A DNA stretch of 33,221 bases from NCBI GenBank assembly GCA_964428655.1, contig CAYRYE010000002.1:68251-101471 (forward strand), read 5' to 3'. The stretch comes from an uncultured Gammaproteobacteria bacterium. Lineage in GTDB: Bacteria > Patescibacteriota > Microgenomatia > UBA12405 > JAHJSD01. The notes under the pieces are model-generated. The model searched no databases and was not told the DNA's origin. It saw nothing but the letters and a program-made list of their open reading frames with translations. Position numbers and translations under genes: made by a program. Positions 1 to 33,221 of the stretch are shown piece after piece (the stretch's first letter is position 1; every line of letters begins with the position of its first letter).

Positions 1-61
1 TCTTTTCATTATCGCTTTTCTCATTTAAGCATTTTAAAAAAACGCTTGTCAAGGGGGAGTT

Positions 62-667
62 TTAAGAAAAAACTATTAATCTTAGAAACACCAAGCCTCC
101 TCTTGCTAAACAAAGCAAATCCTTCCAAAAATTTCTATTTTTCACATATTCCAAGTCTGATTCCATCCATTTTTCAAAAGAAACCTGATGATAGCCAACA
201 AAAATCCAGGGAGAAATTATTCCTGGTAAAACTTGGCGGCGATATTTTTGATATTCTACAGCGATTTTACTCTCTTCTTTAGAGGGCAACGGCCGTGGTC
301 CCACAAAGGCCATTTCTCCTCTCAAAATATTCCAAAGTTGAGGTAATTCGTCTATTCCCCTCTCAGATAAAAATTTGCCTAGCTTGGTAAACCTAGGATC
401 ATTTTTAATCTTAAAGACCGGGCCACCAGCTTCGTTTAAATAACAATATCGCTCCTTCTCCCTTTCTGCGTCCTTAATCATAGTCCGAAACTTCCAAATC
501 CTAAAAAATTTCCCATCCTTCCCTACCCTTTGCTGTCCAAAGATTATTGGCCAACCATCATCTAGCCAAATAACAACTCCAATAAAAATGAAAACTGGCG
601 AAAGGGCCGCTAGCCCAATCAAGGCTAACCACTGCCAAAACAACTTTTCCAATTTTGCTCCATCCAT
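62..667 (-). CDS. Polyprenyl-phosphate sugar-1-phosphate transferase (bacterial sugar transferase family; initiating enzyme of a glycan pathway)
   Basis: 201-aa ORF with one N-terminal TM helix. It then carries the family-typical string GQQRVGKDGKFFRIWKFRTM...GPVFKIKNDPRFT...DELPQLWNILRGEMAFVGPRP. Confidence 0.85.
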   Translation of the reverse strand: MDGAKLEKLFWQWLALIGLAALSPVFIFIGVVIWLDDGWPIIFGQQRVGKDGKFFRIWKFRTMIKDAEREKERYCYLNEAGGPVFKIKNDPRFTKLGKFLSERGIDELPQLWNILRGEMAFVGPRPLPSKEESKIAVEYQKYRRQVLPGIISPWIFVGYHQVSFEKWMESDLEYVKNRNFWKDLLCLARGGLVFLRLIVFS

Positions 668-690
668 ATATAATAGTATTACTTAATTAA

Positions 691-2460
691 ATGAAAAATA
701 ATTCGTTATTCATATTAACAATCATTTTTCTCTTTGTCATTCTTGAGGGCGGCAACAATTGGCTAGGTTTACCAATGCTGCTTTTTTCAAACATAATTCT
801 CCTAATAAAAGTTAAAAAAGTCTCCCTACCAAATACTAGAATCATTAAAACCTATCTTTTCTGGCTAGTCATTGCCACCATCACTCTCTTATACTCCTGG
901 GACAAAGAAAGCACAATCGTTGCCCTTATTTGGGAATGGGCAATTTTTATCTCCTTTCTTATCCTCTATCAATTTAAGGCTTCGCCTAAAAAAATTCAAA
1001 AGATTTTGACTTCCTTCTCTATTTTCTCCATTCTTATCTCTCTTGTTTGGACTGTTTTCCCTAAACTTTTACCAAAAATAATTGCTTTTGAAAACCCGCT
1101 TACTTTTATCATGGGCCAGAATCATCTTGCTGATTTACTAATCTATCCCACTTTATTCTTAATAATCTCCAGCAGCCACTTTTGGCTTTCATCTTTATTC
1201 TTGTTTGCCATTCTCCTTTCAATGTCAAGATCCGTTTGGCTCTCACTGGCCATTACTATTATTACTTTCACCAAAAAGAAAATATTAAAAACAGTCGGCA
1301 TCGCTCTTCTTATTTTGTCGATATCGTTTTCTTTCGCTACTGCCAAATTCCCCCAAATTTCTAAACTAACTCTAAAAGATCCTTTTGGATCGCGTCAATA
1401 TTACTGGAAACAGGCCGCCTCGGGAATTATTTATCACCCCTTTGGAATTGGGTTGGGGAATTTTGGTTATATCTCTCAAAAATACACCTCTTCCCCATCT
1501 GTCGTCTCGGTTTACTCTCATAATTTTTTCTTAGAAAAGTTTGCTGAAACCGGCGTCATCGGTGGAACAACTTTCCTGTTTTTAATAATCATCATTCTTC
1601 TTTCCTCCCGAAAATCGCAATACTTTCCCCTTCTTTTTGCCGCCGCTATCAACGCTGGCCTAGGCTTTTCTTGGAACTTTCCCGCTTATAGGCTTTTATT
1701 CCTATATTTTGCCGCTCAATCAATTCCCAGGAAAACAAAAAAACAAAAAACCACCTTAATATATAAGAGTAGTTTTTACAATGGGCTTGTTCTAATTCTC
1801 TTGATTTTTTGGACAGCTATTTCTTACTGGCTTATTCTCCAACCAAAATCAGCAGATCAAAAGAGACCCATTGAGGAAAAAATTCGCCTCTCTCCCAAAA
1901 ACCCAGGTTTATATCTTCAAATACCCAAAAGTGATCAACAATTAAGACGGAATTTGTTCCAACAATATTTTGAACTTACCCAAGATTTTGATTTTTCTCA
2001 AACTAACTCCTACTTCCGCCGCAAAGCCAGTAATCTCTTTTTAGAGGCCGCTGAACTAGAAATAGAAAATCAAAACTATCAAAAAGCATTTCAGTATACG
2101 GAAGCAATATTTCGAAGCTGGCCTTGGGAAAGAGATTGGTTCACTGAAATCGGTCAAATACTTCCCAATGACCTTGGAGTAAAAAGACAATACGCTGAAG
2201 TATTCATGGATAAAAATTATCAGAATCTCAATAACGATAGAATTTTCATTGGCAAATTATTTTTTGAACTTTGGAGAAAAACAAAAGAAAAAGAGTACCT
2301 TCTTAGACTAACAAAAATTGATCCCTTTGCGGCCGAATACTATCACGAAATCCTAAATCACTATCCAAACGACAGCGATGAATTCAAAAAAACACTTTCC
2401 AAATGTCTAGAAATTTTTCCTAGCGAACCCTATTGCAATGAACTTAAACAAAAAATATAG
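691..2460 (+). CDS. O-antigen ligase/polymerase-like (Wzy_C-type) polytopic membrane protein with a ~200-aa C-terminal helical-repeat (TPR-like) extension
   Basis: 589-aa ORF with many hydrophobic segments. SMSRSVWLSLAIT and HNFFLEKFAETGVIGG motifs are typical of O-antigen-ligase-like proteins. The soluble C-terminus is rich in aromatic and charged helical repeats. Confidence 0.7.
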   Translation: MKNNSLFILTIIFLFVILEGGNNWLGLPMLLFSNIILLIKVKKVSLPNTRIIKTYLFWLVIATITLLYSWDKESTIVALIWEWAIFISFLILYQFKASPKKIQKILTSFSIFSILISLVWTVFPKLLPKIIAFENPLTFIMGQNHLADLLIYPTLFLIISSSHFWLSSLFLFAILLSMSRSVWLSLAITIITFTKKKILKTVGIALLILSISFSFATAKFPQISKLTLKDPFGSRQYYWKQAASGIIYHPFGIGLGNFGYISQKYTSSPSVVSVYSHNFFLEKFAETGVIGGTTFLFLIIIILLSSRKSQYFPLLFAAAINAGLGFSWNFPAYRLLFLYFAAQSIPRKTKKQKTTLIYKSSFYNGLVLILLIFWTAISYWLILQPKSADQKRPIEEKIRLSPKNPGLYLQIPKSDQQLRRNLFQQYFELTQDFDFSQTNSYFRRKASNLFLEAAELEIENQNYQKAFQYTEAIFRSWPWERDWFTEIGQILPNDLGVKRQYAEVFMDKNYQNLNNDRIFIGKLFFELWRKTKEKEYLLRLTKIDPFAAEYYHEILNHYPNDSDEFKKTLSKCLEIFPSEPYCNELKQKI

Positions 2461-3205
2461 TTTTTTTTCTCTATTGGGAACTAAAATAGCTGCGATAACT
2501 CCAAAGGAGGTCGTTAATTTTATTGAAAAAACAATTAGGACAAAGAGGCAAAGATTAATCTTCACCATTAATCTTGATCATCTTCAAAAAATGTCAAAAG
2601 ATAAAGCGTTCAAAAAAATATATTGCCAAGTTGATTTAGTTGTGGCCGACGGAATGCCAATTGTCTGGCTCTCACGAATTTTCAGCCCAATACCACTTCC
2701 CGCTCGGATTAACGGCACCAATTTGGTAGAAAAGATTTTAATGAAATCAAAAGCAAGTAATTTTAGAATCTTCCTCTTTGGTGCAAAAAAACAAATATTA
2801 GAAAAATTAAGGCAAAAATATACCCAGGCCAAAATCGTTGGCACTATCTCTCCCCCCTCTAATACGCCACCCAATCGCTGGCCAAATGGTCAATTTTGTC
2901 AACAAATCAGAAAAAGCAAAACTAATATTCTCTTGGTTGCCTTGGGTCCTCCAAAACAGGAAAAATGGCTGGTTAATAATTTTGACAAAACAGGAGCAAA
3001 TATTGGCATTGGTGTCGGTTCTGCTTTTGACCTTCTTGCCGGAATTAAAAAACGAGCGCCAAAGTGGATGCAAAACACAGGGCTAGAATGGCTTTTTCGC
3101 CTAATTCAAGAACCAAGACGATTAGGCCCGCGCTATTCCCGCCAAATATTGTTTATTCCTGCTCTTCTGGTAAAATTATTTCATGAAGGTTGCTCTGATT
3201 CATGA
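2438..3205 (+). CDS. WecB/TagA/CpsF-family glycosyltransferase (GT26)
   Basis: 255-aa ORF with VVADGMPIVWLSR, LFGAKK, LVALGPPKQEKW and LEWLFRLIQEPRR motifs characteristic of the family. It overlaps the upstream gene by 23 nt. Confidence 0.85.
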   Translation: MNLNKKYSFFSLLGTKIAAITPKEVVNFIEKTIRTKRQRLIFTINLDHLQKMSKDKAFKKIYCQVDLVVADGMPIVWLSRIFSPIPLPARINGTNLVEKILMKSKASNFRIFLFGAKKQILEKLRQKYTQAKIVGTISPPSNTPPNRWPNGQFCQQIRKSKTNILLVALGPPKQEKWLVNNFDKTGANIGIGVGSAFDLLAGIKKRAPKWMQNTGLEWLFRLIQEPRRLGPRYSRQILFIPALLVKLFHEGCSDS

Positions 3206-4325
3206 TTATCTAACTACTTTCGGCGGCGGTGAACAAGTGTTACTGGCATTAGCAAAAATGTTCCCTAAAGCGCCGATTTACACTGCCGTCGCTGATAAAA
3301 AATTTATAAACAAAATTCCTGAGTTAAAAGAGCGCAAAATCATCACCTCATGGTTTAATTATCTACCCTGCGCCGGCCGACTGCTTTCTCCCTTGAGATT
3401 CTTAATTCCTTTTATTTGGGAAGGCTTTGATTTTTCCAAATTCGATTTAGTTATTATCTCTTCTGCAGCCATGAACCCCCGAGGCATCCTGACTAAACCA
3501 GGAACAAAGACTATTGCTTATATTCATACCCCGCCGCGAAATCTCTATGGATACGAGACTGGTTCACTTTGGAAAAAGTACAAATTAATCCGTGTTTACG
3601 GTCGGTTCATCAACCATTTTTTGAGATTCTATGACTTTTATACCGCTCAAAAACCAGATATTTTAATCGCCAATTCTGAAACAACTTCCGCCAGAATTAA
3701 AAAATTTTGGCGGCGAGAAGCGAAAATTGTCCACCCTCCAGTAAAACTGCCAAATTTTTCCCTGAAAACGATCACTCCGCCAAACTCTGTTTTGCCAAAA
3801 AGATTTAGAAAAAAAAGATTTTACTTAAGTGTTTCTCGTCTTCAATACTCAAAAAGAGTTGATCTAATTATTAAAACCTTCAATAAGTTGAAAAAACCTT
3901 TGATTATTGTCGGTAGTGGTGAAGAGTTAAAAAGAGGTTTAAAGGGACTCAGCGCCAACTCAAACACTTTTTTCACAGGCTTCATTGCTAATAAATACTT
4001 ACCCTGGTTTTACCAACATGCTAAAGCTTTTATATTTGCCGCAAAAGACGAAGATTTTGGCATTGTTCCTGTGGAGGCCCAGGCTTATGGATTACCGGTA
4101 ATCGCCCATTTTTCCGGCGGCCCTCGGGAAACAATCACTGAGGGTAAAACCGGAACTTTCTTTAAACTCCATACTACTAAGTCACTTATTAAGGCCATTG
4201 AAAAATTGGATAAACTTCTAAAAGAGGGTAAAATCAAACCAGAATTTTGCCGCCAAAATGCCCAAAAATTTTCTGAAAAAAGGTTTACCCAAAAAATAAG
4301 GCAATTAATCAAAAATTTAGTATAA
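3183..4325 (+). CDS. GT4-family (GT-B fold) glycosyltransferase
   Basis: 380-aa ORF. N-terminus is MKVALIHDYLTTFGGGEQV. The C-terminal EDFGIVPVEAQAYGLPVIAHFSGGPRETITEGKTG matches the EX7E-type GT4 motif. Confidence 0.85.
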   Translation: MKVALIHDYLTTFGGGEQVLLALAKMFPKAPIYTAVADKKFINKIPELKERKIITSWFNYLPCAGRLLSPLRFLIPFIWEGFDFSKFDLVIISSAAMNPRGILTKPGTKTIAYIHTPPRNLYGYETGSLWKKYKLIRVYGRFINHFLRFYDFYTAQKPDILIANSETTSARIKKFWRREAKIVHPPVKLPNFSLKTITPPNSVLPKRFRKKRFYLSVSRLQYSKRVDLIIKTFNKLKKPLIIVGSGEELKRGLKGLSANSNTFFTGFIANKYLPWFYQHAKAFIFAAKDEDFGIVPVEAQAYGLPVIAHFSGGPRETITEGKTGTFFKLHTTKSLIKAIEKLDKLLKEGKIKPEFCRQNAQKFSEKRFTQKIRQLIKNLV

Positions 4326-4329
4326 AAAG

Positions 4330-5136
4330 ATGAAATTGAAAAAACTGACATTAGTCGTTCTATTGTTTTTAACGGGGCTGACTACTTTATTAACAATAAA
4401 AAAACTTTTAATTGCAGAGCAAAAATGGATTGAAATTCAAACGCTGTCCATGGCTGGAAGCTGGTGGTGGCAGTCACCGGCGCCGCCAATCTGGCTGTCT
4501 TCTCCACTAAAACTTGGCAGCCAGGAATTAAATTTCGCTGGAAAACCAATCGCAAAAATTCTTAAAATCGAGTCGTGGTCTGTACCCAGTGATAACTCTT
4601 CTTCCCTGCGTGATTATGCCGCCGCTAAATATCTTATCACCGCTAAAATCAGAGTTTCACAAAGCCCTGGCTCAGGAAAAATTTGGTTTAAAGACAACCC
4701 TGTTGCCGTTGGCCAACCGATTGTTTTGGAAATCAACAACACTCTAATCAACGGCAACATCACCTGGATTGAAAACCAATCAAAAGCAATAATAAAGAAG
4801 GCCAATGTCGAAATGATTCTCTATCACCGTTATCCTTGGGAGGCAAAACTAATTCAAAATAATCCCCCACTTTTAATAGGTGGCAAGGAAATATTTAAAA
4901 TCAATTCCGTGGCAACTTCATATTCGCCGCTGGAATGGCTTGAAAAGGGGCGATTAGTCTACCAAAAAGAATTAGTAGATATCAATGTCAAAGCAATAAT
5001 TGAAACGGAGATTATCAACAACGAGCCTGTTTTCTTAAAAGAGCAAACAATTAAAACCGGCAAAACTTTATTCGTACCTCTTAAAAATTATGAACTCGAC
5101 GGGGCTAAAATCAAAAAGATTGAATGGCTGGACTAA
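4330..5136 (+). CDS. Hypothetical membrane-anchored (N-terminal TM) extracytoplasmic protein
   Basis: 268-aa ORF packed tightly between neighbours. It has one N-terminal hydrophobic helix and a beta-rich-looking remainder. I do not recognise a family. Confidence 0.5.
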   Translation: MKLKKLTLVVLLFLTGLTTLLTIKKLLIAEQKWIEIQTLSMAGSWWWQSPAPPIWLSSPLKLGSQELNFAGKPIAKILKIESWSVPSDNSSSLRDYAAAKYLITAKIRVSQSPGSGKIWFKDNPVAVGQPIVLEINNTLINGNITWIENQSKAIIKKANVEMILYHRYPWEAKLIQNNPPLLIGGKEIFKINSVATSYSPLEWLEKGRLVYQKELVDINVKAIIETEIINNEPVFLKEQTIKTGKTLFVPLKNYELDGAKIKKIEWLD

Positions 5137-6343
5137 CCATCTCGGAATTTTAATTCTGATCATTTTCCTCCTCCCGCCAATCAAACTCCCATTCCTTGAC
5201 AAAACAACTTATGGGTTAGCAAAAGGCCTAATTTTAATTTTTATTTTATTGAAAAAACCTTTATCGCTTCTGTCTCGTCCATTCAAGCCTTTTCAAATCA
5301 CCCTCCTTTTCTATTTTCTCATCATAAACTTTTCTATTCTTCTATCACCGATGAACTCACTCCCGTTTAAGACATATTCTACTTTCGCTCTTTTTTCACT
5401 TCTCTTCTTTTTCCCACCCAAAATCACAAAAAACATAATTAAGAAAATAAGTCTTGGTGTCACTGTTTTCTTTATCTCAATAGCTTTAATCCAAAAATTT
5501 ACCCCTTCCCTGGCAAAAATTCTTGCCAATTTCTTTCTGCAAAAAAGTGACTATCGACTAACTTTCTTCAACTTAGCCCGCAGCCGCACCTATCCTCTTG
5601 GTTACCCTGAATTTTTTCTTCCTTGGCTTTTTTATTTTTACTCAAAAGCAAAAGGAGGGAAAGAAAAAACTATTTTTTTATCTCTTATTGGCGGCCTTTT
5701 TCTATTTGTTGTCTTTTCCGGTTTCCGCTGGAGGTTTCTAACTTTTTTCCTGGCATTAACTACTTATCTCTTTTTCAGTTTCAAAAAAAACATAAAAACA
5801 AAAATGGCCCTCGTCCTGCTCCCGCTAGCACTACTTTTGATTACAACAGGCTTACAAATCCCTTTATACCAGCGATTGCTTTTTAAAACTCAAGAAAGTA
5901 AAAATACTGCTCTCTCCCGAATAGAAATGGCCCGCAAATCAATCTATCTTTGGCGTGAATCTCCCATTCTGGGTGTTGGCTTCGGCAACTGGAATAAATT
6001 GGCGCCGCTACCTTTTGACTATGCCGGCCTACCTCTCTTCTATCAAGGATTTGAAACTTACTCAGAAACAATTTGGGAAATTAAAGAAGGTTGGAAAAAT
6101 GCCCACAACTGGTTTTTTGCCATGCTGGCGGAAACAGGAATTGTTGGCCTTGGGGCAACTTTGTTATTAGCTGGCTATATCTTTAAAACAGCCGTCAAAA
6201 ACATCTACCACCCCGCCAGCCAATCTCTCCTTCTTTTTTTATTCGCCACTCTCTTTGAAAACACCCACCTGGCAATCTCGGCACTAACATTTTTAATTCT
6301 AAACATGAACGTTCCCAAAACTAAACTACTTGATAAACAGTAA
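5090..6343 (+). CDS. O-antigen ligase/polymerase-like polytopic membrane protein (second paralogue)
   Basis: 417-aa ORF that is highly hydrophobic. SPILGVGFGNW and NAHNWFFAMLAETGIVG motifs parallel those of ORF 691-2460. Confidence 0.65.
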   Translation: MNSTGLKSKRLNGWTNHLGILILIIFLLPPIKLPFLDKTTYGLAKGLILIFILLKKPLSLLSRPFKPFQITLLFYFLIINFSILLSPMNSLPFKTYSTFALFSLLFFFPPKITKNIIKKISLGVTVFFISIALIQKFTPSLAKILANFFLQKSDYRLTFFNLARSRTYPLGYPEFFLPWLFYFYSKAKGGKEKTIFLSLIGGLFLFVVFSGFRWRFLTFFLALTTYLFFSFKKNIKTKMALVLLPLALLLITTGLQIPLYQRLLFKTQESKNTALSRIEMARKSIYLWRESPILGVGFGNWNKLAPLPFDYAGLPLFYQGFETYSETIWEIKEGWKNAHNWFFAMLAETGIVGLGATLLLAGYIFKTAVKNIYHPASQSLLLFLFATLFENTHLAISALTFLILNMNVPKTKLLDKQ

Positions 6344-8090
6344 TTAAATCATCCTTATAGAAAATTTCAAATTCACCTTTAAAAAAATCTAATAGCTCAT
6401 ACAATAGTTGTTCTAATTCATTCTCAATAAAAAATTCGTTATGAATTACTAAATAATCAATGTTCAGGCCCAACAAGCTGGTTTGAAATGTTTTTATGTT
6501 TGTTTCCCTAATAAAATCATCAAAGTTAAAGTCTATTGGCTTTTCTAAATTCAATTTTGAATATAACTCATCTTGAAATTTAATCAATCCATCCAAAAAA
6601 TCATCTTTTTTGTACAACTCAACCTGTTTTCTCGGCAAACGGCTGAGGAATCCTCCCAAGATGGGTTTCTGGTGAATAGTTTGATAGTAAACCGACCTTC
6701 CGGGATCTCTCCAAAAGGCCAACGGAATATCTAAAATAACTATTTCGCGCTTATCTTCCCTTAGACTTTTGTAAAATTGAGATATCCTTCTTCGCTCAAT
6801 TAAAATTGGCGCTGAGAATAAATCTACCAAACCAACCAAAAAAATCACCCCATATAATAAAAGTCTCCTATTATTGCTTGAGTTTTTTTCTGGCAGTAAA
6901 TCTTTAATCTCAAATACTAAAACTAGAGAAAAGAAGAGTATCACCAAAACAGTAAGCCTACCTGAGACCCTAAAATCACGAAGAAATGGGATCAATGAAA
7001 GTAAATAATAAGGCATCTTGGCTCCTGTTGCCCAACCCATTACACTAAGCTCGTCGCCAAGAGACAAAACTAACGAAAAGATGCCGGCAAAAAAGGCAAA
7101 TTTTTGCCACCGAGAAACAAAACGTCTTTTCCTTAAAATCCTTAACAGGAAGAACACTGGGATAATTCCCAAATAGACAATTCCCTCTGTAAATCCAGCG
7201 CTAAAACCACAAGTAATATTTGTAGATAAATTTACTCTCTTAAACAATCTTCTCCAAAATGTTCCCACACAATGAGGGATGAAAAACGAGGCCAAGTCTG
7301 TGGTATAACGATCTCCTCCCAATAAATAGAATTCATTGCCAAGATAAGTGCTGTAGAGTGTAACCATAATTGGCAATAAGACAACCCCCAAAATAGCCCC
7401 TGACAAAAAAAGATGGGAAAGAAAATCGCCAATCTTTTTTTTCTCTTTCAGATGAAAAGCAACGAAAAAAAGAACTAAAAGAATACCGCAGAAAAGATAA
7501 AAATAATCGGTTAAAAGCAAACCTATTAGTACCAACCCCAAAAAGAAGGCTTTTTTAATATTAGGTTTTTGCCAAAGCTTTATCAAAAGTAGTAGTAAAA
7601 GAGGAAAAAATTCTATTGAAGTAAAATTATAGTGTCCGCGCAAATGAGCGAAAACGTACGGAGAAAAAGCATAACTCATTCCGGCCATAAAAGAAGCAAA
7701 TTTGTGCTTCGTTAATTCATAAGCCAGAAGAAACATAAAAAAAGCAGATAAAATAAAAGAGCCAAAAATCAAAATATTATTAGCAATAATCAAGCCAAAA
7801 ATTAGCTGAAGAGGAATCGAAACAAAATTCCTCAAAGGAGTAAAGGTGTTATAAAGTAGGCTAGTTCCCCAAGGATAATAAATGTAATTAGAAAAGAATG
7901 GATTCGTTTTTAAATCTAACAAGGCAAACTTTGTCCACCATAAATTCCAAAGATATTGAATTGCGTCTCCTCCGTCACTAGGGAAGGCCGTTCTGAAATT
8001 AAGAATTAAAGGAAAAGTGAAAATTATTGTTAAACCCAAATAAGCTAAAATCAACCAAAGCCAAATCTTTTTCAAGTTGCCTTTATGCAT
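6321..8090 (-). CDS. Large polytopic membrane protein, putative GT-C-like glycosyltransferase, with a C-terminal soluble domain
   Basis: 589-aa ORF with ~12 hydrophobic segments. The first loop reads FPSDGGDAIQYLWNLWW...YYPWGTS. The acidic first loop and overall topology resemble GT-C enzymes. The family is not identified. Confidence 0.5.
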   Translation of the reverse strand: MHKGNLKKIWLWLILAYLGLTIIFTFPLILNFRTAFPSDGGDAIQYLWNLWWTKFALLDLKTNPFFSNYIYYPWGTSLLYNTFTPLRNFVSIPLQLIFGLIIANNILIFGSFILSAFFMFLLAYELTKHKFASFMAGMSYAFSPYVFAHLRGHYNFTSIEFFPLLLLLLIKLWQKPNIKKAFFLGLVLIGLLLTDYFYLFCGILLVLFFVAFHLKEKKKIGDFLSHLFLSGAILGVVLLPIMVTLYSTYLGNEFYLLGGDRYTTDLASFFIPHCVGTFWRRLFKRVNLSTNITCGFSAGFTEGIVYLGIIPVFFLLRILRKRRFVSRWQKFAFFAGIFSLVLSLGDELSVMGWATGAKMPYYLLSLIPFLRDFRVSGRLTVLVILFFSLVLVFEIKDLLPEKNSSNNRRLLLYGVIFLVGLVDLFSAPILIERRRISQFYKSLREDKREIVILDIPLAFWRDPGRSVYYQTIHQKPILGGFLSRLPRKQVELYKKDDFLDGLIKFQDELYSKLNLEKPIDFNFDDFIRETNIKTFQTSLLGLNIDYLVIHNEFFIENELEQLLYELLDFFKGEFEIFYKDDLITVYQVV

Positions 8091-8110
8091 CCTTTTAATA
8101 TAATTAAACC

Positions 8111-8845
8111 ATGATAAGAAGTAAATTTTCTATCATCATCCCCGTTTATAATGAAGAAGAAATTCTCGAAAAACAAACTGCCTTATTGTCCAAAGAGCTT
8201 AGGCACCGCTTTCCCTCCCATAATTATCAATGGGAAATTATTCTTGTTGAAAATGGGAGCAAAGACAACTCAAAAAAAATAACTAAAAAGCTTAAAACAA
8301 AACATCATTTCATTAAAAGTATTCATTTACCACATCCCAGTTATGGCAAAGCTTTAAAAGCTGGTCTTCAAAAAGCAAAATATCCTCTAGCAGTCATTTT
8401 TAACCTTGACTTCTTTGACACTAAATTTTTAAAAAAATCTTTAAAACTTCTAAATAACTGTGATATTATTGTTGGCTCAAAAACGCTTCCTCAGTCAGAA
8501 GACAAAAGATCAATTGTCCGCTCGCTAGGCACCTACCTTTTTAATGTTCTCCTTCGAATAATTTTCAACTATTCCGGAACAGATACTCATGGAATAAAAG
8601 TTTTAAAACTAAAACCAATATTACCGATGCTACCAAAGATAATTGCTAAAAAAGAATTGTTTGACACCGAACTCTTACTGCGTGCTTATCGTAAAGGGTT
8701 AATTATCACTGAATTACCTGTAAATGTAGCCGAAATTAGGCCATCGCGATATAATAACTTCAAAAGAGTCTGGAATACATTTGTTGATGGCTGCTTAATA
8801 TTTAGAAAAAAATATCTCAATGGATTCAATGATCACCGCCGATGA
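8111..8845 (+). CDS. GT2-family glycosyltransferase (polyprenyl-phosphate sugar synthase-like)
   Basis: 244-aa ORF starting with FSIIIPVYNEEE and followed by ILVENGSKDNS (DxD-like region). This is the typical GT-A/GT2 N-terminus. Confidence 0.85.
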   Translation: MIRSKFSIIIPVYNEEEILEKQTALLSKELRHRFPSHNYQWEIILVENGSKDNSKKITKKLKTKHHFIKSIHLPHPSYGKALKAGLQKAKYPLAVIFNLDFFDTKFLKKSLKLLNNCDIIVGSKTLPQSEDKRSIVRSLGTYLFNVLLRIIFNYSGTDTHGIKVLKLKPILPMLPKIIAKKELFDTELLLRAYRKGLIITELPVNVAEIRPSRYNNFKRVWNTFVDGCLIFRKKYLNGFNDHRR

Positions 8846-9458
8846 TTTCGGCTTGAATTCTCGAACTAATAAAGAAATTGTAAATTTATTTCTAAAGAAA
8901 AAAATTCATCGTGCTTCCTTGCTAACTAATCTTCCACACAGCAAAGAAGCTGCAATATTAGCTAAAAAATACAATGTCCCTACTGGACTCCACTTTAATC
9001 TTATTGAAGGCAAACCTTCATCTCTAAAATCAAAAGTAAAAAGCTTAACCAATTCAAAAGGATTTTTTTACCCCACTCCAATTTTCCTTTTGAGATTATT
9101 ATTTAACAAAATCAAAGATAAAGAAATTAAAAAAGAATTTTTAAGTCAAATAAATTTTTTAAGAAAACATAATTTAGAGCCAGAATTTGTTAACTCTCAC
9201 CAAAACATTCACTTATTCCCACCGGTTTATAAAGTCATTAAAACCTGCGAGCCATTATTGCCGCTAAGACCATTCCAGGTTATCACCAAGAGATTCTTAA
9301 AATTTCCTTTTAAATTAGTGTTTATTAAATTCATTTCTAAATTAGTTAACCTTTACTCAGAAAATAATGAAAAAGGGGAAATAATTATCCATCCGGGGAC
9401 TGATTATGACTTTAGCTTTTTAGAAAAGATTTTAGGCTTAACGACTATTAAAAAATGA
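8820..9458 (+). CDS. YdjC/ChbG-like carbohydrate deacetylase family protein (short form)
   Basis: 212-aa ORF. The N-terminal ITADDFGLNSRTNKEI with GLHFNL and HQNIH matches YdjC-family motifs. Its 3' end overlaps the convergent methyltransferase gene by 55 nt. Confidence 0.65.
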   Translation: MDSMITADDFGLNSRTNKEIVNLFLKKKIHRASLLTNLPHSKEAAILAKKYNVPTGLHFNLIEGKPSSLKSKVKSLTNSKGFFYPTPIFLLRLLFNKIKDKEIKKEFLSQINFLRKHNLEPEFVNSHQNIHLFPPVYKVIKTCEPLLPLRPFQVITKRFLKFPFKLVFIKFISKLVNLYSENNEKGEIIIHPGTDYDFSFLEKILGLTTIKK

Positions 9459-10123
9459 GGGTAGGGCAAAATACTAAAAACTCTTTTGCTTTTCAAAACA
9501 CAAAAACCCGCTTTCTTAAGCATATTTTCATATTCTTCCGCTGAGGCAAAGAAAGTTTTTTTATAACGAGAAAAAGTCAAACCAAAAAAGCTCTGCATTG
9601 CTTTTTCCTGAAATTTTAACCACCAATAGCTTAATCCCCTCTTCACGCCATTAACCTTGATTATTAACCTAGAAGAATCTTTGTGTTTCAACAGCTTATA
9701 AGCTTGCTTTAAAAGAAGCAATTTCTCATTACCAGGTAAAAGATAAAGAACATCAATTATCGTTATGGTATCAAAAAAATGAGAAAACTGTTTCACAAAT
9801 TTAGAACCAACAGTATCACTGATAATTCTCAATTTATTGCTTGCAATCCAAGTGGTCTTGCTTTTATCAGGATCAAGAGAGAAAACTTCGCATTCTGGAT
9901 ATTTAGATGAAATATTTAAACCAAAAATTCCATGACCCCCACCCAGGTCTAATAGTTTACCTTTTTGAGGAACTGCGCCTTCTACATCAGCAAAAGGACA
10001 TGACAAAAAACGGAGCCAAACAAATAACTTAGTTTTCCATCCGATTCTATTCTTAGCCAAAATCGCAAAACTGCTTTTTATAAACCGATTATTTCTCTGC
10101 CAAGACTTAAACATAATAAACAT
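9404..10123 (-). CDS. Class I SAM-dependent methyltransferase
   Basis: 239-aa ORF. KLLDLGGGHGIFG is motif I (GxGxG) and ITIIDVLYLL is a motif-II-like segment. An alternative ATG lies at 10114. Confidence 0.75.
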   Translation of the reverse strand: MFIMFKSWQRNNRFIKSSFAILAKNRIGWKTKLFVWLRFLSCPFADVEGAVPQKGKLLDLGGGHGIFGLNISSKYPECEVFSLDPDKSKTTWIASNKLRIISDTVGSKFVKQFSHFFDTITIIDVLYLLPGNEKLLLLKQAYKLLKHKDSSRLIIKVNGVKRGLSYWWLKFQEKAMQSFFGLTFSRYKKTFFASAEEYENMLKKAGFCVLKSKRVFSILPYPHFLIVVKPKIFSKKLKS

Positions 10124-10457
10124 GATAGAATTTCTTATTGTGACAGAACAAGTTTATCAACAGAAACAAAGTATTATTCAAGAAACAATTGATAATCAAA
10201 CTTTTATTCTTTTGCCAAAAAAGGGTAAACTCGTCGAGCTAAACAAAACTGCTTCCTTTATTTGGGAAAAGCTTAGGAAACCACAAACTATTAATCAAAT
10301 AATTAAATCCCTTTGCCATAAATTTGAAATACCCTCCTCCGCAGCTGAAAAAGACGTCCGCGCCACCATTGACAAGTTTTCCAAGCTAAAATTGATAAAG
10401 GGGGTAAAAGCGAAAAATAAACGAAAAACAAGCGCCAAAAGCGAGAGGAAAAAATAA
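10122..10457 (+). CDS. PqqD-family protein (RiPP recognition element-like peptide-binding domain) with a Lys-rich tail
   Basis: 111-aa ORF. NQTFILLPKKGKLVELNKTASFIWEKL...INQIIKSLCHKFEI...AEKDVRATIDKFSKLKLI follows the PqqD pattern of a beta-strand followed by LN and W. The last ~18 aa (KAKNKRKTSAKSERKK) are antisense to the neighbouring gene. Confidence 0.7.
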   Translation: MIEFLIVTEQVYQQKQSIIQETIDNQTFILLPKKGKLVELNKTASFIWEKLRKPQTINQIIKSLCHKFEIPSSAAEKDVRATIDKFSKLKLIKGVKAKNKRKTSAKSERKK

Positions 10458-11586
10458 ATCTTGCCATAATGGCCGCTTTTCTCCAAACAGGCACTGGCCA
10501 AAGTAAAAAACGGAGAATAGTATTTAAATAGAGATTCTTTTTTCTTTCTAGTATTGGATTAATTGGTTTGAAAAAAGTTTTTTCATTAATAAATAATTTC
10601 ACTATCTTTCCCCCAGGGGCTTCAAAATTATTTTTTAAACCAAACATCCGCCTGACCCAATAAATGTTTAGTTTAACTATAGGCAAACAATCATGAGAAT
10701 CTGCTAATTGCCACAATTTTTTCCAATTAATTTTTTTATTAAGAACGATATTAGCAATATCGGCCAATTGCCAAATGCCACGCATATTGTGGTTAAGGAA
10801 AAAATTCAAAGAAGCGTAGAATAACCATTCTGTTGGTTCTAAAAAATGGCCCTTTTTTATTTTCATTAATTCTTTTGATATTTTTTGGATCTTCTTTTTA
10901 TTAAAAGGCCACTGAAAGAACTGACCACTAGTCCAAGCAAAGGGTTCCAGGTGCAAGTCAATTTTTAATTCGACTTTCTTTTTAATAAAACTTATTTCCC
11001 CGGCAACAGGATCATTCCCCCGACAATGCTCGCATTCCACTCCCTGCTCAATTTTAATCTTCCAACCTTGGCTATTCAAAATTCTTTTTGCTTGAAAATA
11101 ATTATCCCTGCTTATTAACACATCCAGGTCAATAAATGGCTTATTGGGAAAACAGCCAAAATACTTTTTCTGCCAGAGGGGGCCTTTTAAAATCAAATAA
11201 TCAATTGATTTCTTTTTTAGCTCACTAGCAACTCTTTCCCATTCAAAAAGATAAACCAAGGCCAATTTTGGCCAAAAATCTCTTTTTACTTTTCCTAAAA
11301 ACAGTTTTGAAGAAAACCAACCATCAAAATAATTATTTGCCTCACCCCAAGTCAAACCCTTTTTTCCATGCTTTAATAACAAATAATGCAAAACCCCTTT
11401 TCTTGAAATCTTAACAAAAACTAAATCGCCGATTTTTAACTCATCAAAACTTACAGGAGAAATTTTTACCAACTTTTTAGAACTAATTACCGTACCCATA
11501 CTTTTCCCTGTTGGTTTTAGATTCACTGACTTTCCTTTTTTTAAAGATGATACAATTAATTTATGAGAAAATTCAGAACTATTCAT
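10303..11586 (-). CDS. Fusion protein: N-terminal S24/S26-type Ser-peptidase-like segment plus an uncharacterised nucleotidyltransferase (NTP_transf_5-like) domain
   Basis: 427-aa ORF. The N-terminus, LKPTGKSMGTVI...ELKIGDLVFVKISRKGVLHYLLLK, resembles the GxSMxP...GD...H(R/Y) pattern of signal-peptidase/LexA-type peptidases. The middle, ILKGPLWQKKYFG...KPFIDLDVLISRDNYFQAKRILNSQGWK, matches the nucleotidyltransferase family. Confidence 0.65.
   Translation of the reverse strand: MNSSEFSHKLIVSSLKKGKSVNLKPTGKSMGTVISSKKLVKISPVSFDELKIGDLVFVKISRKGVLHYLLLKHGKKGLTWGEANNYFDGWFSSKLFLGKVKRDFWPKLALVYLFEWERVASELKKKSIDYLILKGPLWQKKYFGCFPNKPFIDLDVLISRDNYFQAKRILNSQGWKIKIEQGVECEHCRGNDPVAGEISFIKKKVELKIDLHLEPFAWTSGQFFQWPFNKKKIQKISKELMKIKKGHFLEPTEWLFYASLNFFLNHNMRGIWQLADIANIVLNKKINWKKLWQLADSHDCLPIVKLNIYWVRRMFGLKNNFEAPGGKIVKLFINEKTFFKPINPILERKKNLYLNTILRFLLWPVPVWRKAAIMARFIFSSRFWRLFFVYFSLLPPLSILAWKTCQWWRGRLFQLRRRVFQIYGKGI
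11548..11556 (+). promoter_or_regulatory. Extended -10 promoter element TGaTACAAT, 6 nt upstream of ATG 11563 (leaderless-type)
   Basis: Read directly from the sequence: gaTGaTACAATtaatttATG. It lies inside the 5' end of the divergent gene. Confidence 0.4.
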
Positions 11587-12381
11587 CTAAAGATAGCTGA
11601 TTTAATATTTAAAATTAAAATTAACGCCGCTTTTAAAATCGTTGCCAAAATCTGGTTAACTAATTTACAAACATATTATAAATCTTTTCTTCTTAAAAAT
11701 GGCCAATCCAAAAAAACTGCAGCCGCTACTATTAGTTTAGAGCCAAAAATAGATTGGCAAATAAAACATGGAAAAAAAATAACCAATTACTCAATTATCA
11801 CAAAAAAAACAAAAACCAAATTAGGCTTTTTTAATCATCGAACTTCTAAAGGAGATTTTGATATTTTTTCCTCCTTTTATTCTTTTGATTTATTTTTCCG
11901 CTCAGTTTTCACTCAACTTATTAAAAATTACCAAGGAGCTGTTCTTCATGCCTCGTCAATCGCCGTAAACAAAGAAATCTTTGTTTTTTGCGCTCCTAAA
12001 CAAACAGGCAAAAGCACCATTGCCGCGCTTTGTCCCTTTTCTTGCCAAATTTATTCAGACGACAATACTATTATCCGCCGAATAAAAGAAAAAATATTTG
12101 TTTTCCCAACTCCTTTTATAGAAAGAAAAGGGCCTCTTTTGAAGAAAAAGGTTGACCATTTAGAGCTAAAAAAACTATATTTTATCTCTCAGGGAAAAAG
12201 GGATGGACTTAAATTAGTTAAATCCAAAAAAGAAAAACTTTTGCTTCTTTGGGAAAATATTAAAACCACCCCAGACCTATCTAAATCTCTAATGAAACTT
12301 ATTGATTTCTACCAACTGAAGTTTGCCCCCAAAAAAGGAATCTGGCAATTGCTAATCTCATCCTCCTGCGTATCAAACTAA
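11563..12381 (+). CDS. HPr-kinase-related (HprK C-terminal-domain-like) P-loop kinase
   Basis: 272-aa ORF. GAVLHASSIAVNKEIFVFCAPKQTGKSTIAAL is the LHAS...G-x-x-GKST core shared by HprK and HprK-related kinases. Confidence 0.7.
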   Translation: MRKFRTIHLKIADLIFKIKINAAFKIVAKIWLTNLQTYYKSFLLKNGQSKKTAAATISLEPKIDWQIKHGKKITNYSIITKKTKTKLGFFNHRTSKGDFDIFSSFYSFDLFFRSVFTQLIKNYQGAVLHASSIAVNKEIFVFCAPKQTGKSTIAALCPFSCQIYSDDNTIIRRIKEKIFVFPTPFIERKGPLLKKKVDHLELKKLYFISQGKRDGLKLVKSKKEKLLLLWENIKTTPDLSKSLMKLIDFYQLKFAPKKGIWQLLISSSCVSN

Positions 12382-12397
12382 AAACACATTCCCCAAG

Positions 12398-12544
12398 CTA
12401 AAAATACTGTTGTGTAATGAAATTATCACCGTAGCCATTTCTCCTAAAAGAAGAGCCAAGTAAAACTTCTGTTTTAAACTCAGAAACTTTTACTTTTGGC
12501 TTTTGATAACTTTCTTTTTTAGAAAACTTCTGCTTTACTCTCAT
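12398..12544 (-). CDS. Candidate small peptide gene (48 aa): MRVKQKFSKKESYQKPKVKVSEFKTEVLLGSSFRRNGYGDNFITQQYF
   Basis: Hand-translated; it falls below the ORF-track cutoff. ATG at 12544, TAG at 12398-12400. A TTGACA-18-TATAAA promoter-like element sits just upstream. It lies in one of the few long non-coding gaps and is convergent with the HprK-like gene, 16 nt from its stop. Confidence 0.3.
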   Translation of the reverse strand: MRVKQKFSKKESYQKPKVKVSEFKTEVLLGSSFRRNGYGDNFITQQYF

Positions 12545-12555
12545 CAATTAACTAA

Positions 12556-12585
12556 TTTATAAACTAATACTAAAGTTCTTGTCAA
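12556..12585 (-). promoter_or_regulatory. Sigma70-like promoter TTGACA-N18-TATAAA, 11 nt upstream of ATG 12544
   Basis: Minus strand reads TTGACA (12585-12580), then 18 nt, then TATAAA (12561-12556), then TTAGTTAATTG, then ATG. Confidence 0.4.
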
Positions 12586-12714
12586 GTATCAATTTAATTA
12601 GTGATATTAAAGGCTATTTTTAATTGCCCAAAGGCAAACAGCCAGCAGGAAGCAGGAATAATCGATTACCAACTAAGAATTTTAATTGACGACAATTTAT
12701 TGTAAACTAATAAA

Positions 12715-14094
12715 ATGGGAAAAATTCCAACCATCCTTGCTTTACTGCTTTTGTGCGCGCTTCCCCTGACTCTTTTTGCTGTTTTTCAAAATCATGATTT
12801 AAGAAGAGCCGCCTTTGGCAAGAAGGCCGATATTGTTATTGATGTTTCCCAGCCTGGCGGGTCAATTTCTCAAAATTTATGGCAAAATTTTGCCCAAGGC
12901 GGCGAAGAGACCAAAGATATGATTGCCACGGTAATTAATGAGGTTAAGGCTTTAAGCCCTAAAATTATCCGAATTGATCATCTTTTTGACCACCATGTGA
13001 AAATTAACAGTGATCAATATGACTTCTCAGCCTTAGATGAAATTGTCCAGACTATTTTGCAAACCGGAGCGGTGCCAATGCTGGCTCTATCCTATATGCC
13101 CCCAGCCTTGTCTCAAGACGGCAAAAACGTTTCTCCGCCAAAAGATTGGAACCAATGGCGCCGTTTAGTGAGTGCCACTGTCTCGCGCTATAGCGGCCAT
13201 AACGGTCTTAATATAAACAATGTATATTACGAAGTCTGGAATGAGCCTGATTTATTTGGCAAGTGGCATTATGGCAAAAGCCCCAATTACTCAACCCTTT
13301 ATCACCACACTGTCAGTGCCATCCAATCAGTTGCCAATACTAATCCCCTTAAAGTTGGCGGACCGGCTACGACTGGCTTTTATCCTAACTGGATTAAGGC
13401 CTTGCTAAAACTCTGCCATAAAAATAACCTCAGAATTGACTTTATTTCTTGGCATCGATACAGCAAAAATTTAGAAGACTACGAAAAAGATTTCCAAAAA
13501 TTAAATCAGATTTTGACTGACTACCCCGAGTATTTTAATCTGGAGCGGCAAATCACAGAATTCGGTCCTGATTCTGAAAACTCAGCTTGGTACGACAACA
13601 AACTATCCGCTATCCATGCTATTGCCGGCATGACTAAACTCTTGGGGAAAGTTCACCGAATTTTTACATTTGAAATTAAAGATGGTCCTGACCCGTCGGG
13701 ACAACAGTATTGGGGTCGATGGGGTTTAATCACTCATGAAAAACACGGCATTGCTAAAAAACCACGCTACTTTGCCTACCAATTCCTGAACCAACTAACC
13801 GGCAACCGATTGCCTCTTGAGGGTGAAGGCAGTTGGGTCTCGGCAGTCGCTACCCAAACTAAGGGAACGACTAAAGTTTTAGTGGTTAACTATGATCCTC
13901 AAAACCGGCATTACGAAATGCCGCCAATTACCTTAAAAAATATCACCCCGGGAACTTATAATTTCAAATTAAGCTATTTTCAGGGGAAAAGCACCACCAC
14001 TCAAGAAGAAATTTCTCAATCAACAATAGTCAAAAAAGTAATCCTCCAACCTAATTCCGCGGCTATCCTAGAATGGCAAAAAGTCTCACCATAA
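12715..14094 (+). CDS. Secreted or membrane-anchored clan GH-A glycoside hydrolase (GH39/GH5-like TIM barrel)
   Basis: 459-aa ORF with an N-terminal signal or anchor (ILALLLLCALPLTLFAV). YYEVWNEPD is the acid/base NEP motif and QITEFG is the nucleophile Glu context. Confidence 0.7.
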   Translation: MGKIPTILALLLLCALPLTLFAVFQNHDLRRAAFGKKADIVIDVSQPGGSISQNLWQNFAQGGEETKDMIATVINEVKALSPKIIRIDHLFDHHVKINSDQYDFSALDEIVQTILQTGAVPMLALSYMPPALSQDGKNVSPPKDWNQWRRLVSATVSRYSGHNGLNINNVYYEVWNEPDLFGKWHYGKSPNYSTLYHHTVSAIQSVANTNPLKVGGPATTGFYPNWIKALLKLCHKNNLRIDFISWHRYSKNLEDYEKDFQKLNQILTDYPEYFNLERQITEFGPDSENSAWYDNKLSAIHAIAGMTKLLGKVHRIFTFEIKDGPDPSGQQYWGRWGLITHEKHGIAKKPRYFAYQFLNQLTGNRLPLEGEGSWVSAVATQTKGTTKVLVVNYDPQNRHYEMPPITLKNITPGTYNFKLSYFQGKSTTTQEEISQSTIVKKVILQPNSAAILEWQKVSP

Positions 14095-15153
14095 TTACAA
14101 TAGAAATCTTTTTATATCAGCGAAAAGAATCAAGAAGAATAAAGTCAGAAGAATTATCATCCCGACCTGATTAACTTTTCTCTTTGTTTCTTCACTAATC
14201 GCCTTGCCCTTAATCTTTTCAAAAATCAAAAGACTAATATGCCAGCCGTCAGTCCCGGGTAATGGAAGAAGATTAACTACCACCAAGTTAACAGAAACAA
14301 CAGCAAAAAAATGAATCACTGACAAAAAACCGCTTTCCTGGTAAATATCACTTGAGACTTTATAAATCCCAATTGGCCCGGCAATATCGGCCGGCGGTTT
14401 CCCTTTAAAAAGACCCAAGAGCATCTCGGTAACACCAATGATAATTTTTTCGCCCCAGAAAATACCTTCTTTAAATCCGTACCAAACACCTAATGGAATT
14501 CGCTGCCATAGAGGCAGTTTTACCAACTCGGAATCAGAAATTATCACTCCTAGTGATCCCTCGCCTTCCGGTGTTTCCTTTCTGGGAGTAATTTTAAATT
14601 CCTTTCCGTCCTCAGCTCTTAAAGTCACTTCCTGGCCAGCCCAGTTCTCGACAGCCTTAACCAGCTCTTCACTTTCCTTTATCTCAATTACCAGGCCTTT
14701 GTTTTCAATACTAACAACAACTGTGTCCTTCCCAACCCCAACCTTGTCAGCAGGTGAATTAGGTTCTACTTCAACTATCTTAACTTTACCGGTTGCTTGA
14801 GGCACCCCCTTAATTCCGTAAATGGTGCCAAAAACCATAACGGCCACCAGAAAATTCATAATCACGCCGCCAATTAAAATCAGGCCTTGAGCTTTTTTTG
14901 ATTGGTTATAAAAAGCTCGTTTTTTTTCTGTTTTTACTCTCTGCTCCATCCCCCAAACGCGGACAAAACCGCCCATGGGAATAAGATTAAGGGAATAAAT
15001 CGTCTCACCAATTCTTTTACCAAAGAGCCTTGGAGGGTAGCCAAAACCAAACTCCTCTACTTTAACTCCCCTTTTTTTAGCCAGCAAAAAATGGCCCAAC
15101 TCGTGGGCAAAAATCATCAAAGATAAAGCGACAAAAAAAATCAGAAAAGACAT
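14095..15153 (-). CDS. rseP: Site-2 protease, M50 zinc metalloprotease with PDZ domain
   Basis: 352-aa ORF with an HELGHF (HExxH) motif in the first TM, a central PDZ-like segment, and the NLLPLPGTDG motif near the C-terminus. Confidence 0.85.
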   Translation of the reverse strand: MSFLIFFVALSLMIFAHELGHFLLAKKRGVKVEEFGFGYPPRLFGKRIGETIYSLNLIPMGGFVRVWGMEQRVKTEKKRAFYNQSKKAQGLILIGGVIMNFLVAVMVFGTIYGIKGVPQATGKVKIVEVEPNSPADKVGVGKDTVVVSIENKGLVIEIKESEELVKAVENWAGQEVTLRAEDGKEFKITPRKETPEGEGSLGVIISDSELVKLPLWQRIPLGVWYGFKEGIFWGEKIIIGVTEMLLGLFKGKPPADIAGPIGIYKVSSDIYQESGFLSVIHFFAVVSVNLVVVNLLPLPGTDGWHISLLIFEKIKGKAISEETKRKVNQVGMIILLTLFFLILFADIKRFLL

Positions 15154-15707
15154 TAGCCCCCTTTTATCTCTCTCTCTTTCACTTTTGCCATTGTTTCTAA
15201 TTTGCCAATATACTCATCCGTCAACTCTTGAAGCTCTTTTTCCAGCCGGTGAAAAGCATCTTCGCTTAATTCTCTTTTTTGAAGCTGGCTTTGGAGCTGG
15301 TGACGGACATTACTACGAATATTACGGATCATCACTTTAATCGCCTCAAGTTTTTTCCCTAACAGTTTTAAATAATCTTGCCTTTTTTGGGTAGTTAAGG
15401 CAGGTAAATTAATCCGGATTTTGTCGCTATCAATAATCGGACTCAAGCCTAAATCACTTTGAGAAATACTATTTTTAATTTCATTGATAATTGACTTATC
15501 CCAAGGCTGAAAAAGCAAGCTTCTAGCTTCTTCGACTGAAATTGTCCCCAACTCCATTAATTTCATTTTCTGTCCGGTACCATAGACAGTCACTTCAATT
15601 CCATCAATTAAAGCCGGCGTGGCTCTACCGGTACGAATAACAGCAATTTCTTCCTTAAAGATTTGAAGTATCTCGTCCATCTGACCGGAGATGATATCTT
15701 TATCCAT
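15153..15707 (-). CDS. frr: Ribosome recycling factor
   Basis: 184-aa ORF. IRTGRATPALIDGIEVTVYG...PLMELGTISV-like core and the C-terminal coiled coil are typical of RRF. Operon position follows tsf. Confidence 0.95.
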   Translation of the reverse strand: MDKDIISGQMDEILQIFKEEIAVIRTGRATPALIDGIEVTVYGTGQKMKLMELGTISVEEARSLLFQPWDKSIINEIKNSISQSDLGLSPIIDSDKIRINLPALTTQKRQDYLKLLGKKLEAIKVMIRNIRSNVRHQLQSQLQKRELSEDAFHRLEKELQELTDEYIGKLETMAKVKEREIKGG

Positions 15708-15721
15708 AAGTGCAGTATATA

Positions 15722-16177
15722 TTAGATCTCGAATCTTTTGAAACGACCAATTTTAATATTTTCGCCAAATTTAGCAATCATTGATTTAAGAAGTTCATCA
15801 ATGGTCCTCTTAGGATCACGGATATATTCTTGGGATTTTAATTCCTTTACATTTTTTGGGCTCATGGCAGCAACCTGCAAACAAAGATCTTGAGCAAACT
15901 GGCGGAAATCATCACCCCGAGCCACAAAATCAGTCTCAGATAACACTTCAACCACAACACCAATTTTGCCCGTGCCGTGAGTATAAGTAGCTACATATCC
16001 CTGTTTTGTCTCCCGACCGGCTCTTTTCCCGGCTTTAGTCATCCCTTCTTTTTCTAACAATTTTTTAGCTTTTTCAAGATCACCGTCTGTTTCCTCCAAG
16101 GTCTTCTTGCACTCCATTACCCCTGCGCCTGTTTTTTCTCTCAACTGCTTGACTAACTCAATTAATTTTTTATTCAT
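15722..16177 (-). CDS. tsf: Elongation factor Ts, short form (151 aa)
   Basis: The N-terminal LVKQLREKTGAGVMECKKTLEETDGDLEKAKKLLEKEG is the EF-Ts UBA-like domain. It is followed by only one core subdomain. Confidence 0.85.
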   Translation of the reverse strand: MNKKLIELVKQLREKTGAGVMECKKTLEETDGDLEKAKKLLEKEGMTKAGKRAGRETKQGYVATYTHGTGKIGVVVEVLSETDFVARGDDFRQFAQDLCLQVAAMSPKNVKELKSQEYIRDPKRTIDELLKSMIAKFGENIKIGRFKRFEI

Positions 16178-16185
16178 CTTTTACC

Positions 16186-16941
16186 CTACTTCTTAATTGC
16201 TTTCCCAATTTCTCTAACTAATAATTGAATGCTCTTAACGGCATCATCATTAGCCGGAATTGGATAATCTACCAAGGTTGGATCACAATTACTATCAATA
16301 ATAGCTAGTATCGGAATCCCTTTTGCTCTTGCTTCTTTCACAGCTGTTTCCTCAACTTTAATATCGACAATAAACAAAGCGTCAAAGAGTTCCTCCAAAT
16401 CGGCCAAACCACCAACCAATTGTTCCAGGCGATTAGTCTCTCTTCGAATAACCGACTGCTCCCTTTTAGTCCTCTTTTTAAATTTCCCTGACTCCCAATC
16501 CTTCTTAAGTTGATTAAATTTATCAATACTATTCTTTTTAATCTCACTCCAATTAGTGATTGTTCCCCCTAGCCAGCGGTTCACCACATAGGGCATACCC
16601 ACCCTCTTTGCTTCCTCAAGAATGATTTCTCTTACCTGTCTTTTAGTACCCAATAAAACAATTTTCTTATCCTTTTTTACCAAACCAGTAATAAATTTTT
16701 TAGCTCTCTCCAGCTCCTTTTTTGTCTTAGCGAGGTCAAAAATAACAACCCCATCACGAACGGTATAAATATAGTCTTCTACTCTTGGATTAGTTTTAGA
16801 ACGTTTGTGACCAAAATGACAACCCGCCTCCAAAAGATCTTTTAAAGAAACTTCCCTCTTTACTGCTCGCTTTTTAACTTTAGGGGTCGTTTTAGCAGAA
16901 CTTTTGGCTTTTGGTTTTTGGTTTTTGGTTTTTTTCACCAT
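16186..16941 (-). CDS. rpsB: 30S ribosomal protein S2 with a Lys-rich N-terminal extension
   Basis: 251-aa ORF with LLEAGCHFGHKRSKTNPRV, the LGTKRQ region, GGTITNW, and DPTLVDYPIPANDDAVKSI. Confidence 0.95.
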   Translation of the reverse strand: MVKKTKNQKPKAKSSAKTTPKVKKRAVKREVSLKDLLEAGCHFGHKRSKTNPRVEDYIYTVRDGVVIFDLAKTKKELERAKKFITGLVKKDKKIVLLGTKRQVREIILEEAKRVGMPYVVNRWLGGTITNWSEIKKNSIDKFNQLKKDWESGKFKKRTKREQSVIRRETNRLEQLVGGLADLEELFDALFIVDIKVEETAVKEARAKGIPILAIIDSNCDPTLVDYPIPANDDAVKSIQLLVREIGKAIKK

Positions 16942-16946
16942 TCAAG

Positions 16947-16955
16947 ATTATAACA
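16947..16955 (-). promoter_or_regulatory. Extended -10 element TGtTATAAT, 5 nt upstream of the rpsB ATG (leaderless-type)
   Basis: Minus strand reads TGTTATAAT-CTTGA-ATG. The hexamer overlaps the stop codon of the upstream gpsA-like gene. Confidence 0.5.
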
Positions 16956-17781
16956 CAGAAAGAATTCTTGCCGCTAGGCCGCTGAGTAATTGCCACTGAG
17001 TAATTTTATCGCCTAATCTCTTTTCTAGCCCTAAGGCTGTCATCGCCCCCTCGGTTAGTTTTTTAAATTTTTCCCCTTTAGCCAACTTAACTCCTAATTG
17101 AAAATTACTTGAGTGGAGACTGAAACCAGTGGCAATCAAATCACTAATGCCGGCCACAGAAAAAGCAGTTTCTTTTTTGCCTCCAAAAAATTTAATAATT
17201 TCTCCCATCTCTTCAACAGCTTCTTGAACAAAACAACCTTTATAGTTATTTCCCTTTTCCTCTCCTTCGGACATTCCCAGCCCAATGGCATAAATGTTTT
17301 TCAAAGGTCCGCACCAAGAAAGGCCAATCAAATCATTGGTTTCTTTTAAGTCTAAAATTGTGTTCTTAAAAAGATTAACTACTAATTGACAATTGTTGCC
17401 GGCAATTACAGCTTTAGCCTCTTTTCCTTGTAAAATTTCTTCAGCTATCATTGGCCCGGAAATGTTTATTATTGAATCAGTCCATTGTTCTCTTGTTGTT
17501 TCCACAGCGGTTTTTCCTTCAGGGGTTAAGCCTTTACTCAAAACCACTAAGACAGGACTATGATTTTTTATCTTCGAAACGACCTGAGAAATCGCTTTGG
17601 TTGGCACAGCTAGAAAAATAATATCCGCCTCAGGCAAATTAGGATTCCGCCCCCACAAAATCACTTCGTTGTTCAAGCTTTGTTTTAAAACAAAGCTTAG
17701 AGCTGTTCCTAGTTCACCAGTTCCAATAATTAAAATTTTACTTTTCATATTCCCCTTATTATCATGAATTGATTCATGCAA
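16948..17781 (-). CDS. gpsA: NAD(P)H-dependent glycerol-3-phosphate dehydrogenase-like protein (short)
   Basis: 277-aa ORF. KILIIGTGELGTALSFVL is a Rossmann GxGxxG motif. The C-terminal half aligns by eye with the GpsA C-terminal domain. The more likely start is ATG 17748 (MKSKILIIG), preceded by AAGGGG. Confidence 0.7.
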   Translation of the reverse strand: MHESIHDNKGNMKSKILIIGTGELGTALSFVLKQSLNNEVILWGRNPNLPEADIIFLAVPTKAISQVVSKIKNHSPVLVVLSKGLTPEGKTAVETTREQWTDSIINISGPMIAEEILQGKEAKAVIAGNNCQLVVNLFKNTILDLKETNDLIGLSWCGPLKNIYAIGLGMSEGEEKGNNYKGCFVQEAVEEMGEIIKFFGGKKETAFSVAGISDLIATGFSLHSSNFQLGVKLAKGEKFKKLTEGAMTALGLEKRLGDKITQWQLLSGLAARILSVL

Positions 17782-17787
17782 ATCAAG

Positions 17788-18900
17788 CTAGCTGGAAAGA
17801 AGTTTGCGCCGGAGGAGAACAGCAATAATTTTTCGGTGAATTTTATTTGGCGGTAAAATATTGCCTTTGTTATCTAAACAATCAATCTTTACCCAATGCT
17901 TGAATTTTTCAGTAAGTTCAAGATACATATTTTCAGCTTTCTTTAAATGTCCTAAACTCGCCTCATGAAGATCTCGCTTACTAATATAGCCTCTTTTTTC
18001 TTTCTTATCCACCAATTTTTGTCCTACTCTAGCTGGAAGATGGAGAAAAATTACAATATCCTCCTTAGGCAACTTGTGAACCTTGTACTCCATATCCAAC
18101 AACCAGTTCAAAAATTCTTTTCTTTTACTCTTCTTAATCCTGCCTGTTTGATGGGCCATGTTTGAAGAAGTATAGCGATTGGCAACAACAATATTACCCG
18201 CCCGCAGCCAATCTTCCAATTCCTCCTTGGCTGTCAACCTGTCTAAAGCATAAGTGAGCGAGGCTAAATAGGGATTAACTTCGCTTAAACCACCAAACTC
18301 TCCTTTTAAATAGCGACCAACCATGCCGCCATGAAAAGACGAATAATAACGAGGAAAATCAATATATTTAACTCGGCAGTCTTTTTTCTTTAAATAATTC
18401 ACCAGTAATTTAGCTTGAGTTGCTTTGCCTGAACCATCGGTGCCATCGATAACAATCAGTTTACCCCGCAGTTTTCGCTGTTGACGAATGAATTTTAAAA
18501 AGTGGCGTAAAACCGAACGAATATTTTCTTTGTCAAAACATTCAACATACAAAAGCTCCTCACTTTTCCACTTTGCCATTTTTTCTTTAGCAATAGACTG
18601 CCAAAAAAGTCCTAAAACCGGTTTTTGGCTCGCCAAAGCTTTTGAAACCAAAAAACCTGTCTTAAAATCAGGATCGCTCAGGTCGGCAATGGCCAAATCA
18701 GTTTTTTTTAAAAGTTGAACTTCGTTCTGATAAAAGAGTTGGGGGAAAAGTGAAAGACGAAAAGTCTTTTTCTTTGGCGGGCGGCCAGGATAAGGATTAA
18801 GAAGTTTTGTTTTTAAATCTTCTAAAGCCCGAATAATCAACCGTCTTTTTTCTCTGCTTGCTTTATCTTTTTTTTCCGGACTTAAAACCAAAATCTTCAT
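17788..18900 (-). CDS. tmk: Thymidylate (dTMP) kinase fused to a ~140-aa N-terminal domain (possibly nucleoside 2-deoxyribosyltransferase-like)
   Basis: 370-aa ORF. From residue ~146, KLIVIDGTDGSGKATQAKLL (P-loop) and DRY-like ANRYTSS are Tmk motifs. The N-terminal domain call, based on MKILVLSP...DLSDPDFKTGFLVSKALASQKPVLGLF, is low confidence. Confidence 0.8.
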   Translation of the reverse strand: MKILVLSPEKKDKASREKRRLIIRALEDLKTKLLNPYPGRPPKKKTFRLSLFPQLFYQNEVQLLKKTDLAIADLSDPDFKTGFLVSKALASQKPVLGLFWQSIAKEKMAKWKSEELLYVECFDKENIRSVLRHFLKFIRQQRKLRGKLIVIDGTDGSGKATQAKLLVNYLKKKDCRVKYIDFPRYYSSFHGGMVGRYLKGEFGGLSEVNPYLASLTYALDRLTAKEELEDWLRAGNIVVANRYTSSNMAHQTGRIKKSKRKEFLNWLLDMEYKVHKLPKEDIVIFLHLPARVGQKLVDKKEKRGYISKRDLHEASLGHLKKAENMYLELTEKFKHWVKIDCLDNKGNILPPNKIHRKIIAVLLRRKLLSS

Positions 18901-18912
18901 TACCCTATTTTA

Positions 18913-19110
18913 TCATCTTCTTCCACGAGGAAACGAGTCAGCGCCCCTTTGAGGATCTCTTGTCGTTCTTAGTCTTCTTTTTCCTTTAAGACTCTCCAAA
19001 CATCTGCCATTTGGAAAATGAAGGCACCTTGCTCTCAAACAAATTAGAAATCCCTTTGGTTTTTTACAGCCCGGCACTGGTCTAGTGATGATATCTGGAT
19101 TTTTAGCCAT
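18913..19110 (-). CDS. Hypothetical small basic 4-Cys protein (65 aa)
   Basis: The ORF start overlaps the ThyA-like stop by 8 nt, a coupling-type arrangement, and it fills an otherwise 200-nt gap. It uses AGA-rich low-GC codons. No family is recognised, so it could be non-coding. Confidence 0.3.
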   Translation of the reverse strand: MAKNPDIITRPVPGCKKPKGFLICLRARCLHFPNGRCLESLKGKRRLRTTRDPQRGADSFPRGRR

Positions 19111-20542
19111 TTTTTAATTCTTTGTCTTGCTCAAATTTTAATCCTAGTTTAACGGCATCTTCGGCCCGACCTAACTGCTCGCCAATATCTAAAGCGTGGT
19201 CAATTCTGGAAATAACATTACCACTCAGGAGTTTTTGGACCATTTTCAAAGCTGCTTTTTTTACTTTTCCATCTTGGCGATACTCGGCTAATATTTTACC
19301 ATCTAGTGACAAATGCTGAACAATGATTTCTTTTTTTCTCACCTCAATTATCAAACTTCCCCGAGGATCAATCTGGCAAAACAACTGTTGATTTTTCTCA
19401 ATAATCTTCTGTGCTCCAGATAAATCTCCTTCATCAATATGGGCACAGTGAGAAATTATTGTTAAATCTCCAGGTTTTTTGCCAATCCTTTCAGCAATCT
19501 CTGTTTGTAGTTTTTTTAGGGCAAAAGCGTTTTGAGGCCAAGCGGTAAACATATCATTGGATCGAAAATAAGCAGTCAAATGAAACTTGTTATCTAGACA
19601 AAAACCTTGAACTAAAGTTAAGCAAGGTGTTCGCCAAGGCTGGCGAATGGGAAAATTATCAATCTGCGGCTGCCATAAAACAGCCATGGCTCCTTTATTG
19701 TAGGGGAATTTTTTTAATTTTTTAACCATCATTGCCACCTGATCAACTGCTTTCTTTTCTGTTTGATAACTGAATAGTCTTTCTCCATAACTATACGGTT
19801 CTTTACCTCGATCGACCGAGAAAAAATTTTTAAAATAGTCTCGTAATCGATCTTTAGTAAAACCAAGAAAAGGCCGCAATTTTGGTTTTTTAATATTTTC
19901 ACCAGTAATTACTGCCGCCAAATTTAAAAGGGTCCTTTCATAACCGCCATAAACAAGACCTCTGGGTACCCGGCGGCCAAATTTAATAATCAAATTTAGA
20001 ATTTGAAGCCAAGCTTCGCCAATGGTTTTTGCCTCAACGCGAAAGACAGAATTTTCAGAAGGAAAATCAATTCCCTTTGGTTTGATTTCTGGAAAAAGTT
20101 TTCCTTTTTTGGCAAAAGCTGGTTTGGAAACCAAAGAATTAATTAATTTTTTTAATTCAGCCATTGATCGATTGCGATAATCAATTATTTCAACATTTTT
20201 AGAAAAAATATCAATAAATTTATCCGGCACTGTTTCTAAGAAGCTTTTAATTTCGTCTGATTGGCCCCTTGCCTTTAACAAAGGGTCAGCACTGCCAACT
20301 TGGTCATTGCCGGTGATAATTAAGTAGCGAATCTTAGGATTAGCCCAAATGTTGCGAAAAATAAACTCAATTCCTCTTTTAGTATAAAGCTGGCCAATCA
20401 CAGCCACTTTTTCTTTTGACTTCTTATCTAAAGCCCAAATAATCTTTTCTTTCGGCGTCCATAAAGTGGCAATGCCAATAAAGCCGTTTTTAACGTTGCC
20501 TAACCAAAGTCTTTCTCGATAATAAAGAGGCCATCTAGCCAT
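19103..20542 (-). CDS. Thymidylate-synthase (ThyA)-fold enzyme with additional N-terminal (~140 aa, MtrA-like?) and C-terminal (~95 aa, DUF4346-like?) domains
   Basis: 479-aa ORF. The core, AVLWQP...RTPCLTLVQGF...LTAYFRSNDMFTAWPQNAFAL, parallels ThyA SAWNP / PCH / QRSxD / PFN motifs with the catalytic Cys retained. Flanking-domain assignments come from memory of motif shapes only. Confidence 0.7.
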   Translation of the reverse strand: MARWPLYYRERLWLGNVKNGFIGIATLWTPKEKIIWALDKKSKEKVAVIGQLYTKRGIEFIFRNIWANPKIRYLIITGNDQVGSADPLLKARGQSDEIKSFLETVPDKFIDIFSKNVEIIDYRNRSMAELKKLINSLVSKPAFAKKGKLFPEIKPKGIDFPSENSVFRVEAKTIGEAWLQILNLIIKFGRRVPRGLVYGGYERTLLNLAAVITGENIKKPKLRPFLGFTKDRLRDYFKNFFSVDRGKEPYSYGERLFSYQTEKKAVDQVAMMVKKLKKFPYNKGAMAVLWQPQIDNFPIRQPWRTPCLTLVQGFCLDNKFHLTAYFRSNDMFTAWPQNAFALKKLQTEIAERIGKKPGDLTIISHCAHIDEGDLSGAQKIIEKNQQLFCQIDPRGSLIIEVRKKEIIVQHLSLDGKILAEYRQDGKVKKAALKMVQKLLSGNVISRIDHALDIGEQLGRAEDAVKLGLKFEQDKELKNG

Positions 20543-20580
20543 TTAACTATTCAGCTATTTAGCCATCCAATTATTTATAA

Positions 20581-21069
20581 TCATTTTTGTCCGCTGGTGT
20601 CCCTCAATCTTTGTTCTGATCTATCGCCTTTTAGTTCAACCCTTTCACATTTAACCCCCATTTTTCCCAAAAGAGTGACGGCTGTCCGATCGCCATAACA
20701 ATCTAAATAATAAATTTCTTTGATCCCTGAAACTAAAATCAGCTTGGCGCAATTCATGCAAGGCATACAGGTAATATAGGCAGATGCGTTTTTAAGAGAA
20801 ATTCCTTTTTTTGCGGCTAAGGAAATAGCTTGGGCTTCAGCATGAACGCTGCGGCATTTTTCCAGATCTTTTCCCAATCCTAACTTAAGCTTGTCCCGTA
20901 AACAACCATGCTTTTGGCAAAAATCATTAGTTGGATAAACTTTATTGAAAGCTTCAACCAAAACTTCGCCATCTTTAGCAATCACTGCTCCTCTTTTCCC
21001 CCGAACACAACCTGATTCCAAAGCCAATTTCGCCGCTCGTTTAAGAAAATATCGCCTGTTTTTCTTCAT
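20581..21069 (-). CDS. comEB: dCMP deaminase (cytidine/deoxycytidylate deaminase zinc-binding family)
   Basis: 162-aa ORF with HAEAQAI (the H-A-E zinc and catalytic motif) and TCMPCMNCAKLI (PCxxC). Confidence 0.85.
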   Translation of the reverse strand: MKKNRRYFLKRAAKLALESGCVRGKRGAVIAKDGEVLVEAFNKVYPTNDFCQKHGCLRDKLKLGLGKDLEKCRSVHAEAQAISLAAKKGISLKNASAYITCMPCMNCAKLILVSGIKEIYYLDCYGDRTAVTLLGKMGVKCERVELKGDRSEQRLRDTSGQK

Positions 21070-23276
21070 CTCAATTTTCTCGCCATATCAATTGGCTTTA
21101 TTGTTAATTTTGTGTCCACCATTTTAATCACCTTTGAATCATAGGGAATCAAATGAAAATGCAAATGGTCAACTGTCTTGCCGGCTTTTATCCCCTGACC
21201 CTCTCGAAGCAAAAACCAAAAATTTTTAATCCCCAATTTTCTCCTTAAAATTTCTTCTCCTTTTTTATTCAAATAGAAAACCGCCTGCCACTCTGTTTTA
21301 GTTAATTCCTGAATTGATTTAATGTGACGCCAAGGAATAATTAATAAATGACCGTCAATATAAGGGTAAAGAGCCACAGTTAAAACTACCCCATCTTTTT
21401 CCTCAACCAAATACTTATTTTTAAGATCGCAAAAAACACATTTCCCTCTCTTAGCCACTTCTGCCAAAACTTTTTCATAAAAGCCTTTTTCCCGAGCCGC
21501 CAATTGTGCCTCCGGAGCAAAGGCGTCAAAATCAGCATTTAAAACTGGCGTTTCTTCGGCCGTTTTTAAAACATTAAAAAATCTGGTTTTAATTAGCTCA
21601 CCAGCCGCCTTGTCAATCATTTTTGAAGCGGAAAGGTAAGGGGCTTGTCTTTTGGATCTGACAATTTTGCCGCCGATTGATTTCATAAATCGAGCCTCAG
21701 GAGAATTAGCCAAACCATTATTCCAACCCTCGTCAACCGTAAAAAAAACATCGGGTTTAAGTTTTCGCAAACAACTCAAGATTGTTCTTTCATCAAAAAC
21801 AACTACCCAATCAACATTACCCAGTGCTGACAAGAGTAGAGCCCTCGCCGTTTCGTCAACCATCGGCCGCCCCCGTCCTTTTAAAGCCCTAACGCTTTTG
21901 TTGCTAGGAACACCAACTACCAAAATGTCAGCTAAACTTTTGGCTTTTTGAATAAACCGAGCATGGCCGAGATGAAACAAATCGGCGGTTAAGCTAGTAA
22001 AAACAATTGTTTTCTTTTTCGGATGTAATTTTTTTCCCAACCTGTCAAGATCTTTAAATTTAACCTCCTTGGGATTTTTTTTACCATCATTAACTTTCAA
22101 CATTGGTTGTCTTTTAACCCCACTAAAAAGAACGTTTTTAATTTTCAAGAGGGCTACTTTCTCTACCATCTTTGAAGAAGAAACTCTTGGCATTGAATAA
22201 AAGGCTTTAATTACCTTACCGTCAATTTTTTTTAGAAAGTCAACTTCTTTCGCCTTTCTAACTTTTTGCTGCCAATCTTTTTTTGATATGTAGAAAATAT
22301 TAGGTTTTAATTTCTTAAGGGGCTCCAAAACATCATCCTCATCAATAATAACAACAGCATCTACAAAATCAAAAAAGCATAAAGTTTCGGCTCGAGTTTT
22401 ATCACCCACTATTGGAAAAGAGTTTCCCTTAAGTCTTTTTCTTGAAGCGTCGGAGCCAACACCAACAACTAATAAATCACCCTGCTTTTTGGCTTTTTTT
22501 AGAAAATCCAAATGACCCCAATGCAAAAGCCCCCAAGCTCCAACCACAAAAACAATGCTTCTGGTTCTATTTTTACTCCGAAAATTAGACAGCTGGGGAA
22601 CCTTAAGAAGCTTGGACTCCACCCCCTTTTGGTAACTTTCTAACTTTTTCTTAGCCAGCAGTAAAAAAGCTTGTCTATTTCCCTCTTTGGTCCTCATCTT
22701 CAAAAACTTTGGCAAATAATAATCGATTCTACCATAGTCAATTCTTAGTCCCGTTTGCTGGTAACCCCTGAAAAACTCTTTTTGATTACCACCACTAATT
22801 AAAACCCAAGAAAGAGTGTTGGCTAAATCAACCGCAAGCCATTTCTTGCCTTGTTTTAACTCTTCAAAATCAATTAAAGCCAAAATTTTATTATTACTCC
22901 ACAAAACATTACCAGGCTTGATATCAAGATGGCAGATTCTTTTTTGATGAAGTCTGGCTGAAAATTGGCCAATAGCATACGACTCTTTTTCTCTCCATTG
23001 CCATTTAACTTTTCCTGGTAAAAATTTAAAAACAACCAGCCAAAAGTCATCAACTTCTTGAAAATCAAGTAGTTCCCTCCCTTCAAATTTCTCTTCAAAA
23101 TGACTAGCTTTCAGCAACTTCCTTTTGGAAATCGAGCTTTTAGGAACTAAGCAAACAACCTTTTTTTCTTTAGCCTTAATTAAAAAAGTCTTCTTTCGCC
23201 AACCACCAGCAAGAGGAGCAATTCTTACTTTTCCAAGACCAAGCTCTTTTCTGATAAGTTTTTCATTGCTGTTCAT
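21066..23276 (-). CDS. Four-domain fusion: APH/choline-kinase-like kinase, two cytidylyltransferase-like (HxGH) nucleotidyltransferase domains, and a HIT domain
   Basis: 736-aa ORF. ICHLDIKPGNVLW...LIDFEE (res ~115-139). VVGAWGLLHWGH (res ~244-255). TADLFHLGH (res ~430-438). VDHLHFHLIP (res ~702-711). Confidence 0.75.
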   Translation of the reverse strand: MNSNEKLIRKELGLGKVRIAPLAGGWRKKTFLIKAKEKKVVCLVPKSSISKRKLLKASHFEEKFEGRELLDFQEVDDFWLVVFKFLPGKVKWQWREKESYAIGQFSARLHQKRICHLDIKPGNVLWSNNKILALIDFEELKQGKKWLAVDLANTLSWVLISGGNQKEFFRGYQQTGLRIDYGRIDYYLPKFLKMRTKEGNRQAFLLLAKKKLESYQKGVESKLLKVPQLSNFRSKNRTRSIVFVVGAWGLLHWGHLDFLKKAKKQGDLLVVGVGSDASRKRLKGNSFPIVGDKTRAETLCFFDFVDAVVIIDEDDVLEPLKKLKPNIFYISKKDWQQKVRKAKEVDFLKKIDGKVIKAFYSMPRVSSSKMVEKVALLKIKNVLFSGVKRQPMLKVNDGKKNPKEVKFKDLDRLGKKLHPKKKTIVFTSLTADLFHLGHARFIQKAKSLADILVVGVPSNKSVRALKGRGRPMVDETARALLLSALGNVDWVVVFDERTILSCLRKLKPDVFFTVDEGWNNGLANSPEARFMKSIGGKIVRSKRQAPYLSASKMIDKAAGELIKTRFFNVLKTAEETPVLNADFDAFAPEAQLAAREKGFYEKVLAEVAKRGKCVFCDLKNKYLVEEKDGVVLTVALYPYIDGHLLIIPWRHIKSIQELTKTEWQAVFYLNKKGEEILRRKLGIKNFWFLLREGQGIKAGKTVDHLHFHLIPYDSKVIKMVDTKLTIKPIDMARKLR

Positions 23277-24474
23277 GGAATAAACTTAGCCAATTTTGAG
23301 AAACATCTTGCCAATTATCAATTCCAGCCCAATTACCCCATCGGCCAAACTGCCATTCAGTTCGCCAAGAATCCAAGGCTCGATTAAGTTTTTCTCTCAA
23401 CTTTTCTTGATTATACTGCCAAAAACCAAAACCATTTTGTCCATCCTTGATCTGATCCTGCAAGCCGTCAACTAAATGAACAATTGGAATTGCACCATAT
23501 TTTCTTGCCTCAGCTGCAGCAATGCCAAAAGGCTCGCTTGTTGAGGGTAAAACAAAAAAATCTGCTCCGGCAAAAACTTGATGAGGCAAGTCAAAATCAG
23601 CTTCCAACTTTGTTCCCACCTGGGTTGGAAAATCAGACTTTAATTTATTGATTAATTGAAGCAATTTCCTTCTTCCGGTACCAACAAAAACAAACTGAAC
23701 ACTATTTTTAGCTAAAAATTTGGGCAAAACGTCAAGCAATAATCTCACTCCTTTTTGGGGCACTACACGAGAAACAAAAGAAAAAACAGGAATATTTTCG
23801 ACTGGTAAATTAAATTTTTCTTGAAGAATTTGCCTGTTTTTATTTTTAAACTCTAACCAAGAATCTTTAAACTTAAAACCAATTAATCTATCTTTTTCAG
23901 GATTCCAATTCTCACCATCAATACCATTTTTAACACCAACAATAGACTCAACATCTTGAAATAGCCTGTTCCTTACAAGCCTTCGGGCAAAACTGGGAGA
24001 GACAGTAGTTACTAAATCTGTCATGGCAACTCCTTGATTAACTAAAGCTGCAAAGTCAAAAAAAGAATCACCCCAATCAATTGGTTCAGCGTCATCCTCA
24101 CAATAACCATAACCATATTCATAACCATAGTTATCACCCACCGGACTGTGAACTGTCCAAATGATTTTAGATGTCTTAGCTTTAAGGAACTCTGCCGCCG
24201 CCCAAACTCCACCCCAGTCATGAATCCAAAGCCAGTCTGGCTGCCATTTATCCCTCTGACATTGCCAAACCGCTTCCAAACCCAACTTTCGATAATCATC
24301 TTTTGTTTCTTTTTTCCAAAGAGGATTATAAATATTCTCACCCGGAGAAACAATTTTTACTTCAACATCCATTTCCATCAAACCCTTTACCACTCCAGCC
24401 ACCATTTTTCCCAATCCACCCACTTTTACTTCAGGATAAACCTCTGGAGAAATAAATAATATTTTCTTGGCCAT
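23263..24474 (-). CDS. glgA: GT5-type glycogen/starch synthase-like glycosyltransferase
   Basis: 403-aa ORF. The N-terminal KILFISPEVYPEVKVGGLGKMV is the K-x-GGL motif. The C-terminal region reads LPSTSEPFGIAAAEARKYGAIPIV. It is shorter than classical GlgA. Confidence 0.65.
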   Translation of the reverse strand: MAKKILFISPEVYPEVKVGGLGKMVAGVVKGLMEMDVEVKIVSPGENIYNPLWKKETKDDYRKLGLEAVWQCQRDKWQPDWLWIHDWGGVWAAAEFLKAKTSKIIWTVHSPVGDNYGYEYGYGYCEDDAEPIDWGDSFFDFAALVNQGVAMTDLVTTVSPSFARRLVRNRLFQDVESIVGVKNGIDGENWNPEKDRLIGFKFKDSWLEFKNKNRQILQEKFNLPVENIPVFSFVSRVVPQKGVRLLLDVLPKFLAKNSVQFVFVGTGRRKLLQLINKLKSDFPTQVGTKLEADFDLPHQVFAGADFFVLPSTSEPFGIAAAEARKYGAIPIVHLVDGLQDQIKDGQNGFGFWQYNQEKLREKLNRALDSWRTEWQFGRWGNWAGIDNWQDVSQNWLSLFHEQQ

Positions 24475-24482
24475 TGTTAATG

Positions 24483-24511
24483 ATATTAATCTTGTAGACT
24501 CAGTTTTTCAA
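24483..24511 (-). promoter_or_regulatory. Sigma70-like promoter TTGAAA-N17-TAATAT, 8 nt upstream of ATG 24474 (head of the long minus-strand array)
   Basis: Minus strand reads TTGAAA (24511-24506), 17 nt, TAATAT (24488-24483), CATTAACA, ATG. Confidence 0.5.
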
Positions 24512-24525
24512 CCCCATCATCCGCC

Positions 24526-25248
24526 TTATTTTGGCCTGGCAAGAATTAAAAGCCTTTTAAATATTGTTCCCGGCGGCCAACAAGTTTGAAGAATTAAAGT
24601 TTCTCCTCCTGACGCGTCGGGATCAACTAAATAAGAAATCTCACCGGCAGCAACTATTTTTTGCTCAGTGACTACATAAGGATAAAGCTTTTTGTTGTAA
24701 ACCAACCAAACTTCATCCCCGGCGACTAAATTTCTAAGCAGGAAAAAAACGGCATTGTAGCGAATAATGTTCCATTGGGCATTAGTTGAATGGGCAAAAA
24801 GATAAATTGTTTTGCCTGAACCGGGAAGACCACTTCCAGCCGCATGAGCTACTCCCTCTTTAAGAGCCTCTTGATAAATTTCTACTCTGCCTGGATCAAC
24901 ATTGGCAACCACTTTTGATTCAGCATTGATCTTTGGAATCAAAATAGAAAAAGACTGATCCGGCACTGGAGGCAAAGTGGGCGTTGGCTGGGCCGGCGCT
25001 GGAGTCACCTTTCTGACTCTCTTTGTTAACTCGCTTTCATAAAACCACTGCCGCAACTGATAAGAAACCAGTTCTTTTCCTAGAGGAAAATATAAATAAG
25101 CGACATAGGCAACCGCCAAGAGAAAAGCGGTGGTGCCAATACCAAAAACAAAAGCTCTTTTTTTAGAAGGATTGTAAAAGAGAACCTCCTTCTTCTTTTT
25201 TCCCAGTTTAATAGTTTTCTTTAATCGAGGGCTAAAAAAATCTTCCAT
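24526..25248 (-). CDS. Sortase-family transpeptidase with an N-terminal membrane anchor
   Basis: YLFAHS provides the catalytic His context and LILQTCWPPG is a TLxTC-type Cys motif. The ORF track starts at a TTG (25266). I prefer ATG 25248 because a TATAAT (25260-25255) sits 6 nt upstream of it. Confidence 0.8.
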   Translation of the reverse strand: MEDFFSPRLKKTIKLGKKKKEVLFYNPSKKRAFVFGIGTTAFLLAVAYVAYLYFPLGKELVSYQLRQWFYESELTKRVRKVTPAPAQPTPTLPPVPDQSFSILIPKINAESKVVANVDPGRVEIYQEALKEGVAHAAGSGLPGSGKTIYLFAHSTNAQWNIIRYNAVFFLLRNLVAGDEVWLVYNKKLYPYVVTEQKIVAAGEISYLVDPDASGGETLILQTCWPPGTIFKRLLILARPK

Positions 25249-25254
25249 AAAATT

Positions 25255-25260
25255 ATTATA
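25255..25260 (-). promoter_or_regulatory. -10 hexamer TATAAT, 6 nt upstream of sortase ATG 25248
   Basis: Minus strand reads TATAAT-AATTTT-ATG. The -35 is weak. Confidence 0.4.
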
Positions 25261-25295
25261 CCTCAAGGCACTTGATTACAAATTCCTAATAATTC

Positions 25296-25324
25296 TTGAC
25301 AAGACCCATAACATAAGATATAAT
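25296..25324 (+). promoter_or_regulatory. Perfect-consensus sigma70 promoter TTGACA-N17-TATAAT, 8 nt upstream of ATG 25333 (leaderless-type)
   Basis: TTGACA at 25296-25301, a 17-nt spacer, TATAAT at 25319-25324, then ACCCGAAT, then ATG. Confidence 0.65.
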
Positions 25325-25332
25325 ACCCGAAT

Positions 25333-25956
25333 ATGAAAAAAGTCATTCTGAGTTTAGCCTTGATTTTGTTTCTCAGCTTAATTCGCCAACCGGCGAACGC
25401 TTATATGTATGGCGAAGAACAGCCAACTAGTCAACTTATAGTTGACAAAAGGATTAAAACTACTGCCGTGGCTGAATGGCAGGATAATTTACCCGCTTCT
25501 CAAATTGTTTTAAAAGAAGGCAATATTGTTGAATTTGAAATTAAAATTAAAAATACAGGTGACACGGAATTAAAAAACATTGATGTCACTGATTATCTGC
25601 CTTCCTATCTAAAGTTCATCTTTGGCCCATCTACCCCAAACGAAAGTGAAAAAGAAATCAATTGGAAAATCGAAAAACTTGAGGCCGGCAAAGAAGAATC
25701 CTTCAAAATCAGAGCTCAAATTGAAAATGCCGATCAAATCAATAGTGACGGTGCTTTCTGCCTCATTAACAAAGCCAAAGCTGTGGCTGAATCTGGAGAA
25801 TCTGATGAAGATACGGCCTCTTTTTGTTTAGTCAGCGCTGAAAAACTTCCTGAAGCAGGATTTGATAATCTAATTACAGGCACTTTAATTGCCGGGTTAA
25901 TTGGCACTCTTGGTGTTAGTTTAAGAAAATTTGGTAGGGGCGAAATTCTTGCCTAA
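25333..25956 (+). CDS. Sortase-substrate surface protein: signal peptide, DUF11/CARDB-like repeat domain, LPEAG sorting signal, TM and basic tail
   Basis: 207-aa ORF. LKEGNIVEFEIKIKNTGDTELKNIDVTDYLPSYLKF is the DUF11-type pattern. LPEAG is encoded at 25846-25860 and is followed by a hydrophobic stretch and RKFGRG. Confidence 0.8.
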   Translation: MKKVILSLALILFLSLIRQPANAYMYGEEQPTSQLIVDKRIKTTAVAEWQDNLPASQIVLKEGNIVEFEIKIKNTGDTELKNIDVTDYLPSYLKFIFGPSTPNESEKEINWKIEKLEAGKEESFKIRAQIENADQINSDGAFCLINKAKAVAESGESDEDTASFCLVSAEKLPEAGFDNLITGTLIAGLIGTLGVSLRKFGRGEILA

Positions 25957-25972
25957 AATACTACCAAATAAG

Positions 25973-26000
25973 TTGAAATATATCCTAAAAATAGTATAAT
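25973..26000 (+). promoter_or_regulatory. Sigma70-like promoter TTGAAA-N16-TATAAT
   Basis: TTGAAA at 25973-25978 and TATAAT at 25995-26000. The predicted TSS is near 26007. No ORF follows for ~378 nt. Confidence 0.45.
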
Positions 26001-26008
26001 ATAGGATA
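25981..26008. promoter_or_regulatory. Operator-like inverted repeat TATCCTA-N14-TAGGATA bracketing the -10 hexamer
   Basis: The arms are at 25981-25987 and 26002-26008 and are perfect reverse complements. The TATAAT lies in the spacer. Confidence 0.4.
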
Positions 26009-26384
26009 CATTAACAAATAGAAAATAGTGATAGAGGAGAGATCTGGGGTGAGGCTCCTTTTGAGCAGCACTCCGTTTCTCCCCTGTTCGCTATCGCGAG
26101 CAGAAAATCTTTGACAAACTCAAGTGGTTCAAAAAGCGAACCAATTTGAGAATGTCGAGGCACTTTTAAAATTTGCTTGCCTGTATAAAAACAGGGATTA
26201 TTCCTTGTTTGTTCTCTATTATTCTCAAGACCATCGCTTGGGCAAAGCGCCTCCTTATAAAAAGGGTTGAAAAGCTCGTTGGCTGCGAGATGGGTGGATA
26301 GCACAAATTTACTATCCAGCCACATCGCAGCCTCAACATAGCTTTAGTCAATCTCCATATTTTTAGGAAAGCGAGGTGATACAC
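26007..26384 (+). ncRNA. Candidate structured RNA or long 5' leader (class unknown)
   Basis: No plus-strand ORF is longer than 5 codons. Composition is intermediate. Several hairpins can be drawn: 26036-26082 (outer GGAGA/TCTCC), 26119-26150 (CTCAA..GGTTC/GAACC..TTGAG), 26180-26195 (CCTGT/ACAGG), 26235-26249 (CGCTT/AAGCG) and 26281-26332 (18 bp). Confidence 0.3.
26281..26332 (+). other. Long imperfect hairpin (8 bp + 3 bp + 7 bp, 10-nt loop)
   Basis: GGCTGCGA (26281-26288) pairs with TCGCAGCC (26325-26332). The inner TGG/CCA and TGGATAG/CTATCCA segments also pair. The loop is CACAAATTTA. Confidence 0.6.
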
Positions 26385-26912
26385 ATGCGCAACGAAGATG
26401 GCAAACTGAAGTGGTGGGTCTGGGCGCTTGGAGTGCTCGTGGCGATCGCGCTACTCATCGGAGCCGCCGCCATCGGCAGAAGCACCGCACCAGCCGCCGT
26501 CGAAACGCCGCCCGTCACCGGCTGTGGCGACGAGTGCGACACTGGCCGTGGAGGCACCGAAATCGCCGACGAACCCGAGACCATCGCCCCCCAAGGCTGT
26601 CAGGGCTGGGACCCGGGAAACACCCGTGACTTGCAACCCGGCCAAAGTTGTGCCGGTGATGTCGTTGTCAATGGAGCCATCCAGTACAACACCAACGACA
26701 CCATTGAGGGCACCGTGGTCATCAACCAATCGTCGGGAAACGTCAAAGTGAAGGCGCCTTGGGGTGCCGGATGCGTCAAAACCGACTCCGTAACTTACAT
26801 GGTCAACCGCGAGTTCGAAAGCGGATGCGGAGACGGTTGCGATAGCGTTCGCACTGTAGTGATAACCGACGAGAGCACTGAGGTCGAGTTCCACTCCGAG
26901 CCGATCGAGTAG
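26385..26912 (+). CDS. High-GC gene: membrane-anchored, Pro/Ala-linker, Cys-motif extracytoplasmic protein (175 aa), family unknown
   Basis: A strong SD, GAGGTG, lies 6 nt before ATG 26385; the ORF track starts at an upstream GTG at 26376. Third codon positions are mostly G/C in this frame. A TM helix is present (WWVWALGVLVAIALLIGAAAIG). There are 7 Cys, including the repeated motif GCGDECDT / GCGDGCDS. Confidence 0.6.
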   Translation: MRNEDGKLKWWVWALGVLVAIALLIGAAAIGRSTAPAAVETPPVTGCGDECDTGRGGTEIADEPETIAPQGCQGWDPGNTRDLQPGQSCAGDVVVNGAIQYNTNDTIEGTVVINQSSGNVKVKAPWGAGCVKTDSVTYMVNREFESGCGDGCDSVRTVVITDESTEVEFHSEPIE

Positions 26913-26984
26913 GACACTTTGGCGGCCCGGCCGGCCCGCACAAACCAAGAGGAGTCGGGAGCCCGCAAGGGTTCCTGGCTCCTC

Positions 26985-27058
26985 AAGGAGGGAAAAGACA
27001 AAAACAAACAGAGAGAAAAGAGGAAAAAGAGAACACGGGCAAGCAAAAAAAAGAAAAA
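26985..27058 (+). repeat. 74-nt polypurine tract (no T, only 7 C on the plus strand)
   Basis: Counted directly: aaggagggaaaagacaaaaacaaacagagagaaaagaggaaaaagagaacacgggcaagcaaaaaaaagaaaaa. Confidence 0.85.
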
Positions 27059-27105
27059 TCCAATCACAATTCGTTAAACAAAATATTTAGAATTTTATTT
27101 ATTAT

Positions 27106-27354
27106 ATGAAAAACATAATCGAAATAGGGAGATATCTGGCTTTAGCGGCTGTCACTTTTATTTTAGGCAGTCAATTTTTGGCGGCTTATAAAAACAAAAT
27201 TCGCAATGAGGCAATTGACGGCTGTGCGTCTCAATCAACTTATCAAGCTAGCTTTGGGGAAAATGGCCGTCAAATGACTATTAGCGAACCGCAAAAATAT
27301 CTTTATGAACAATGCCTTTCAAACAAAGGCGTTGTATTAAGTCCGAGTGAATAA
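27106..27354 (+). CDS. Hypothetical small membrane-anchored protein (82 aa, 2 Cys)
   Basis: It has an N-terminal hydrophobic helix. TAGAAT (27088-27093) lies 12 nt upstream of the ATG. The 3' end overlaps the convergent gene by 18 nt. Confidence 0.45.
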   Translation: MKNIIEIGRYLALAAVTFILGSQFLAAYKNKIRNEAIDGCASQSTYQASFGENGRQMTISEPQKYLYEQCLSNKGVVLSPSE

Positions 27355-28968
27355 AAACACTTTCGTTTTATCAGGAATGTTAAATTCCTTTTCCAGTTTC
27401 CATTGTTTGGGATGCTGCCAAACCCAATCTCCAAGCTGTTGCAATGCCCTTAAATTTTTAGCATAAAAAGGTGCTGGCTCAGCATCCTGCTGGAGAACGA
27501 GAGCTAGGTCAAAATTGCCAATAAAGGATTCTATTTCCTGATCATCCGCAAATTCTGTTATCAAACCAATTGAGCGAAGTTCAAAAAACTGACTACCATT
27601 AACTGAAAATAAATCTCTTTCCAGAATAAGGTTATTATCATTAACTTCTGCCCAATTAACAACTGCTAAACATTTTCGTTTCCTTCGAATCATACCAAGT
27701 CGATATAATTCTTTTACTATTTGTCCGTTTGGCCAAACAGTGTTTCTGGCTGGGCGAACTGGGTAATCATCCAACCCTAACCATTCTATATCGCCAAGTA
27801 GAAATGTTTTACCGCTCAACACCCAATTCTTTACTGGCCAACCAAAACTGTTATTTATATAAATAACTGCCCAAAAAACTGCTAACAGAGAAATTATTAT
27901 GCGACGATGGATTTTTTTCATCCTAATAATCTGCACAGCCATAATTATTGCTATTACAGATAATAACGGCATTGTATAGCGGAAATCTTTATTTTTAATT
28001 ATCGTGAAAATAATATAAAGGGATAATAACCACCAAGTTAAACTTTTTTCGGCTTCAGAAAATTTCTCCTTTTTCCAACGCTTAACCCATTGGAATAAAC
28101 AGGCTATAAAAACAAATCCCGGAATGGGCTGAACTTGATGTTGAAAAAAAAGTCTAAAATAATGTATCCACGTCTGCCAGTTCACCAGGTTCATTGGATC
28201 TGTCAACGCTTCACCTTCTTTATTCGCAACAGCTATATTGTAGTAAACATTATCCCAATTAATAATCCACCACCAACCAACCAGTAAAATCCAAAACACT
28301 CCTCCTAAGATCAGCTTTTTAAGTTGTTTGGGATTCGGATTTTTAAACCAATAAATTAAAGCAATTATTCCCATTGGAGCAAAATAAATAAAGCCGTTCA
28401 ATTTAGTCAACGAAGCTAGAATTAACATTAACCACCAACCCCAAGAATATTTTCTTTTTCTTAGGTATCCAGACTTTAACCAAAACCAAATACCCCAAAT
28501 AACTATTGCCGTTAAAGGTAAATCAAGCAAAAATCCCCGTGAAATATCATAAATCACCGGCATAAATGAAAATATTATTGCTGAAATCAAGGCTTCTTTT
28601 TCACCCCAAATTTTCTCTGCTATCTTGTAAATTCCAATTATTGCCAAAATCAAAGAAAAAGTATTAACAAAACTAATTTGGTCAATTCCTAAGCCAGCTA
28701 ACAGACCCCAAACACCGCCAAAAAAATAAATCAAGGGTGGGTATGCGTAAAAATTTTTGATTAGCTGAACAAAACTAATTTTTTGTTCTCCGCTAATCCA
28801 CCTGCCAGCCATCACTGCCGATCGAATATGAGCCGCCTGGTCCCAAGCTGGTGGTGTTTTGTCCAAGGACAACCAAAGGAGATTAAAAAATAAGTGAAAT
28901 AAAATTAGGCCAATCAATGGCAAGTGTTTACGATGCCGATTTGACATTATATACTGATTATATTGCAT
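27337..28968 (-). CDS. GT-C fold glycosyltransferase, ArnT/PMT-like (GT39/GT83-type)
   Basis: 543-aa polytopic ORF. The first loop, LSLDKTPPAWDQAAH, resembles the acidic loop motif of the PMT_2/ArnT family. An alternative ATG lies at 28947 (MSNRHRK). Confidence 0.7.
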   Translation of the reverse strand: MQYNQYIMSNRHRKHLPLIGLILFHLFFNLLWLSLDKTPPAWDQAAHIRSAVMAGRWISGEQKISFVQLIKNFYAYPPLIYFFGGVWGLLAGLGIDQISFVNTFSLILAIIGIYKIAEKIWGEKEALISAIIFSFMPVIYDISRGFLLDLPLTAIVIWGIWFWLKSGYLRKRKYSWGWWLMLILASLTKLNGFIYFAPMGIIALIYWFKNPNPKQLKKLILGGVFWILLVGWWWIINWDNVYYNIAVANKEGEALTDPMNLVNWQTWIHYFRLFFQHQVQPIPGFVFIACLFQWVKRWKKEKFSEAEKSLTWWLLSLYIIFTIIKNKDFRYTMPLLSVIAIIMAVQIIRMKKIHRRIIISLLAVFWAVIYINNSFGWPVKNWVLSGKTFLLGDIEWLGLDDYPVRPARNTVWPNGQIVKELYRLGMIRRKRKCLAVVNWAEVNDNNLILERDLFSVNGSQFFELRSIGLITEFADDQEIESFIGNFDLALVLQQDAEPAPFYAKNLRALQQLGDWVWQHPKQWKLEKEFNIPDKTKVFLFTRT

Positions 28969-31882
28969 GAAAAAGAAAATTAAAACAAACTTTTATCCCC
29001 TAGCATTAATTGCCATTGGTCTTTTTATTTGTTTGCTAAATTATACCCCGGAAACTTTTTTAACTGGTTGGGACACGCTCCATCCCGAGTTTGATTTTCC
29101 TTTGAATTTTAAACGGCTAATTTTTGGTGTTTGGAGACAAGAGCAGGGGCTAGGAGCAGTCGCCGGCCATTCCCACATGGCTGACTTGCCCAGAGTTTTT
29201 ATTCTTTGGCTGTTTCATTTTTTCCTACCTCTAAATACTCTCCGCTATGCCTATGTTTTCTCGTGTCTGATCTTAGGACCATTAGGAATTTATTATTTGA
29301 TATCTTTCCTGTTTCGCCGAAGAACCCCATTATTAATTGCTTTTCTAGGCGCATTATTTTATCTTTTCAACCCCTCGACAGTTCAGCAGTTTTACGTCCC
29401 ATTTGAAATGTTTCCCACACAATATGCTTTTTTGCCTTGGATAATCTTATTTGCTCTAAAATTCCTCAAACGATCGTCTAGAAAAAACTTACTAATCTTT
29501 GCCATTTTTTCCCTGTTTTCCACTTCTCAAGCCTACGCCGCCCATCTCTGGTATCCTTTTTTTATTATCTTTTGTTCATTTCTCGCCCTAAATTGGTTTC
29601 TTAACCGCCCAAAAATCAAATTAAAGCCAAACATTATCTTAATTTCAATAACCCTCTTGGTTAATTCTTACTGGCTGCTTCCAAATCTCTATTACATTGC
29701 CACCTCATCAGAGGCTCCCCGACTTCATAAAAGTAACCGACTCCATTCTCAAGAATTCCGTCTTAGAAACCAGGAAACAGGCTACTTAAAAGATGTAGCT
29801 TTAAATCGAGGCTTCTATTTTAATTGGGAAATATTTAATTTTAACAAATGGAAACCTGAAACTCTTATGCCAGAATGGAACTCTCATCTTCAAAACCATG
29901 ATGTCCTTCTTATTGGCTACCTTATCTTTTTTCTGGCTCTATCTAACCTAATTATTGCCTTTGTTCGCAAAGAGAAAAAACTTATTCCATTCTCTGTTTT
30001 TTTTATTTTGCCATTCATTTTTCTTGGCAATAGAATTATTTTTCTTGACAAAATCTTTGACTGGTTATCTCAAATTCCTATTCTGAACGAAGGCTTAAGA
30101 TTCGTTTTTACCAAATTTTCTATTCTTTTCCAATTCAGCATAACTATATTTTTTGCATACTGCCTCTTTAACCTCTTTCGTTGGTTGAAAAAACCATTTT
30201 GGTTCCATAAGGCCGCCATTTTTCTCTCTTTTGCTTTTGTAGTTTACGGCTACCCTATGTTAGACGGTAAATTAATTTCATCTAAAGTAAAGATTAAAAT
30301 TCCCAATTATTACTTCCAGTTCTGGCAATTTATGAAGGAACAGCCCGACGGAAGAGTACTTTCCCTGCCCCTCCACCAAACGTCCGGCTGGCAATATTAT
30401 GACTGGGGCTATCAGGGCGCCGGTTTTATCTGGTTTGGCCTTAAACAGCCGATTTTAGATCGCGATTTTGACAGGTGGGAAACCAAAAATGAAGAAAGTT
30501 TTAGGGAAGCCTTTTGCTCCATTTATTCTAATAATCCCTATAACTTCGCCAAAATACTCAAAAAGTATAATATAAACTATATTGTTTGGGATCAGGCTTT
30601 AACCAGTACTGCCTTAAAAAATGTCAATCAAATAACTTTTAAATTTGAAATTAATAGATTGATTAGCCAACTTGAAAACAAAGGTATTGTTGAAAAACTA
30701 GCTCATTTTGACCAGATCAGTGTCTACAAAATAAACACTGCAATCAATCCAATCGCCTCACTCCAACATATTGATGTTTCTGTTTCCCCAAACTATCTAT
30801 GGGGTTACACTGATGCTGCCTATGAAAGTCGCGGAGACTACTTCAGTTATCTTGCTAAAGAACATGCTGATTTTTACTACCCATTCCGAGACATTTTAAA
30901 CAAATATTCTAAAATAGATGTCCAAAAACTGAACATTGCCAAAAAAAATAACCTCTGGCAAGTCGATTTAAAAAAAATTCCAGAATATTCTCAAATATTT
31001 TTTCCAGAGCCGAACGAGGCAGAAAAAGAATTAAGCCAGCAAATTTCAATAACAAATGAAAATCGCGTCTCTTTTAGTGCCGTTTCTTACTTGGAACTTA
31101 GTGCAGAAGAAATATTCAATTTAAACCCAGATTCTCCTGGAATAAGTTTAGATCAAAATGCGCAGCCGCTTATACTATATACTTCTTTAGACAGTACTAC
31201 GGGGAGCAATATTCTTTTAGAAAATGCACCTCACTCAATTGGTTATATTATTGGCTTTAAATCGAAAAATATAAATAGTTTGCCTTTGCGTTTTTGCCTT
31301 AAAAATCTCTATACCAACTTATGTTCTCTAGAAGAAGAATTGAGCAGGAACAAAAGTTTAGGCTGGGATTATTTTTTAATCCCTCCAACTGATGAAGCAT
31401 ATGGCTACAACCTCATTCTTAGCAACATTTCATACGGCCACATTAAAACAGTAAACCAACTAATGGAAACGGTGATTATTCCTATTCCTTATCGCTTCCT
31501 AAGCCATATTTATTTAAGCGATAAAAAAGAGATAACATTTGAGCCAAAAGCAAACAGATCTCAAGCCAACTCACTCTTTCCCGGTTTCGTCAAATTGAAA
31601 GTTGAAAAAGACACAAATTTATTAAAGCGCTTTGCTGTTTTAAATCAATCTTTTAATGGTGGTTGGCTGGCTTTTTACTTTGACGGCTTAAAGCCAGTGT
31701 TTTTGAAAGACCATGTTTTAGTCAACAACTGGGCGAATGGGTGGAGGCTTGCGTCCACAGAGTCCGCTGCCACTTCATACTACATACTATTTTGGCCGCA
31801 GATTTTGGAGTTTTTGGGATTTGGATTACTGGGAATCACTTTGGTGAAAGTCATCAAAAGCAAAAAGCAACTCAACTTTTAA
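28967..31882 (+). CDS. Very large polytopic membrane protein with a big extracytoplasmic C-terminal region, possibly AftD/DUF3367-like GT-C
   Basis: 971-aa ORF. The N-terminal loop reads TGWDTLHPEFDF...VWRQEQGLGAVAGHSHMADLP. It has ~12 TM segments, a ~500-aa soluble region and a terminal TM. The family call is tentative. Confidence 0.55.
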   Translation: MKKKIKTNFYPLALIAIGLFICLLNYTPETFLTGWDTLHPEFDFPLNFKRLIFGVWRQEQGLGAVAGHSHMADLPRVFILWLFHFFLPLNTLRYAYVFSCLILGPLGIYYLISFLFRRRTPLLIAFLGALFYLFNPSTVQQFYVPFEMFPTQYAFLPWIILFALKFLKRSSRKNLLIFAIFSLFSTSQAYAAHLWYPFFIIFCSFLALNWFLNRPKIKLKPNIILISITLLVNSYWLLPNLYYIATSSEAPRLHKSNRLHSQEFRLRNQETGYLKDVALNRGFYFNWEIFNFNKWKPETLMPEWNSHLQNHDVLLIGYLIFFLALSNLIIAFVRKEKKLIPFSVFFILPFIFLGNRIIFLDKIFDWLSQIPILNEGLRFVFTKFSILFQFSITIFFAYCLFNLFRWLKKPFWFHKAAIFLSFAFVVYGYPMLDGKLISSKVKIKIPNYYFQFWQFMKEQPDGRVLSLPLHQTSGWQYYDWGYQGAGFIWFGLKQPILDRDFDRWETKNEESFREAFCSIYSNNPYNFAKILKKYNINYIVWDQALTSTALKNVNQITFKFEINRLISQLENKGIVEKLAHFDQISVYKINTAINPIASLQHIDVSVSPNYLWGYTDAAYESRGDYFSYLAKEHADFYYPFRDILNKYSKIDVQKLNIAKKNNLWQVDLKKIPEYSQIFFPEPNEAEKELSQQISITNENRVSFSAVSYLELSAEEIFNLNPDSPGISLDQNAQPLILYTSLDSTTGSNILLENAPHSIGYIIGFKSKNINSLPLRFCLKNLYTNLCSLEEELSRNKSLGWDYFLIPPTDEAYGYNLILSNISYGHIKTVNQLMETVIIPIPYRFLSHIYLSDKKEITFEPKANRSQANSLFPGFVKLKVEKDTNLLKRFAVLNQSFNGGWLAFYFDGLKPVFLKDHVLVNNWANGWRLASTESAATSYYILFWPQILEFLGFGLLGITLVKVIKSKKQLNF

Positions 31883-31893
31883 GTTCAATGCCT

Positions 31894-32094
31894 CTATTCC
31901 CAAACCACAACTTCCTCACTGGGGGTAGCAATCTCATTTTCGCCAGCAGTATCAGCCGGCAATTCGCTTTCTTCTAAAGTATGGCTTCCTTCTATTAAAT
32001 TGTTAGTTTCACTTTCTCTCAAATACCAAACTCCCACCCCGAACAAAACCAAAGCTATTGAAAAGGCAATAGCTAAAACTGTTTTGTTTTTCAT
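31894..32094 (-). CDS. Hypothetical 66-aa single-TM protein with an acidic C-terminal tail
   Basis: Its ATG lies 2 nt after the stop of the upstream HEPN-motif gene. It has a TM helix (VLAIAFSIALVLFGVGVWY) followed by an E/D-rich tail. Confidence 0.45.
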   Translation of the reverse strand: MKNKTVLAIAFSIALVLFGVGVWYLRESETNNLIEGSHTLEESELPADTAGENEIATPSEEVVVWE

Positions 32095-32096
32095 AT

Positions 32097-32564
32097 TTAG
32101 TTTACCATCTTAACAAGTATTTTTGCTTCCTGCATGGCTGCCAAAATAACATTAATTCTTTCTTCCGCCTCTTTTAAGGAAAGTCTATGTAAATTATGGG
32201 GAAAATAGTGAAAAATCAGGTTTCTTCCTGTTTTCCAGGCCTGCCAAAGATGCTCGGCTAATCTTTCGCCTGTCTGATGATACTCTTCCAGCTTTCTAAA
32301 AACAGACCATTTTTTATCCCTTAAGGCCGGATTGAGCACCTTTCCTACCCGAAAACGATCAGAGTTATAGTCTCTTTCAGTAATCAGGCCTAATTTTAAA
32401 AAAAATCTTTTTAAAAATCCCTCATAGGCCTTAGCAAAAGGGGCAACGACAAAGGAATAATCAGAAAATCCGTTTTTATCTGGCTTATTCTTGATCCAAT
32501 TTAGCAAGCGTTTGCCGTCTCTTAAAAGTTTTGTTTGCTCAATGGTGAGTAACGTCATTTTCAT
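32097..32564 (-). CDS. HEPN-motif (R-N-x3-H) protein, putative RNase or toxin
   Basis: RNLIFH is encoded at 32225-32208 (AGA AAC CTG ATT TTT CAC on the minus strand) in an all-helical-looking ~155-aa protein. I prefer ATG 32564 over the TTG at 32585 because TATAAT (32582-32577) lies 12 nt upstream of it. Confidence 0.45.
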   Translation of the reverse strand: MKMTLLTIEQTKLLRDGKRLLNWIKNKPDKNGFSDYSFVVAPFAKAYEGFLKRFFLKLGLITERDYNSDRFRVGKVLNPALRDKKWSVFRKLEEYHQTGERLAEHLWQAWKTGRNLIFHYFPHNLHRLSLKEAEERINVILAAMQEAKILVKMVN

Positions 32565-32576
32565 TCGGTAGGGATT

Positions 32577-32586
32577 ATTATACAAT
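32577..32586. promoter_or_regulatory. Overlapping divergent -10 elements: TATAAT (minus, 32582-32577) and TACAAT (plus, 32581-32586)
   Basis: The plus-strand TACAAT is 8 nt upstream of dprA ATG 32595. The minus-strand TATAAT is 12 nt upstream of ATG 32564. Confidence 0.4.
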
Positions 32587-32594
32587 GAAAGGCA

Positions 32595-33221
32595 ATGAAT
32601 CCAAAACCGCCATCCGAAAAGACAATGATTTTAACTTCAGATAATAAAAAATATCCGGATAGATTGCGAAGAATAGAACTAGTGCCGCCCAAGATCTATG
32701 TTAAAGGAAATGATTTTTCAATTTTTAAAAAACCGGCCATTGCTGTTGTTGGCAGTAGAAAGGCTTCTTACTATGGCCGCCAAACAACTAGAAAATTAGT
32801 CAGCCAATTAGTTAAAAAGGGTTTTGTTCTTGTCTCAGGCATGGCCCGAGGCATTGACAGCGTTGCTCATGCGACCGCCCTAGAGGCGGGTGGGCAAACA
32901 ATAGCTGTTCTGGGCTCAGGCATTGATGTTATTTATCCTCCAGAAAACAAAAATTTATATTTGAAAATAAACTTAATTATCTCCGAATTCCCGCCGGGAA
33001 CACCTCCTGAGCGGAAAAACTTTCTTATTCGCAACCGCATTATCGCTGGCTTAAGTGATGGTCTCTTGGTAGTAGAGGCGGCTAAAAGATCAGGTACTTT
33101 AAATACTGCCAAGTATGCCGCTGAACAAGGCAAAGAGGTTTTTGCTGTCCCTGGGCCAATTAACAGTCCACTCTCTGAGGGCACTGCTTGGCTAATCAAG
33201 CAGGGAGCGAAACTTGTTTAC
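32595..33221 (+). CDS. dprA: DNA-processing protein A (Smf), 3'-truncated by the window edge
   Basis: Hand-translated; it is absent from the ORF track because it has no stop in the window. Sequence includes KKYPDRLRRIELVPPKIYVKGN...AIAVVGSRKASYYG...VSGMARGIDSVAHATALEAGGQTIAVLGSGIDVIYPPEN...ISEFPPGTPPERKNFLIRNRIIAGLS...VVEAAKRSGTLNTAKYAAEQGKEVFAVPGPI. Confidence 0.9.
   Translation, partial: MNPKPPSEKTMILTSDNKKYPDRLRRIELVPPKIYVKGNDFSIFKKPAIAVVGSRKASYYGRQTTRKLVSQLVKKGFVLVSGMARGIDSVAHATALEAGGQTIAVLGSGIDVIYPPENKNLYLKINLIISEFPPGTPPERKNFLIRNRIIAGLSDGLLVVEAAKRSGTLNTAKYAAEQGKEVFAVPGPINSPLSEGTAWLIKQGAKLVY

Follow-up and report, generated by a model that had tools for sequence, protein, structure and literature searches.

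A four-gene module in a Patescibacteria (Microgenomates-like) genome, located within the 33,221-nucleotide stretch of DNA analysed here (the window), probably encodes a leader-guided peptide maturation pathway of the RiPP type. The general assignment to leader-guided peptide processing can be made with good confidence, and the specific chemistry, which by analogy would combine phosphorylation with a nucleotidyl or glycosyl addition, is put forward tentatively; homology and analogy are the grounds for attributing phosphorylation, nucleotidylylation and cleavage to the module. Rather than standing alone, the module belongs to a large family, common to about 90 metagenomic loci and widespread in ultra-small Patescibacteria, and together with its candidate precursor the gene trio would form a previously undescribed peptide-processing system, for which our searches found no curated family or paper.

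Gene organization of the module

Profile searches supported the assignment, made in the initial annotation, of PqqD-type, NTP_transf_5 and ScmC/HprK-like proteins to the three genes between 10122 and 12381 (Table 1). The annotation had described these genes as contiguous; all three are present, and the strand detail that it missed is that the middle gene lies on the minus strand and overlaps both neighbours, by 155 nt at the 3' ends of the fusion gene and pqqD and by 24 nt at the 5' ends of the fusion and scmC-like genes. The ORF of a candidate precursor peptide lies beyond this interval, convergent with the scmC-like gene, and the four genes (pqqD, fusion, scmC-like, precursor) alternate in orientation (+ - + -), thus not forming a simple operon. 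As annotated, the module sits between a glycan locus and a GH39 glycosidase gene, the latter also neighbouring the module in the syntenic loci L173 and L171. No lasso cyclase, leader protease or ABC exporter had been noticed in the window, and accordingly no Asn_synthase, transglutaminase or ABC transporter was detected among 31 Pfam-scanned ORFs, comprising every ORF up to 25.9 kb that is non-nested and has 90 aa or more, together with three further on that lie outside the GC-rich stretch 26.0-27.1 kb.

Table 1. Positions of the module genes, their domains and the flanking genes in the window.
Feature	Position	Strand	Basis
Linked glycan and envelope gene set	62-10123		Pfam
Bac_transf	62-667		Pfam
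Wzy_C-TPR-like	691-2460		Pfam
WecG	2438-3205		Pfam
GT4	3183-4325		Pfam
DUF4330-like	4330-5136		Pfam
Wzy_C	5090-6343		Pfam
Multi-pass protein, 589 aa	6321-8090
GT2	8111-8845		Pfam
YdjC deacetylase	8820-9458		Pfam
Methyltransferase	9404-10123		Pfam
PqqD-family RiPP-recognition-element protein, 111 aa	10122-10457	+	Pfam PqqD
Fusion protein, 427 aa (S26B-like peptidase, NTP_transf_5 nucleotidyltransferase, helical hydrophobic C-terminal tail)	10303-11586	-
Helical and partly hydrophobic C-terminal tail (346-427)	10306-10551	-	Alignment, AF2
NTP_transf_5 (pol-beta-fold) nucleotidyltransferase domain, residues 104-345	10552-11277	-	Pfam PF14907
Sec11/SipW-type Ser-His-Asp peptidase domain, residues 1-103	11278-11586	-	Profile, Pfam, Foldseek
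ScmC-family HprK/PEPCK-like P-loop protein, 272 aa	11563-12381	+	TIGR04249, HprK_rel_A, profile
Candidate precursor peptide, 48 aa, MRVKQKFSKKESYQKPKVKVSEFKTEVLLGSSFRRNGYGDNFIT/QQYF (slash, predicted junction)	12398-12544	-	Conserved position, orientation, motif
GH39-family glycosidase, N-terminal signal/anchor sequence	12715-14094	+	Pfam Glyco_hydro_39, 119 bits

Protein components

Members of the PqqD family are specialised in binding peptides. The product of the first gene matches Pfam PqqD at 55.4 bits (cutoff 23.4), and its top NCBIfam matches are lasso-type PqqD chaperones (lasso_PqqD_Bac, 7.8e-12; lasso_PqqD_Strm), all under their cutoffs; judged by sequence, it is closest to the lasso B1 chaperones. 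In the majority of related loci, its gene and the fusion gene are neighbours. The protein ends in a Lys-rich C-terminal tail.

The true start of the fusion gene is the upstream ATG; in relatives, G-x-S-M is kept in the reading frame ahead of the starts that had been called. An exhaustive search with this protein gave 230 matches at E<=1e-3, and most of the 150 matches listed are full-length (about 400-430 aa) and share the fusion architecture. The AF2 model is confident (pLDDT 91.5, pTM 0.88). Fusion of a peptidase-like domain to the nucleotidyltransferase, as originally proposed, holds in the window and is optional elsewhere: the two are separate genes in close syntenic relatives. Since they are fused in some loci and encoded by adjacent overlapping genes in others, a Rosetta-stone link connects peptidase and nucleotidyltransferase.

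Several comparisons support the peptidase-like nature of the N-terminus. Taken alone, the N-terminal ~100 residues of the window protein reached no curated peptidase cutoff and weakly matched archaeal-type signal peptidase I (TIGR02228, E=0.008). With 24 homologous domains combined into a profile, human SEC11C (E=1.6e-6) and SEC11A (7e-6) were matched in an alignment spanning the Ser, His and GDNN..D boxes, and Pfam recognized Peptidase_S24 in 21 and Peptidase_S26 in 6 of the 24. In Foldseek, this part of the model resembles the LexA C-domain, SpsB and SEC11C, consistent with the S26B/LexA-S24 fold. The motifs G27-K-S29-M30, I-G-D-L-V, L-H67-Y-L and G81-E-A-N84...D88 align with the Ser (GxSM), GDxV, His (xHRx) and GDNN..D boxes of Sec11/SipW (S26B) peptidases; G27, S29, M30, H67, G81 and D88 are invariant, and the putative catalytic residues S29/H67/D88 are intact in the window protein. 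In the window clade, Glu, Gln or Trp stands in place of the first Asp in the GDNN box. The domain also differs from S26B peptidases in having no N-terminal transmembrane segment, in its fusion with, or position next to, a cytoplasmic nucleotidyltransferase, and in its putative substrate, which would carry a RiPP-type leader rather than a Sec signal peptide.

The nucleotidyltransferase domain matches NTP_transf_5 (PF14907) over residues 110-316 of the fusion protein (77.4 bits, cutoff 31.2). Its motifs are K134-G135, D153-x-D155, E197, D210-x-H212 and H266; across 120 sequences no substitution occurs at G135, D153, D155 or H212, K134, D210 and H266 are each kept in at least 90%, and E197 is invariant in a 20-sequence alignment. 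The C-terminal tail, which is kept within the close clade, predicted by AF2 to be helical over 348-424 and encoded antisense to the 3' end of pqqD, may serve to anchor the protein in the membrane.

The scmC-like product gave weak NCBIfam matches to ScmC (TIGR04249, E=4.9e-5) and HprK_rel_A (E=0.046), and its homologues carry a precomputed PF27840 ScmC assignment. A 48-sequence profile of the family matched ATP-PEPCK (3.9e-6) and HPr kinase 1ko7 (9.2e-6). The motifs L-H129-A-S131-S, Walker A P-K-Q-T-G149-K150-S-T152 and D166-D167 are present with the catalytic residues H129, G149-K150-S-T152 and D166-D167 intact, so that catalytic residues are conserved in peptidase, nucleotidyltransferase and P-loop protein alike. 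The AF2 model of this protein was too low in confidence for use (pLDDT 49).

Candidate precursor peptide

The initial annotation had asked whether a small ORF accompanies the trio, and a 48-aa ORF with a lasso-like leader indeed adjoins it. Its Lys-rich leader contains Y13-x-x-P16-x-V18 (Y-x-K-P-K-[IV]) and is followed by a predicted junction, F42-I43-T44, and a four-residue tail. Position and orientation are shared by L001, L003, L004, L006, L171/172 and L173. All relatives examined have the ORF, and position, orientation and motif are kept in the seven non-redundant close-clade loci and about 30 more distant ones. Within the family of 37 unique members, the Tyr is conserved in 36 and the Pro and [IVL] positions in all 37. 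A MAFFT alignment lines up the junction, located 26-39 residues past the Tyr, as hydrophobic-hydrophobic-Ala/Thr. The -1 position is Ala (or Ser, Thr, Gly) and the -3 position aliphatic, and the predicted junction therefore fits the -1/-3 specificity of S26 peptidases.

A conserved leader followed by a variable core is the typical RiPP pattern. The tails comprise 3-6 residues or are Cys-rich, the tiny ones often containing or ending in Ile-Ser; the window tail QQYF lacks the Ser typical of most relatives, and F-I-T is the least canonical junction of the set. The window peptide occurs in a public protein collection as a 48-aa predicted protein, and its homologues, from Patescibacteria and Microgenomates, are annotated as 'hypothetical protein'. 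The presence of this conserved ORF with a lasso-like leader beside the trio makes a peptide-processing role much more credible.

Distribution and linkage

The trio is tightly linked across the approximately 90 loci. Of 26 non-redundant loci flanked by 5 kb or more on each side, 22 contain ScmC and at least 20 contain PqqD, whereas each occurs in 0 of 80 control loci. Sister loci add YcaO (6/26) and a nitroreductase-type dehydrogenase (5/26), or radical-SAM/SPASM genes, as in TOMM and radical-SAM RiPP clusters; they share the leader family, PqqD, ScmC and the peptidase-nucleotidyltransferase, and their precursor cores are Cys-rich. The occurrence of the module with such enzymes and cores indicates that it operates on ribosomal peptides. 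In contrast, YcaO, dehydrogenase and radical-SAM genes are absent from the visible flanks of loci with a tiny core, the window included (8 such precursors in 9 loci, L171/L172 counted once), the ninth locus, L170, carrying YcaO alongside a second, Cys-containing precursor. What the loci have in common is the conserved module itself rather than YcaO or radical-SAM enzymes.

Proposed maturation pathway

In the preferred reading, the PqqD protein would bind the leader and hand the peptide to both enzymes. The ScmC/HprK-like protein would phosphorylate a hydroxyl residue of the C-terminal tail (Thr44 or Tyr47 in the window, the Ser of the I-S motif in most relatives); HPr-kinase homologues phosphorylate lasso precursors (PMC8498205; PMC7533575). 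The NTP_transf_5 domain may then elaborate the phosphorylated position by a nucleotidyl or sugar-phosphate type addition, in parallel with PsmK/PsmN in pseudomycoidin, where PsmN adds a hexose to the phosphate (PMC8498205). Finally, the cytoplasmic Sec11/SipW-like Ser-His domain, replacing the lasso B2 cysteine protease, would cut off the leader after the junction (between F-I-T and QQYF in the window), leaving a modified peptide of very small size as the product.

Peptidases of the S26 family ordinarily carry an anchor at the N-terminus and work on the trans side of the membrane. The anchorless peptidase domain with its altered GDNN box stands against this reading, as do the unusual size of a 3-6-residue product, the Ser-free tail and atypical junction in the window, the weak scores of the ScmC-like protein against curated ScmC and HprK models, and the alternating gene orientations. 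Moreover, a simple secreted-peptide model leaves the strong linkage to glycan genes unexplained.

Glycan neighbourhood and alternative readings

Within 10 kb of the fusion gene, the divergent loci are enriched in DUF4330-like (16/26 versus 0/80 in controls), Bac_transf (13/26 versus 1/80), Wzy_C-TPR (13/26 versus 5/80), GT4 (12/26 versus 2/80) and Wzy_C (11/26 versus 2/80) genes, although part of this enrichment could be lineage-specific Patescibacteria synteny since the controls were anchored on rpsB in other taxa. The conserved Bac_transf/Wzy_C/DUF4330-like linkage suggests a tie between the fate of the product and the glycan machinery of the cell envelope. In other loci the module serves YcaO or radical-SAM pathways. 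Since the conserved glycan neighbourhood surrounds it almost everywhere, describing the module as a minimal stand-alone system may understate the context.

A rather unlikely alternative, which overlaps with the preferred reading and differs in the product, is that the module readies a short peptide, or its phospho- or nucleotidyl derivative, for attachment to a glycan or for priming one. The adjacent Bac_transf, GT4 and WecG proteins would build this glycan and Wzy_C-family proteins would transfer it, so that the end product would be a glycopeptide or a surface polymer capped with the peptide, not a peptide secreted in free form. The Wzy_C family includes O-antigen ligases and O-oligosaccharyltransferases. 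Besides the enrichment, such coupling is consistent with the GT4 gene between the peptidase gene and pqqD in L171/L172, the frequent Ile-Ser of tiny tails, the attachment of hexose to phospho-Ser by PsmN-type enzymes (PMC8498205), and the GT2 and EpsH genes of rumen lasso clusters that have a nucleotidyltransferase and HPr kinase (PMC7533575). However, Wzy_C action on peptides is hypothetical here, and the YcaO and radical-SAM loci with Cys-rich cores resemble conventional RiPP clusters.

It is improbable that the nucleotidyltransferase and P-loop kinase instead have a sugar, lipid or nucleotide from the glycan pathway as their substrate, with PqqD as a generic partner and the small ORF conserved yet unrelated or non-coding. 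The location inside a glycan locus, the functionally uncharacterised status of PF14907 and the proteins structurally closest to the nucleotidyltransferase domain (ANT(2'')-Ia, LnuA and MenT1, which act on small molecules or tRNA; CCA-adding enzymes were also matched) would suit this idea. Nevertheless, a dedicated peptide binder, a fused or adjacent peptidase domain, sister loci with peptide-modifying enzymes, the predicted protein in the public collection, and Y..P.[ILV] and junction kept over 37 divergent small-ORF sequences all argue for a peptide substrate.

Comparison with known systems

The preferred reading draws on lasso systems in which a kinase and a nucleotidyltransferase are known tailoring genes, such as paeninodin (PadeK) and pseudomycoidin (PsmK/PsmN) (PMC8498205; PMC7533575). 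The likeness extends to a stand-alone PqqD closest to B1, a leader with Y-x-x-P-x-[ILV], matching the Y-x-x-P-x-L core that lasso B1 (PqqD) proteins recognise, an HprK-fold P-loop kinase and nucleotidyltransferase encoded alongside, and the occasional fusion of leader protease and nucleotidyltransferase, seen for B2 in some Firmicutes clusters (PMC8498205). That the module is an ordinary lasso cluster with its cyclase (C) and B2 protease elsewhere is nonetheless very improbable. Beyond the negative Pfam scan of the window, neither protein recurs in any module locus, and 110 representative neighbour families from 46 loci included a single Asn_synthase (L145, 6745-8640), with a glutaminase N-terminus (MCGIVG) and glycan genes around it. 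The module protease is Ser-His S26B-like rather than a transglutaminase-like Cys protease, and the P-loop protein is ScmC-like, not PadeK/HprK_rel-like. PsmN presumably belongs to PF14907. The leader has about double the length, its Tyr being ~32 rather than 17 residues away from the junction, and the precursors have no Thr at -2 and no ring-forming Asp/Glu at position 7-9, their 3-6-residue or Cys-rich tails being incapable of forming a lasso. A MenT/AbiEii-like toxin-antitoxin or anti-phage module under kinase control is equally improbable: MenT1 is the best Foldseek match of the nucleotidyltransferase domain (E=2.5e-4, TMt 0.60) and several related loci have AbiEii-type pairs, yet these are separate insertions of different clusters, PADLOC models match none of the four proteins, and the combination of RRE, leader peptide and peptidase is unlike known architectures of this kind.

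The reading as a peptide maturation module also finds parallels outside the lasso systems. The HPr-rel-A system (HprK-related kinase A/B and a PqqD-family chaperone; TIGR04352/04355) is a similar cyclase-free PqqD and HprK-like neighbourhood, which includes an uncharacterised nucleotidyltransferase and is flagged as of unknown function. The module proteins match HprK_rel_A (E=0.046) and HprK_rel_B (E=0.046, sister protein) insignificantly; to our knowledge, neither an S26-like peptidase nor the present precursor family has been described for that system. The SynChlorMet (SCM) cassette consists of ScmC (TIGR04249), the PqqD-like ScmD (TIGR04248) and two radical-SAM/SPASM proteins, and we know of no precursor identified for it. 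Compared with this cassette, the window has no radical-SAM gene, its proteins score far under the equivalog cutoffs (TIGR04248, 28 of 100 bits; TIGR04249, 23 of 125 bits), and the S26-like peptidase and NTP_transf_5 partner fall outside the SCM definition. The likeness to SCM lies in the pairing of an ScmC-family protein, with TIGR04249 as its best NCBIfam match, with a PqqD-family protein, and in the radical-SAM/SPASM genes beside Cys-rich precursors in the sister loci L111, L121, L165 and L008.

Gene organization and coding starts

The three adjacent genes that the initial annotation had placed at 10122-12381 are all found by ORF listing and profile searches, and a small ORF encoding a candidate precursor peptide adjoins them (table). 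The gene for the peptidase-nucleotidyltransferase fusion protein overlaps both of its neighbours, sharing 24 nt with the scmC-like gene at their 5' ends and 155 nt with pqqD at their 3' ends. This antisense 3' overlap is conserved across relatives, so that the C-terminal tails of PqqD and of the fusion protein are encoded by opposite strands of the same DNA. Public gene calls place the start of the fusion protein about 20 codons too late: the G-x-S-M motif is kept in frame upstream of the called starts in three relatives, which identifies the upstream ATG as the real start. A promoter and terminator scan of the AT-rich module region performed no better than on shuffled sequence, and a TTGACA-N17-TTATAA arrangement seen by eye 12 nt upstream of the precursor ATG was given no weight. 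Rfam returned no match in the window.

Coordinates of the module genes and of other features in the window and in related metagenomic loci (L numbers)
Feature	Locus	Positions	Strand	Remarks
PqqD-family protein	window	10122-10457	+	Pfam PqqD, 55.4 bits
Peptidase-nucleotidyltransferase fusion, 427 aa	window	11586-10303	-	NTP_transf_5, 77.4 bits, residues 110-316
ScmC-like P-loop protein	window	11563-12381	+	TIGR04249, 4.9e-5; HprK_rel_A, 0.046; both weak
Precursor ORF, 48 aa	window	12544-12398	-	directly downstream of, and convergent with, the scmC-like gene
pqqD/fusion-gene 3' antisense overlap	window	10303-10457		155 nt
pqqD/fusion-gene 3' antisense overlap	L001	5584-5750		167 nt
pqqD/fusion-gene 3' antisense overlap	L003	2579-2679		101 nt
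pqqD/fusion-gene 3' antisense overlap	L008	9376-9404		29 nt
PP-loop ATPase fused to PqqD-like domain	L124	7851-9146		SGGLDS motif; beside fusion gene
PP-loop ATPase fused to PqqD-like domain	L164	635-1897		SGGLDS motif; beside fusion gene
Asparagine-synthase-like gene, 632 aa	L145/L146	6745-8640		glutamine-dependent; MCGIVG N-terminus
Member of 170-210-aa family	L154	3716-4234		one N-terminal transmembrane helix
Member of 170-210-aa family	L159	9203-9796		one N-terminal transmembrane helix
Multi-pass membrane protein, 589 aa	window	6321-8090		large, conserved; no Pfam match
MtrA-like/thymidylate-synthase/PterinBD-DUF4346 protein, 479 aa	window	19103-20542		MtrA-like N-terminal region, PterinBD-DUF4346 C-terminus
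Kinase-cytidylyltransferase-HIT protein, 736 aa	window	21066-23276		APH/choline-kinase-like kinase, two cytidylyltransferase-like domains, HIT domain
GC-rich island	window	26000-27000		GC 0.54 versus about 0.36 elsewhere
ORF in GC-rich island, 178 aa	window	26376-26912		N-terminal hydrophobic segment; Cys/Gly/Asp-rich body
Large protein, 971 aa	window	28967-31882		no Pfam match

A conserved family of candidate precursor peptides

The small ORF, MRVKQKFSKKESYQKPKVKVSEFKTEVLLGSSFRRNGYGDNFITQQYF, recurs at the same position and in the same orientation in every close relative examined (L001, L003, L004, L006, L171/L172, and L173), and a motif search over about 95 related loci yielded 37 distinct members. 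In a Lys-rich context (consensus KKKKYxKPKIKxKKIKxNFF), the leader carries Tyr in 36 of the 37 (Trp in the other), with Pro three residues on and Ile, Val, or Leu two residues past the Pro in all of them. A Y-x-x-P-x-L core is the element bound by lasso B1 proteins, the PqqD-type leader binders of lasso-peptide clusters. A second conserved element, two hydrophobic residues followed by Ala (occasionally Ser, Thr, or Gly), lies 26-39 residues past the Tyr, and an independent MAFFT alignment puts F-I-T of the window peptide in this junction column. Past the junction the sequences diverge completely and take two styles: tails of 3-6 residues (QQYF, RIIS, RLIS, GFIS, SHISGW, ATWNPQ, VGISGA, KRISPV, VQISAV, TFKS, VLTSPI, SIAR) or Cys-rich cores of 10-55 residues. 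The window tail, QQYF, is devoid of Ser, and a four-residue product would be unusual. An internal LL[GD] of the close clade was considered as the cleavage site and dropped, as comparison with the canonical clade puts the conserved junction nearer the C-terminus.

RiPP precursors are characterised by a conserved leader joined to a hypervariable core, and the locus combines such an encoded precursor with an adjoining RRE protein and modifying and processing enzymes. A public protein collection contains the window peptide as a predicted protein of 48 aa, and its homologues, from Patescibacteria and Candidatus Microgenomates, are annotated solely as hypothetical proteins. Directly upstream of the canonical-clade precursor gene lies a separate uncharacterised family of 170-210 aa, seen in L154, L159, and about 28 other loci; neither Pfam nor NCBIfam matches it, and the window clade lacks it.

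Domains of the module proteins

The N-terminus of the fusion protein, which had been described as Ser-peptidase-like, keeps that description under several lines of evidence. Taken alone, the window domain matches archaeal-type signal peptidase I at E = 0.008, below every curated cutoff. A profile of 24 homologous N-terminal domains matches human SEC11C (1.6e-6) and SEC11A (7e-6) in an alignment running through the Ser, His, and GDNN..D boxes, and Pfam Peptidase_S24 and Peptidase_S26 match 21 and six of the 24 domains, respectively. Residues G27, S29, M30, H67, G81, and D88 are invariant in the homologue alignment, and Foldseek aligns this part with the LexA C-domain (TM up to 0.64), SpsB, and SEC11C. 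The GxSM Ser, the box-D His, the conserved Asp, and the beta-barrel fold are thus those of the Sec11/SipW peptidases of clan SF (S24/S26). The fusion protein shares these catalytic boxes and this fold with Sec11/SipW signal peptidases but lacks their N-terminal membrane anchor and would not act on Sec signal peptides: its N-terminus, MNSSEFSHKLIVSSLKKGKS, is hydrophilic, and the domain is joined to a cytoplasmic-type nucleotidyltransferase. With no N-terminal anchor, the enzyme would work in the cytoplasm, either soluble or anchored through its C-terminus. Small residues at -1 and aliphatic ones at -3 are preferred by the S24/S26 clan, and the residues at these positions of the predicted precursor junction fit.

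The proposed NTP_transf_5-like nucleotidyltransferase is equally clear, its PF14907 score standing against a cutoff of 31.2 bits. The pol-beta-type G[SG]...DxD core is retained, with G135, D153, D155, and H212 invariant and K134, D210, and H266 nearly invariant over 120 sequences. An AlphaFold2 model of the fusion protein built from these 120 sequences has a pLDDT of 91.5 and a pTM of 0.88, and Foldseek aligns the part outside the peptidase domain with MenT1, ANT(2'')-Ia, LnuA, and CCA-adding enzymes. When 1.84 billion representative proteins were searched exhaustively, 230 relatives were recovered; among the 150 listed, most are 400-430 aa long with alignments beginning at residue 8-25, which makes the two-domain architecture a family trait. 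Word-indexed homologue searches gave four relatives each for the fusion and ScmC-like proteins, and a scan of GTDB species genomes for the fusion protein, whose broader alignments hold no stretch conserved enough for such a scan, gave none. The peptidase domain also occurs as free-standing copies. In the closest syntenic relatives (L171/172 and L173), a peptidase of 138-140 aa and a nucleotidyltransferase of 314-319 aa are encoded by separate, overlapping, convergent genes, so that the two activities are linked either as a fusion or as neighbouring genes, depending on the genome.

The PqqD-like RRE protein of the initial annotation is confirmed by its Pfam score, and its best NCBIfam models, all below cutoff, are lasso-type PqqD chaperones, in keeping with a B1-type protein. 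The HPr-kinase-related P-loop protein is likewise recognizable from conserved residues and profile matches. Across 48 homologues, T152 is invariant and H129, S131, G149, K150, D166, and D167 are nearly so (at least 90%), covering the His-x-Ser/Gly strand, the Walker A G-x-x-G-K-S/T, and the downstream Asp-Asp of the HprK/PEPCK superfamily; the 48-sequence profile matches ATP-dependent PEP carboxykinase (3.9e-6) and HPr kinase/phosphorylase 1ko7 (9.2e-6). Judged from its sequence, the ScmC-like protein is a predicted HprK/PEPCK P-loop fold with the His, Walker A, and Asp-Asp elements. The AlphaFold2 model from four sequences was poor (pLDDT 49), and the sequence profile was used instead. Its homologues bear a precomputed PF27840 (ScmC) annotation, through which alone the window protein is placed in that family. 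No NCBIfam model scored above cutoff for the fusion, ScmC-like, PqqD, or precursor proteins, canonical-clade proteins included, and PADLOC gave no match to the module.

Linkage and accessory enzymes in related loci

Local HMM searches show PqqD and ScmC adjoining the fusion gene in most loci with enough flank. Of the 26 non-redundant loci flanked by at least 5 kb on each side, 22 have ScmC and at least 20 have PqqD within 10 kb of the fusion gene; both are absent from all 80 control loci anchored on rpsB (ribosomal protein S2; 1.17 Mb in total), as is the module itself. In other loci, the module is co-opted by known peptide-modifying enzymes: some add YcaO, a nitroreductase-type dehydrogenase, and a PAPS-reductase-like protein, others radical-SAM/SPASM enzymes, and others ABC transporters. 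The common denominator consists of the precursor, PqqD, ScmC, the peptidase, and the nucleotidyltransferase. Eight of nine distinct precursors with tiny tails have neither YcaO nor radical-SAM in their visible flanks; the ninth, from L170, is accompanied by a second precursor, which contains Cys. The expectation that Cys-rich cores track these enzymes held in part, as several Cys-rich loci show neither in view.

Two further observations concern gene content. The PP-loop-PqqD proteins of L124 and L164 are accompanied by small ORFs with the same YxxPx[IL] leader and the endings ...KIITDY and ...KIATDY; the platform may there serve another kind of chemistry. The module locus also appears to be an insertion hotspot: in L102, L103, L116, L141, L162, and L167, AbiEii-type nucleotidyltransferase toxin pairs and AAA_14/DUF4143 ATPase genes repeatedly separate the fusion gene from its PqqD or ScmC partners.

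Comparison with known systems

Two established systems resemble the module in part and can be set aside on profile scores: it is not an HPr-rel-A system (TIGR04352, 12.8 bits versus 200), nor is it a SynChlorMet (SCM) cassette at the equivalog level, with TIGR04249 at 22.8 bits versus 125 and TIGR04248 at 28.1 versus 100. The two PqqE-like radical-SAM/SPASM enzymes of SynChlorMet are missing from the window ORFs scanned; enzymes of that kind occur in a few sister loci.

The lasso-peptide cluster is the closest comparison. The reported lack of an Asn-synthetase-like cyclase and of a transglutaminase-like B2 leader protease stands, as neither Asn_synthase nor a B2 protease has a match among the window ORFs scanned. 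A B2 protease is likewise absent from the precomputed annotations of L001, L003, L006, L008, L171, and L173, and neither enzyme is a recurrent neighbour among the top 25 families listed for the related loci. The single Asn_synthase gene among 110 neighbour families of these loci is the canonical asparagine-synthase-like gene of L145/L146; it adjoins the module among GT4 and Wzy_C genes and is better read as a glycan amidotransferase than as a lasso cyclase. Lasso cores have Gly, Ala, Ser, or Cys at position 1 and Asp or Glu at 7-9, a pattern that the precursors do not follow; the 37 sequences have no Thr at -2, and their tails are either 3-6 residues long or Cys-rich. With cyclase and B2 protease missing from the window ORFs scanned and no lasso-type core in the precursors, the module is not a lasso cluster.

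In lasso systems, HPr-kinase homologues phosphorylate the C-terminal Ser of the precursor before processing, PsmN adds hexose to the phosphate so made, and in several Firmicutes clusters a nucleotidyltransferase is fused to the B2 leader protease (PMC8498205). The module differs from these fusions in placing another protease fold in the same architectural position. The non-subscription literature searched, RRE-mining papers included, yielded no account of a PqqD / S24-S26-nucleotidyltransferase / ScmC system or of its precursor family.

A proposed pathway and its implications

On the present sequence evidence, the module is a putative RiPP-type pathway built of known folds, in which the type of leader peptidase and the precursor family are new. 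From the observed domain identities, catalytic residues, precursor, junction, and linkage, we infer a four-step route: PqqD would bind the precursor leader, the ScmC-like kinase would phosphorylate a hydroxyl residue of the tail, the nucleotidyltransferase domain would then elaborate the phosphorylated position, and the S26-like domain would cut after the hydrophobic-hydrophobic-Ala/Thr junction. More tentatively, the module may represent a new RiPP class across Patescibacteria with an envelope-linked function, whose minimal form, as in the window, would yield a phospho-, nucleotidyl-, or glycosyl-peptide of 3-6 residues for the Wzy_C/Bac_transf surface-glycan pathway. Such a class would be defined by a cytoplasmic S26B leader peptidase coupled to an NTP_transf_5 nucleotidyltransferase and a ScmC/HprK-like kinase, acting on a lasso-like leader with no cyclase.

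Little secondary metabolism is attributed to Patescibacteria, whose genomes are tiny; all four module genes are small. If the reading as a new class is true, these ultra-small bacteria would use a ribosomally made peptide to cap or prime an envelope polymer. With the precursor, ScmC/PqqD/NTP_transf_5 neighbourhoods, listed simply as uncharacterised in curated resources, gain a concrete candidate substrate. The peptidase domain, soluble, Sec11/SipW-like, and fused to or adjoining a nucleotidyltransferase, would be a new type of RiPP leader peptidase, and the related loci show one leader-handling platform reused in Patescibacteria with YcaO, radical-SAM, or no extra enzymes.

Glycan neighbourhood and other features of the window

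The left flank of the window encodes Bac_transf, Wzy_C-TPR, WecG, GT4, DUF4330-like, Wzy_C, GT2, YdjC, and methyltransferase proteins, and these glycan families recur beside the module where the fusion proteins share merely 20-30% identity with that of the window. The counts in fusion-gene and control loci are 16/26 versus 0/80 for DUF4330-like, 13/26 versus 1/80 for Bac_transf, 13/26 versus 5/80 for Wzy_C-TPR, 12/26 versus 2/80 for GT4, and 11/26 versus 2/80 for Wzy_C; as the control set is taxonomically different, lineage synteny may account for part of this enrichment. In L171, the peptidase gene and pqqD have a GT4 gene between them. The association between module and glycan genes is too consistent to ignore, and such tight coupling to O-antigen-ligase-like and phosphoglycosyl-transferase genes suggests that a ribosomal peptide may help to build the cell surface of these episymbiotic bacteria. 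A less probable variant of the proposed pathway is that the peptide ends up joined to a surface glycan, or priming one, via Wzy_C-family proteins.

The rpsB product of the window is at most 54% identical to its best match, a Candidatus Microgenomates MAG protein, and the low GC content (about 0.36) and compact gene order fit a reduced Patescibacteria genome. Of the two large proteins that have no Pfam match, the 589-aa one recurs in the glycan loci L001 and L145. The GC-rich island showed no Rfam match beyond a chance-level snoRNA, and its ORF is probably a horizontally acquired surface protein gene. The 736-aa protein, whose gene adjoins a GT4/starch-synthase-like gene, resembles an activation pathway for a phospho-alcohol head group fused into one chain. 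The 479-aa protein combines its MtrA-like and PterinBD-DUF4346 regions with a thymidylate-synthase domain, and a 501-aa version of this fusion is carried by the syntenic locus L173.
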